In this document: one piece after another, positions 1-64,000 of the stretch
How the letters are laid out: each line of letters begins with the position of its first letter
Position numbering within the stretch: the stretch's first letter is position 1
Assembly: GCA_038087875.1 (NCBI GenBank)
Contig: CM075988.1
Location: 27,034,001 to 27,098,000, forward strand
Source of the DNA: Malacoraja senta
Lineage: Eukaryota
Direction: 5' to 3'
Length of the DNA stretch: 64,000 bases
Translations under genes and position numbers: made by a program
The notes under the pieces: model-generated
Databases searched by the model: none
What the model was told of the DNA's origin: nothing
What the model saw: the letters and a program-made list of their open reading frames with translations, nothing else

Positions 1-1257
1 GTCCTTCCTCAGATTTGGAGACCAAAACTGTACGCAATACTCCAGGTGTGGTCTCACCAAGACCCTGTACAACTGCAGTAGAACCTCCCTCCTCCTATAC
101 TCAAATCCTTTTGCTATGAAAGCTAACATACCATTCGCTTTCTTCACTGCCTGCTGCACCTGCATGCCTACTTTCAATGACTGGTGTACCATGACACCCA
201 GGTCTCGCTGCATCTCCCCTTTTCCTAATCGGCCACCATTTAGATAATAGTCTGCTTTCCTGTTTTTGCCACCAAAGTGGATAACCTCACATTTATCCAC
301 ATTATACTGCATCTGCCAAACATTTGCCCACTCACCCAGCCTATCCAAGTCACCTTGCAGTCTCCTAGCATCCTCCTCACAGCTAACACTGCCCCCCAGC
401 TTAGTGTCATCCGCAAACTTGGAGATGTTGCCTTCAATTCCCTCATCCAGGTCATTAATATAAATTGTAAATAGCTGGGGTCCCAGCACTGAGCCTTGCG
501 GTACCCCACTAGTCACTGCCTGCCATTGTGAAAAGGACCCGTTTACTCCTACTCTTTGCTTCCTGTTTGCCAGCCAGTTCTCTATCCACATCAATACTGA
601 ACCCCAAATACCGTGTGCTTTAAGTTTGTATACTAATCTCTTATGTGGGACATTGTCAAAAGCCTTCTGAAAGTCCAGATACAACACATCCACTGGTTCT
701 CCCCTATCCACTCTACTAGTTACATCCTCGAAAAATTCTATAAGATTCGTCAGACACGATTTACCTTTCGTAAATCCATGCTGACTTTGTCCAATGATTT
801 CACCACTTTCCAAATGTGCTGCTATCCCATCTTTAATAAGTGACTCTAGCAGTTTCCCCACTACCGATGTTAGACTAACTGGTCTGTAATTCCCCGTTTT
901 CTCTCTCCCTCCCTTCTTAAAAAGTGGGGTTATGTTTGCTACCCTCCAATCCTCAGGAACTACTCCAGAATCTAAAGAGTTTTGAAAAATTATCACTAAT
1001 GCATCCACTATTTCTGGAGCTACTTCCTTAAGTACTCTGGGATGCAGCCTATCTGGCCCTGGTGATTTATCGGCCTTTAATCCATTCAATTTACCCAACA
1101 CCACTTCCCGACTAACCTGGATTTCACTCAGTTCCTCCATCTCCTTTGACCCGCGGTCCCCTGCTATTTCCGACAGATTATTTATGTCTTCCTTAGTGAA
1201 GACGGAACCAAAGTAGTTATTCAATTGGTCCGCCATATCCTTGTTCCCCATGATCAA
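1..1257 (-). mobile_element. CR1-clade LINE, young family; ORF2/RT fragment, 5'-truncated at ~1257 and cut by the window edge
   Basis: The reverse complement closely matches the + strand CR1 at ~4033-5180 (ELIMGNKD, SGVPQGSVLG, KFADDTKLGG, RPHLEYCVQFW motifs). Confidence 0.95.
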
Positions 1258-1419
1258 GGTTTGGGCATTGATTGGGTTTCCTCCAGGTGCATCTGCTTCC
1301 TCCCATATTCCAAAGACAAGCTGGGGGGTGAACTGGCTGCAGTAAATGACTCCTTTGTGTGGGTACGTAACATAGAGAAGATGATGAGTATCTGCAAGAG
1401 AGCAAGTTACAAGCAATAG

Positions 1420-1705
1420 GGGACAAGGATTTGTTTCCAGCTGTTATCAGGCAACTGAACCATCCTACCACAACTAGAGAGCAGTGCTGCTGAACTACGA
1501 TCCACCTCATCGGGGACCCTCACACTATCTTTGATCAGACTTTACTGGCTTTACCTTGCACTAAATGTTACTTTCTTAACGTACAGTGTATACTGTAAAT
1601 ACTCAGTATTAATCATGTATTGTCTTTCCACTGGCTGGGTAGCACATAACAAAAGCTTTTTACTGTACCTCGGTAATCGTGACAATAAACTAAACTGAAC
1701 TGAAG
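1420..1705 (+). mobile_element. Rex1/Babar-like LINE 3' end (ORF tail plus 3' UTR)
   Basis: Similar to 57480-57752, which follows a Rex1-type ORF C-terminus. Ends in gacaataaac followed by short repeats. Confidence 0.65.
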
Positions 1706-1944
1706 GAAGGGTGAATGGTGCTGATGGGAAAGACTTGCTTGGCACATGAAGCCAATCAGATGAACACTTCCTTCTGTTTCATAATACATTGACACTTTCC
1801 AATATTTAATGTAACAAATTCATGCCTTGACATTGGTGCCAGATTTGTGGGTGGGGTACCAGTAATGCTGCAGCTTTTGCCATTCACAGCTTGTTTCTTT
1901 TGTTTGACATCTCTCTTTGCATCACCATTTTATAGGCTGTATCT

Positions 1945-2162
1945 TTTAATCGATCACCTGCCCTCCCTTTGCTTCCTCACCCATCCTTATTCCACTAGTT
2001 TAATCTCTCACCTGCCCTCCCTTTGCTTCCTCACCCATCCTTATTCCACTAGTTTAATCGATCACCTGCCCTCCCTTTGCTTCCTCACCCATCCTTATTC
2101 CACTAGTTTAATCGATCACCTGCCCTCCCTTTGCTTCCTCACCCATCCTTATTCCACTAGTT
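1945..2162. repeat. Minisatellite, 4 x 54 bp
   Basis: Unit tttaatcgatcacctgccctccctttgcttcctcacccatccttattccactag starts at 1945, 1999, 2053 and 2107. Confidence 0.95.
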
Positions 2163-3144
2163 TTCCATTTGCTTAAACTAACTTCTTCCAGTTCTGATGC
2201 ATGATAATTCCATTTGCAGACTTGTTGAATATTTTCAACATTTTCTCTTTCTTATTTCAACTTTACGGTATCTGTTAAGTCTGCCGTGAGGAAGCATGTT
2301 TAAGAAGGGAGTGCAGATTCCTCAGGATACATTCCATTAAAGTATATTTTGTAAAATTACAATAGATAAGCTAACCATTGAGAACTGCATTATTTATTAG
2401 AGCTGTTTATATTTTTCAATGCCTTTACTATCGCCTATGGCTAAACCCAATGACTGCTAATGCATAAATAACAGTTTTAAATTCCCAACTTGTAAAGCAA
2501 TGAATAATACATTGGGTATTGATGAACTGATAAGAGACCAACTGAGCATCGTTTTTCATCCCTAAAAGAGAACTACCTGGAATCCTAGTACAAAGAACAC
2601 ATGGCCTCAAAATTGGATCTATTAGCAGTCGCATTTTGAATACAAACCAAAGATAAAAGCACCTTAACGTAGCTTAATAATCATTTCTAGATGAAGTTGT
2701 ATTCATTATGAAATTGCAAATGGCTCTTCTATGAGCAACTCACATTAGCACATCTGGCATCTGTTATGTACGTACTGACATCACAAGGTGTACACCACTC
2801 ATTGCCACCATCCAGATTCAGGGTGTAATCTGTCACCTTGGTTGGGACAGTCTCCAAAGGATAAGAGCACATCTGCCTTAGATGGCCAACAAATCCTGCA
2901 CTAATGTACCTTCATTCTGATACAAATGCCTCATATGCTACATCTGCCATGAGACATTGCACATGTCATGACTGGTTGTTCCAGCACAGATAACAGCCGC
3001 GTCAGTGCAGATACCTTAGACGTTGCCATCTCTGGCCCACCCATTACCCCACACCTAAACGTAGTGATGACCCACTCACAATATGGGACTTAATGACCTA
3101 CAACAGTTTGGATTGCTGCCTCTGCACTCAGGAGTTCGAGGTGT

Positions 3145-5694
3145 CATTAGCTTGGAGGATGTGGAATCGGTATGGGTAGAGCTGCGAAACACTAAGGGGC
3201 AGAAAACGCTGGTGGGTGTTGTGTACAGGCCACCTAGCAGTAGTAGTGAAGTTGGGGATGGCATCAAACAGGAAATTAGAAATGCGTGCAACAAAGGCAA
3301 AACAGTTATAATGGGTGACTTCAATCTACATATAGATTGGGTGAATCAAATTGGCAGGGGTGCTGAGGAAGAGGATTTCATGGAATGTATGCGGGATAGT
3401 TATCTAAACCAACATGTAGAGGAACCAACGAGAGAGCATGCTTATCTAGACTGGGTATTGAGTAATGAGGAAGGGTTAGTTAGCAGTCTTGTTGTGCGTG
3501 CCCCCTTGGGCAAGAGTGACCATAATATGGTTGAGTTCTTCATTAGGATGGAGAGTGACATTGTTAATTCAGAAACAATGGTTCTGAACTTAAAGAAAGG
3601 TAACTTTGAGGGTATGAGACGTGAATTGGCCAAGATTGACTGGCAATTAGTTCTAAAAGGGTTGACGGTGGATATGCAATGGAAGGCATTTAAAGACTGC
3701 ATGGATGAACTACAAAAATTGTTCATCCCAGTTTGGCAAAAGAATAAATCAGGGAAGGTAGTGCATCCATGGATAACAAGGGAAATCAGGGATAGTATCA
3801 AAGCAAAACATGATGCATACAAATTAGCCAGAAAAAGCAGCATACCAGAGGACTGGGAGAAATTCAGAGACCAGCACAGGAGGACAAAGGGCTTAATTAG
3901 GAAAGGGAAAATAGATTATGAAAGAAAACTGGCTGGGAACATAAAAACTGACTGCAAACGTTTTTATAGATATGTGAAGAGAAAGAGATTAGTTAAAACA
4001 AATGTAGGTCCCTTGCAGTCAGAAACAGGTGAATTGATCATGGGGAACAAGGATATGGTGGACCAATTGAATAACTACTTTGGTTCCGTCTTCACTAAGG
4101 AAGACATAAATAATCTGCCGGAAATAGCAGGGGGCCGCGGGTCAAAGGAGATGGAGGAACTGAGTGAAATCCAGGTTAGTCGGAAAGTGGTGTTGGGTAA
4201 ATTGAATGGATTAAAGGCCGATAAATCACCAGGGCCAGATAGGCTGCATCCCAGAGTACTTAAGGAAGTAGCTCCAGAAATAGTGGATGCATTAGTGATA
4301 ATTTTTCAAAACTCTTTAGATTCTGGAGTAGTTCCTGAGGATTGGAGGGTAGCAAACGTAACCCCACTTTTTAAGAAGGGAGGGAGAGAGAAAATGGGGA
4401 ATTACAGACCAGTTAGTCTAACATCGGTAGTGGGGAAACTGCTAGAGTCAGTTATTAAAGATGGGATAGCAGCACATTTGGAAAGTGGTGAAATCATTGG
4501 ACAAAGTCAGCATGGATTTACGAAAGGTAAATCATGTCTGACGAATCTTATAGAATTTTTCGAGGATGTAACTAGTAGAGTGGATAGGGGAGAACCAGTG
4601 GATGTCTTGTATCTGGACTGGCAAACAGGAAGCAAAGAGTAGGAGTAAACGGGTCCTTTTCACAATGGCAGGCAGTGACTAGTGGGGTACCGCAAGGCTC
4701 AGTGCTGGGATCCCAGCTGTTTACAATTTATATTAATGAACTGGATGAGGGAATTGAAGGCAACATCTCCAAGTTTGCGGATGACACTAAGCTGGGGGGC
4801 AGTGTTAGCTGTGAGGAGGATGCTAGGAGACTGCAAGTTGACTTGGATAGGCAGGGTGAGTGGGCAAATGTTTGGCAGATGCAGTATAATGTGGATAAAT
4901 GTGAGGTTATCCACTTGGGTGGCAAAAACAGGAAAGCAGACTATTATCTAAATGGTGGCCGATTAGGAAAAGGGGAGATGCAGCGAGACCTAGGTGTCAT
5001 GGTACACCAGTCATTGAAAGTAGGCATGCAGGTGCAGCAGGCAGTGAAGAAAGCGAATGGTATGTTAGCTTTCATAGCAAAAGGATTTGAGTATAGGAGC
5101 AGGGAGGTTCTACTGCAGTTGTACAGGGTCTTGGTGAGACCACACCTGGAGTATTGCGTCTCAAATCTGAGGAAGGACATTATAGCCATAGAGGGAGTGC
5201 AGAGCAGGTTCACCAGACTGATTCCTGGGATGTCAGGACTTTCATATGAAGAAAGACTGGATAGACTCGGCTTATACTTGCTAGAATTTAGGAGATTGAG
5301 AGGGGATCTTATAGAAATGTACAAAATTCTTATGGGGTTGGACAGGCTAGATGCAGGAAGATTGTTCCCGATGTTGGGGAAGTCCAGGACAAGGGGTCAC
5401 AGTTTAAGGATAAGGGGGAAATCCTTTAAGACCGAGATGAGAAAAAACGTTTTCACACAGAGAGTGGTGAATCTCTGGAACTCTCTGCCACAGAGGGTAG
5501 TTGAGGCCAGTTCATTGGCTATATTTAAGAGGGAGTTAGATGTGGCCCTTGTGGCTAAAGGGATCAGGGGGTATGGAGAGAAGGCAGGTACGGGATACTG
5601 AGTTGGATGATCAGCCATGATCATATTGAATGGCGGTGCAGGCTCGAAGGGCCGAATGGCCTACTCCTGCACCTATTTTCTATGTATCTATGTA
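3145..5694 (+). mobile_element. CR1-clade LINE, 5'-truncated; ORF2 (partial APE endonuclease + RT) broken by an internal deletion
   Basis: ORFs 3083..4642 and 4675..5601 carry VYRPP, MGDFN, GKSDH, NYRPVSLTS, GVPQGSVLG and FADD. The 3' UTR hairpin is followed by a (tatctatg/tttctatg) tail. Confidence 0.97.
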
Positions 5695-5984
5695 CCCATT
5701 CCCCAATCTTTCTCCCCAGTCCTAGGCCAGTCTTTAATACAACTAATCTGTGGCTGCCATGGAAGGTGGTCTGTAAGTCCGACACTTTCTCCAGTCATCG
5801 GCACGGCAGATGGAGCAGCTTCTGCATGGAAATGCACGTCTCATGTTACTGCTTCAGTCTGCGTCTAGGCCACCGCACAGCTGCTTTTAAAATATTTTAA
5901 TACGAATTATTAATTAATTATGTTGCCATTAATTATTTTGTAGACAATCCAATTGATTTTCACTGCTATATTCAAAATTCATTC

Positions 5985-6430
5985 GATTGGAAAGGGTGCA
6001 GAGATGATTTCCGAGGATGTTGTCAGGACCTGGGGGGTCTGAGCTGTAAGGAGAGAACTTTATTCCTTGGCGCGCAGGAGGCTGAGGGGTGATCCTATAG
6101 AGGTGTATAAAATCATGAGGTAAAATGATAGGGTGAATGCAGAGTCTTTTAGCAAGGATTGGGGAGTTAACAACCAGAGGACATAGGTTTATGGTGAGAG
6201 GGGCATTTTTTCACGTAGAGGGTGGTGGGAATATGGAATAAACTGCCAGAGGAGGTAGTTGAGGGTGGTACAATAACAATATTTAAAAAATGCTTGGACA
6301 GGTACATGGTCAGGAAAGGTTTAGAAAGTTATGGACCAAATGCAGGCAAATGGGACTAGTTTAGATGGGCATCTTTAGATGTCGGCATGGATGAGTTGGC
6401 CCAAAGGTTGATGTATGACTCTACGACTAT
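5985..6430 (+). mobile_element. Older, degraded CR1 3' fragment
   Basis: Remnants of LERVQR..F.RML, RRLRGDLIEVYKIMR and WN.LPEEVVE, plus a CR1-type 3' UTR. Confidence 0.8.
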
Positions 6431-7774
6431 CTACAACTGGCAAAACAAAAATGTTGGATTATAATGTAATTGTCCATGCACACTTGAATAAGTGTCATTG
6501 GTATTCTTCAATCTCCGTCTTTGGCTCCGGGTGTCTGAATATTATTGTGAGCACTGCAAATCTCAAGGTATTGTGAGGATAATTGCCAATCTCTGATCCT
6601 GCTCACACCCTCTTCCCTGTCTTCACCATTTACTTACTCAATGCATAACCTATATGTGGGTCACGTGCCTGGCTTGGATTCTGACAACATTACTAAGACG
6701 TTAATGAGCTCTTGTCAAAGCACTGAACTAGGTAGTTGGCAATCATGCCGTGATATGCTCCAAACATCTTGTCCACCTCCATGTGAATGCATTTTACTTA
6801 ATTAATGGAAATTATGAGGTTCATTGTTCTTGGGTTCAGGTTAGGATCAACAATTATGAGCAGGGATGCTTACTTGTTTGTAGTGGCAGATTTTTATATC
6901 GTTCAAGAGATTCCTCCCTCTCGCTACTAAGTGGACTACATGATTAAGGAGAATGTCTTTATACGCATGTGAGCTCTACGTCAGAGACCTTCAGAGCTTC
7001 TTCACGGATAAATCTTCATAACACCGTTTTTTGATTAATAGATTCTTTATTGTTGATGAAAAACAATAAGGTACATCCAAACTTCTTCCAACTCATACAT
7101 TATAATCTTCATCGAACTCCAGCTTATCGCTTTAAAGGTTAGAAAACTCCTCGTGCCTCCGTTACGCTCCGCATGGTCAAAGGGTAAACCTTCCCCATGC
7201 TGGTCCAAAACTAAACTAAAAACTAAACTTAGCTCCAAACACGCCCTAAAATACATCCTAAATACCACCATATAACGGGCAGTCTAAAATTTAAAGACAC
7301 ATGCCATAGTTAATGACACATAAAACAAGCCAAATGGCCACTACACTGTTAGCGATGTCTCAAACACAATTATGCCTCTTCACGGAGACTTGTAAAATGC
7401 TTCAGATATTAGATCTCTCCTCCTTAACTTTGAATGGTACTTGCACTGAGAAGAGAGCCATCTTAGGTAAAACCATTGATTGGGTGAATGTAACAGCATA
7501 ATATATTGTTGAGAACAGTAAGATATCAGCAATCTGAAGTGAGACATGCAATTTGTATGGATTATCAATGTAATTGACTTGAAATTTCTCAGTGTAACAC
7601 CTTTCAGGCTGCCTCCCCACGTTGTTATTTCCCATGCTGTTCTAATCTATTCAACTCCAATCCACAAGATTGATTCCAATCGAATTATGACTCTGACCCC
7701 TCCATTTCATTCACACTGAACCTCTGGAAGTTTACAGCAAAATTTGCAGCACAACAGTAGAACCTACAGCGGAA

Positions 7775-7992
7775 AGACACAAAGTGATGGAGTAACTCAG
7801 CAGGTCAGGCAACATCTCTGGAGAGCCGGGTCATTCCGGGTCGGGGCTCTTCCTCAAAATGAATGAAGATGGATCCTAAAGCGAAATGTCACCTATCCAT
7901 GTTCTCCAGGGATGCTGCCTGACCTGCTAGGTTACTACAGCATTTTGTGTCTTTCCTTGGTGAACCAACATCTGCAGTTCCTTGTCTCTACA
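7775..7992 (+). mobile_element. Palindromic non-autonomous element related to the Penelope 3' end (degraded)
   Basis: Inverted arms agacacaaagtgatggagtaactcagcaggtcaggc / gcctgacctgctaggttactacagcattttgtgtct, followed by a ccaacatctgcagttcctt tail. Confidence 0.8.
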
Positions 7993-8522
7993 GTAGATTC
8001 TACAGACCCTAGTGCCCCATACTAGATTTTAATATAATCCACTTTCCAGCTCTTGGTCATCTTGAGATGTTCATTAACTCCAGTGAGGTTTTCTTTCTCA
8101 CCACTCGCAGGCATTCCAAACCCTGCCACACTTAAATGAGATTTTTGTTTCTCCATTCCTCTGTAATACTTCCATCAATTCCCTTCTTACTGATCTCAGC
8201 TAAGAGATAAAGGGTCTTTCATTTATATTTAAACTCTCCCCATATCCCATATTCATGTGTTTGTCCAACAAACAACAACTGCAAGTATATCACAACACCT
8301 CCTACATCTGCAATCTTTAACATCGAGAGGACAGTGACAATAGGTGAATTAGGGGACCAATCTCTCCGAGCCCTACACCATCCCAGTTCAGAAAAAAATT
8401 GACCCTGCCTCAAATTCCTGAAACTTTGATGGGCTGGTATCACCACATGTACCATATCAGGCTGAAGTGACAAATCAACGTTACCTCGAAGAAGAGTAGG
8501 TCTATCACACAACACAAAGTAG

Positions 8523-8880
8523 GTCAAGTCAAGTCAAGTCAAGTCAAGTCACATTTATTTATATAGCACATTTAAAAAACAACTCTCGTTGGCCAAAGTG
8601 CTTTACATTTGTTATGAATAGTATAAACAAACAAACTACATACATATATACATGTAGCCCTCGCTCAGAGGACGTCAAGAAAGGCTTGGGAGTATAGATA
8701 AGTTTTTAGTCTTGACTTAAAGGAGTCGATGGAGGGGGCAGTTCTGATGGGAAAGGGGATGCTGTTCCACAGTCTAGGAGCTGCAACCGCAAAGGCGCGG
8801 TCGCCCCTGAGCTTATGCCTAGACGGCGGGATGTTCAGTAACCCCAAGTCGGCCGATTTGAGGGACCTGGAGGTGGAGTG
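8523..8880 (-). mobile_element. L2-clade LINE 3' fragment with (TTGAC)n tail
   Basis: ORF 8665..8922 encodes RGDRAFAVAAPRLWNSIP..IR....IDSFKSRLKTYL, typical of an L2 C-terminus. (gtcaa)5 lies at 8523-8551. Confidence 0.88.
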
Positions 8881-9114
8881 TAGACACAAACATCTGGAGT
8901 AATTCAGCGGGACAGGCAGCATCTATGGAGAGAAGGAATGTGTGACGTTTCGGGTCGAGACACTTTTTCAGACAGATCAAATGAGTCTGAAGAAGGGTCT
9001 CAACCCGAAACATTACCCATTCCTTCTCTCCAGAGATGCTGCCAGTCCCGCTGAGTTACGCCAACTTTTTGTGTCTATCTTCAGTTTAAACCAGCATCTG
9101 CGATTCCTTCCTAC
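8881..9114 (+). mobile_element. Palindromic non-autonomous element (inverted duplication of a Penelope-like hammerhead-bearing end)
   Basis: Arms ~8881-8971 and ~8983-9078 are reverse complements. The right arm plus tail resembles Penelope end 41581-41710. Confidence 0.88.
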
Positions 9115-9539
9115 AGAAAACAGTATGTGATTTTTTTGCAAAGCTAACATCTCACTTTAAGTTAATGCTGACATTATAAGTTAAATGGGCATCAAGAGAT
9201 GAAATGACATTGCACAGTAGTCACTTCAACAGGCATTTCCAAATGGATTGTCAGGTGTGAAGTTGGGAAAACAATGGATTCTACCTGTGAAACATGATCC
9301 CACTCCTTGTTAGGTCTCTAATTGATGACAGATGGGTCTTGAACAAAACACAACAGAGACGATCTCCAACATGCTGCCTGTGAAGCCGACATTGGCACAA
9401 AGTAGCTGTTGGATGTGAATGAGACACTGGGGCAGATGCCAGACATTTCCCCACGGAACTGTGGGGGGAAAGTCAACACAATTAATACAACTGCTTTTTT
9501 CCCCATGTAGATCACCACACTTGCTTCATGTATGGTGAA

Positions 9540-9690
9540 AGAAAGCTGCCCCTAAAAGCATTCTATTTCCATAGTCACACTGGATAATGAGCCAAGAATT
9601 TGCACTCAACTCTCTGCAGTACAACGTCAACCAATGTGATTCTGACTCAGATGTGAGGGTTTTGCCAGCTGAACCACAAACAGTTGCATG
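9540..9690 (-). mobile_element. Ancient SINE remnant (possibly Deu-domain/SacSINE-like)
   Basis: tRNA-like head gtggttcagctggcaaaaccctcacatctgagtcaga, followed by weak resemblance to the Deu core as I recall it. Confidence 0.35.
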
Positions 9691-10654
9691 GACTTCTCTG
9701 CGAAGGATGAAAGGAAAATACATGCTCCTCTAAAACAAACTAGTTGAACTACATCCAATTCTCCCTCAGTTGGCTGAGTGACCTCTGGGTTGGACTGTGA
9801 TGCAGCTGTGACTTTGGGCACTGTATTGAAGTTGTAAGATGAATTTAAACTTCCAGGAAAGTTTAAGATACTTTCAACAATTGCAATCATTTACTTTATT
9901 GACATATACTTTCTTCCTCCTGTACAAAGAGAGAGGCATATTGATAAAAATATGGGGAAAATTAAAACTGATCTGGAGTTGCTTGTATCCTCAGTATGTA
10001 CAGAATCTGACCATTCCCTGTGGGACTGGATTAAACAGCACTTTGCCTTAACTTGTTTCTCATATTTTCTGGCAGCGGGTCCCGTTCTTTATAACCAATT
10101 AAATTGTTTTAAGGGTCACAATTCTGAACAATATTCCAGATTCAAGAGTTACTCCTGCATGATAAAATGAGCCTTGGTATGATTGGCTGCATTTTAAACA
10201 GGTGAAAGAAGATTGCTTGCATACAGCAAACAGCCCAATGGCTCCACATGTCATGTTAAACAATATTTGGACTGATACATGGATAGGAAAAGTTTACAAG
10301 GAAATTTGCTGAATTCAGACAAGTGAGCCTAGCTGAGATGAAGCGTTTTATCGACATGGACAAGTTTGGCCGAAGGTCTGGTGTCCATGCTGGATGACTC
10401 TGTCAGATCAGGCTAAGAAATGACCAGCAAACTGAGTTTCAAATCAACATCAGCAACATGATGGGAATTAAGTTCCTTGTCTGGGCTTTGAGGTTTGGGT
10501 CACAGGTTTGCAATTTCAGTGAGGTGATTAGCTATCAGCCATTACAGCTGGGAACAGAAGAGGTTCAGGGTCATAAGTGACTTGGAAAAAGGGGGAAACA
10601 TGAAAGCAATTGGAGGGCAGTGACAGAGAAGGCCATCAACGTGGATAACCAACA

Positions 10655-11466
10655 ATAAATGTGAGGTTATCCACTTTGGTGGCAAAAACAGGAAAGTAGA
10701 CTATTATCTGAATGGTGGCCAATTAGGAAAAGGGGAGATGCAACGAGACCTGGGTGTCATGGTACACCAGTCATTGAAAGTAGGCATGCAGGTACAGCAG
10801 GCAGTGAAGAAAGCAAATGGTATGTTAGCATTCATAGCAAAAGGATTTGAGTATAGGAGCAGGGAGGTTCTACTGCAGGTGTACAGGGTCTTGGTGAGAC
10901 CACACCTGGAGTATTGCGTACAGTTTTGGTCTCCTAATCTGAGGAAAGACATTCTTGCCATTGAGGGAGTACAGAGAAGGTTCACCAGACTGATTCCTGG
11001 GATGGCAGGACTTTCATATGAAGAAAGACTGGATAGACTCGGCTTGTACTCGCTAGAATTTAGAAGATTGAGGGGGGGATCTTATAGAAACTTACAAAAT
11101 TCTTAAGGGGTTGGACAGGCTAGATGCAGGAAGATTATTCCCGATGTTGGGGAAGTCCAGAACTAGGGGTCACAGTTTAAGGATAAGAGGGAAGTCTTTT
11201 AGGACCGAGATGAGAAAATCATTTTTCACACAGAGAGTGGTGAATCTGTGGAATTCTCTGCCACAGAAGGTAGTTGAGGCCAGTTCATTGGCTATATTTA
11301 AGAGGGAGTTAGATGTGGCCCTTGTGGCTAAAGGGATCAGGGGGTATGGAGAGAAGGCAGGGATGAGATACTGAGTTGGATGATCAGCCATGATCATATC
11401 GAATGGCGGTGCAGGCTCGAAGGGCCGAATGGCCTACTCCTGCACCTATTTTCTATGTTTCTATGT
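10655..11466 (+). mobile_element. Young CR1 LINE, 5'-truncated 3' portion
   Basis: Near-identical to 4895-5694; ORFs 10738..11106 and 11111..11374; (tttctatg) tail. Confidence 0.95.
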
Positions 11467-11499
11467 GGGGAATTGACCATGATTAAACAATGGTGGAGA

Positions 11500-11732
11500 A
11501 TGGGGAATTCTGCCAAAGAAGGCTGTGGGGGCCAAGTCAGTGGATATTTTAAGGCAGAGATAGATAGATTCTTTATTAGTACGGGTGTCGAAGGTTATGG
11601 GGAGAAGGCAGGAGAATGCGGTTGGGAGGGAGAGATAGAAATACCATGATTAAATGGTGGACTCGACGTTGGGCCGAATGGCCTAATCCTACTCCTACTC
11701 CTATTCCTTATGACCTTATGACCTTATGACCT
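11500..11732 (+). mobile_element. CR1 3' end of a second family with (cttatgac)n tail
   Basis: GYFKAEIDRF..GVEGYGEKAG remnant, gggccgaatggcct hairpin and an 8-bp tail repeat. Confidence 0.82.
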
Positions 11733-12890
11733 CAAAGGGGGTCTTGGGACATAAACTGTGTGAAAGAGAGCTGATAAGAAGGGAATTATGTTAGCAATCA
11801 AGAGATCATAGATATTAATATGTATTTGTGTATTGTTGGCTTATAACAGAGTAACATCTTGTTACCTGCCATATTGAAGGATTAGATGGCTGTCATGCTT
11901 AAATAACAGCAAAGTTGTCATGCCAATTCTAGCCTGTGTACCAACTCACCGCACATTCAGCCTGATCGGTTTCATGTTGACAGTAATGTTACCAGATGCT
12001 TTTGTGTAGCCTTGGGATCTAAGATAAGGTTACTTGGAGGTTGGTGCCAATGTTGACCTACGTTCTGACCACCGAGACTTTGCATATTTCCTGCTTTGCT
12101 TTGGGCAATGGATTCGTTCAACTGCTTACTGTTCGGCACCATCACCTCATCTAAATACCTGTAACTACAACGATATCTTGGAGCTGAGAGCTACAAAGTC
12201 AACCCTCATGGTCTCAACTCAAACTCTTGTAGCCGAGAGCATTTATATCAAAAACACATTCACCCTGCTCCCCTCAACTGTTGAAATAAAATGCTCAAAA
12301 ATATACTGAAAAATATATATATTTTAAGACATCTTTGCTTTGATACAAATAAATAAACGGTGCTTTTTGCACATAGAACAGTACAACACAGAAACAGGCT
12401 CTTCGGCCCATAATGTTTGTTCCAAACATGGTGCAAAGTTAAACTAACATGGTGACATCACCATCACTTAATTGTGTTCACAATATTTTCACCTTAAATT
12501 CTCAACAACGGTCAAAAGGGAATATTAACATGCTAGGCAGTACAAAAATTCCTCAGGCATCTCAGGTAATTATAAATAGCTATACATACATTACTCTCTG
12601 AATGCATTGAGAAGTTTGCTTGACTTTATTTACTCTATCAAATGGAACACCATAATACCCAAATGGATGGGTAAGAATCCAATTACTCTGTTTTACCAAT
12701 GATGCATAAAGCTCTGCTCTAAATTAGACTATTAAAATGTGACTACAACGTGATGGCTGAATATTCTTCATTAAAGTGAACTAATATCCTATTCCCCTTT
12801 GAATAATGTTTCCAGCATTTCATGTTTTGATAGCATTCTGTGAATTTGAGGAGATGATTACACCAGAAAGACATATCCACAGCCACTAAT

Positions 12891-13075
12891 GCGGCACAAT
12901 GGTGCAGTTGGTGGAGCCTGCTGCCTCACAGCCCCAGAGACTTGGTTCAATCCTGACCTTGGGTGCTGTCTGTGTGGAGTTTGCACGTGCTCCCTGTGAT
13001 CACGTGGGTTTCCTCTGGGTGCTTCGGTTTCCTCCCACATCCCAAACTTGTGCGGTTTGTAGATTAATTGGCCTC
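12891..13075 (+). mobile_element. tRNA-derived V-SINE (HE1-like)
   Basis: A box ggtgcagttggtgg, B box ggttcaatcc, and V-domain gtgtggagtttgcacg...gggtttcctc...ggtttcctcccacatccc. Confidence 0.85.
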
Positions 13076-13530
13076 TCCCCCCCCCCCCCACCTCTCTCTT
13101 TCTCCCCCCACACACAATAAGACCGATGTATTCTGCTTAGTCTCTCTTCCCTCCCACACACACAGATAGACCGAGGCCCTGTGCGCTCTTTCTCTCCCCC
13201 CCACAGTCACGCCGAAGTACACCACACTGCCTCTGTGCCTCTCTCTCTCTCTGTCTCTCTCCCCCTCTCTCCTACATACACAGTCAGAGGTCCACACTGT
13301 CTCTGTGTCTCTCTCTCCCCTACACACACACACACAGACCGAGGTACACACTGCCCGTTGTGTGTGTGTGTCTGCCTCTGTCTCTCTCCCACACACACAG
13401 TTAAAGGTACTCCACGCTGCCTGTGTGTGTGTGTCTCTCTCTCTCTCTGTCCCACCCCCCACACCCACACACAGTCAGTCAGTCAGAGGAACTCCACACT
13501 GTGTGTGTGTGTGTGCCTCTGTCTCTCCCT
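13075..13530. repeat. Low-complexity (CT)n/(CA)n/(TG)n mosaic upstream of the putative first exon
   Basis: Repeated ctctctctccc-cacacacacag blocks. Confidence 0.8.
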
Positions 13531-14290
13531 ATCACAGTCAGAGTGAGATACTCCCCCCGCAGTCTCTCCACGGCCTCTCCCCGGGCAGGGTGCATCTGCC
13601 TCCCTCAGGCTGCCCAGGCAGTCAGACACGACTCCGGTGGCGGGCTGCATGCACAGCTCCTGCCGGCCGGCTGGGAGTGGCGATGGAGGACAGGGGGAAG
13701 TTGGCCACCAGCGGGGCAGTCTCGGCTCTCCATGCAGTCCGAGTCTCGCTGGATCCTCGTAATCCTCTGCCTCTGTCAAATGGGTGAGTTTAACCTGACC
13801 CCCCCCCACCTCCCCCCCAACCTCCCTCCACCTCAACTCACGCCTGGGCACCAAAGCAGCTCAGGAGGCGAACCCTGAGCTCCGTCTCCCAACAATCTGA
13901 TGTGCGCATCCGTGCACATTCAAAGATTCCATCTCCAGTCTCCCCGCAGTGTGTAGACCTGGCAGTAAATTCAATTAAAATATAGCAAACCTCCGCCTGC
14001 TGGTCTTCTAACTACGTGATGTGTGTTTCAAACAAATCATCAGTATAACTGCCCTGGCACTGGACGGTGCGCATTTTCCCTTTGTAGGTCACATCAATAG
14101 ATGCGGCCGCGCTGAATTCTATCTTTAACTCAAAGCCGCAGGATGGAGATGTTGCTTATTAAAACAGACCTTCATTGAAGGTTGGCTCAAGAGTAACTCG
14201 GGAAAGGAACTTGTTAACTCGGGAGACGAACTTGGAACATCGCAGAAATTACAGTTAACGGCAAACTTGAGTCATACCCGTGGGAACTCG
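13530..14290 (+). promoter_or_regulatory. CpG-enriched promoter / first-exon region
   Basis: Locally high GC and CpG (ccggccgg, gcggccgcg) in non-repeat sequence, flanking the signal-peptide exon. Confidence 0.55.
13732..13783 (+). CDS. Probable first coding exon encoding a signal peptide (MQSESRWILVILCLCQM + 1 nt); secreted or membrane protein, possibly KIRREL/Ig-superfamily-like
   Basis: ATG at 13732, hydrophobic core WILVILCLC, and a consensus donor G|GTGAGT at 13784 giving a phase-1 intron, all in a CpG-rich context. No downstream exon was recognised in the window. Confidence 0.6.
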
Positions 14291-14821
14291 GGGGGGAGAG
14301 AGAAGGGGGGGAGAGAGAAGGGGGGGAGAGAGAAAGGGGGGGAGAGAGAAGGGGGGAGAGAGAGGGGGGGAGAGAGAAGGGGGGGAGAGAGAGAAGGGGG
14401 GGAGAGAGAGAAGGGGGGGAGAGAGAGAAGGGGGGGGAGAGAGAGAAGGGGGGGAGAGAGAAAAGGGGGGGAGAGAGAAGGGGGGAGAGAGAGAAGGGGG
14501 GGAGAGAGAAGGGGGGAGAGAGAGAAGGGGGGAGAGAGAGAAGGGGGGAGAGAGAAGGGGGGGAGAGAGAGGGGGGAGAGAGAAGGGGGGGAGAGAGAAG
14601 GGGGGGAGAGAGAAGGGGGGGAGAGAGAAGGGGGAGAGAGAAGGGGGGAGAGAGAAGGGGGGGGAGAGAAGGGGGGGAGAGAGAAGGGGGGGAGAGAGAA
14701 GGGGGGGAGAGAGAAGGGGGGGGGAGAAGGGGGGAGAGAGAAGGGGGGGAGAGAGAAGGGGGGAGAGAGAAGGTGGGGGGAGAGAGGGGGGGGGAGAGAA
14801 GGGGGGGGGAGAGAAGGGGGG
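14290..14821. repeat. Polypurine repeat (~gagagaagggggg)n abutting the assembly gap
   Basis: About 530 bp of almost pure G/A. Confidence 0.95.
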
Positions 14822-15021
14822 NNNNNNNNNNNNNNNNNNNNNNNNNNNNNNNNNNNNNNNNNNNNNNNNNNNNNNNNNNNNNNNNNNNNNNNNNNNNNNN
14901 NNNNNNNNNNNNNNNNNNNNNNNNNNNNNNNNNNNNNNNNNNNNNNNNNNNNNNNNNNNNNNNNNNNNNNNNNNNNNNNNNNNNNNNNNNNNNNNNNNNN
15001 NNNNNNNNNNNNNNNNNNNNN
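14822..15021. other. Assembly gap (200 N)
   Basis: Run of N. Confidence 1.
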
Positions 15022-15160
15022 GTTATCGTATTTACAGTTGTTTATATCCAGCTATTCGAAGTGAACAGGGTGGTATCTAATTTGGCTCAGTCCACTTGCT
15101 CGAATAACTCATTGGATCATTAGCTCATTGGTGTCGAGCTGAGAACAAAACACCACTCTT

Positions 15161-16787
15161 ACACTCTCCGTCATCTCCGCGCATTCCACTCTCTAGGCCC
15201 TCACCCCCTCATCTTCACCATGGACGTCCAGTCACTGTACACCTCCATCCCCCACCAGGATGGTCTCAAAGCCCTCCGTTTTTTCCTCGACCGTAGAAGC
15301 AATCTATACCCGGCCACTGACATCCTCCTCCGCCTAGCGGAGCTGGTACTTACACTTGATAACTTTTCATTTGACTCCTCCCATTTCCTCCAAATACAAG
15401 GCGTAGCTATGGGCACACGCATGGGCCCCAGCTACGCCTGCCTCTTTGTCGGGTACGTAGAACAATCCTTGTTCAATGCGTACCAGGGCCCCATCCCCGA
15501 CCTCTACCTCCGCTACATCGATGATTGTTTTGGTGCCACATCCTGCACCCACACACAACTGACTGACTTCATCCGCTTCACCACCAACTTCCATCCGGCA
15601 CTCAAATACACCTGGACCATTTCCGACACTTCCCTACCATTCCTTGACCTCACCATCTCCATCGCAGGTGATAGACTCCTTACCGACATCCACTACAAAC
15701 CTACCGACTCCCATGGCTATCTGGACTACACTTCTTCCCACCCTGCTTCCTGTAAGGACTCCATCCCCACTCCCAATTCCTCCGTCTACGCCGCATCTGC
15801 TCCCAGGATGAGGCGTTCCACACCAGGGCATCTGAAATGTCCTCATTCTTCAGGGAACGGGGGTTCCCCTCCTCCACCATAGATGAGGCTCGCACCAGGG
15901 TCTCTGCCATACCCCGCAACACTGCTCTCTCTCCCCATCCCCCCACTCACAACAAAGGCAGAGTCCCCCTAGTCCTCACCTTTCACCCCACCAGCCGTCA
16001 CATACAACAAGTGATCCTCCGTCAGTTTCGCCACCTCCAACGTGACCCCACCACTCGCCACATCTTCCCATCTCCCCCTATGTCTGCCTTCCGCAAAGAC
16101 CGCTCCCTCCGTAACTCCCTTGTCAATTCTTCCCTTCCCTCCCATACCACCCCCTCCCCTGGTACTTTCCCTTGCAACCGCAAGAGATGCAACACTTGTC
16201 CCTTCACTTCCCCCCTCCACTCCATTCAAGGACCCAAGCAGTCGTTCCAGGTGCGACAGAGGTTCACCTGCATCTCCTCCAACCTCATCTATTGCATTCG
16301 CTGCTCTAGATGCCAGCTGATCTACATCGGTGAGACCAAGCGGAGGCTTGGCGATCGTTTCGCCGAACACCTCCGGTCGGTCCGCAATAACCAACCTGAA
16401 CTCCCGGTGGCTCAGCACTTCAACTCCCCCTCCCATTCCGTATCTGACCTCTCTGTCCTGGGTCTCCTCCATGGCCACAGCGAGCAACACCGTAAATTGG
16501 AGGAAATGCACCTCATATTCCGCTTGGGCAGTCTACATCCTGGTGGCCTGAACGTTGAATTCTCCCAATTCTGCTAGCCCTTGCTGTCCCCTCCCCTTCA
16601 TCAGCCATCTGGTTGTCTCTTCCCCTCCCCCAGCCCTCGGGCTCCTCCTCCGCCTTTTCCTTTTTTCCTTTCTTCTCCCCACCCCCTATCAGTCTGAAGA
16701 AGGGTTTCGGCCCGAAACGTTACCTATTTCCTTCGCTCCATAGATGCTGCTGCACCCGCTGAGTTTCTCCAGCATTTTTGTGTACCT
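15161..16787 (+). mobile_element. Penelope-like retroelement copy 1 (5'-truncated; RT C-terminal half + GIY-YIG), 12-bp TSD
   Basis: ORFs 15220..15882 (GVAMGTRMGPSYA, YLRYIDD) and 15837..16577 (LIY...YIGET). A 1-bp deletion at ~15766 separates them. TSD accactcttaca at 15152-15163 and 16788-16799. Confidence 0.95.
16691..16724 (+). ncRNA. Minimal hammerhead ribozyme motif in the Penelope 3' end
   Basis: CUGAAGA-A-GGGU(UUCG)GCCC-GAAAC-GUU|AC. Confidence 0.7.
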
Positions 16788-17091
16788 ACCACTCTTACAT
16801 CTGTGGGGAAAGTCTTGAAAGGTTCACTCCCTAGTGTGATAAGGACACAGCAAGCAGGCAATTGGTTGTTTAACTAGAAGAGAGATGAGGAGAACTTGTG
16901 TTTTTTTGTCGTGCAATGAACAGCCAGCTAGTCCACAGGGTCAAGTATAGACCAGATTGAGTAAGAGAGACAGATTTACATTCTATGGGGTATTAGTGAG
17001 CTGGATGAGATTTTTAGAATAATCTGATCATTTAAGATCAATTTAATGTAGACACATTTCTGATTGTTTAATTAACTGATTTCAACTCATG

Positions 17092-17222
17092 TGTAAGAAA
17101 GAACTGCAGATACTGGTTTAAATCGAAGATAGACACAAAATGCTGGAGTAACTCAGCAGTACAGGCAGCATCTCTGGAGAGAAGGAATGAGTGACGTTTT
17201 GGGTCGAGACCCTTTTTCAGAC
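17092..17222 (-). mobile_element. Single-arm Penelope-end-like non-autonomous element
   Basis: Reverse complement of the gtctgaa.aagggtctcgaccc..aacgtcac...ccag.atctgcagttc unit. Confidence 0.8.
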
Positions 17223-17614
17223 ATGGTTTGAACTCATGTGTGCAGATTCATTAGCAAGAAGGCTATGCCCCACTGCCCACAGGAAGGCTGTAGAGGAGAC
17301 ACCCTGGAATCACCAGGGAGGTGGAACTTCAGTAAGGTGCAGAGATTCTGTAATGTCCTCTCAGAGACGTTTACTGCAAAGGATCTTTCAAATCCTAATA
17401 GGGTTTGGGAGATTAAATAAAGAAAAATGTTGCACTGACAGAGGATTGGTTACCAGACTTCACAGAATGGTTACAGCACAGGAGAAACCACGCGACCCAT
17501 CGAAACTTGCTGGCTTTGGCAAAAGAACCAGAGGTGTCGAGAATTTGTTTTTTATATGCAGCAAATTGTTATGATATGATACACGTGGTCTGAAAGAATG
17601 ATAAAACCAGGTTC

Positions 17615-18740
17615 CACATGGGAGGCTGCTCTTGATCGCATGGGATCCAAGGAGAGATAGCTGAATGGATAGAAAATTGGCTTCATGGAAGCAGAGGGTG
17701 ATGGTGGAAGGTTGCTTCTCAGACTGGAGGCCTGTGACGAGTGGTGTGCCTCAGGGTTCGGTGCTGGGCCCGTTACTGTTTATCATCTACGTCAATGATT
17801 TGGATGAGAACATACAGGGCAAGATTAGCAAGTTTGCAGATGATACAAAAGTGGGTGGTTTTGCAAATAGTGAAGATGGTTGTGAAAGATTGCAGCAGGA
17901 TCTGGATCGATTGGCCATGTGGGCTGAGGAATGGCTGATGGAATTTAATACAGAGGAATGTGAGGTGTTGGATTTTGGGAAGTCTAAAATGGGCAGGACC
18001 TTCACGGTGAATGGTAGGCCTCTGGGTGGAGTTCTAGAGCAGAAGGATCTAAGAGTAGAGGTGCATGGTTCCTTGAATGTCGAGTCGCAGGTAGTTGGGG
18101 TGCTAAAAAAGGCATTGGCCTTCATCATTCAGAGTATTGAGTACAGAGGTTGGGAGGTCATGGTGCATTTGTATAAGACATTGGTGAGACCGCATTTAGA
18201 ATATTGTGTTCAGTTCTGGGCACCATGTTATAGGAAAGATGTTGTCAAGGTGGAAAGGGTACAGAAAAGATTAACGAGGATGTTGCCAGGACTAGAGGGC
18301 ATGAGTTATAGGGAGAGGTTGAGTAGGCTGGGTCTCTATTCATTGGAGCACAGGAAGATGAAGGGTGATCTTATGGAGGTGTATAAAATCATGAGAGGAA
18401 TAGATTGGGTAGACGCACAGAGCTTCTTGCCCAGAGCAGGAGAATCGAGGACCAGTGGACATAGGTTCAAGGTGAAGGGGAAAAGATTTAATAGGCATCT
18501 GAGGGGTAACTTTTCACACAAAGGGTTGTGGGTGTATGGAACAAGCTGCCAGTGGAGGTAGTTGAGGTAGGGACTATCCCAACATTGAAGAAACAGTTAG
18601 ACAGGTACACAGATAGGACAGGTTTGGAGGGATATGGACCAAATGCGGGCAGATGGGACTAGTTTAGCTGGGACATGTTGTTCGATTTGGGAAGGTTGGG
18701 CGAAGAGCCTGTTTCCACGCTGCATTTCTCTATGACTCTA
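17615..18740 (+). mobile_element. CR1 LINE (older family), RT C-terminus and 3' UTR
   Basis: ORF 17665..18561 with SGVPQGSVLGPLLF, KFADDTKVGG and RPHLEYCVQFW; ctatgact tail. Confidence 0.93.
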
Positions 18741-18842
18741 GAACAGATTCAATAATAATTTTAAGAAGGAATTAGAGAACTCCAAGACAAGAAAAATAAT
18801 GTAGGGCTCTTTGGATGGAGGTGGTATGTGTGTATGTATGTG

Positions 18843-19328
18843 TAGAAACATAGAAACATAGAAAATAGGTGCAGGAGTAGGCCATTCGGCCCTTCGAGCC
18901 TGCACAGCCATTCAATATGATCATGGCTGATCATCCAACTCAGTATCCCGTACCTGCCTTCTCTCCATACCCACTGATCCTCTTAGCCACAAGGGCCACA
19001 TCTAACTCCCTCTTAAATATAGCCAATGAACTGGCTTCAACTACCTTCTGTGGCAGAGAATTCCAGAGATTCACCACTCTCTGTGTGAAAAATGTTTTCT
19101 CATCGCGGTCCTAAAAGACTTCCCCCTTATCCTTAAACTGTGACCCCTTGTTCTGGACTTCCCCAACATCGGGAACAATCTTCCTGCATCTAGCCTGTTC
19201 AACCCCTTAAGAACTTTGTAAGTTTCTATAAGATCCCCCCTCAATCTTCTAAATTCTAGCGAGTACAAGCTGAGTCTATCCAGTCTTTCTTCATATGAAA
19301 GTCCTGACATCCCAGGAATCAGTCTGGT
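18843..19328 (-). mobile_element. Young CR1 3' fragment inserted in a (TG)n tract
   Basis: (catagaaa) tail at 18843-18865; reverse complement of the 5210-5690 region. Confidence 0.93.
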
Positions 19329-19492
19329 GTGTGTGTGTCTGTCGGTGTGTGTGTCTGTCAGTGTGCATGTGTGTGTGTGTTAGTGCGTGTGTGTGTGTGT
19401 GAGTGCGAGTGCGTGTATGTGCGTGTACGTGTTCATGTGTGTGTATGTGTGTGTGTATGTTTGTGTGTGTGTGTGCATGTGTGCATGTGTGT
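19327..19492. repeat. Imperfect (TG)n microsatellite
   Basis: Direct inspection. Confidence 0.9.
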
Positions 19493-20089
19493 CACACCAC
19501 AATGATTACCTCGCCTAACATTGGAAATCTCGAGTGGCCGTCGATCTCTGGAACTTACTGCCCTCCTGTTCCAGTATTCTTTTCTATTTAGACATGCTGT
19601 TGCATGTTATAGAACTCAAATGTTAAGATCTGCTTTGAGTCCGATAAAATTACATTAACTTGTAATTCCAAGTGAAATATGATTGTTTTTTTTTTAATCC
19701 TTTCCATGGTTGTCACATAAAAATGTCAAAAGAATCAATATTGTTTAGTAGGCCAAAAGATAACAGTCTGTTTTCAAAAAAACATAATATACAGACCAGA
19801 AGCTCTTAAAGATTAATTAATCAAAGTTGATTTAAAAGAATGGAGCAAAAATGGATCCTGAAATATGAGTGTTGTTCCCTGTAGTTCGACCACAATTCAT
19901 CATCCCATTAATCTTCATGCATTTATTGGTATTCCTAAAACCTTTGCATAAAAAGGAAAAATCTCCTTATGCAATGGTGGGTAGGGTTTTGTGTGTAGAG
20001 GGGAAGTAATGGGTGAGTTGAGGAGTGCACAGGGGCAACAGTGGATAGGTTTGAGTGTGTACTCCAGGGGCAATAGTGGGTAGGTTTGG

Positions 20090-20400
20090 GACTCACTACC
20101 AGGGGCAATGGCAGAGGCAGATAGAATTATGGAGTTTAAAAGAGATCTGAATAAGTATCAGAAAAGGTGGAATTTTCTGTGTAACACTATGTTGAGGGGA
20201 GACCTGGTGGAAGTATATAACGTTGTGAGAGGCAGTGATAGAATGGACAGACAGAAACATTTCTTCAGGATGGAAATATCAAATACTAGAGGGCATAGCT
20301 TTAGGATGAGGGGGCAACGTTTAAAGAGATGTGTGGGCAAGTTGTGTTTATACAGAGGGTGGTGAGTGTCTGGAATGCCTGCTGAGATTGGTGGAGGCAG
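20090..20400 (+). mobile_element. Degraded CR1 3' fragments
   Basis: LRGDLVEVY and NTRGHSF remnants. Confidence 0.65.
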
Positions 20401-21402
20401 ATATGATTTCTCCAGCTTCTTTGGAACAGTCAGAAAGTCACAAAGGCGCATGGCGGGGAAGATAACCAAAATCTCAGGGCCACATTTGTGTACTGAACCT
20501 GATTGTTCAGTTCCGATCATCCAAACTCTGACTATAAGAAGAGCACTGAAGTCCATAGATTGAGATTACTGGATCACTGAGGATTCTACTAGAGAGAATG
20601 TCCTGGTATTTAAAGCTGCTAATGCATTATCTGATCATGAAGTCATTTAGAAAATAAAGAAAAAGGTTCTGTGTATTTCAGTTGTCAGTCATATCTCTCT
20701 GCCTCTTCTGGGCCAACTTGGCCTATTAAATGTCAGGGCAATTACACTGAGCGGTAAACTAATCTTCCCGAAGCTTCATCCAGTCTGCTGCGACTGCTGC
20801 TTTTTCCATTTGGCATGGCTCTGTGCCCATGTGCATTAGATCCAATTCTGGAGTCCCTCATTGATCATGCAGAACTAAAACATTGCCCTTTGTTTTCTCC
20901 AATGTCTTCTCATGGATTAGATTTGCTTCAGCTAAGAATGGTCTGATCCATCAATATCATTCACCCAACTACAACCTCCACCTAACACTGCCAACTCTTG
21001 CCACTCTAGTGCCGGAGAGGGACATCAAGTGGAATATTAAACTGAGTAACAGGTTCATTAGCTCCATACTTTATATCAGCTCCAGACATTTACTTCATTC
21101 ATTCACGGGCTGCAATGTCACAGGTGACACTGGGATTTAGTGCCCATCCTTATATACTACTCATAGAAAAAAAAATAGTAAGATTAAACGAGAACTTACC
21201 AGTTTGAAGTTTGATCTTTATTTTATGAGGAGTTACGTTGGTGATTACGTGAAGAACCCCGCCAGTGCGCCTGCGCGTCAATCTTCGAAGCAGCGGTGTG
21301 AAATCACAAAAAACAAAAACGAAGTAATATAGTAATATAATAAAACGAGTAATTCAAGAACTTCCATCTGACCTTCATGATAGAGGGTTGGGTCGTGGTG
21401 GG

Positions 21403-21514
21403 CACGTAATCACCAACGTAACTCCTCATAAAATAAAGATCAAACTTCAAACTGGTAAGTTCTCATTTAATCTTACTATTTTACTTCGGAGTCACGTGAG
21501 TGACTACGTGAAGA
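21403..21514 (-). other. DIRS internal complementary region (ICR), a copy of the circle junction
   Basis: 77/78 match to the reverse complement of 21174-21251 and 37/37 to that of 32573-32609; the two halves overlap at ATT 21478-21480. Confidence 0.92.
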
Positions 21515-21689
21515 TTTTAAAGCTTTGTGATTTCATGCCGCAGATACAAATCCCGGCTTCTCACTGCATTGATTGACTCGGAACGAGAAATAATCAATAA
21601 TGCATTAATAATGACATTTGCATGACAAATGCAGTAATTCATTTATTTGAATAAAAGAATTAACAGTATCCCCTTTAACTCAGGGAAAT

Positions 21690-22700
21690 TTAAGCAGAAC
21701 TTAATATAGTATCTGCAAACAGCCCCGTATTGGCAATAGGCCGATGGTAAAAGTGTTGAAACACCAACTTATTGGATCACCTGTGAAAATATGGTCGATG
21801 GGACGTTCTTCGCCCTGGTCGTCAATGTTGCTGCTAAACTGAATGGAATGTAAAACCATCAATGTTCACACCTGCAGCAACCAAAACTTGTTTTTAACCA
21901 TCTTAAAATAGTCTGGACTGACACTATCTTGTATGGTTTTTCGTGAATGATAAACAATCTTGTTTTCATATTTCATAAGACCTTTGTAGCCTCAATGTAT
22001 TGCAACAAATATGTCTTAACATATAGACATGGATCCATAGAATATGCTAATAAAACACTCTTGAATCCTATCACACCTGATCCTACATCATTTGAGTAGG
22101 TCATAAAATGTAAAACATAACATAATCCTGAGGTACTTCCATCCTGTGTATCTGTAACTTTTGTAATGTTACAAGTGCCATAAGCATGACTACCTTCATG
22201 CTGAACTTGGCCAAATCAGAATCGTACCAAGACTCCATTGAAGAAGTAGCTTAAAACAACTCTATATTCCAGATTCCCTCCTAGGTTTAGAAGGTCTGGA
22301 ATTAAAATTCCTTTCATTAATCTGGAAATAAAAGAACGAGACTCAACAGGATGTCTTTCCAACCTCATCAATAAAAAACGAGGAATAATATACTTCTGTC
22401 TGAATAAATCGCACTATAACTCAACCCCTTAAATAGAGGTAAATCCAAGACATTTGAGACATGTGCCGTACAACATTCCATATTCTTTTATACACAGAAA
22501 ATTTTTCCCCTCATTCTTTACATAATGGGAAAGCAGCATTTACAGTCACAACTCAGATTCACAAATGTATTGCTTTTGAGTACTCTTCCGCCAGACTGCT
22601 GTAACCATGTCCACAGCATGCCCAGACAATCCTCTTTTTTAAAACCTGCAAATTCACAGATCCATACAGGCATATGACGGATGTTACTCTCCAATTATCG
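21690..22700 (-). pseudogene. DIRS tyrosine recombinase (frameshifted)
   Basis: Manual translation gives DMVTAVWRKSTQKQY near the N-terminus, then SVQTILRWLK..VLVAAGVNIDGFTFHS, VPIDHI and FQHFYHRPIA. Confidence 0.85.
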
Positions 22701-24300
22701 AATACACCAGTAACTTCCTTCTTTTGGGAACATTTATCAGAAACTGTGTCATAAATTTCAATATCAAAGGGAACCACGTAGACCCGTCTGGTACCACGAA
22801 TACCCCAGAGGCAGCATACTGCTTCATTTTAAGCAGACACCGGTTTATGAGACAGGATGATTTAAAATGCATATAAAAACATACCATCCTAATGTAGCGA
22901 GAAACATCCATCGCTACTGTCTCCCGATGTAGTCCCATAACACATATCTCTGTAACTGGTGATTGAGTCTGGATGGAAACAAGTCATATCTAGCTTCCCA
23001 AATCTGACTATTATATCATTAAAATCTTAAGGTTCAACATCCATTCTTTGTTATCATGGAAATTCCACCCATACAATTAATACATGCCATTGCTGCAGTG
23101 TTGTTAATTTGAAACTGAACATGCAGATTAGTTGTATTTAACAACAAGTTTGTAGCTCATAAGCCTTCCAATAGCTGTAAAACGTGTCTCCATGTCTGCA
23201 AAATAATACTTCTTCCATATTCCATCTGTCCACAGATGGATACCTTTTCAGTGGCACCAATCCTAGTACACTGATGTCAGTCTGTTAAGACCATGGAAGG
23301 CTGTTCAATCCGTATCTTGCTTGAACTACTGAAGACATGTTAAATCCACTACTGCAATCAGAAGCAGCATTTGTTGTTTAACTGCATGGCCTATCAAAAA
23401 ATGGCCACCATGCATCCTAGTGTTTTTTTTTCTTTTTTGCAGTCTGCAGCTGCTGGTAGTCCAATGGCCCAAATTGTATTGCTGGAAATAACACTAATTC
23501 TCCTAACAAGTTGGCCACCTGTCTTAATTGAAGATTGTTGCTTTGCCAACCGCTTAATACAACCATCAATTAGCTTTACCCTTTACCCTGGGTAAATTAC
23601 TACCCTGTCTGGATGAATTAAACCCAACTTTCAAAAGTGATTTGAATAATTTGAGAGAGATAACTCACTAATTCTCTTGTTCGTCCTAATTAGGACATCA
23701 TCCAATTAAGCCATCCACATCTGTCCTTGGACTCTAATTAGCCCCAAATTGGTTTTACCAATTTAGTGAAATTCTAGGAACTGAAGTTAACCCGTTTAGA
23801 CAGAACTTTGAATTGCCATAATTGTTCCTTCAGATAATTGTTAAATATTTTTATCTTACAAATGAACAAACACTAAGTAATATACATCTTTCAGATCTAT
23901 AAGTGCCATAAAATATATTTTTTGAAATAAATTGTTTGGCAGTCTCAAAGTCTCCATTTTGAAGTGTCTATACTTCACAAAATTTTAAAGACTTGTCAGA
24001 TCTAAAATACTCCTCACCTTTTTAGGTTGAGAAATTTTAAACACAATTTGGTGGTTTTGATAAACCAACCTTTCAATTACTTGTTTATAAACAAGTTTTC
24101 AATTCAGCTTGAACCTCCATCAATTATTTTTATGTGAAATTGGAGTGTTCTGCTTGGAACATGCTGGATGGCAAATCAGTATTTGAATCGAATCAATTCG
24201 AAACCTTTCTATAATACTCAGAATAATAACTGAAGTAATTTGCTTCCAATATTTGGCTGTTTTTGCCTTAATATGTTCCCATAAGAACCAGGTCTACCTA
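22700..24300 (-). pseudogene. DIRS pol (RT / RNase H / Dam-like methyltransferase), decayed
   Basis: Manual translation: ILDLTSL..FVKYRHFKMETL, MALIDLKDVYY, NGLTSVPRI, MA*LDDVLI (YLDD mutated), and MT-like DLFPSRLNHQLQRY...LYAF. Confidence 0.85.
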
Positions 24301-25615
24301 CCTCCTTTGTCATCTGAGTGACCTGTGGTCCCTGGCTCCTGGCAGGCAAAACCCACGCTTTTTCGTTTTCCTGCTGCAGGACATCAACTGTGCACCTGCT
24401 TCAATGGTCGATTTGATCCTGATGTCGGTCCAGGATTTTGTATGATGTCTGAAAGGATACGTCCTCTTTGCAGACTTGACGACCATTGATGTTGTGATCA
24501 ACTTTGCTGTTTTTGCCTCATCATCCAACTCTTTCCCACGTTTCATGAGGTTTTTTCTCTGAAGAATAAGTTGAATGACTGCACATTGCTGGGCTTTACA
24601 GAGTTGCTGCAACTTTGGGTTGATGGTGGACCGAATGGCATACTTCCTGAAACAATTTATCTCGAAGTGGGCGCTACAAAGCAACCTTAGTGCCACTTGA
24701 TGCATCTCCATCCCTGGCCTCCATCCAATGTATTGTTTGTTTAAATTGCCCCTCGGGGACAAATAAAGTGCTTGGTAATTGGTAATTGGTAACAAAATTG
24801 TTTTGCCAATTGCAGTTGTTTATCAACCCAGCAGCTTCAATATTCTCTGCAGTTTACTTTCCTTAGGCTTACATGCCTTCGCCCATTTGACGCCTTATAT
24901 CTTGGTTCACTGTTAGTACTTTCAGCAATACGTAGTTCCTTGGGATATCGTGCTTTTTTGGCATTTTCATCCATCGTAAGCTACTAGAGCTGATGGAAGA
25001 CACAATAGTTGATCACAGAGGCCACTTCCTTTCCCAGTGGCTCTCCTGACTCTGACTGGGCAGCGAATCGTACTGCCAGGAGTAAACATCTGGCAGCTGC
25101 CGTCTTCGCTTGTATCGGCCTCACCGTCAGGGTCAGAACTCTCACAGAGCAGCAAATCGTACTGCCAGGAATAGCCCATCTGGCAGCTGCCGTCTTCTTT
25201 TTTTTTATTTTTTTATTTTTTTTATTTTTTTATTTTTTAGAAGTACGGTAGATTACAGTAATGTACAACACGTATATATTAATACATTTTTTGTACCGCT
25301 TCACTTTTTTAAACTTTAAGAAAGAAAAAGAAAGAAGTAAGAAAAGTGAAGAAAGTGCACAAAGGTTGTGAAGTGCAAAAGAGTGTTGGGAAAAGAAAGC
25401 CCCTTAGAAAAGAAGTTAGAGAAGGAAGTAAAGTTAGAAAATAGACCCTAGAAAAAAAAAGAGAAAGAAAGAAGGAACAATCGCTCTATTATAACTCTTA
25501 TACCATACTTCATAGAGAAGGAACTACCAACCAAGTCTGTTTTTATTTTACCTCCCATTACCAGGTCCAGATACCTTTTATTTATTTATTTGTTTTTCTA
25601 AATTACTATTGCACC

Positions 25616-28600
25616 TCATGCTTGTAATAGGTCCAAAAACGTAGACCACGTCTTTTGAAATTGATCTACTTTGCCTACTAGGAGGAATCTCATCTCTTCC
25701 AGATGTAATGTTTCCAACATATTTGATGTCCACATTTTTATTGTTGGTGTGGGCGCATTTTTCCAGAATTTAAGTATAAGCTTTTTTCCCATTATTAGCC
25801 CATAATTGAGTAAATTCTTCTGATACACGTTTAATTCAGGAATACCTTCCGATATTCCAAAAATAATCCATTCTGGTTTTGGTACCAGTTTTATTTTGAT
25901 TAATTTTGAAAAAATATCAAATATTTCAAACCAGAATTTTTGGATTTTTGTACAAAAAACAAAAGAATGTGCTATGGTAGCTTCTTGACATATACATTTA
26001 TCACAGATTGGTGAGACGTTAGGAAAGATTTTATTTAGTTTGGTTTTTGAATAATATAATCTATGTAATGTTTTAAATTGGATAAGCGTATGTCGTACGT
26101 TGATCGAGCATTTATGCACCTGTAATAAATGATTATCCCAACTCTCTTTTGAAATTTTTATACCTAGATCTTGTTCCCAATCTCTTCTAATTCCATCTGT
26201 TGTGGGTATTTCTATATTTAAGATGATATTATATAAGTATGATATTAAATTAACTGATTCCGCCTTTGTCTTCATTGCTTCATCTAGTAAGTCGGAAGGC
26301 ATATTATAATAATCTTTTGTGTGTGTTTTCAAATAGTCACAGATTTGTAGATATTTAAAATATTGATTATTTTTCAAATTATATTTCAGTTGTAGTTGTT
26401 GGAATGATAGTAATTTTTCTAATTCATACAGATCTTCGAGCGTTTTAATTCCCATTCTTTCCCATTGTATAAATGCTTTATCTATGATTGAAGGTTTAAA
26501 CGATGGGTTATTGACTATTGGTATTAAGAGAGATAGGTTTCTTAATTTTAGATTCTGTTTTATTTGCTTCCATGTTCTAATAGTGCTATATATAATTGGA
26601 TTTTTATTATAATTTTTATTATTCAAATTTATTGGAGAGAGAATAATCGCTCCTATATTATTCGGGGAGCAATCCCCTTTTTCCATTATAATCCAGTCCA
26701 CCTGCTGGGCAGAATTGTCCAGCAGGTGAATCATATTTTTAATATTTACTGCCCAGTTATAATACATAAAGTTAGGGAGCGCTAGACCCCCCAACTCTTT
26801 TCGTTTGTTAAGGTGTGTTCTTTGTATTCTGTGGGATTTGTAATCCCATATAAAATTTGTAATGTCTGAGTCCAGTTTTTTGAAAAACTTTTTTGGGAGA
26901 TATATAGGTATTGATTGAAATAGGTAAAGGATTTGTGGTAAGAAAATCATTTTTATAGCATTTATCCTACCTATTAAGGACATCGGAAGTGTTTTCCAAA
27001 ATTTAATCAGATTATTTAATTTCTTAAGTAGGGGATTATAATTAGCTTTAAACATATCATGGTAATTTCTAGTAATCTCAATTCCTAAATATTTGAATTT
27101 TTCCATAGCTATTTTAAAAGGGAATTTCCTGAGATGTGTTGAGTCTTTTGGTTTAATCGACATAATTTCACTTTTGTTCCAATTTATTCTATATCCTGAA
27201 AAGGATCCAAAGTCCTCAATTAAGTTTAATATATTTGGTATACTAATTTGTGGTTTTGTGATGTACAGTAGTACATCATCAGCATATAGGGATAGTTTGT
27301 TGTTTGAATATTTTGTGTTATAACCGTGAATATTCGAGTGTGTTCTTATTTTTTCAGCAAGGGGTTCAATTACCAAAGCAAATAACAGCGGTGATAGTGA
27401 ACATCCTTGTCTGTTGCCCCTAGATAATTCGAATTTTGAAGATAATATATTATTAGTTAGTATTCTAGCCGTAGGTTTGTTATATAGTAGTTTTATCCAT
27501 GCAATAAAGTTTTCTCCCAATTGGAATTTTTGCAATACTTTGATCATATAGTCCCATTCTACTTGATCAAACGCTTTTTCTGCGTCCAGTGAGATGATAG
27601 CTAACTCTTGGTCATCAGATTTATGTGAATGCATTATGTTAAGCAAACGTCTCAAATTATTAAATGAGTGTCTCTTAGGTATAAATCCTGTTTGATCCTC
27701 ATGTATTAGTCTACTAACATACTTGCTTAATCTATTGGCTAATGTTTTTGCTATTATTTTCTGATCCGTATTTAACAAAGCAATAGCTCTATATGATCCT
27801 GGTTCTTCTATATTTTTATCTTTTTTAAGTATTAATATGATCGTTGATTCCGCTAGTGTTTCAGGTAGGTTTTGCTCTTTATAAGCATATGTATACATTT
27901 TTTGTAATCGTGGAGTAACTATATCATAAAAAGATTTATAAAATTCATTACTGAATCCGTCTGGTCCTGGTGTTTTTCCATTTTTTAGTGTTTTTATTGT
28001 GTCTTCTATCTCCTTAGAAGTAATTTGTGCTCCCAGTTCCTCTTGTTCCCTGCGTTCTAATTGTGGTAGATTACAATTATCTAAAAATTCTGAGATTTTA
28101 TTATTGTCTATTGACGTTTTAGATGTGTATAGATTCTGGTAAAATTGAGCAAATCTTTTATTAATATCCTTGGGTAGTGTTAATACTTCCCCTCTATCTG
28201 ATTTAATCTTTAATATTGCATTCTCTTTTTCCCGTTTTTTAAGTTGTCGTGCTAGAAGTTTGTGGGGTTTGTCCCCGAATTCGAAGTGTTCTTGTTTTGT
28301 GATTTGAAATAATGTTATAACTTTCTCTGACAGTAATTTATTTAACTGAAATTTCAGTAGTAGTATTTTATTATGTTTATCCATAGTTGGGTCTTTAGCA
28401 TTATCTATATCTAACTGTTTTATTTGATCTTCTAAGTGTCTTTGTTCATTCTTATTCTTTTTATTTTGATAAGCTTGAAATGAAATAATGACTCCTCTTA
28501 TAAATGCTTTGAAGGATTCCCATAATAACGTGGGGGATATCTCTGGTGTATCATTTAACTCAAAAAATAGATCCATCTGTTTTTTTAGATAGCTACTCCC

Positions 28601-29408
28601 TTGAGGGTCTTTTAAAATTTGTGAGTTAAACCTCCAGAACGGTTTATTCATAGACATTCCTTCTAGTTTTAGAACAAAAGTTAACGGAGAATGATCTGAG
28701 ATCGCATTAATATGATATTTAGGATTCAGAGATTGCGAAATTAATTTTGTATCCACAAGAAAATAGTCTATCCGTGAATATGTTTTATGCACCATTGAAT
28801 AAAACGAGTAATCCCTTCCCGTCGGGTTTGCAATCCTCCATACATCTGTTATATTTGTGTTTTCCATATATGTGTGTAAGAGTTCACTGGTTTTAGATTT
28901 CGTCTGACCTTTTTGTTTTTTGCATCGATTTATCTAAATAAGGATCTAAAACACAATTAAAATCTCCTCCGATTATAACATTTTGATAATTAGATTCTGC
29001 AATTATATTCAGAATTTTATTAAAAAATTGAGGGTTATCAAAGTTGGGCGCATATATGTTTACCAGCGTAATTGGCATATTATTGATCTCCCCTGCTACT
29101 ATAAGATATCTCCCTTCCTTATCTAAAATAGTGTTCTTTGATTTAAATGGAATTCCTTTACGAATAATAATTGCAGTACCTCTAGATTTGGAGGTAAATG
29201 AAGAGTGAAATGTTTGGCCTATCCAGTTCGCCCTCAGTCTTGTCTGATCTTGCTGTTTAAGATGTGTTTCCTGTAGAAACGCAATGTCCGTGTTGTATGA
29301 TTTCAACTGAGCTAGTATCTTGCCCCTTTTAATAGGTTCATTAATCCCCCTTATATTCCAACTACATAATGTGATTCCTCCTATTTTCTTTTGATTGTCG
29401 TCATGCAT
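25616..29408 (-). CDS. L1 ORF2p (APE endonuclease-RT-CCHC), split by one +1 frameshift at ~28910
   Basis: SWNIRG, QETH, NIYAPN and GGDFN in 28893..29408. SRIDY, SDH, RQGCSLSPLLF, YADD and CDKC..HSFVFC in 25616..28867. The span is 3793 nt = 1264 codons + 1 nt. Confidence 0.92.
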
Positions 29409-30626
29409 TTTTACCAGTTTTAATGACCTTAATTATTGTGGTGCGTTCATACCTCTGGACTCTGGTTATTTTGGGAGTATTTCTATTATAGACTTCCTTG
29501 GTAGTTCTCCTGCGCGATTGTCCTTGAAGAAAAAACACACAGATGTGACATATTGTGATTAAAAAAAATATATATAAATCAAATAAATTTACGGTGTCTA
29601 AAATTTCAACACCGTAGTGAGTGGCCCACTCGTCTGTGGGGTACGACATCCATAACGCTTCCGGCGTAGTTGGTATAAAGTTAGCCCCGCTGTATTTATT
29701 ACCCAAAATCTATGGGGTCATTACCGTTTCCAATTCAGTTCTATTTCACCCAGTTACAATTTATATATATGTCAAATGTATTCGATTCCATATCCTACTC
29801 ACTCTTTATCTCTTAACTATTTTAAAATGAATTTAGTATTGTTAAAGTGAGCGGTTTACTGAGTGGATTAATCGGAGTCAGGTTCCTGGAATTGTGCCAG
29901 GTGCCTGATCTCCTCTCCTCTCCACGAGCTGCGAACATAGGTGATAACTGCTGTCTGCGTTATGACGCAGGCACCACAGTTTTATCAGTTTCAAATATTA
30001 TTTCTATATTAGTATTGTTAATTATTAATTATGATTAATTCTCAGCATTTTGTAAAACTATATAAGCCGTATATATTTTTCATATCAACCTCGAGTGTAT
30101 ATTATCTCTTAACTATTTTAAATTGATTTTAATATTGTTAAAAATGAGCTGTTCGCTGGAAGGGTTAACGGGAGTCTGGCTCCTGGAGTTATGCCAGGTA
30201 CCCGGTCTCCCCCTCCCTCCACTCTCGAGCTGCATAGCACTTGCTGTTATCTGCTAAACAGAGCAGACTGCACATTTTTTATCTATTTCAATTGCTATTT
30301 CTATATTAGTATTGTTAATTGTTAATTATTATTAGTTCTCAGTTTTTTCAGTTTTTTATAAACAATATAAGCCATGTGATGTTTTTCACTCTCAGCCCAG
30401 CAGTTCGTCCCGTGTTATCAGGTTTTCCTCGTTTGAGCACGTAGTGTCCTTGAATTACATAGCACAATGTTCCAGCGAAGATAATAATGTCTAGCCACGT
30501 CTCACTAAGAATCTGTTGCTTGAAGTCAAATAAAAAATAAAAAATCAGTGTTCAGTTAATTCACTTTCCTTGTGATACTCTTGTTGGAAGAATAAGCAAG
30601 TTCGTTTGTTCCTGTCGTCTTGGTTT

Positions 30627-31622
30627 TCAATCTCCAGTTGATGCAGCCTTAGTCGCGATTTCTTGAGCGTATTTGAGAGATTCATCCGAATTAGTGAATG
30701 TTTTTGACACTCCCTCAAAGGTGATACGCATTCTAGCCGGATAAAACACTCCACACAAAACTCCCTTAACACCATAAAGAACTTCTCTGGTCTGTGAGAA
30801 CTTTCTTCTCTTTTGCTCAATCTCATAAGGGTAGTCCCGTAGGAGTTTAATAGTATCACCTCTGTACATCATCTTCTCTCCGTGGTTGATTTTTTTCATC
30901 AGCGCTTCCATTGTTGAGATATCCCGAAGTTTAATTATGATCTGTCGTGGGTAGGCACGTTCTCCTTGAGATCTTGATTTAAATCTGGGGAGTCGATGTG
31001 CTACTTCAATTACAGGTACTTCTGGTAGCTTCAGTACGTGTTTAATTAGGTTGGCAGCGAACTCACAAACATTGTCCCCCTCAGCTCCCTCTTTTACACC
31101 ACGTATTCTTATATTTTGGCGTCTTGAGCGAGCTTCTAGGTCAACACATTTATTCGAAACCTTTGTGACTTGGTTCTTGAGACTATCTATTTCTGACTTC
31201 ATAGTCTGCATCTCTCCAGCCATCACTTCCACAACAGCTTCCAAATCATTCACTGCAGATGCATTTGCAGCCACAGTTTCGTGCACAGCCTCAAACATCT
31301 TTGTGGTCTCTTCTGCCACCTTTTCAATTTTTATCGATAGTCCTTTTTCCACACCTTCAATTCTTTTTTGGAGAGCCTCAATACCCTCAAGTATTTTATC
31401 ATTACCGGCTATCAATTTACTGTTCCCAGCTTCCATATCATTTTTGATATCTCTTACCGAGTTTCTTAAGTCCTCCATTTCGGTTTTCTCTTTTGCAGAT
31501 CGAGTAGCCATTCCAGAGACCTCTCCAGAGGTCAGTTCTGAAGTTTCTTGCTGTTCCAGAGTCTTCAGCAGATGTTTTGAGATTTTCCTCTGTGGGCTCT
31601 GACCTGGAGATGTACTTTTCAT
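30627..31622 (-). CDS. L1 ORF1p (coiled coil + RRM + CTD), 331 aa
   Basis: Heptad-rich N-terminal half followed by DLEARSRRQNIRIRGVKE, AHR and YPA.MRI motifs. Confidence 0.92.
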   Translation of the reverse strand: MKSTSPGQSPQRKISKHLLKTLEQQETSELTSGEVSGMATRSAKEKTEMEDLRNSVRDIKNDMEAGNSKLIAGNDKILEGIEALQKRIEGVEKGLSIKIEKVAEETTKMFEAVHETVAANASAVNDLEAVVEVMAGEMQTMKSEIDSLKNQVTKVSNKCVDLEARSRRQNIRIRGVKEGAEGDNVCEFAANLIKHVLKLPEVPVIEVAHRLPRFKSRSQGERAYPRQIIIKLRDISTMEALMKKINHGEKMMYRGDTIKLLRDYPYEIEQKRRKFSQTREVLYGVKGVLCGVFYPARMRITFEGVSKTFTNSDESLKYAQEIATKAASTGD

Positions 31623-33927
31623 TTAAAATGACTTTCCCTCCGTTATAATCGCGGCGCTTACTGATGACGTCATCAGCACCGCGACATGAAGCTCCGGTAA
31701 GTTTTTAAAAACGGTCCCGACCTCCAGACCCGATTTTAACGCGAAAAATCGCGATTTTTTCAGCGGAGCTAAAAAGTTTGCGACTGCTAGCAGAGCATGT
31801 CGCAACCGGAAGTCGCAGCTGCCGTCTTCACTTGTTTTGGAAACTCTGCTGACCCTGTGCACGCGCCTCATCAATGAGGGTGCTATCAAGCAGCCCTTTA
31901 CTAGGTGCTGCTGACCTGGCTTCTGGAGCCTGGTTCTGACATCACTCCTCCTGGAGTATGTCTTGTTGGAGCAACCTGTGTACAGGTTCTCCATTTGGAA
32001 TATCCACTCAAAAAGTGGTATCCAGCCTTGGAGGTGAATCCCAAACTGACTCTTGCTCCATGGACCTGACTTGCATGTTGCCTAGCGCCCAACTGACGCT
32101 GGCTCCGTTCTTTTTCTTAATACACAAGTCCACAGTCGCCCCGCTCCCAGCTGGCGACTGTTATAGGGGTATGAGGCAGTCCTTTACCAACCGCATTCCC
32201 GCGGCTCTCTGTCAGCTTTGCGGCTTCGCCTTGCGCCCGACTGGTGCTGACTGCATTCATTTCAGCCCCAAATCCACAGTCGCTACGCTCTCCGCTGGCG
32301 ACTGTACCGGGGTCAGAGGCGGCTGGTCGCCGACCGCAATCTCACGACTCTCTACCGGCTGTGCCGCTCGCCTCCTCCCCTTGCCCGTTTTTTTCCATGG
32401 TGCCTGTGGAAAAAATCCCCACAGACCCATAGCCAACGGACACGGAAATTACGAAAAAAGTTTTAACTTACCTTGTAGTTCACAACTACATTTCCACTAG
32501 AGGAGCTCTGCTCCTCACGTCCGTTTGCGCCAATGCGTCTGACGTAATGACGCGCAGGCGCACTGGCGGGGTTCTTCACGTAGTCACTCACGTGACTCCG
32601 AAGTAAAATTCAGGACGCTACCCAGATTGGCTAAAGATGCCAGATTTCATTTCCAGAAAAAAACAAATAGGTATTTTGTCATGTTAATCCAGTAATCCCA
32701 TTATCACTATGACTGACTGCATTTTATAATTTTTTTAGATGACTTGAATTAAAATACACCAGGTGTTTATGATGTGATTCAAACATATCTCAGGGTCAAT
32801 AGGACCAACTGATTGCTGACACCCTTAACCACTACACACATACCCTATTTAAGTAAAATCAGAACGGTACAGTGTGCAGTGTGACAGGTAAAAGCACACG
32901 TTAAAATTGGGCGGACATCGGGACGAGGGAAATAACCAAGCCATTAACTAGTTCAGCACAAAACCTGGTAGGGAGATGATTTATTTTGAAAAAAAATGAT
33001 TGCTTCAAATCCCAATGTATTAAAGTCAAACATGACTTTTGTTTCCATTTGAGTCTCTGGCAGCACTAACCAGTTTTAGAGCTTGCAAGAATCGAGAAAA
33101 CTGTTTTAGGTTAGATGGGCTTGATCCATTTTTGTAGATTCACAAAGAGATTAAAATGAAAATATTCTGTGAATGCCATAATCACATGGTAGACTGAAGT
33201 AATTGTATAGAAAAAAACACAAAATGTTTGCAGTGGCTAAATGGTAATGATATAGCACAGTACTAAAGAGCAATGAATAATCACAATCCACGTGGCACTT
33301 GGGCTTCTGAATTGACCAGTTTGGTTTCGATTATAAAAAGCATTTCACAGCCTTTCCTACCCCTTTCAAAAGCCATCTTACATCTTTAAGCCTTAATTAT
33401 GACTATTGATGGGATAAATAATTCTAATGCTAGATGAGAGAGCAAGAAGATTAAAGGTTTCTTTGTTCAGTTCCAGTGGTTTTCCTCAGTAATGTATTTG
33501 ACACTATTTTATGTGAGACATATGTCTGCCTTAATTCTCCAAATGTTAGAATGCTTATATTATCCAAAACCCAAGTTCATCATCGTTGTTTCTGAAACTT
33601 TATCCTGCTATATCCAGTGATTACACTTCAATGTGTTTCAATAGCTGTCAAATATTTTTAAATTCCCTGGTGAAAGACAGCTGCTGTTACCACAACTTAT
33701 AATTATGATAGACTTGAAAGATTGCTATCAAATAAAACCAAACATTTTCTTGATACGAGAACCATTCCATTATGCTGTACTGTAAAATTAGCCTTAATTC
33801 AGAGGAAAATCTGGGACATAAAGCAGTTTAATGGAACATAAAAATAAAAGAATTGATCATTCTGAAAATGTCCAGTAGCTCAGAGAAAGTCATTGATTTT
33901 GCTGGGCAGGTAATGCTGGCCAAAAAA

Positions 33928-34396
33928 AGACACAGAGTGCTGGAGTAACTCAGCGGGTCAGGCAGCATCTGTGGAGAACATGGATAGGTGACATTTCAAG
34001 TTGGGACCCTTTCTTCAGACTGATTGTGGTGGAGAGGGAGAGATGGATGAGAAAGCTGGAAGAGAGGAGGGCAGGATAAAGCCTGACCCGAAACGTCACC
34101 TATCCAAGTTCTCCAGAGATGCTGCCTGACCCGCTGAGTTACTCCAGCACTCTGTGAAACGTCACCTATCCATGTTCTCCACAGATGCTGCCTGACCCGC
34201 TGAGTTACTCCAGCACTCTGTGAAACGTCACCTATCCATGTTCTCCACAGGTGCTGCCTAAGCCGCTGAATTACTCCAGCACTCTGTGAAACGTCACCTA
34301 TCCATGCTCTCCAGATGTGCTGCCTGACCCGCTGAATTACTCCAGCATTTTGTGTCTTCTTCTGTAAACCAGCATCTGCAGTTCATAGTGTCTACA
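33928..34396 (+). mobile_element. Palindromic Penelope-end-like element with the right arm amplified as 4 x 66 bp
   Basis: Left arm 33928-34021; units begin gaaacgtcacc at 34090, 34156, 34222 and 34288; tail ccagcatctgcagttc. Confidence 0.88.
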
Positions 34397-35357
34397 TTCT
34401 AAGGCTTCATTTACCTGATTCAACTGTTGAAGTGACATTTAAAGTAGAATGTGGAACCTCAAGAGATGTCTTTCATCCAGATACCGAAAGCATTTGTTCC
34501 CTCAGGAGACCAGTAATTTGAGGTTCATGAAATTAAACACAGATTATTGTTCTGGTTAGAAAATTGATTGACAGATGCATAAGTTGTCAGGATATGAGGA
34601 ATGGTGTTCTATTATGAACTGTGCAGAGGTGTGTTTTTTAATTACTAGGATAATGAACAGAAAAGCCACAAATCTGAGAGTACGCAGGACATCATTGGAA
34701 GCATTACATGCAGCATAACCACAGCATTAAATTACAAAGGCAGAGTAATAGGTGTAATGAAGAAAGCTGTGGCAAATATATATTAGTGCAGACAAATGTA
34801 TAGTCATCCTCTTTGTCCATCCAGGATACCACCTAGAACAACTCTGAAAACTAGATCATTTTTCACTTTGAAAATGTTGCCCAAACCTGGTGACTCTTGC
34901 AGGCGGTCTCAGTAGACTCTCTCTACACACTTTGGACTGATTGGGGATTGCGTTTAGTCTGCCAATACTTTACTGAACTGTATGTGCCTAATGAATGTCA
35001 CGGTACGGCTGCACACGTGACAATAAAGAACTACCGAACCATTTTAAATGCTGCAATCTGGAGGCAGTGAAGCTGCAGAGAGACTAGCTGATGGGAAGGG
35101 ACATATATTCAATTATTAAGACTCAGTAGTCAGATAGAGAAAACAATTCAAAGACTAATAGAATGTTGGTCTTTGATCTGGAGGACTGGAGTACAAGGGG
35201 GCGGGGAGTAGACATGATGCCAAACTGGTTTGCAGGTGCACTGTGTGTAGTTCTGGTGACCCAACTTGCTATCCTTAGAAGATGTGTGGTTTATACTCAC
35301 TGGAACAGTTCTGCATGTCAGGGTGAATTTATAAGGAGAGATTAGACAAAATGCTGG

Positions 35358-35451
35358 ATAGATACAAAATGCTGGAGTGAATCAGCGGGTCAAGCAGTAT
35401 CTCTGGAGAGAAGGAATGGATGATGTTTCAGGTCGAGACTCTTCTTCAGAC
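35358..35451 (-). mobile_element. Single-arm Penelope-end-like element
   Basis: tagatacaaaatgctggagtgaatcagcggg...gtttcaggtcgagactcttcttcagac. Confidence 0.78.
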
Positions 35452-35524
35452 AAACTGGGATTGTTTTCACTGAAATGTAAAAGGTTAAACAGTTTCCAGG
35501 ACATCAAATGCAATTAGTTTGGTG

Positions 35525-35760
35525 AGACACAGTGGCACAGCTGGTAGAGCTGCCACCTCACAGCGCCAGAGACCCGAGTTCAGACCTGACCTCAGGTGCT
35601 GCCTGTGTGGAGTTTGCATGTTCTCCCTGTGACCACGTGGGTTTCCTCTGGGTGCTCCGGTTTCCTACCACATCACAGAAACGTGCAGGTTTGTAAGTTA
35701 ATTGACCCTCTGTAAATTGCCCCTATAGTGCAGGGAGTGGATGAGAAAGTTAGATAGTTT
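35525..35760 (+). mobile_element. HE1-like V-SINE
   Basis: tRNA head (ggcacagctggtagag, gagttcagacc) plus the V-domain. Confidence 0.85.
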
Positions 35761-35806
35761 ACAACAGCAAATTGACACAGATTCACAAACAGAAAGCTGG
35801 CACTAA

Positions 35807-36187
35807 AGCCCCTGTCCCACTTAGGAGACCTATACAGCAATATCTGGTGACCTTGCCCACCACCCAAGGTTTCCATGAGGTCACCGGAGGTTTTGGTCAC
35901 TCTCCCTAATGGTCGAAAGTGGTTTCCGCGTGGTCGAGGCTTCATCTAGGTTGCTGCTATTTTTTCATCATGATTAAAACCGGCCTCGACTAAAAATAGG
36001 TTGCCGTTTTAAAAATCGATAATTTTTTAGTCGCAGGTCTAATCAAAGCCGCTTTTCTTCATAGTTGAGGAAGGTTTCCAACATATGCGTGGGAGGTGGT
36101 AGGAGGTTGCAGGTCTTGATTTTTTTTTGGGTGGCGGGCAAGGTCACCAGAGGTTGCAGTTTATGTCTCCTAAGTGGGACAGGGGCT
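35807..36187. mobile_element. PIF/Harbinger-type MITE (381 bp), TAA TSD
   Basis: TIR agcccctgtcccacttaggagac (23 bp perfect, ~60 bp imperfect); TAA at 35804-35806 and 36188-36190. Confidence 0.85.
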
Positions 36188-36863
36188 TAACTCTGTGGGT
36201 GACGGCCACAGGCAGATCAATCTGGTCCGTTCTGAGGGAACCATTTCCATTTTTCCCTCATTATGTTTTTGATAAATTGCTGCACTTCTATTTGGCTTTA
36301 AATGTCCTTCATTATTTAACAAGAAGCTCAAACAGTTCCCTGACAGGAATATACAGGAATAAGATGATGTGATGAATAAAAGTATTCTGCACCATCTGTT
36401 TCCTTGGATGAACTGTTGAAAGTCATTTCGCAAGGGTGTGAAGAGTTTTGGCACATCATTCTCTGACAACAAATTAGTCCAAGTAAAATAGAGACCTGCT
36501 CCATACCATGCATACAATAGGGGATGGTAGCATTACAATGTCACACGGGCAAGAACATGTCTTTATATGATGCCTGTCACAATCTCAGCAAGTCCAAACA
36601 ATCACACATGGGAATACCATGCTTTTGACAGATGTTCACTGTTATGAATGGAGCACTTATTTACACACAGAAAAGTTATACAATAATGTAGCAACCAGCT
36701 GACTGAAGTATTTGGCTAAAACAGTGGCTCAGGGTAAGGTATAGCAGTGATATTTGTTGGCATACAAAGATAGTCGATAAAATCTCCCTGAAAGAAGCTC
36801 ATGGATTTGGGGCAAATATAGGGACTGAAGTGATTTGGAAATACTTGTGTTGAAGATGAGGAA

Positions 36864-37510
36864 ATACATAGATACATAGAAATTAGGTGCAGGAGTAGGC
36901 CATTCGGCCCTTCGAGCCTGCACCGCCATTCAATACGATCATGGCTGATCATCCAACTCAGTATCCCGTACCTGCCTTCTCTCCATACCCCCTGATCCCC
37001 TTAGCCACAAGGGCCACATCTAACTCCCTCTTAAATATAGCCAATGAACTGGCCTCAACTACCCTCTGTGGCAGAGAGTTCCAGAGATTCACCACTCTCT
37101 GTGTGAAAAAGTTTTTCCTCATCTCGGTCTTAAAGGATTTTCCCCTTATCCTTAAGCTGTGACCCCTTGTCCTGGACTTCCCCAACATCGGGAACAATCT
37201 TCCTGCATCTAGCCTGTCCAACCCCATAAGAATCTTGTACGTTTCTATAAGATCCCCTCTCAATCTCCTAAATTCTAGCGAGTATAAGCCAAGTCTATCC
37301 AGTCTTTCTTCATATGAGAGTCCTGACATCCCAGGAATCAGTCTGGTGAACCTTCTCTGCACTCCCTCTATGGCTATAATGTCCTTCCTCAGATTTGGAG
37401 ACCAAAACTGTACGCAATACTCCAGGTGTGGTCTCACCAAGACCCTGTACAACTGCAGTAGAACCTCACTGCTCCTATACTCAAATCCTCTTGCTATGAA
37501 GGCCAACATG
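36864..37510 (-). mobile_element. Young CR1 3' fragment
   Basis: ORF 36958..37548 is almost identical to the C-terminus of 4675..5601; catagata tail. Confidence 0.95.
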
Positions 37511-37644
37511 AAATGTCCCTGCCTCTCAGCCCCAGTTGAGCATCCCACAGCTGAGGCTAATTGTGTTGGAGGGCGGTGGAGAGAATGGTCAGGTCACATT
37601 GTATTATCTACCAGCCTAGATGGGCTAAATGGCTTGCCATACTT

Positions 37645-37763
37645 TGATGCAGATGCTGGTATACAAGAAAAGACACAAAGTGCTGGAGTAACTCAACAGG
37701 TCAGACAGCATCTCCGGAGAACATGGATAGGTGTCATTTCAGGTCATGGCCTTTCTTCAGACT
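37645..37763 (-). mobile_element. Single-arm Penelope-end-like element
   Basis: tgcagatgctgg...gacacaaagtgctggagtaactca...ttcttcagact. Confidence 0.75.
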
Positions 37764-38899
37764 GCACTCTGGGTCACTTTAGTGATATTGGTTAGGATGC
37801 AGAAGGAACAGCTGCTTGTGTGAATGCTGTATAACCTTCTACCATTTGCCCAAGTAAGTAGAAGGACCTAGGCTTGATGTGTGGAGGTGTTCCGTCATTG
37901 TATTCAACACAATGATAATGCAAGATGCTAGTTCCCAGCATGGACAATCTCCTCCCCAACCCCCACTCTCATCGTCACCTTTAGAAGTTACAGCAAAGAC
38001 TGTGCTCCAGTCCACCAGCTCACTGCCATCACAGTGATGTACTATCCACCCCAACACAACGAGACTGTCCCCACATCACACTGGTCCCCACATCTCCCTG
38101 CATCTCAGTGCAGCCGTTGCATTATTCCAGTTGCTCACTGCACTGACAGTGTATTCCTTTAATATTTAAATCCTCCATAACAATGGATGACATTTCCCAG
38201 CTCTGGCCTCTGCTGTTGGATTAAAATTTGTGCCCCTCAGCAAATAAAGTGCAACATTTATATTAAAACTGATCTTTCAGTGAACCTTAAAAACATAGCT
38301 GCCCTATTGAGTCCCCGGAATAAAAATGATGAACTCCCATTACATCTCATAACATTTACTACTCCACAGAGACAATGTTTGTGCTAGCTCAGAATTTTGA
38401 TAATTTCCCCGTGCAACTGAGTTATACAGGAGTTCAATAAAATGAACGTTTCATAAACATTAAATTACAAGAGTCATAAACAAGTTACAAGATCATTTAA
38501 TGCCTCAACCAGTCTAAATAATTGCTGCTTGTAAATCCCAGCACTATATCTTGCCGCCTCAGTGCTTTGGAGATAAGGTTATTATGTGATGGTTAAAAGC
38601 AGATCATTTCTGGATTCAAACTTAGAAAGGGAGAAGGCAGCTCCATTTGTCTTTCAGTTTAAACGCTGAGACTTACAAAGGATTATTGCAGCTAGCCCCA
38701 GGAATTAAAATGGTGAATTCTCTTACATCCCCTGCAAGCTTGTGTCTTTTATGGAAGTTAAACTCAAGGTCAGTGTACCCCTGACTTTAGTGGCTGGAGC
38801 TGGTCTGGTGCAGGATTGGTTAGGACTATCAGAATCACTATTCGTGGTCTGACCAGCCGACTGGGAAAATATGGATCACTTTCTCTACTTTAAGAAACA

Positions 38900-39190
38900 C
38901 CACACAGTGAAGTTAATCTTTGACTATGAGACTCATCAGCGAACACAGTGCCCCTGCCCACCCTTTGACCAGCTGAAGAAGACGTTATCCAAAACAAAGA
39001 CCCTAAACCCAACACCAAGCCCGTGGTCTACAGTGCAGGAGTGATCCCAACCTCCCTGTAAATTTCAGCGTCATGAATAACTATTAGTATTGGTTTATTG
39101 TTGTCGTGTTACCCCAAAGCACTGGAGAAATGCTATCAATGGTGCCTGCACTAAAGTGACAGGCAGGCTCGCATGTCCAACATCACACCC
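38900..39190 (+). mobile_element. Degraded RTE-clade LINE fragment
   Basis: Manual translation NTKPVVYSAGVIPTL resembles the RTE motif TKL.VY.A.V.PTLLY. Confidence 0.45.
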
Positions 39191-40119
39191 CAACACCTTT
39201 GATGAGTGGCCGCATGGCAGAGACCATTACTATTACACACCATTATTATTGTTTTATAACATATTACGTATTATGTATAACATATTATGTTATAAAATGG
39301 AGAATAGCTACACACTTTATGTTATAGGATGGAGAACTGTGGGCAGAATGTAGGACATTGTAAGAAATGCCCACGTTCCTGTCGTCACTGCAGACACAGA
39401 GAGGGTCTCTGCTATCAACTGCTGAATGGCAATATTTAATGCTGTGAGTTGGAGGTGTTCGGGAAACATTATAGGAAGGTTCAGAGCTGTCCATCGACTG
39501 ATGAAGTTACCACGTTACACATAATAGTTATCCCAGTTGTCTGTGCATGTAAAACATAATCAGTTAGTTCTATGGTCGGCCTGTAAAGGTGGGCTGGAGA
39601 GAAATGATTTTCGTTGTTCATTGGAGAAGCTGAACAAGGCATTCTGCATCTTACTCCACATCGGGATATAACAATAAAATGATGATTGGAAAGACCTGGG
39701 TTTTAAATGATTCTTCAGTCATTCAATTTCCTGTAACAGAATATTTCTCATTCCAAAGACCAGACACATAATACAAGCATTATGCTCTGTTACAGGAAGT
39801 AATCTCCAGGACATTTCTACGATGCTGGCAAAGGCTACTTAAAAAAAAACCATTCTCATTGAATCCAACAAATCTCTGACTGGTGGCAATTAAAGTGCAG
39901 AAAGAGTGTCTGTGAAAGAACTGAGATCCTGGACTCTGCGATGTAACTCAAAGGGGTAACTTGCAGACAGTAGAATTAATCTCGAGTCACCCTCCCGTTT
40001 CATGTAACCTCCTCCATATACGGATATCCCATTTTATTGAAGCTGCCGTCTTCAATCCCAACATTGCCCAAGCTGTCCTTTGTGGTAAAATAAAAGGTGG
40101 ATATTTAATTGGGGATGAT

Positions 40120-40365
40120 ACAAGGGCCCAGTTGGTAGAGATGCTGCCTCACAATCCCAGGATGCAGGTTCAATCCTGACCTCTGGTGCTGTCCATGTGG
40201 ATTTGACATCTTCTTCCTGTGACCGTGTGGGTGGGTAGGTTAAATGGCCACTGTAAATTGTCCCTCAATGTGCAGGTCAGGAGTAGCATCTGTGGGAGGT
40301 TGGCGGGAATATAGGGGAAATAGGATTGGTGTAGGACTGAGATGAAGGCATGCTTGGTGGTTGGA
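40120..40365 (+). mobile_element. Degraded HE1-like V-SINE
   Basis: cagttggtagag, ggttcaatcctgacct, gtggatttg, ctgtaaattgtccct. Confidence 0.7.
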
Positions 40366-40530
40366 TGGATTCCACAATCCATAGATGTATTCGAATGCTC
40401 TAGGACCCTTTGTCTAAATGAGTTACTGACACCACGCCCACAAATAGTGCCGAAGGATGTTTGAAGTCATCCTGATAGTCATGCGGGTCGTCAACTTAGC
40501 ATCACATCTGAACAAAGGCACTCTCCTTTG

Positions 40531-41710
40531 TCTCCATCGCAGGTGATAGACTCCTTACCGACATCCACTACAAAACATCCACTACAAACCTACCGACTCC
40601 CATGGCTATCTGGACTACACTTCTTCCCACCCTGCTTCCTGTAAGGACTCCATCCCCCACTCCCAATTCCTCCGTCTACGCCGCATCTGCTCCCAGGATG
40701 AGGCGTTCCACACCAGGGCATCTGAAATGTCCTCATTCTTCAGGGAACGGGGGTTCCCCTCCTCCACCATAGATGAGGCTCGCACCAGGGTCTCTGCCAT
40801 ACCCCGCAACACTGCTCTCTCTCCCCATCGCCCCACTCACAACAAAGGCAGAGTCCCCCTAGTCCTCACCTTTCACCCCACCAGCCGTCACATACAACAA
40901 GTGATCCTCCGTCAGTTCCGCCACCTCCAACGTGACCCCACCACTCGCCACATCTTCCCATCTCCCCCTATGTCTGCCTTCCGCAAAGACCGCTCCCTCC
41001 GTAACTCCCTTGTCAATTCTTCCCTTCCCTCCCATACCACCCCCTCCCCTGGTACTTTCCCTTGCAACCGCAAGAGATGCAACACTTGTCCCTTCACTTC
41101 CCCCCTCCACTCCATTCCAGGACCCAAGCAGTCGTTCCAGGTGCGACAGAGGTTCACCTGCATCTCCTCCAACCTCATCTATTGCATTCGCTGCTCTAGA
41201 TGCCAGCTGATCTACATCGGTGAGACCAAGCGGAGGCTTGGCGATCGTTTCGCCGAACACCTCCGGTCGGTCCGCAATAACCAACCTGAACTCCCGGTGG
41301 CTCAGCACTTCAACTCCCCCTCCCATTCCGTATCTGACCTCTCTGTCCTGGGTCTCCTCCATGGCCACAGCGAGCAACACCGTAAATTGGAGGAAATGCA
41401 CCTCATATTCCGCTTGGGCAGCCTACATCCTGGTGGCCTGAACGTTGAATTCTCCCAATTCTGCTAGCCCTGGCTGTCCCCTCCCCTTCATCAGCCATCT
41501 GGTTGTCTCCGCCCCTCCCCCAGCCCTCGGGCTCCTCCTCCTCCTTTTCCTTTTTTCCTTTCTTCTCCCCACCCCCTATCAGTCTGAAGAAGGGTTTCGG
41601 CCCGAAACGTTACCTATTTCCTTCGTTCCATAGATGCTGCTGCACCCGCTGAGTTTCTCCAGCATTTTTGTGTACCTTCGATTTTCCAGCATCTGCAGTT
41701 CCTTCTTTAA
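40531..41710 (+). mobile_element. Penelope-like copy 2 (5'-truncated), 17-bp TSD, longest 3' end
   Basis: ORF 40727..41467 is nearly identical to 15837..16577. TSD cactctcctttgtctcc at 40519-40535 and 41711-41727. Confidence 0.95.
41581..41614 (+). ncRNA. Minimal hammerhead ribozyme motif (Penelope copy 2)
   Basis: Identical to 16691-16724. Confidence 0.7.
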
Positions 41711-41899
41711 CACTCTCCTTTGTCTCCTGTGTATCCAACCTCAATCAACACCTTAAAAGGTGAGACAAGCTTGGAAACGATTGTGTGAATACCAAGGGCT
41801 GTAATTTCTCACATCCCCCCCATTGTTTAAAGTCAGGAAATGTATATAAAGCACTGAGATATTTCTAAACAGTCCTTGTGAGTAAAAAAAATTAATAAG

Positions 41900-42665
41900 C
41901 TGTTGGAAGGTATCAAGGACACGGGGGCAATAGGTATAACGTGAGGGGAAAGAGTTTGAAAGGGATTTGAAGGGAAAGTAATTTTATATCAAATGGTTAA
42001 TATCTGGCTCCCCTTGCCAGAGGATGTGGCAGAATCAGATAAATCAGCACATGGAAAGGACATTTAGACAGTCACTTGAATAGGGAAGGCAGAGCAGGAT
42101 ATTAGGCAGTCCCTCTGGATTGAGAATTAAGAGGTCCCACTCCAGATCACTGATAAGGCCAACATGGAAGTCCCAGATAAATACCAGACCATGAGTGTCT
42201 CCAGGCTACGATGACAAAGCATTGACAAAGTCTGTGCTAATTGGGTTGTTATTTATCCCAAATGTCTTAATGAGGATTAGTTGATAGCAGTGAATTAATT
42301 TGTTTAAATTCAATGCTTACAGCTACTGCACAAGCTTAATAAAAACAAGCTCTTGATCAGTGGCAAGGGCGTGCCAGTACTGAAAACCATGCCTGGTTGA
42401 AGGGACGTTAACTCACATGTGCATTAACTAAAATGTACCTAGTCTGGGGGATCAATTTCTTTCCACAGAGGATGGAGGGCATTGGAATGAGCTGACAGAA
42501 TGAATAGTAGCAGCAGGTACAATTGCAGTGATGAGAAGACTTTTGGACAGGGACATAGATAGGAAAGGTCGAGAGGGATATGCGCCAATGCAAGCAAACG
42601 CGACCACCTTAGGTAGACATCTTGGTCGACATGGACAAGGTGGGCTGAAAGACCTACTTCCGCAC
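41900..42665 (+). mobile_element. Two degraded CR1 3' fragments (~41900-42100 and ~42440-42665)
   Basis: CR1-like 3' ORF/UTR remnants (ttgccagaggatgtgg; ttttggacagggacatagataggaaagg). Confidence 0.6.
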
Positions 42666-42688
42666 TACGTCATTCTAATACTAATTTA

Positions 42689-43745
<1,057 letters not shown>

Positions 43746-45389
43746 TTTTCTTATCTCCTCATTCTACCCTCCCCCCTCCTTTGATCGTCCCCATCACAGA
43801 GTCCTTCCATTGCCCCTATCCCCCTCCATCGTCTCCCATTCGCTGTCCGCTGCACCCCTCACCCTCACCCTCACCCTCACCCTCTCTCGTGCACTGAATG
43901 TGCAATGTGCTGAAAATTAAAGTGAGATTGGAACTGTGGCTTTAACACTTTATTCTGCACTTGTATATTTTCTCCTTTGAACTAACAGACTCGTACATGG
44001 TTGTTTTACTTGGATCACATGCAAAACAGAGTTTTTCACCGTATCTCGATGCACGTGACATCAATCAATCACCACTTAATTGAAGAAGGAGTGAATGAAG
44101 TCCAGGCCATGCACTGCTGATTGAAGCAAATGGCAAATGCTACAGTTATGTATTACTGTCATTATCCGAGCTGTTGATTGCATTTCCCATGGGCTAGCAT
44201 GCACTCCTTTATGAAACAACCCCTCCTTTTCAAGTCCTGGGGTAAACTGTTGTAATTACTGGATTATTTGTCTTTCATTCTCAAACACACGTTCCTCCCT
44301 CTCTCCCTTTATGCATTTTCACTTATATGAAAGAAATAAACACATCCGCTGAAAATAAATACACGTATTCTTGCAAAATTGGATTATTCCCTTACTTTCT
44401 CTCGTTTATAAATCATGCTGTTGTTGTGAGGTACAAGCTGGAGATTACTTGGAATTTTGCAATCGCTGGAAGGTTAATGACGAGCGCCTGCTTCTCCTCA
44501 GTTTCCATCTATTTATATCCTGTGTATCCATGGTGCTACTTCGTCACACTCCAGATGCAACACTTCCAAGTATCAAATTCTTGTTACAGATACAAAAATT
44601 ACATGAATAAGAAAGGAAAGCAAGAACGGCCGTCGTTTCCTGTGGGTCGCGGTGTCTTAGAGCAGTTGAATCTCTAGACATCTGCATAAAGAGGAGTATG
44701 GCCCTTGGAATTCTTCAGCATTGAAGATATGCTTCAAGGAAGGGCTCATGCCAATTGATTCAAGTCATCTAACCTATTGTATCCTCTACCCTCAGGACCC
44801 AAACCACCGTGCCCAAGTAAACTGGTCTGGCACAATGAATTCCCTCATCCAGATCATTAACAAGTTAGTTTCCTTTTGCTCCAGATTCCAGCCTGTGCAA
44901 CCTCATCTCTGAAAGGACGGGGCAGAGAAGTTTGAGGTCAGCAAATTAAACTTATCTGAGCATGTTTAAGCCAATATGTGACGTTGTAACTACAGGAAGT
45001 GCCGCAGTTCATCACATGTTGTTATATTTCTTTCCCCTTAAAAAGTCCTCAAATACTGACTGATGCCAGCAACTAACTTCTTGATGAGTACGGGTGTCAG
45101 AGGTTATGGGGAGAAGGCAGGAGAATGCGGTTTGGAGAGATAGATCTGTCCACCATCAGCCTAGTCAATGAAGCTCTTCAACTGAGGAATCTTCACCTAC
45201 CTCGCTCAGCTGCGAACACCAAGTCAGAAGAATTTTCTTTTTAAGTCTTGTTGCTTATCAATGCATTGAGCCATTTCCCCTGCTGAGATGGGTTTCAGCT
45301 GTCCATGCGCCACATTAAGTTAGGGTCAGTGTTATCCAGTAAATTTCTGCAGCAAGATTGCAACTGAAATGAAGCAACAGAACTTCATC

Positions 45390-45715
45390 ATATGGAGGTA
45401 TATAAAATCACAGACAGGGTAAATACACAGTCTTTTCCCCATGGAAGGGGGATCAAGAACGTGGCCATTTATGGTGCCAGAGGAAAGCCTTAGTAGGAAC
45501 ATGAGGGGCAACTTTTTCCATACAGAGGGTGATGGGTATATGGAGTTAGTTGAGGCAGGGAACAATAACAACATTTAAAAGGTACATGGGCATGGATAGG
45601 AAACGTTAGAGGGATATGGGCAAAACGCAGGGAATTTGCAATAGCTTAGATGGGGCATCTTGGTCGGCAGGGATGTAGGGCTGAATGGCTTATTTCTGTG
45701 CTGTGTGACTCCGTG
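45390..45715 (+). mobile_element. Degraded CR1 3' fragment
   Basis: atggaggtatataaaatc... and a CR1 3' UTR ending gtgctgtgtgactc. Confidence 0.7.
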
Positions 45716-45911
45716 AAATAATAGATAATACCATTATCTGCCCCAGAATCAACATATTGTTTGAAAATTAATAAGTGTCTACCTATTCTAACCACAGGGT
45801 TAGAGGAATCCTTGTATCCCATGAATACTCCAAATTTACAGGTTCGGAAGAGTTCTTGAAAAGCAAAATAACACTGCGCATCCCACAATGTAGAAATGAA
45901 ACCAGAAAAAG

Positions 45912-47072
45912 TTTTTTATTTTTTATTTTTTTTATTTTTAAATTTTTATTTATTAGAAGTGCATTACATTACAACCAATTACATTAGTACTCGTCACGTA
46001 TATCTTATTATAATTAATGTACTCCATCATTTTTTACACTAATAAAGGGAAAGGATGAGATTGAGAGAAAGGAGAAAGTGAAGGAAAAAAGTGAAAGTGT
46101 AAAAAACGTGACAACAAAAAAGAACAAAGACCCTATAAGAAAGAAATTTTTAAAAAAGAGTTAAGAAATAGACCCTAAAAAAGAAGAAAAAAGAGAAAGA
46201 GGGAAAAGAGAAAAACAAATACTTTGTTGTAAGCATCACGCAAATGGGACATACCAACTCTCCGCACCTGACCTCAGTTTTTTTTTTTTTTAAGTACTTT
46301 TGCACCCTATACTTGTAATAATTCTATAAATGCAGACCACGTCAGGTGGAAGTGATCTGGTTTACCTGCCAGGAGGAGTCTTATCTCTTCTAGGTGTAAT
46401 GTTTCGAACATATTTGGAATCCACATGTTTATAGTTGGTATTGGAGCGTTTTTCCAGAATTTTATGAATAACTTTTTTCCAGTTATTAACCCATAGTCTA
46501 TTAATTTCTTTTGGAACACATTTAGTTCTGGACTATCTTCCGTTGTTCCGAAGATAATCCATTCTGCTTTGGGTATCAGTTTTATTTTACAGAAAACAAA
46601 TGAGTGCGCTATAGTAGCTTCTTGGGATTGACATTTATCACAAATGGATGATACATTAGGGAAAATTTTATTAATTTTAGTTTTGGAATAATATAATCTA
46701 TGTAACATTTTAAATTGTATTAAAGTGTGTCTTACATTAATCGAACATTTATGCACGTTTAATAAATGTTCATTCCACCTTTCCTTTGAGATTTTAATAG
46801 CTAATTCTTGTTCCCAGTCTCTTCTAATACCTTCCATAGATGGTATTTCTACATTTAAGATAATATTATACAAATATGATATTAAGTTTGCTGATTCAGC
46901 TTTTATCTGCATTGCTTCATCCAATACATCTGCTGGGCTATTATAATGATCTTTTGTATATTTTTTCAAATAGTCACATATTTGAAAATATTTAAAATAT
47001 TGATTATTTCCCAGTTTATATTTTATTTGTAATTGTTGGAATGATAGTAATTTTCATACAAGTCACCGAACG
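45912..47072 (-). mobile_element. 5'-truncated L1 (different subfamily), 14-bp TSD
   Basis: ORF 46307..46969 is homologous to the ORF2 C-terminus (CDKC..HSFVFC) with an 18-codon deletion. TSD gaaaccagaaaaag at 45898-45911 and 47073-47086; patterned A tail. Confidence 0.92.
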
Positions 47073-47724
47073 GAAACCAGAAAAAGCTGCAGGTAATGGA
47101 GTAAGGACAGAGAAACTCCGTCATCTGCTGAATGTCTCCAGCAATGTTTTGTTGCTGATGTTAACTTATGACGTTGTTTGCACATGAAACCAGTGGCCAG
47201 TTGGAGCAACTGGTGTTAGTGGAGAAACAGTATCTTGTTATTCAATTAAATGGGTGATGAAAACAACTGACGTTGATGGGTTATGAGTGAATGTGCCCGA
47301 CAACTGCAATGATGAACACTGAATACTCCAGCTCTCTATTTACACTGACAATATTTGCAGAGTTAATTAATGACCACACAATCTGTGCATTGCCAAGCAT
47401 GAATGAATGGCCAGTTTATACAATCCTGCATGTAGTAGATTATAAAAAGACATACACCAGTGATCACTGAGATATTTAATAAGGAGAAAATGGTTCAGAC
47501 AATTTATAATTAAAAGCATATTGATTCCATGTGTTGCCTGAATGGATGAGAGTACATTTTCAAGGTCTACTCAATGTGGATGTTCTGCCTGCATTGTGAG
47601 CTGCAGTTGTATTGGTAAAACACTCATGTGTACAATGTTGGCTGTGAGTTTAAGCTCTACTCCAGCAACTTTGAAAGCATAATCCTGGGCTGTTCCAGTG
47701 CAAAGTGCAACATTTTTGTGCTAA

Positions 47725-47915
47725 TGTAGAGACATAAGGAACTGCTGATGCTGGAATCTTGCATAGAATAAAATTGCTGGAGTAATTCAAAGTCAGATAG
47801 CATTTGTGGACTGACCCACAGTCTGAAGAAGGGTCTTAACGCAATACGTTGCCCATCCATGTCTTCCAGAGATGCTGTCCGACCTGCTGAGTTACTCCAG
47901 TACTTTGGGTTCTGT
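47725..47915. mobile_element. Degraded palindromic Penelope-end-like element
   Basis: ggaactgctgatgctgg...gctggagtaattca / agtctgaagaagggtct...gctgagttactccag. Confidence 0.72.
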
Positions 47916-48234
47916 AATGTTGTAGTTGTTTTTCAATGTTAAATCTAAATCTTATCTGTCTTACCGGGCAAGTATGAAAGATACTAATACACAATAAATA
48001 GCAGGACAACTTCTGGTGGCCATTTCATTCTGCTGTGTATGGTAGCTTGTGCAAACATCAGCATTGTACCCCCACTTTCACCACAGTGACCACACTTCAA
48101 AGTAAAAATACTTTAGAACAAGACTGTGAACTGCAGTATCATCTTTAGCTGAACAGCCCCTTGTTTACCAATTACTTAAGTATATTTTTACAGATAGTCA
48201 CATGTAGTCACACAGCCTCTAACCTCTCAGTACC

Positions 48235-48392
48235 ACACATATGCACACACACACACATGCGCACACACACACGCGCACACACACACGCGCACACACACAC
48301 GCGCACACACACAAACATTCGCACATGTACACATACACGCACAAGCACAAGCACAAGCCCATGCACACAAGCACATACATATGCACACACAC
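48235..48392. repeat. (CA)-rich microsatellite
   Basis: Direct inspection. Confidence 0.85.
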
Positions 48393-48455
48393 TTCCAACA
48401 GTACATTCACCTTCAGGACAACAGCATAACAAAATGCCCCCCATTACAACATTCA

Positions 48456-51400
48456 GTCGGATGGGCCCGATGTCGGATGGGCCCGCACCGGACCCATCCG
48501 ACATCGCCGTCGAACTGGGCCCGCCGAACATCACAGCCGCACCCGGTCCTCCTAACATCGCCGCCGGACCGGGCCCATCCAGCATCGCCGCCGGACCGGA
48601 CCTACTCTACACGACCACCAGACCGGGGCTCCCCGAACATGGCCGCCGCACCGCACCCTACTCGAACCGCGCCGCCCCACCGACCATCCGCCTACCGGGA
48701 CCTCCCACGCATCGCCCGTGGACCCCGACTCTACTGCCCGAGGACCCCGACCATCGGGTCCGCCGACCCTCGCCATTGCACCTCCCTCCAGCCCCACCGG
48801 CCCTCGCCACTGCACCTCCCTCCCTCCAGCAGCCCGCAGCCGTCGCCTCACCTGCTGACAGACTGGTCTCTGTACTGGGCCTGAAGCCTCCACGCTGCTC
48901 ACTCCCACTCTCCTGGGTTTGACTCCACTGGGTCCTAGCGCTAGTCTTCCCAGCCCATGTTATCTCAGTGTTAGTTCCACTGATTCTTCCCCATCCCTCT
49001 CCAACTATGGGACCCCTTCTCTTCCACACCCACACTACAGCCCTCTCACCCCCCCCCCCCACCCCCTGACCACCCACCACCCCCCCACCACACATCGCCT
49101 CGTCCCCATTCCACCCACCTGCCTTCCTCCGGCCCCAACCTCCGTCCCTGCCGGGTGTTCACCATCCCCCCCGACCTCCCCCTCTCTGACATCGAACGGT
49201 CTGTCCTCAGCAGAGGTCTTACCTTTGTCCCCCTCCGTCCCCATCTCAATGAGTTCCGTGCCCTCCATGACTTGGAACGCTTCTACCGTCGCCTCCGCCT
49301 CACAGCTTACTTCCATGGGAAGGAGTCCTCGCTCCCCACTGATGACCCCTTTTCCCGTCTCCAACGCACCCCCTCCTCATGGAACCCCCCTCGTAGCCTT
49401 CCGGCTTTAGAACTCTTTATTCAAAACTGCCGCCGTGACATCAACCGCCTCAACTTCTCCACTCCCCTGTCTCACTCCAATCTCTCCCCCCCTGAACGCA
49501 CTGCCATCGACTCACTCCGCAACAACCTAGATTGGGTTATCAAACCCGCCGACAAGGGAGGTGCCGTGGTAGTCTGGCGCGTCGATCTCTACAAAGCTGA
49601 GGCCACGCGCCAACTCTCGGACACCTCCTCCTACTTACCCCTGGACCATGACCCCACTGACGAGCACCAGGCCACCATCTCCAGCACCATCACCGACTTC
49701 ATCCACTCCCACGCCCTGCCCGACCGAGCCTCCAACCTCATCGTTCCCCAGCCCCGCACAGCCCGCTTTTACCTTCTCCCCAAAATCCACAAACCTGACT
49801 GTCCCGGTAGACCCATTGTCTCTGCCTGTTCGTGCCCCACCGAACTCATCTCCACCTACCTCGACTCCATCATATCCCCCTTGGTTAAATCCCTCCCTAC
49901 CTATGTTCAAGACACCTCAGACACTCTCCGTCATCTCCGCGCATTCCACTCTCTAGGCCCTCACCCCCTCACCCCCTCATCTTCACCATGGACGTCCAGT
50001 CATTGTACACCTCCATCCCCCACCAGGATGGTCTCGAAGCCCTCCGTTTTTTCCTCGACCGTAGAAGCAATCTATACCCGGCCACTGACACCCTCCTCCG
50101 CCTAGCGGAGCTGGTCCTTACACTTAATAACTTTTCATTTGACTCCTCCCATTTCCTCCAAATACAAGGCGTAGCTATGGGCACACGCATGGGCCCCAGC
50201 TACGCCTGCCTCTTTGTCGGGTACGTAGAACAATCCTTGTTCAATACGTACCAGGGCCCCATCCCCGACCTCTACCTCCGCTACATCGATGACTGTTTTG
50301 GTGCCACATCCTGCACCTACACACAACTGACTGACTTCGTCCGCTTCACCACCAACTTCCATCCGGCACTCAAATACACCTGGACCATTTCCGACACTTC
50401 CCTACCATTCCTTGACCTCACTATCTCCATCGCAGGTGATAGACTCCTTACCGACATCCACTACAAACCTACCGACTCCCATGGCTATCTGGACTACACT
50501 TCTTCCCACCCTGCTTCCTGTAAGGACTCCATCCCCCACTCCCAATTCCTCCGTCTACGCCGCATCTGCTCCCAGGATGAGGCGTTCCACACCAGGGCAT
50601 CTGAAATGTCCTCATTCTTCAGGGAACGGGGGTTCCCCTCCTCCACCATAGATGAGGCTCGCACCAGGGTCTCTGCCATACCCCGCAACACTGCTCTCTC
50701 TCCCCATCCCCCCACTCGCAACAAGGGCAGAGTCTCCCTTGTCCTCACCTTTCACCCCACCAGCCGTCACATACAACAAGTGATCCTCCGTCAGTTTCGC
50801 CACCTCCAACGTGACCCCACCACTCGCCACATCTTCCCATCTCCCCCCATGTCTGCCTTCCAGAAAGACCGCTCCCTCCGTAACTCCCTTGTCAATTCTT
50901 CCCTTCCCTCCCATACCACCCCCTCCCCTGGTACTTTCCCTTGCAACCGCAAGAGATGCAACACTTGTCCCTTCACCTCCCCCCTCTACTCCATTCAGGG
51001 ACCCAAGCAGTCGTTCCAGGTGCGACAGAGGTTCACCTGCATCTCCTCCAACCTCATCTATTGCATCCGCTGCTCTAGATGCCAGCTGATCTACATCGGT
51101 GAGACCAAGCGGAGGCTTGGCGATCGTTTCGCCGAACACCTCCGGTCGGTCCGCAATAACCAACCTGACCTCCCGGTGGCTCAGCACTTCAACTCCCCCT
51201 CCCATTCCGTATCTGACCTCTCTGTCCTGGGTCTCCTCCATGGCCACAGCGAGCAACACCGTAAATTGGAGGAAATGCACCTCATATTCCGCTTGGGCAG
51301 TCTACATCCTGGGGGCTTGAACATTGAATTCTCCTAATTCTGCTAGCCCTTGCTGTCCCCTCCCCTTCATCAGCCATCTGGTTGTCTCCTCCCCTCCCCC

Positions 51401-51556
51401 AGCCCTCGGGCTCCTCCTCCGCCTTTTTCCTTTTTTCCTTTCTTCTCCCCACCCCCTATCAGTCTGAAGAAGGATTTCGGCCCGAAACGTTGCCTATTTC
51501 CTTCGCTCCATAGATGCTGCTGCACCCACTGAGTTTCTCCAGCATTTTTGTGTACC
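48456..51556 (+). mobile_element. Penelope-like copy 3, longest (Neptune-type, with a Cys-rich linker between RT and GIY-YIG)
   Basis: ORFs 49155..50105 (LSRGLTFVP, KPADKG, PKIHK..PGRPIVS) and 49988..51337 (YIDD, CNRKRCNTC, LIY..YIGET). An 8-bp duplication (ccccctca, ~49964-49979) causes the frameshift. No TSD found. Confidence 0.95.
51461..51494 (+). ncRNA. Hammerhead motif (Penelope copy 3), with one stem II mismatch
   Basis: CUGAAGA-A-GGAU(UUCG)GCCC-GAAAC-GUU|GC. Confidence 0.55.
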
Positions 51557-52278
51557 CAAGTACAGGTATATGTCTACACCACGCAATCTGGCCCAAACCT
51601 TCTCCTTGCCTCTCCGCACCTTGAACGGCTGCCTCCTTCAGTTGCCCCCCCCTCTTTGTCTCCTAGTTCTTGTTTCTCTTCCTCTATCTACCGCCCTCCC
51701 TCTCTTTGGTTCTTCTTTCCCCTCTCAGTTTCCCATGGACTTCCTCCATTTACCCCTAAACTCTTGCCTTTCCTAAGTTCCTAACCTTATTCCCCGCTAG
51801 CCAGCTACTTGCTCTCTGGGGTTGGGCCAACCAGCAACCACTGCTTCTTTATTAATATTGTTCCTCCATTACCCTTGCATCACCCACATTACAATCTCAG
51901 CAGCCGCACTACCCAACGCGTGATTTTTAGCTGCCTGTCTGACGCTATGCGCTATGGGTGGTCTCCCAGCCTCTGCTGGTTGGTGGGCCTAGCACAGTGC
52001 TTCCCTCAGATGGACACGGGTTCCTTGTGTGTGTGAGCCTCTCACTTGACTCTCATTGTCACTCAGCGTAAACGATGACCTGATACTCACGCAGCTCCGG
52101 CATCCTACGCTCCTCTTCACTCAAGACCCAAATGTTAATGTCCTTCACTTCCATACAGTCTTTCCCACACCCATCTGTAGAATATTTATTTGAACAAAAG
52201 CAGAAAGATCGTGATTTAAAAAATCCAGTGTTGGTGCTTCTGTTGTTAGTTTTGTCCAGTTTAGTTTAGTGTTGTTAG

Positions 52279-52320
52279 CAAAGATCATAGAGCGTAGAGC
52301 GTAGAGCTCGATGATCTTTG
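52279..52320. mobile_element. 42-bp micro-MITE with 8-bp TSD (hAT- or P-like)
   Basis: TSD gttgttag at 52271-52278 and 52321-52328; TIR caaagatcat(a/c)gagc matches 14/15. Confidence 0.75.
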
Positions 52321-52424
52321 GTTGTTAGTGTGTTACAGTGTCCTGGGCGTCAATCTTCGCTGCTCAAGACACCAGGACAATTCTGGATGGTTGGAAATTC
52401 TTAAGCCCAACCAATAACCTGATG

Positions 52425-52690
52425 ATGCCTCACATCAGTGGTGACCCAGGTTCGATCCCAACCTCAGGTGCTGTCGGTGTGGAGTTTGCATGTTCTCCCT
52501 GTGACCACATGAGTTCACTCTGAGTGCTTTGGTTTCCTCCCACATTCCAAAGACATGTGGGTTCTGTAGATTACCCCTAGTGCGTAGGGTGTCAGCGAGA
52601 AAGTGGGATAACATAGAACTAGTGTGAATGGGTGATCGGTGGTCAGTGTGGACAATGGGCCGAAGGGCCTGTTTCTATGCTATATCTCCA
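52425..52690 (+). mobile_element. HE1-like V-SINE with CR1-derived 3' tail
   Basis: B box ggttcgatccc, V-domain, and tail gggccgaagggcctgtttctatgct. Confidence 0.85.
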
Positions 52691-54449
52691 AATTCTAAGC
52701 TAAATATCACAGTGGAAAAAAGGTGTGTTAGATGAAGGCTTATCTTCCCATTCTGTCCCTGATTTAAAACATCGTGGAACTGGTTTATTCACAGATTGTG
52801 GAATTACTTGAAACTAGCTGTTTATTATTCATCCCTCTTTGTTCCTGACCCAGAGAGACAATTACAAGTCAACCATGTTGGTGGGTCCAGCATCAAACAT
52901 GCACTTGACTAGGTCACGGTAGAAGATTAGTCTTCTCTGCCAGACTCTAAATAGGTTTTTTAACCACAAATTAATAATTTCATGGTTATGATTATTAAGA
53001 ATTTGCTTTTTTAAATTCCAGATTTATTTTATTGTTTAAATTAAACTCTGCAACTGCCACAACGGGATCCAAACTCATTTTTCTAGATCTGTGGTCTGGA
53101 ACCAAGCTGCTGGTCAAGTCTTTTTCTTATCGAGTCCACATCACAAGATTAGAAATTGGTCAGCCAGAGCTGAACACACTTCTCTGCATTTGCATACAAT
53201 GGTGTCTTGCGATTCTTGTGCTTCTTGTGCGTGGTGGTGGACAGATTGGTGGAAGCAGGGCCGCGACGTGAACACTCTTTCCTTGACCCTACTTGTCCAG
53301 TAATGAAACCACTTCTCCTGTAGCTATTGAACAGATGCAGCTGTTTTTGAAATGAGCATCCCACTGTTCCCTGCCCATTACTCTGTGATTTTCTTTTTCC
53401 GTAAGTTATTTAACTAAATCTCTTTTGGAGTCCTAATTCAAAGTGCTTTCACTACCCAGTGCTAATCCTAATGCTAGCCTCATCTTAACCTCATGCAGAC
53501 CAATTACCCTCTGGGGATGAATAAAGTTGATCAAATTGTATCGTATCATATTGCTGTTCATTTTAAACGTGTCCTTTAATAATTAATTACAATTATTATC
53601 TTTATTTAATCCATCTAACCCCTTTGTTTTTGTAAATACCCTTCCCTACTCTAAGCCTCAATGCTGCATTTAGTTCATGCAGTTTTATTCCCTCATGCCT
53701 GAAGAAAACAAAACAAATCAAAATTATGTCATTTAGGATTCTTTGCAATTGTTTGATTTTTTTCCCTTCAACCAGACAATGAGGCCCAGAACAACAAACA
53801 TGTTAACAATATCCTACAAATAAAGGGGATAGAGAGCAAGGGATGAGGGCAGGGAGACATTAATTATACTTTAGACTGTCCACGTCTTCCTGTCCATGAA
53901 AGCCCTGACAGAGAGAAAGAGAAACCTTCAAAAGAGCCATCGTTCATTTGTGCATGCTCATTCTGTATTACAAAGTAGAGCATTATAACCAGGTGCACTG
54001 TTTGTGAAGGGCATCATCAAAGGCAAGCTGAAATGTAGTTAAGACTGGGTTTCAGGAGACAAAGCATAATTTTACTTTTAAATAAAGATATTACAGACGA
54101 GAGCTTTACAGCTCCTCATTGTGAATTTGCATCAATTGAAGGCAGTTTAGGTCCATTTATTTGACTTACTTATTCCAGGGTGATCATCTTTTTATCTGCA
54201 TTTTTGTCTTGTCTATCTGTGCTAATACAGCCCAAATCATTTAATTGAACATACTAGGGTAATGCCAGGTATATTGACACGATAGTTAGGCTGATGTCTA
54301 TCTGTTTTTATTAACCCAGTTTTCTTCTGCTGACTCGCTAATGTTCAGACCTTTATAGTTAGGCAACGTTACATTGCCACAGAATATGGAGTATTGTATT
54401 AATAGGCCATTCAGTCCAGCTGGTTTATGCCAGCATTTATGCTTTATTT

Positions 54450-54840
54450 GACAGGATGGAAGTAAAACTGTTGTTCCCTGGGTTGGGGTGTCGATAACTA
54501 GAGATCACAGCCTCAAAATAATTGGGCAGGAATTTGGGATTGTGGTAAGAAGGCGTCTCTTCACCCAGATGGTAGTGAATCTTTGGAATGTTTCATCCAA
54601 GAGGAATGTAGAGGCTCAATTAGAAACATAGAAACATAGAAAATAGGTGCAGGAGGAGGCCATTCGGCCCTTCGAGAATTACAGAAGAAATTCAAGACAG
54701 ACGTTGATAGATCTTTGAATGTTAAACGGTATGAGGCCTGTTCAGGAATACGGTAATGAGGGGAAAGATTACCCATCATCATGAACAGTAGAGCAGATGC
54801 AGAGGGGCCGAATGGCCTAATGTTGCTTCTTATATTCCCC
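54450..54840 (+). mobile_element. Old CR1 3' fragment interrupted by a ~55-bp young CR1 tail (54622-54676, minus strand)
   Basis: Insert gaaacatagaaacatagaaaataggtgcagg...cttcgag is flanked by aatta on both sides. Confidence 0.75.
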
Positions 54841-56955
54841 AGACTGCAGCATTGCGGATGCACCTTTTCTAGAAAGAGAGCAGAGGTTCACAAAATGTGG
54901 ATCATGGCAGTTTAGAGGGCAGATAGAGACAATAAGAGGGCAGACAGAGACAGATAATCAATGCTGGTCTTGGAAAGTAAGTAGATGTAAATAGATGGAC
55001 AGAATAACAAGAAATGCAATTAACAGCCTCCAGTAATGCCCACCATGCCTGAAACAGTATGGCATACAGTAGGGAACTAACAAAGTAATTCCACAATCAG
55101 CACTAATTGCAATTATTTAAGAGCCTTCTAAGATAGCAATGGAGAGGGCAATGATGTTTTGATGTCCAAAAAAAGATACGGGCAAATGTTTGTCTTAATG
55201 ACTTATTGAGCTGTATTTCCAATATCACAGCGATGACTGAACCAAATAAACTACTTAATAAGCTCTGAAGCCACGAATGACATTACATCTCGTGCCCTTT
55301 CATTAATACTTAACCTGATTATTTGTGGTGAAATCTGGGAGCTGGATTGAAGTCTACAACCTCTGACATGCGAACGTATCCAAGGTCAGAAACGAGAAAG
55401 AATCTGGGGCAGAGATAATAACTTCAGTGATAATAAAAGAGCCTGTTGTCCCAAACCCTTTATTCCCTGTTTAAATGTTAAATCTGATCATCTCCATATT
55501 AAGATGTAATTTCTACAGTAAATAAACATGAATCTGCATGAATGTTGCCGTTTAGTGTTTGCTGGATGCGAGGCAGATTGCTGCTTCGTATGTGTGGGAG
55601 GAGGTGGTCCACCAAGAAGCAGCAACTGATTCCTAATGCACAGCCTGGACATTCATTTACATAAGTTAATTGAAGCATCTTCCTACCAACAAGCTGTGGT
55701 AACACTGGCTCACGAGGCAGAACTCTGTTCAGACCAAGGCACCATTAAGCAGAATTGAATGAATGACAGCAGAAAGCAGATGTTGGTTTGGTGTTGCAAC
55801 ATGCCTAGACTTTGGTCACAGCTGAGTTCATCAGAAAACTCTTGTGATCAAATCTTTCTTTGATTTCACCCTTCCTTCCCCATTTCCATAACTCTACATT
55901 TCAAGGTTTAAAGCATACTGCCATTATCACAGCTATCTCCTTCGGTTACTGCCTTCTTGTTTACTGGTGCAGACAGGAAAATAAATGACACAATCTAATA
56001 TAAACAGTATCACTATGAACACTGTGATAGGTTTCGATTAGATTCCCAAACAGAGTGGGGTGGTTGTACACTCGCTACATTGGAGATCCAGGAACCTGGA
56101 CAACTTTTTGGAAACTTGAGTTTAAATGTCATCAGTGCAGCTGTACAGTTTAAAGCAACCTATCTGGAAGTTGGGAAATTTGCAATGCCTCTCATAGTAA
56201 CGATGATATGAAGATTCCAGATTATTCACGGGAGGAAAGCTGCCATTGTGTCCAGTGTGTGTGTGGCCACAGACACATCCCCTGTGGTTCACTCTTCTAT
56301 GGTCTCACAAGTCACTCAGCTACACCTGTCACACCACTGTTATAGAGTCATAGACCTCATAGCCGTTCTGGAGCGGCATTAAATGCTGGCTTCATCAGCA
56401 ATGGCCAGATCCACACGAATTTTAAAAAATTACTGCTGAATGATTCTTCATTCATTATACCATCATATCAACCATCAGAATGCCACTGTATCTGGTCACG
56501 GCAACAAAATGGCTGATGTTCTCAAGACCTACTGACATAAGGAGCAGGAAGCAATTCCTCATTCCTGGGAGTGAGTCTGCTGTTCAGATGCTAGTCTGTT
56601 TCCTCACTACATTCACTGTCTACAACTCGAAACACAAAACTAATGCTGGAACATTGAAATATGAACAGGAAATACGCAGCAGGTCAGGCAGTATCTGCTA
56701 AGAGGGAATCTGATTTTAAAAAATGTATATTCTCACCTTACGGAAAGCCCTGTTCCCAGGCCACTGAGACTGACAGAGGAGCAACTAGGAAGTTTCAGAA
56801 CACCAGGTCTGTCTGGAACATATGAGGACCAGTCATAAACAATAGAAGGAGTCTTCCCACCTCTCCCACTCCATTCTCCACCTGCCTCTCCTCAGGCAGA
56901 GTCTGCAGGAAAGCACTGTAAACAAACCATCCCTCATCCCTAGGGTGGGCCAAGA

Positions 56956-57125
56956 TCATAGTCATAAGGGATAGGAGTAGAATTAGGCCATTTGGCCCAT
57001 CAAGTCTACTCTACCATTCAATCTTGGCTGATCTATCTCTCCCTCCTAACCCCATTCTCCTGCCTTCTCCCCATAACCTCTGACACCCATACTAATCAAG
57101 AATCTATCTATCTCTGCCTTAAAAA
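56956..57125 (-). mobile_element. CR1 3' end (same family as 11500-11732)
   Basis: Resembles the reverse complement of 11548-11730. Confidence 0.8.
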
Positions 57126-57354
57126 AAAGATGTGGATTAAGCAGGGATCTCTTGCAACGTAGTCATCTATTTTGCATTTATTCTCTTTAATGTACAGGAG
57201 GCAGTTTTAAGAGGTGGAGGTACAGTATGATCAGTATGAACTGATCTTTGTAGCTCACAACACTCAACAAAACATAACCTGCCCATCCCCAGTTTCGACA
57301 TTTTCAATTGAATTTGTTCCCCAAACTGAACAGAAAATTGGCACCATCTTGGTC

Positions 57355-57752
57355 CCCTCACGCTGCTTCAGCAAGGCCAACAGCATAATCAAGGACGGGT
57401 CTCATTCCGGTCACTCAGTCTTCTCCCCTCTCCCATCAGGCAAGAGGTACAGATGTGTGAAAACACACACCTCCAGATCCAGGGACAGTTTCCCCCAGAT
57501 GTTATCAGGCAACTGAACCATCCTACCATAACTAGAGAGCAGTCCTCATCTATTTTGTATCTCATTAGAGATCTTCAGACTATCTTTAATCAGAATTTAC
57601 TGGACTTTTTCTTGCACTAAACATTATTCTCTTTAACCTGTATCTGTACACTGTGGATGACACGGTTGTAATCATGTCTAGTCTTTCTGCTGACTGGATA
57701 GCATGCAACAAAAAGCTTTTCACTGTACTTCAGTACACATGACAATAAACTT
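57355..57752 (+). mobile_element. Rex1/Babar-like LINE 3' fragment
   Basis: KANSIIKDGSHSGHSVFSPLPSGKRYR..KTHTSRSRDSF, followed by a 3' UTR ending gacaataaac. Confidence 0.75.
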
Positions 57753-57859
57753 AATGTCCAACACATGTCCAACACATGTCCAATCAATTTAATTTACCAC
57801 TGGGGGACTCCAAACAAGTTATCTCGAGGATAATCTATGGAAACAGGATGAACATAACC

Positions 57860-58097
57860 TCAATTTTGAGTGCCATAGCAAAGGGTCTGAATACTTATGT
57901 AAATGTGATATTTCAGTTATTTATTTTTAATTACTTTGCAAAAATTTCTCAACACCTGTTTTCACTTTTTTATTATGGGGTATTGTGTGTAGATTGATGA
58001 TTAAAAAAAAAGAATTGAATCCATTTTAGGATAAGGCTGTAACATAACAAAATGTGGAAAAATTGAAGGGGTCTGAATACGTTCCGAATGCACTGTA
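57860..58097 (+). mobile_element. Solo Tc1/mariner IR/DR-type terminal repeat
   Basis: Two direct repeats of gggtctgaatac (~57883 and ~58069); ends ...atgcactg followed by TA. Confidence 0.75.
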
Positions 58098-58344
58098 CAT
58101 TAGCAGATTTCCCATAATCAATAGCAGCTATTCGCTATATTTAATCAAAGAGTCTCTGTCAGCAAGATGAGTCCATGTCTAGGGGTTGTCTAGGTCCACA
58201 CGTGGAGGCAATTGGAGGTAGCAGGGAGGTGGCCAGACATGCTAATGAGTGTAATGTGTTCTGAGTGATGCTCGTGTTCTCCCATCGTAAGGCAGGTTAG
58301 TTTCATCCAATAGTAATTGTATTCTGTATGAGAGTGGGTAGTGC

Positions 58345-58525
58345 AATGGCACAGTGGCTGGAGCCATTGGCTCACAACGCCAGAGATCCAGGTTCAATCC
58401 TGACCTCCAGAGTTATTGGTGGAGTTCAGCTTCCTTTGCCTGCGTGAGTTCTAGGTGCTCCTGTGTCTTCTCAAAAAACATATGGGTTGGCAGGTTTACG
58501 GCCACTGTTTCTGATGGCAATTTTA
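58345..58525 (+). mobile_element. Degraded V-SINE
   Basis: ggcacagtggc...ctcacaacgccagaga..ggttcaatcctgacct..gtggagtt. Confidence 0.65.
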
Positions 58526-60606
58526 GGGGAAGGTGAGAACACCATTATTCCCACTTGATACATGGAGAACACAGCTGAAAAATGGTTCAAAATGTGGGAA
58601 TGAAAATAGCAAGCTATCAATAGTAGCTGATAGTGACTGATTCTTTCCATTCTCCCCCACTGCTGACTGCACTAAAGTTGAGGATAAGAAATTGAATACG
58701 TGAATGCTGTGCAACGAATATTAGACACAAGCACAGGCCATGCATACATTTGAATAATTAATTTCAATCACACAATGGTCAAATACAAAATCATTCAGTC
58801 ATATGGTTTTGGGTGAAGTCTTCAAACCGTGCTGTTCCTGAGTGGATTGAAATTATGTTCTTTCTTCCTCCCTATTTGTATTTAAATTTAAAGCAGTTTT
58901 GAAATAACAAGTTTAAATCTGATTTGACACAAACCTGTCCCATCTAGAAGAGGATTATGTCGATCAGTCTGGCAGAATGTCTCCCAGAGAAATAACAAGG
59001 ACTTCATGTGCTCTTTTGGATTTGCCTTAATGAAGTTATTTGCCAAGTATACTATGGGCAGAAAATCAGATAGGTCACCATCAACATAACCATGAATTTA
59101 GCATCTGTGTACAATGCAAATATGTACTACGGTGAAGTCATGAAAATTGTACATAAAGTTCTGTAGAACAGCTTCTTATATCATCAATAACTTCCAAACC
59201 AAAGGATGAGAGAACAAACCAAAAAGGCATTGAAAGCAATTGTTGGAAGGGGTTAAAACACAACTGTAAAATGTTCCATTTGGGCTCCGGCACAATTGAG
59301 CTTAAATGGTCAAACGAGCACAAAGGATAAAAGAATTGTAAAGGTTAAAAAAATGTTGTTCAGTGGAAAGGAAGTATGTGTGATCTTTCATCCCAGTTTA
59401 AAAAAAGCTTGCACACGAATATAATGAACACTGGCAATGTTCACTAATTGAGCTCCATTGAGTATTTTAAAGAAAAAAAGACACAAGCCATATGGGTCCA
59501 TTAGAAAAGCATTTTCATTATTAATTACTGAGGAACTGACTGCAACTTCACAAGTGGAATTGTTTCTGTATAATTTAGTATTCTTAATTACTGAAAAATG
59601 GTGACAGGTTAAATCTACATTAACACAATTGCAGGTTAGAAGTTTAAATAAATCAAGGGATATCTTTTAATACAAAATCCTTTGCTATTCTAAAATTCTG
59701 GCTGCTTCTTGGGAGATTATATATTGACTAAAATGTAAATGAATTTGTACAAAGTAGACCTGTCCAGAACACAAACACAATTGCCACCTGCAAGACTAAT
59801 TGAGCTCAGGAGGTAAATTATTGGCCAATGCATTGCAAAGATATTGCTCTATTTTCCACTGAAAGGTGATTATTAAAGACAGAACAATACTAACAGTCAA
59901 TAAGGCCTCGAGCTAGAGGTAAATCAAAAACAAAATATTAAACAATGCCTTTTTAATTTAAAAAGCAGAGCTCTGTGTGCAAGGAGGTTCAAAGCAGTGA
60001 GTAAGCGTGCTTTAAACTGCATGATAAGAATTTGATAAATTCCTTATCCTCTCTGGTGCATTTCCCTCCTTGCTTGTAAATAAAATGCATATGGATCTAT
60101 TGATAATTTAGTTCCAGCATCAGAGAAGTGGAACGGCCTGAAGCTTTATGTCTGGCAAGAAAATGTTGATAAGAAATCAATGAGTCATAATTAAAATGTT
60201 CTTTCTGATGATGATGAGCCCACAGTTGCACAGAAGAAAGGCAACGTCACTATTACCACGCTCTGCTCGGTCATTCGTTCTGCATTTGTTGCACTGATTT
60301 GAAATTAAACATATAAGCAATTGGTACATAATCTGCAGTTTAATCTACCTACAATCTATGCTGCATAGATCTGTAATCTATGTTCTGTTTATCTCAAATG
60401 AAAGGGTTTGTGATTCACTTGGGCAACAGCTTGGTGATGATACTCTACGGATGAGCATTGAGATCAGCTCCTCACCTAGGGCAGTGCAGTAGTTTATCCA
60501 TGGTGTGGCCGTGCTGGGGCAGTAACCAGTTTCCTGTTGTGTCTTTGCACCACAGATTCACAAAGAGTTTACAGATTCCATCTATGAACATGCACAGAGT
60601 TAAGAG

Positions 60607-61977
60607 CACCTAAAAAGGCAAGGATTACTGGTCGTAATGACTACAGGCTTGTCGCACTGACCTCTGTAGTCATGAAGACACTTGAAAGGCTTGTGCTGGC
60701 CAAGCTGAAAAATATCACAAACCCCCTGCTGGACCCTCTGCAGTTTGCATATTAGGCCAATAGATCTGTGGATGATGCAGTCAACCTGGGCCTGCACTTC
60801 ATCCTCCAGCATCTAGACCACCAGGGGACCTATGCAAGGATTTTGTTTGTTGATTTTAGCTCTGCATTCAACACCATTGTGCCAGAGTTACTACACTCCA
60901 ACCTCTCCAAGTTGACTGTGCCAGAACCCCTCTGTCGGTGAATCACCAACTTCCTGACAGACAGGAAGCAGCTTGTGAGGCTGGGAAAGCACATCTCGGA
61001 TCTGCAGACGCTCAGCATAGGAGCACCGCAAGGCTGCGTACTCTCCCCTCTCCTCTACTCTCTCTACACCAACGACTGTACCTCCACTGACTCCTCTGTC
61101 AAGCTTCTCAAGTTTGCGGACAACACAACCCTGATTGGACTGATCCAGGATGGGGAGGAATCTGCCTACAGACAGGAAGTGACACAGCTGGCATCCTGGT
61201 GCCATCGCAACAACCTGGAGCTCAATGCTCTTAAGACAGTGGAATTGATTGTAGACCTTAGGAGAGCCTCCCCTCCCCTCACCCCACTCACCATCAACAA
61301 CATCACAGTCACATCTATGGAGTCTTTTAAGTTCCTGGGAATCATCAACTCCAAGGACCTTAAATGGGGGGCTACCATCGACAGTCAAAAAGGCACAACA
61401 GAGGATGTACTTCCTGCGGCAGCTGAGGAAGCACAATCTGCCACAAGCAATGATGGTCCAATTCTATACGGCCATCGTAGAGTCTGTTCTCACCTTCTCC
61501 ATCACCCCTCCTACATCAGCCACAAAACACGATATCCGGAGGCTGCAGCGAATCGTCCAATCAGCTGAGAAGGTTATTGGCTGTAACCTTCCCTCCATTG
61601 TTGAACTGTACACTGCAAGGGCCAGGAAGCGAGCAGGTAAGATCATCTCTGACCCCTCTCACCCTGGCCACAAACTCTTTGAATCACTTCCTTCTGGAAG
61701 GCGACTCCGGACTGTCAAAGCTGCCACAGCCAGACATAAAAACAGCTTTTTTCCCACGAGTAGTAGCTCTACTCAATAACCAAAAATCTGTAGCCTCCTT
61801 TGGTCTGGTATTTTATTTAAATCACATGTTTAATCGATAATGTTTTATTATTAATGTTTAATGTTTTATGTGTCATTCCTAACTGTCACTGTATGCCATG
61901 TTGTCACTTGCGGGCAGAGCACCAAGGCAAATTCCTTGTATGTGAATACTTGGCCAATAAACTTATTCATTCATTCA
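60607..61977 (+). mobile_element. Rex1/Babar-clade LINE, 5'-truncated and decayed, with (TTCA)n tail
   Basis: NDYRLVALTSVVMK, LDPLQFAY, ILFVDFSSAFNTI, GAPQGCVLSPLLYSLYTNDC, KFADNT and SHPGHKLF..LPSGRR. Confidence 0.9.
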
Positions 61978-62994
61978 CCATACACGGTGCTGCAATCTGG
62001 GGATATCTTGCCCAAGTCAGGGTCTCCCAGCTGCTCTTGGTACTTTAGCAACTATCTATAGATGGTCGTCCATGGGGAATCAATCTGGTCATGAGGCAAC
62101 AAGGGCCTTTTCCTGCAGAGAAGCTGCTGCTTGTCAGCAGAGTGGAGGGAGGCTACTGACTCCTTCAGAGGGGCATTTCCATTGTGGACAGACAAACTCC
62201 AGAGTAAGGGTCCTTCTAAACAAGACAAAGCACAACCTGAGTGCAACGCGACATTACCTCCCACATCTCCACCACAGCCCCTCCTCATTCAGCAATAACC
62301 TCCAATGCACAATCCCCCAGCTACATTTTGAAAGGTCTTGCAATAGAATCTGCACTTTCTTGTGAGTGGCACCTCATTAAAACATTAGCTTCTACACACA
62401 ATGAACCTTGAGCAGGTCATCTCCCTTCTCGAAGGCATCATCACTTTCCTCACTCCTCAGCCCTTTGCATGGCTTCTAATCATTGATGTTGAATCATCAC
62501 CATTTCATCCGTGGCAGCTGAGTGTAATGTACAAGGCAGCGATGATCAGATTGACATTCTGCGGGAGCAGAGAGGCACCCAGGGCATTCCAGTTCAAGCC
62601 AGTAATTTGCACAATCAAATCACAATGAGAAATCCCACATGAGACTCCAATCAAGGTCCTTTTAAATCTTTGCAACAATTGGCCATTTCAAGTTGCATAA
62701 TGGGCTACTTGTTCGACCGCTCCCAGAGACACTCCTCAATGTGACCTGATCAAATAGTATCACACTTCCCTGCAAAACGCAGCACTTATGCCCTCTCTGC
62801 TCGCCTGTCACTTTCCAAACCCTCAAATAAAAAGGGCAGGGTCTCTGCACAAAGAATACAATGCAGCCAATTTTAGTCTTCGAATCATAGAGAGATATAG
62901 CACAGAATCATGGTCTTAAGCCCACTGAGTCCATGCTAACCTTCTAGTATCTATTTCTAATCAAAATCATTTCTAATTTAACACATTTTATTAT

Positions 62995-63790
62995 AGTCAT
63001 ACAGCATGGAAGCAAGCCCATCAGCCCAACTTGCCCACATCGACCAACATGTTCCAGCTACACTAATCCTACCTGCCTGTATTTGGCCCATATCCCTCTA
63101 AACCGTCCTATCCATGTACCTGTCTAAATGTTTCTTAAATGTTGTGATACTACCTGCATCAACTACCTCCTCTGGCAGAAGAAGGGGTTCGGCCCGAAAC
63201 GTTGCCTATCTCCTTCGCTCCATAGATGCTGCTGCACCCGCTGAGTTTCTCCAGCATTTTTGTGTACCTTCCTCCTCTGGCAGCTCGTTCCATTCACTCA
63301 CCAACCTTTGTGTTAAAAAGTTACCCCTCAGGTTCCTATTAAATCTTTCCCCTCTCACCTTAAACCTATATCCACTGGTTCTCGATTCCCCTACTCTGGG
63401 CAAGAGACTGTGCATTTACCTGATCTATTGTTCTCACGATTTTGTACACTTCTATACGATCACCTCTCATCCTCCTGCGTTCCAAGGAATAAAGTACTTG
63501 GTTGCTCCACTGCTCCCTAGAGCTCAGTAAATCTCTGCACCTTTCCAGCTTGACAATATCTTTCCTATGACATGGTGCTCAGAACTGAACACAATACCCT
63601 AAATGTGGTATCACTGATGTCGTATATAACTGCAACATGACCTCCCAACTTCTAGACTCAGTACTCTGACTGATGAAGGCCAATGTGCCGAAAGCCTTTT
63701 TGACCACCCTTTCTACCTGCGACACCACTTTCAAGGAACTATGAACCTGCACTCCTTGACCTCTGCTCTACAACCCTCCCCAGGAGTCCG
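62995..63790 (-). mobile_element. Older CR1 3' portion
   Basis: LPRVGESRTSGYRFKVRGERFNRNLRGNF..QR..EWNELPEE plus a CR1 3' UTR. Confidence 0.85.
63179..63270 (+). mobile_element. 92-bp Penelope 3'-end mini-insertion in a CR1, 13-bp TSD
   Basis: Nearly identical to 16697-16787; TSD cctcctctggcag at 63166-63178 and 63271-63283. Confidence 0.92.
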
Positions 63791-64000
63791 ACCATTCACG
63801 GTCTGTGGCAATGAATTCCATAGATTCACCACCCTCTGGCTAAAGAAATTCCTGCTCATCCTCAGTCATGACCATCATGGATGCATTCTGGGACTGTAGG
63901 CATGTGTACACCCTGACCTGTCCCCATCAAAACTAGGTTCATTTGTCTTCCTGCCAGCCTATGACCTGCTGGTGACCCCCCATCTCTCCGACCCATGTCT

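What the first reader, a model, noticed from the sequence alone, without database searches (positions are those of the whole stretch)
8881..9114. Abundant palindromic non-autonomous elements built from an inverted duplication of a Penelope-type hammerhead end
Seen: at least 7 short elements (7775, 8881, 17092, 33928, 35358, 37645, 47725) share the sequence ending the coding Penelope copies (gtctgaagaaggg..cccgaaacgt..gatgctgc..cccgctgagtt..tccagcattttgtgt..ccagcatctgcagttcctt). Four have two inverted arms, placing a hammerhead motif on each strand within a ~90-bp hairpin; three are single arms. Inference: a SINE/MITE-like or retrozyme-like family mobilised by the Penelope RT, with autonomous partner and parasite in one window. 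They resemble MITEs but probably move through RNA. They may already be catalogued under a repeat name without this link.
Basis: partly seen in the sequence, partly recalled or inferred. Interest (0 to 1): 0.7.

Follow-up and report, generated by a model that had tools for sequence, protein, structure and literature searches.

The report
Fold-back stubs of Penelope-like retrotransposons
The short hairpin-shaped repeats are cut-down end pieces that Penelope-like jumping genes leave behind when they insert, a known by-product that is very abundant in this animal, rather than a new self-copying palindromic element.

Summary
All are homologous to the 3' end (minimal hammerhead, pLTR, tail) of three coding Penelope-like (Neptune-type) copies in the window.

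The palindrome is not a family copied as a unit. The four junctions differ. In public contigs the 8881 junction has about 3,200 summed depth against over 10 million in the arms, with more than 1,100 other joints. The ~35-nt tail is on one arm only in 4 of 4 two-armed loci, and target duplications are 12-17 bp (5 of 11 loci). This is the published Penelope insertion structure. Unrelated Penelope families from metagenome contigs show it too (19 of 101 loci).

No two-armed locus has an intact hammerhead core on both strands. Most short copies are 69-87% identical to the coding copies, so they belong to older sister families; the longest coding copy has a frameshift.

One point stays open: 5' ends pile at the hammerhead's first bases, suggesting that reverse transcriptase runs off an RNA 5' end. 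A short non-coding donor RNA is not excluded (about 17%).

The parts
8881..8973 (-). Inverted, tail-less arm (pLTR stub, family A); starts two bases before the hammerhead core; core mutated (G8 lost)
8974..8984 (.). 11-nt junction between the arms, unique to this locus (its outer 3-4 bases on each side may belong to the arms)
   Evidence: summed depth about 3,200 at 8976-8978 against over 10 million in the arms, run X1
8985..9078 (+). Direct arm (pLTR stub, family A); minimal hammerhead core 8987-9014 with CUGAAGA and GAAA intact, the 15.2-16.2 pair broken
   Evidence: family majority letters G at 9012 and C at 9014
9079..9115 (+). ~35-nt PLE tail, on this arm only
   Evidence: loose-end peak behind 9115 in all four runs
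8524..8880 (-). 3' fragment of an L2-type LINE abutting the left arm; probably a later insertion; no target duplication recoverable for the 8881 element
   Evidence: translation (L2 label recalled from the motif, not from a database call); TSD test
7770..7989 (.). Two-armed stub, family B; tail on right arm; 16-bp target duplication with 2 mismatches at 7754-7769 and 7990-8005
   Evidence: (P=0.0013 against 2,986 random pairs)
17095..17226 (-). Single arm with tail, family A; 15-bp target duplication with 1 mismatch at 17080-17094 and 17227-17241
33925..34395 (.). Family B: inverted arm that runs about 70 nt further into the pyrimidine-rich PLE 3' UTR, facing four 66-bp direct units that lack CUGANGA; tail on the last unit
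35357..35451 (-). Single tail-less arm, family A
37648..37764 (-). Single arm with most of the tail, family B
47728..47911 (.). Two-armed stub, family B-like; tailed arm on the minus strand truncated downstream of the hammerhead; tail-less arm on the plus strand
63179..63270 (+).
15164..16787 (+). 5'-truncated coding PLE copy (family C), no tail; exact 12-bp target duplication at 15152-15163 and 16788-16799
40536..41710 (+). 5'-truncated coding PLE copy (family C) with tail; exact 17-bp target duplication
48470..51556 (+). Near full-length coding PLE copy (RT, CX4CxxC linker, GIY-YIG); frameshift near 49950-49975; no upstream pLTR, no tail; 5' limit approximate

Best explanation
These are severely 5'-truncated insertions of Neptune-type Penelope-like elements (PLEs), from at least three subfamilies of different age.

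Shown here: (1) each arm is the PLE 3' end; (2) arms end at one of two 3' positions about 35 nt apart; (3) two-armed loci are head-to-head with the tail on one arm only; (4) junctions differ from locus to locus; (5) target duplications are 12-17 bp; (6) 5' ends pile at the first bases of the hammerhead.

Inferred: the PLE protein nicks both strands of the target about 12-17 bp apart and primes reverse transcription from each nick, at the two internal start sites. This was shown in vitro for a lizard Poseidon-clade element, not for this one. Each cDNA stops early, often at what is probably the RNA's 5' end, and the two cDNA ends are joined, giving a palindrome made anew at each insertion. If only one strand is extended, a single arm results. 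The great excess of ~100-130-nt stubs would follow if initiation usually occurs in the pLTR nearest the RNA's 5' end. The resulting hairpin is dead: the hammerhead is locked in a long double helix, and the second copy lies on the other strand, so it cannot act as the dimer partner.
For: Homology and anatomy. RT plus GIY-YIG ORF with 160 relatives among 5,526 candidates, and a CX2-5CxxC motif in 40 of 40 top relatives. Tail on one arm in 4 of 4 two-armed loci. Target duplications in 5 of 11 loci (12, 13, 15, 16, 17 bp). Four different junctions (arm starts at ruler +5/+5, +2/+2, about -70/+19, +46/+2). Public contigs: junction depth about 3,200, 6,200 and 7,200 in runs X1, X3, X11 against 10-40 million in the arms; 15 joints shown plus 1,106 not shown, none shown in more than 14 contigs of a run. 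Same architecture in unrelated PLE families: 19 of 101 loci head-to-head, gaps 3-452 bp, different gaps within one family; tail on one arm in 6 of the 6 loci (of 19) where both arms could be measured; duplications of 12-14 bp in 5 of 19. Literature: PMC8557442 and PMC3846280 (passages); PMC11167929 (parts 1-2 of 4); PMC4209133 (parts 1-2 of 4).
Against: No coding partner of families A or B is in the window (tblastn finds only family C), and no genome was available, so their descent from ORF-bearing RNA is not shown. The sharp 5' boundary fits a separate short donor RNA equally well. No target duplication was found at 6 of 11 loci, including 8881 and three of the four two-armed loci. One search is contig-based: depth is not copy number, some joints were not counted, and several boundaries (8894, 9015, 9067, 9101) coincide with mismatches of the reference. 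Two-strand priming is borrowed from a different PLE clade, and PMC3846280 prefers self-priming on an antisense template.
Confidence: 0.75

Rival explanations
1. A short non-coding RNA of about 130 nt, from the first bases of the hammerhead to the tail, is transcribed from solo pLTR copies and mobilised in trans by PLE protein: a SINE-like partner. The mobile unit is the single arm; palindromes still arise at insertion.
For: 9 of 13 arms anchored start within about 6 nt of the same position. In one search a large class of loose ends at 8985 has a random AT-rich consensus (628, 941 and 875 records in X1, X3, X11), comparable to the tail-end class (979, 1,379, 1,194). The boundary sits in a TCAGTC initiator-like motif (consensus recalled). 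D. virilis Penelope has an internal TATA-less promoter (PMC2377424, passages). Families A and B have no coding copy in the window. pLTR-derived non-autonomous elements are proposed in 10.64898/2026.07.22.740005 (parts 1-3 of 5) and for Chlamys in PMC8557442 (passage).
Against: The largest loose-end class (before 8984; 1,079, 1,686 and 1,535 records) continues into pyrimidine-rich PLE 3' UTR, though family C copies may contribute. The 33928 arm also continues about 70 nt. The young coding family itself made a 92-bp stub with a 13-bp duplication (63179). In eight unrelated families only 23 of 69 uncensored 5' ends lie within 25 nt of the core; the rest spread to 450 nt.
Confidence: 0.17
2. One reading: a palindromic ~230-bp element, built once by inverted duplication, is copied as a unit by the Penelope RT.
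For: 4 of 8 short loci are two-armed. A few contigs in other runs span a near-symmetric junction like 8881's, one at depth 125 against about 20-30 for neighbouring records (table 8).
Against: The four junctions differ and come from at least two subfamilies. Junction depth is about 1/10,000 of peak arm depth, and the spanning contigs differ by 1-8 gaps. The tail is on the right arm in three loci and on the left in one, and the truncated arm is not the same in each.
Confidence: 0.04
3. Non-LTR retrozyme: tandem hammerhead units cut out a monomer that circularises and is reverse-transcribed.
For: A minimal hammerhead core is present in the family consensus. One locus has four head-to-tail 66-bp units. 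Retrozymes were reported in one chondrichthyan genome (10.64898/2026.07.22.740005).
Against: The tandem units lack CUGANGA. No arm starts at the predicted cut site (ruler about +32). Helix I is only 2 bp in the window's copies (by inspection). Opposite-strand motifs cannot form a cis dimer. No go-back joint from the tail to the 5' end is among the 15 joints shown of 1,121.
Confidence: 0.03
4. MITE: the inverted arms serve as terminal inverted repeats for a DNA transposase.
For: Long inverted arms around a short spacer.
Against: Ends are asymmetric (one-sided tail), half the loci have one arm, and duplications are 12-17 bp and variable.
Confidence: 0.01

Closest known systems
Insertion structure of endonuclease-positive Penelope-like elements (Penelope/Poseidon, Neptune, Nematis, Naiad): inverted 5'-truncated copy plus 30-40-bp tail at one end (Craig et al. 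2021, PMC8557442; Arkhipova et al. 2013, PMC3846280; passages read)
   Same: Head-to-head inverted arms, one-sided tail, variable target duplication, solo pLTRs, partial tandems.
   Different: Here both arms are cut down to about 100 nt with no ORF between them, duplications are longer (12-17 bp against 8-10 bp in A. vaga), and such ends occur at 11 loci in 64 kb.
Minimal hammerheads of metazoan PLEs (Cervera and de la Pena 2014, PMC4209133; parts 1-2 of 4 read)
   Same: CUGANGA, extra base before helix II, G10.1-C11.1 pair, GAAA-CG-UH with no helix III; mostly solo motifs; pairs on opposite strands already noted.
   Different: Motifs here are as close as about 15 nt, against about 100-700 bp in that paper; helix I is only 2 bp; most window copies are decayed.
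PAc (Poseidon of Anolis carolinensis) in vitro mechanism (Frangieh et al. 2024, PMC11167929; parts 1-2 of 4 read)
   Same: Two internal RT start sites bracketing the tail, and extension of both target strands, would give exactly the observed two 3' ends and two arms.
   Different: Different PLE clade; that paper does not, in the parts read, reconstitute head-to-head products.
Animal non-LTR retrozymes (Li, Clavereau and Pollet 2026, 10.64898/2026.07.22.740005; parts 1-3 of 5 read)
   Same: Non-coding, pLTR-derived, hammerhead-bearing, dependent on PLE protein.
   Different: Retrozymes are head-to-tail tandems with a complete hammerhead in at least two consecutive units; these loci are solo or head-to-head, and the only tandem lacks the core.
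MITEs
   Same: Short, non-coding, hairpin-forming, very abundant.
   Different: Asymmetric ends, long variable duplications, no shared internal sequence.

Membership tests
EN+ Penelope-like element (truncated insertion) | Sequence continuous with the 3' end of an RT + GIY-YIG ORF | tested here: met
   Met directly for family C (Pfam RVT_1 and GIY-YIG hits are weak, below gathering score; 160 relatives, many with both domains). Families A and B by 67-87% homology only.
EN+ Penelope-like element (truncated insertion) | Optional 30-40-nt tail at one end only | tested here: met
   4 of 4 two-armed loci; 1 of 3 coding copies has the tail
EN+ Penelope-like element (truncated insertion) | Inverted 5'-truncated copy at the 5' end, variable junction | tested here: met
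EN+ Penelope-like element (truncated insertion) | Variable target-site duplication | tested here: met
   5 of 11 loci, 12-17 bp; none found at the other 6
EN+ Penelope-like element (truncated insertion) | Minimal type I hammerhead in the pLTR | tested here: met
   Core motif at 5 arms by pattern scan; helix I only 2 bp; no Rfam hammerhead hit; cleavage not tested
Neptune/Nematis clades | CX2-5CxxC motif between RT and GIY-YIG | tested here: met
   Present in the window ORF and in 40 of 40 top relatives; motif definition from PMC8557442
Neptune/Nematis clades | Placement in an RT tree with named reference elements | not testable with these tools
   No named PLE references among the hits
Non-LTR retrozyme | Two or more consecutive head-to-tail units, each with a complete hammerhead | tested here: not met
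   The four 66-bp units lack CUGANGA
Non-LTR retrozyme | Circular or unit-length RNA | not testable with these tools
   All runs laid were contigs; the one RNA-guessed run was judged probably DNA
Non-autonomous family copied as a palindrome | Shared junction and spacer among copies | tested here: not met
   0 of 4 junctions shared; junction depth about 1/10,000 of peak arm depth
SINE-like solo pLTR | Defined 5' end | tested here: met
   9 of 13 arms; loose-end class at 8985
SINE-like solo pLTR | Own lineage, separate from ORF-linked copies | not testable with these tools
   No genome held
SINE-like solo pLTR | tRNA-derived head | tested here: not met
   0 tRNA genes in the window; no such Rfam match
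MITE | Symmetric terminal inverted repeats with a fixed short duplication | tested here: not met

The most novel reading that the evidence does not exclude
In this vertebrate lineage a capped ~130-nt non-coding RNA, starting at an initiator that overlaps the first bases of the hammerhead and ending at the tail, has become a true SINE-like parasite of Neptune-type PLEs, reaching very high copy number. The hammerhead sequence would double as the core promoter, and two-strand priming would turn a large share of its insertions into perfect hairpins, a genome-wide source of double-stranded RNA.
Probability: 0.15. Interest if true: 0.5.

Novelty: already known. Interest (0 to 1): 0.17.

Why it matters
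The structure is known, so the finding is mostly ordinary. Its residual value is as material. With 137,000-183,000 contigs per DNA run matching a 300-bp stretch, these genomes hold a very large sample of PLE insertion junctions. That sample could test in vivo the two-site, two-strand priming seen in vitro, and whether the RNA's 5' end lies at the hammerhead. Repeat annotators should file such hairpins as PLE stubs rather than MITEs or miRNA precursors (a weak mir-577 match at E=0.36 falls on this hairpin).

Tried and rejected
Whole-genome analysis: no genome is held, so no genome-wide consensus, junction table or duplication census was possible.

Rfam at E<=1: four weak matches, none a hammerhead; the mir-577 match is a by-product of the hairpin.

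Metagenome scan with a family-specific motif: 0 hits. These share nothing with the window's arms beyond the motif, so they are used only as an architectural comparison; 6 duplicates were dropped (117 left), and 16 more with under 150 bp upstream were left out of the 19-of-101 count.

RNA: no RNA holder listed; this is not evidence on expression.

Joints that land at 9015-9019, the predicted cut site, were rejected as evidence of ribozyme cleavage, because the reference differs from the family majority at 9012 and 9014 and one such joint carries a hammerhead-like sequence between its sides.

Splice-acceptor idea (pyrimidine tract plus CAG before the core, as in D. virilis): considered, but it would not create a free 5' end and no donor exon was found by inspection; untested.

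Target duplication for 8881, with and without the L2 fragment: none above chance.

Literature searches for a named chondrichthyan family or a palindromic PLE-derived family found none; I saw only listings for most hits. Dfam and Repbase could not be searched; the name Penelope1_Vert is recalled, and one search found no paper with it. No supplementary files were read; those of the 2026 preprint, which list retrozyme families of one chondrichthyan, could bear on whether this family is catalogued.

Earlier scan notes by sequence, by first word set and by place: none.

Full report
Context. The window is animal DNA rich in LINE-like and PLE ORFs, with one 200-base gap at 14822-15021. No whole genome is held. 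That the host is a vertebrate, probably a cartilaginous fish, is my impression from recall of such repeat landscapes and comes from no call.

Observation. A blastn of 8860-9130 against the window finds all seven listed loci, an eighth at 63171-63265, and the 3' ends of three coding copies at 16688-16783, 41578-41705 and 51458-51553. An HMM from 13 arms finds the same set at E<=5e-12, two faint extra pieces, and nothing better than E=3.2 in the reversed window. The 8881 element is an inverted arm (8881-8973), an 11-nt junction, a direct arm (8985-9078) and a tail (to 9115). It folds into a ~93-bp hairpin (-137 kcal/mol, z=-18.6). Its left edge abuts a LINE 3' fragment (8524-8880, minus strand), and no target duplication is recoverable.

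The coding element. The ORF pieces carry weak RVT_1 and GIY-YIG hits. A search of longer proteins gave 160 relatives among 5,526 candidates, up to 53% identical, many with both domains. The window ORF and 40 of 40 top relatives have a CX2-5CxxC motif, which PMC8557442 (passages) ties to the Neptune and Nematis clades. I call it Neptune-type without a tree. Two copies are 5'-truncated, with 12-bp and 17-bp duplications. The third is near full length but has a frameshift near 49950-49975 and no upstream pLTR. None of the three looks like an active donor.

Subfamilies. Over the shared core the coding copies and 63171 are 95-99% identical (family C). 8881, 17092 and 35358 form family A (82-89% among themselves, 78-87% to C). 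7772, 33928, 37645 and probably 47725 form family B (67-80% to C). The seven listed loci are therefore older relatives, not parasites of the copies beside them.

Hammerhead. The family majority carries CUGAAGA, an extra base, a short helix II, GAAA-CG-UC, which matches the minimal hammerhead of PMC4209133 (parts 1-2 of 4). The pattern scan finds a usable core at 5 arms plus one unrelated site. None of the four two-armed loci has both boxes on both arms. Helix I is 2 bp by inspection. In a transcript through the palindrome the motif would be buried in the long stem, and the second copy is on the other strand, so the cis dimer these motifs need cannot form (inference).

Is the palindrome a family? 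No. Arm starts on a common ruler are +5/+5 (7772), +2/+2 (8881), about -70/+19 (33928) and +46/+2 (47725), and the junction sequences are unrelated. Contigs of four public runs were laid on 8870-9170 at 80% likeness: 137,443, 183,329, 176,259 and 15,689 records. In X1 the summed depth peaks at 34 million in the right arm, is about 3,200 at 8976-8978, and 25.9 in the unique flank. The joint table shows 15 of 1,121 joints, none shown in more than 14 contigs of a run. The few contigs that span a near-symmetric junction differ by 1-8 gaps. Limits: contig depth is not copy number, some joints were not counted, and boundaries at 8894, 9015, 9067 and 9101 coincide with reference mismatches.

Ends. 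The 3' ends fall at ruler 90-99 or 119-132, and exactly one arm has the tail in 4 of 4 two-armed loci. Duplications above chance occur at 7772 (16 bp, P=0.0013), 17092 (15), 63171 (13) and the coding copies (17 and 12), and not at the other six loci. This is the structure drawn for EN+ PLEs: an inverted 5'-truncated copy beside the pLTR and a 30-40-bp tail at one end (PMC8557442; PMC3846280; PMC8969392; passages only).

Outside comparison. A generic hammerhead motif gave 123 metagenome loci, 117 after removing duplicates. They share no sequence with the window's arms 3' of the motif. Of 101 with at least 150 bp upstream, 19 have a head-to-head arm, with gaps of 3-452 bp that differ within a family. 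Most of the eight largest families have two 3'-end classes about 50 nt apart. The tail is on one arm in the 6 loci where both arms could be measured, and 5 of 19 have 12-14-bp duplications. The architecture is thus a general product of PLE insertion.

Mechanism. The anole PLE protein cuts and extends both target strands and starts reverse transcription at two internal sites that bracket the tail, near the start of the ORF; ribozyme cleavage is not needed for insertion in vitro (PMC11167929, parts 1-2 of 4). Applied here (inference): priming from both nicks gives two cDNAs pointing at each other, one with and one without the tail, joined wherever they stop. PMC3846280 proposes self-priming on an antisense template instead; my data do not separate the two.

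The open point. Nine of 13 anchored arms start within about 6 nt of the hammerhead's first bases, with unrelated sequence upstream (pyrimidine share 0.49-0.62, against 0.95 in coding copies and 0.78 in the long 33928 arm). One search has a large loose-end class at 8985 with a random consensus, beside a larger class at 8984 that continues into pyrimidine-rich UTR. A stop at the far side of a structure suggests the end of the template. The site lies in an initiator-like motif (consensus recalled), and D. virilis Penelope has an internal promoter (PMC2377424, passages). The template could be the 5' end of the normal PLE mRNA (favoured) or a separate short RNA (rival, 0.17). In the unrelated families only 23 of 69 uncensored 5' ends are within 25 nt of the core, so the pile-up is stronger here. 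I noted this idea before seeing an earlier scan note with the same idea; such notes are leads, not support.

Verdict. The kind is already known; whether these subfamilies are catalogued in Dfam or Repbase could not be checked. Interest 0.17.

Noticed in passing
window 34084-34395: The four 66-bp units show a mosaic of variants: units 1-3 share one variant with the inverted arm, and unit 3 shares another with unit 4. This suggests later slippage or conversion, or repeated template jumps.
   Followed up: partly
window 63670-63700 (+): A separate minimal-hammerhead-like motif with a 3-bp helix II and no similarity to the PLE arms; may be chance or another family.
   Followed up: no
window 47108-47147 (+) and 56643-56698 (-): Two faint, much older pieces of the same PLE end (HMM E=0.004 and 0.001).
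   Followed up: partly
window 25616-31622 (-): Near full-length L1/Tx1-like LINE: a 331-aa ORF1-like frame, and endonuclease and RT frames split near 28900 (family label recalled). A related 3' fragment lies at 46307-47053.
   Followed up: no
window 3071-5601, 10624-11106, 17665-18561, 36958-37593: Several CR1-like LINE pieces (label recalled).
   Followed up: no
window 53257-53290 (-): Weak partial Rfam match to the CPEB3 (HDV-like) ribozyme, E=0.06, below gathering score.
   Followed up: no
window 16655-16692, 41545-41582, 51425-51462: A long pyrimidine tract plus CAG directly before the hammerhead core resembles a splice acceptor, as in D. virilis Penelope, where splicing changes helix I (PMC4209133).
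   Followed up: no
L087: A direct head-to-tail repeat of about 69 bp beside a hammerhead core; a retrozyme-like candidate in another organism.
   Followed up: no
window 14822-15021: 200-base assembly gap beside a long purine-rich simple repeat.
   Followed up: no

What the first reader, a model, noticed from the sequence alone, without database searches (positions are those of the whole stretch)
21174..32609. Complete DIRS1-type element with pristine replication termini but ruined ORFs
Seen: ITR 35/35, ICR versus left end 77/78, ICR versus right end 37/37, CpGs retained and a shared ATT junction triplet. In contrast, RT (YLDD mutated to *LDD), MT and YR have many stops and frameshifts and give no long ORF. 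Known: DIRS1 replication uses the ICR to regenerate ends and form a circle integrated by YR. Inference: neutral decay after insertion would erode ends and ORFs alike. The contrast suggests a coding-dead lineage that kept being copied in trans, i.e. a full-length non-autonomous DIRS family.
Basis: partly seen in the sequence, partly recalled or inferred. Interest (0 to 1): 0.7.

Follow-up and report, generated by a model that had tools for sequence, protein, structure and literature searches.

The report
Coding-dead DIRS retrotransposon still being copied
A jumping gene in an animal genome has all three of its genes badly broken but nearly perfect ends and many close relatives, which suggests it kept being copied by enzymes borrowed from another element long after it lost its own.

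Summary
21174-32609 (- strand) is a full-length DIRS1-type element, 4,804 bp once a nested, nearly intact L1 (25198-31814) is left out. Its paired terminal repeats match at 149 of 150 positions, which puts insertion within about 1.6% divergence (95% bound). Its pol carries 21-24 stops and frameshifts and its recombinase 11-15; intact relatives show none. Conserved residues are lost as after roughly 15% neutral decay. Contigs of two public runs cover the element about a thousand times deeper than the flanks, and only 256 and 222 places in 12.4 kb (L1 included) show another letter. So this copy is at most about 5.6% from the bulk of a large family, too little to explain the ruin. Best reading: a full-length non-autonomous DIRS1 family copied in trans. 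Not shown: lesion-by-lesion sharing, an intact helper, or present activity. Trans action of DIRS-1 reverse transcriptase and a non-autonomous DIRS-order element (TOC1) are known; I found no description of this full-length, ICR-type case. New variant of a known kind.

The parts
32548..32609 (-). 5' terminus: divergent ITR part (32583-32609) and conserved ITR part (32548-32582); begins with ATT(TT)
31830..32547 (-). 5' untranslated region and presumed start of gag; GC- and CpG-rich; holds a 144-nt duplication (32080-32373, 71%). No gag profile match above shuffled scores here
31815..31829 (.). L1 target-site duplication, copy 2
25198..31814 (-). Nested L1: ORF1 open (30627-31622), ORF2 (25616-29432) with one frameshift near 28916, poly(A) tail; not part of the DIRS
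25183..25197 (.). L1 target-site duplication, copy 1, inside an 89-nt tandem duplication (25049-25197)
24589..25079 (-). gag core remnant, 2 frameshifts and 2 stops; local score 40.9 bits against 12.6-18.8 for 10 shuffles
22644..24266 (-). pol remnant (RT, RNase H, methyltransferase), 21-24 lesions and two long gaps (about 22 and about 42 codons)
21693..22759 (-). tyrosine recombinase remnant, 11-15 lesions; the motif with the invariant Arg (profile position 230) is missing
21403..21514 (-). Internal complementary region: 21478-21514 pairs with the 5' end, 21403-21480 with the 3' end; the two overlap at the circle junction
21174..21280 (-). 3' terminus: conserved ITR 21246-21280, divergent ITR 21220-21245, 46-nt right extension 21174-21219; ends in ATT(TT)

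Best explanation
A full-length, non-autonomous DIRS1 family. An ancestor lost gag, pol and recombinase function long ago, but descendants that kept the cis signals (5' region, ITRs, ICR) went on being transcribed, reverse-transcribed, closed into a circle through the ICR and integrated at an ATT(TT) site by proteins of another DIRS with similar ends. Each cycle rebuilds the ends from the ICR and ITR, so they match in a fresh copy however ruined the genes are. This copy inserted fairly recently and was later hit by an L1. Shown: structure, ruin, high depth confined to the element, small distance to the family bulk. From the literature: ICR is essential and RT acts in trans in Dictyostelium. Inferred: transcription, the helper, the order of events.
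For: Ends 149 of 150 identical, at most 1.6% per copy. Pol lesions 22-24 against 0 in 10 of 10 held-out intact relatives; simulated decay gives 6 (2-9) at 2% and 14 (8-21) at 5.6%. Invariant residues kept 0.61 (pol) and 0.58 (YR) of aligned, against 0.97 in intact relatives, matching about 15% simulated decay. The lesion map repeats with an independent 119-protein profile (21-23 lesions). Depth 53,760-135,844 (X1) in internal bins against 36.7 and 6.9 in the flank bins; unique flank contigs reach into both ends with 0 differences. Only 256 (X1) and 222 (X2) substitution places in 12.4 kb, where 15% private decay predicts about 720 in the DIRS alone. About half of 428 sampled 31-letter words are held in each run. 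None of the 38 listed DIRS substitution places falls in a stop found at the middle penalty, or in the 281 paired terminal bases. The nested L1 is nearly intact, so the assembly is not generally error-ridden. PMC7192593 (passages): ICR essential, RT acts in trans.
Against: Only 40 of 271 substitution rows, 12 of 18 indel rows and 12 of 2,265 loose-end rows were shown, so sharing cannot be read lesion by lesion. Indel shares are deflated (the presumably private L1 frameshift shows only 20% and 44%), so the indel table is no firm bound, and about 5 of the 26 mapped frameshifts do coincide with listed indels. The word share fits anything from 2% to about 5% distance. The longest single-copy contigs differ from this copy by up to 11%. 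Against the narrower 119-protein profile, intact relatives of other clades keep only 0.67-0.93 of the 'invariant' residues, so the 15% figure depends on the reference; the nearest intact proteins are only 33-34% identical. Two of 17 candidate stops (both from the strictest-penalty path) are touched by a listed substitution. No intact helper, no RNA and no second full-length copy was seen. Both runs are from one study.
Confidence: 0.76

Rival explanations
1. Occasional rescue, not a dead family: most copies came from a coding-competent or lightly damaged source, and only this small lineage of an old, ruined copy was picked up in trans once or a few times.
For: Some contigs in X1 carry better-preserved motifs than this copy (loose ends at 22169 and 22933, 5 contigs each, read by hand); several listed indels fall at mapped frameshifts; the indel table is a soft bound.
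Against: At most 271 substitution places over 12.4 kb cap the distance to the bulk at 5.6%; 0 of 40 pol simulations at 5.6% reached 22 lesions, and they kept 0.73-0.88 of invariant residues against 0.59-0.62.
Confidence: 0.13
2. An old insertion that decayed in place while gene conversion or hairpin repair kept its ends matched.
For: The ICR lies only 151 bases from the 3' end; terminal sequence is extremely abundant in the runs (1.6 million and 0.5 million depth in that bin), so donors for conversion exist.
Against: All three pairings are near perfect, two of them across more than 4 kb (11 kb with the L1). The inside is close to the bulk of a large family, which private decay of 15% would not allow.
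Confidence: 0.06
3. The dead element was multiplied at the DNA level (segmental or tandem duplication, as proposed for the degenerate R2 of a stick insect), or the ruin is an assembly artefact.
For: PMC4370867 (abstract) favours unequal recombination for a full-length dead R2. Several listed one-base indels could be assembly errors in base runs.
Against: Depth falls to single-copy level in the bins just outside both ends, so the flanks were not multiplied. The nested L1 has one lesion in about 4.8 kb of coding sequence. Duplication would not restore matching ends.
Confidence: 0.05

Closest known systems
DIRS1-like superfamily, short-ITR type such as LgDIRS1, LgDIRS3, AcaDIRS1 (Piednoel et al. 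2011, PMC3266345, section 10 read)
   Same: Gene order gag, RT-RH-MT, YR; ATT at both ends; divergent/conserved ITR and right extension of 27/35/46 nt against 35/31/48 and 30/36/49; ICR 37+78 against 39+86 and 42+86; 4.8 kb against 4.7-5.1 kb.
   Different: All three genes are ruined while the ends are intact and the family is large. The 10-nt motif said to be common to both ITRs and both ICRs matches in three places and for only 6 nt in the fourth.
Dictyostelium DIRS-1 (Malicki et al. 2020, PMC7192593, passages read)
   Same: ICR-based restoration of the ends; the paper shows the ICR is essential and that RT can act in trans on a truncated element.
   Different: That is a laboratory helper/donor test; here a natural family appears to live that way.
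TOC1 of Chlamydomonas (named a non-autonomous DIRS retrotransposon in PMC9940879, passage read)
   Same: Non-autonomous member of the DIRS order with copy-number variation.
   Different: From recall, TOC1 has split direct repeats (PAT type), not ITR plus ICR; not checked here.
R2Br-deg of Bacillus rossius (PMC4370867, abstract read)
   Same: Full-length, degenerate retroelement present in many copies.
   Different: There the cis signal (ribozyme) is lost and DNA-level amplification is favoured; here the cis signals are intact and the flanks are unique.

Membership tests
DIRS1-like retrotransposon | Inverted terminal repeats with a 3' extension | tested here: met
   62-nt ITR match (88.7%, inner 35 of 35) and 46-nt extension
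DIRS1-like retrotransposon | ICR complementary to both outer ends, overlapping at a circle junction | tested here: met
   37 of 37 and 77 of 78, overlap at 21478-21480
DIRS1-like retrotransposon | Same NTT triplet at both ends, no target-site duplication beyond it | tested here: met
   ATT(TT) at both ends and at the junction; flanks otherwise unlike
DIRS1-like retrotransposon | Co-oriented RT-RNase H-methyltransferase and tyrosine recombinase | tested here: met
   Profiles from relatives hit in order (best E 4.8e-25 pol, 6.2e-11 YR in a three-frame search); the relatives carry RVT_1, RNase_H, Dam and Phage_integrase. Pfam did not hit the window's own frames (0 of 6, 0 of 12)
Autonomous DIRS1 element | Open gag, pol and recombinase frames | tested here: not met
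Non-autonomous family mobilised in trans | Many copies that end at the element's termini | tested here: met
   Depth about 1,300-3,300 times the flank at 24 listed sites; flanks single-copy. The tool warns that summed depth is no copy number; order of magnitude only
Non-autonomous family mobilised in trans | Disabling lesions shared among copies | tested here: inconclusive
   Supported in bulk (at most 5.6% from the family against about 15% decay) but not readable lesion by lesion
Non-autonomous family mobilised in trans | An intact helper with compatible ends in the same genome | tested here: inconclusive
   A much larger pool shares the ends and some contigs keep motifs lost here, but no open frame could be seen; no genome is held
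Non-autonomous family mobilised in trans | Transcripts or extrachromosomal circles | not testable with these tools
   No run on record as RNA held the stretch in the one search made, which asked for DNA

The most novel reading that the evidence does not exclude
A vertebrate genome hosts a thousand-copy, still spreading DIRS1 parasite that kept its full 4.8-kb length while all three genes decayed by about 15%, within a far larger pool of elements that share the same ends. That would mean DIRS1 proteins have little cis preference in nature and that length or internal RNA signals, not coding, constrain the element; the conserved parts would map the cis signals of DIRS replication.
Probability: 0.5. 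Interest if true: 0.68.

Novelty: new variant of a known kind. Interest (0 to 1): 0.56.

Why it matters
DIRS replication is poorly understood, and trans action has been shown only in a Dictyostelium assay. A natural, high-copy, coding-dead ICR-type family is evidence that the whole cycle works in trans in an animal, and comparing its copies would show which cis sequences are needed. It also warns that matching DIRS ends date the insertion, not the loss of function, and that domain-based surveys (Pfam found nothing here) miss such families.

Tried and rejected
Direct protein searches with the broken frames found nothing: (0 hits among 3,343 and 1,394 candidates; 0 hits; the frame given was not the main recombinase frame), Pfam, viral contigs (one search used the wrong frame). 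The 22-nt ITR pattern was absent from metagenome contigs. The CpG contrast was rejected as evidence. The indel table was rejected as a strict bound. The lack of listed changes in the paired ends is not significant by itself (0 of 281 against 37 elsewhere, position 21287 dropped as family-diagnostic, P = 0.27). The main L1-free joint lies in a stretch whose rows the tool dropped; only a variant joint 25118 to 31841 was listed (depth 74 and 9.5). Earlier findings of the scan: none by sequence, place or the first word search; the 8 shown of 203 concern spliced or hypermutated elements and were not used.
Full report
Observation. The three terminal pairings are as stated: ITR 35 of 35, ICR against the 3' end 77 of 78, ICR against the 5' end 37 of 37. 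The element is on the - strand, from 32609 to 21174. Both ends and the ICR junction share ATT, extending to ATTTT. An L1 (25198-31814) sits inside it with a 15-bp target duplication; its ORF1 is open and its ORF2 has one frameshift. Without the L1 and one duplication copy the element is 4,804 bp. Its distance from 5' end to ICR, 4,463 bp, falls within the 4,238-4,803 bp of 8 relatives, so it is full length.

Identity of the genes. Pfam hit none of the DIRS frames and direct protein searches were blank. From them I took 26 long pol and 23 recombinase frames; four tested carry RVT_1, RNase_H, Dam or Phage_integrase. Profiles place pol at 24266-22644, the recombinase at 22759-21693 and a gag core at 25079-24589. 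Four relatives also match the terminal sequence at 74-85% over 52-101 nt. The terminal layout resembles the short-ITR elements in Table 3 of PMC3266345 (section 10 read).

How ruined. A frameshift-aware alignment finds 22-23 lesions in pol and 11-15 in the recombinase over three penalties, plus gaps of about 22 and about 42 codons in pol. An independent profile from 119 of 120 database proteins gives 21-23 lesions at nearly the same places. Ten of 10 held-out intact relatives show none; simulated neutral decay gives 6 (2-9) pol lesions at 2%, 14 (8-21) at 5.6% and about 20-24 from 10% upward, where the count saturates. Of residues invariant among the relatives, this copy keeps 0.61 (pol) and 0.58 (YR) of those aligned, against 0.97 for intact elements; this matches about 15% decay. 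Caveat: with the narrower profile, 12 intact relatives keep 0.67-0.93, the lowest being distant clades, against 72 of 117 here; the nearest intact proteins are only 33-34% identical, so 15% is a rough figure. The simulations assume 0.15 indels per substitution.

How young the ends are. One mismatch in 150 paired positions bounds the age at 1.6% per copy (95%). At 5.6% decay 16 mismatches are expected, at 15% about 42. The CpG contrast does not add to this: 10 of 12 intact relatives are as CpG-poor in pol, and most of 8 have CpG-rich ends.

The family. Two public runs of one study hold 0.53 and 0.49 of 428 sampled words of the 3' part. Their contigs, laid at 85% likeness, give depths of 53,760-135,844 (X1) and 7,477-14,243 (X2) in the bins from 21942 to 25253, against 36.7 and 6.9 (X1), 1.7 and 5.3 (X2) in the flank bins. 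A flank contig runs 24 bases into the 3' end, and another starts inside the 5' end, each with no difference. Median depth at 24 listed sites is about 1,750 times the flank contig in X1 and 1,300-3,300 times in X2; the tool warns this is no copy number, so I take only the order, 10^3. Substitutions seen in at least 15% of depth number 256 (X1) and 222 (X2), 271 in union, over 12.4 kb including the L1. If all lay in the DIRS this is 5.6%; private decay of 15% would give about 720. Of the 40 rows shown, 38 are in the DIRS and 2 in the L1, consistent with the L1 being the younger. None of the 38 lies in a stop of the middle-penalty path or in the paired ends; two touch stops of the strictest path. 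Against a simple picture: 231 rows are hidden, indel shares are deflated, about 5 of 26 mapped frameshifts coincide with listed indels and may be private, and the longest single-copy contigs differ by up to 11%, so the family has a spread of ages.

A helper. The terminal bins are far deeper than the inside (1.6 million and 529,000 in X1). At 21287 this copy's letter has depth 58,800, equal to the family's, while another letter has 1.96 million. Loose ends at 21256 and 21394 (37, 39 and 18 contigs) show elements with the same ends but other inner sequence. Loose ends at 22169 and 22933 (5 contigs each) read, by hand, as conserved recombinase and methyltransferase motifs that this copy has lost. 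So better-preserved relatives and a large pool with compatible ends exist in the same runs; whether any is coding-intact is not shown.

Mechanism. In the DIRS model the ends are rebuilt from the ICR and ITR in every cycle and the circle integrates at a matching triplet; PMC7192593 (passages) shows the ICR is essential and that RT, and probably the other proteins, act in trans. A dead element that keeps its cis signals can therefore be copied and will show matching ends. Three clocks disagree as that predicts: ends at most 1.6%, distance to the family bulk 2-5.6%, coding decay about 15%. I put 0.76 on a coding-dead family copied in trans, 0.13 on occasional rescue of one ruined lineage (which is still trans copying), 0.06 on conversion of the ends and 0.05 on DNA-level duplication or artefact.

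Novelty. Searches for non-autonomous DIRS returned, as a direct statement, only TOC1 (PMC9940879, passage); searches on cartilaginous fish gave 6 listings and 0 (listings only). PMC9210276 (passages) reports degenerate Xenopus DIRS consensus sequences (36 of 75 and 13 of 20 families) without, in the passages seen, claiming trans mobilisation; some may be the same phenomenon, and I did not open its supplements. PMC8498967 (passages) added nothing on this point. Repbase, Dfam and subscription journals were not searchable, so the case may be catalogued there. It is a member of the DIRS1-like superfamily and a new variant by its way of life, not a new kind of element.

Noticed in passing
window 25198-31814: Nearly intact, young L1 (ORF1 331 aa open, ORF2 one frameshift in a T run near 28916) with a 1.2-kb spacer between its ORFs that holds a 297-nt duplication (29806-30388, 74%). 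A related 3' fragment lies at 46280-47054 (75%).
   Followed up: partly
window 21174-21330 and 32430-32609: A pool some 30 times deeper than this family shares the terminal sequence but not the inside (other letter at 21287, depth 1.96 million against 58,800): other DIRS families or short derivatives.
   Followed up: no
L031, L066, L006, L044 (3' terminal regions): The ICR and 3' terminal sequence is 74-85% identical over 52-101 nt to distant relatives whose pol proteins are only about 30% identical: a deeply conserved cis signal.
   Followed up: partly
L121:1-4877 and L122: DIRS1 elements lie in contigs filed under bacterial metagenome-assembled genomes; L121 is almost wholly one element with ITR and ICR. 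Probably host DNA binned by mistake; protein P0092 bears a bacterial label too.
   Followed up: no
window 24727-24816: Several joints skip 73-88 bases of gag at one place (depth up to 1,837 in X1): deletion variants within the family.
   Followed up: no
window 33906-34380: 66-nt tandem array with an inverted copy next to it.
   Followed up: no
window 15124-16577, 40550-41467, 49889-51337; 3071-5601, 17665-18561: Remnants with RT and/or GIY-YIG matches (Penelope-like) and other LINE-like RT frames: an ordinary repeat-rich neighbourhood.
   Followed up: no
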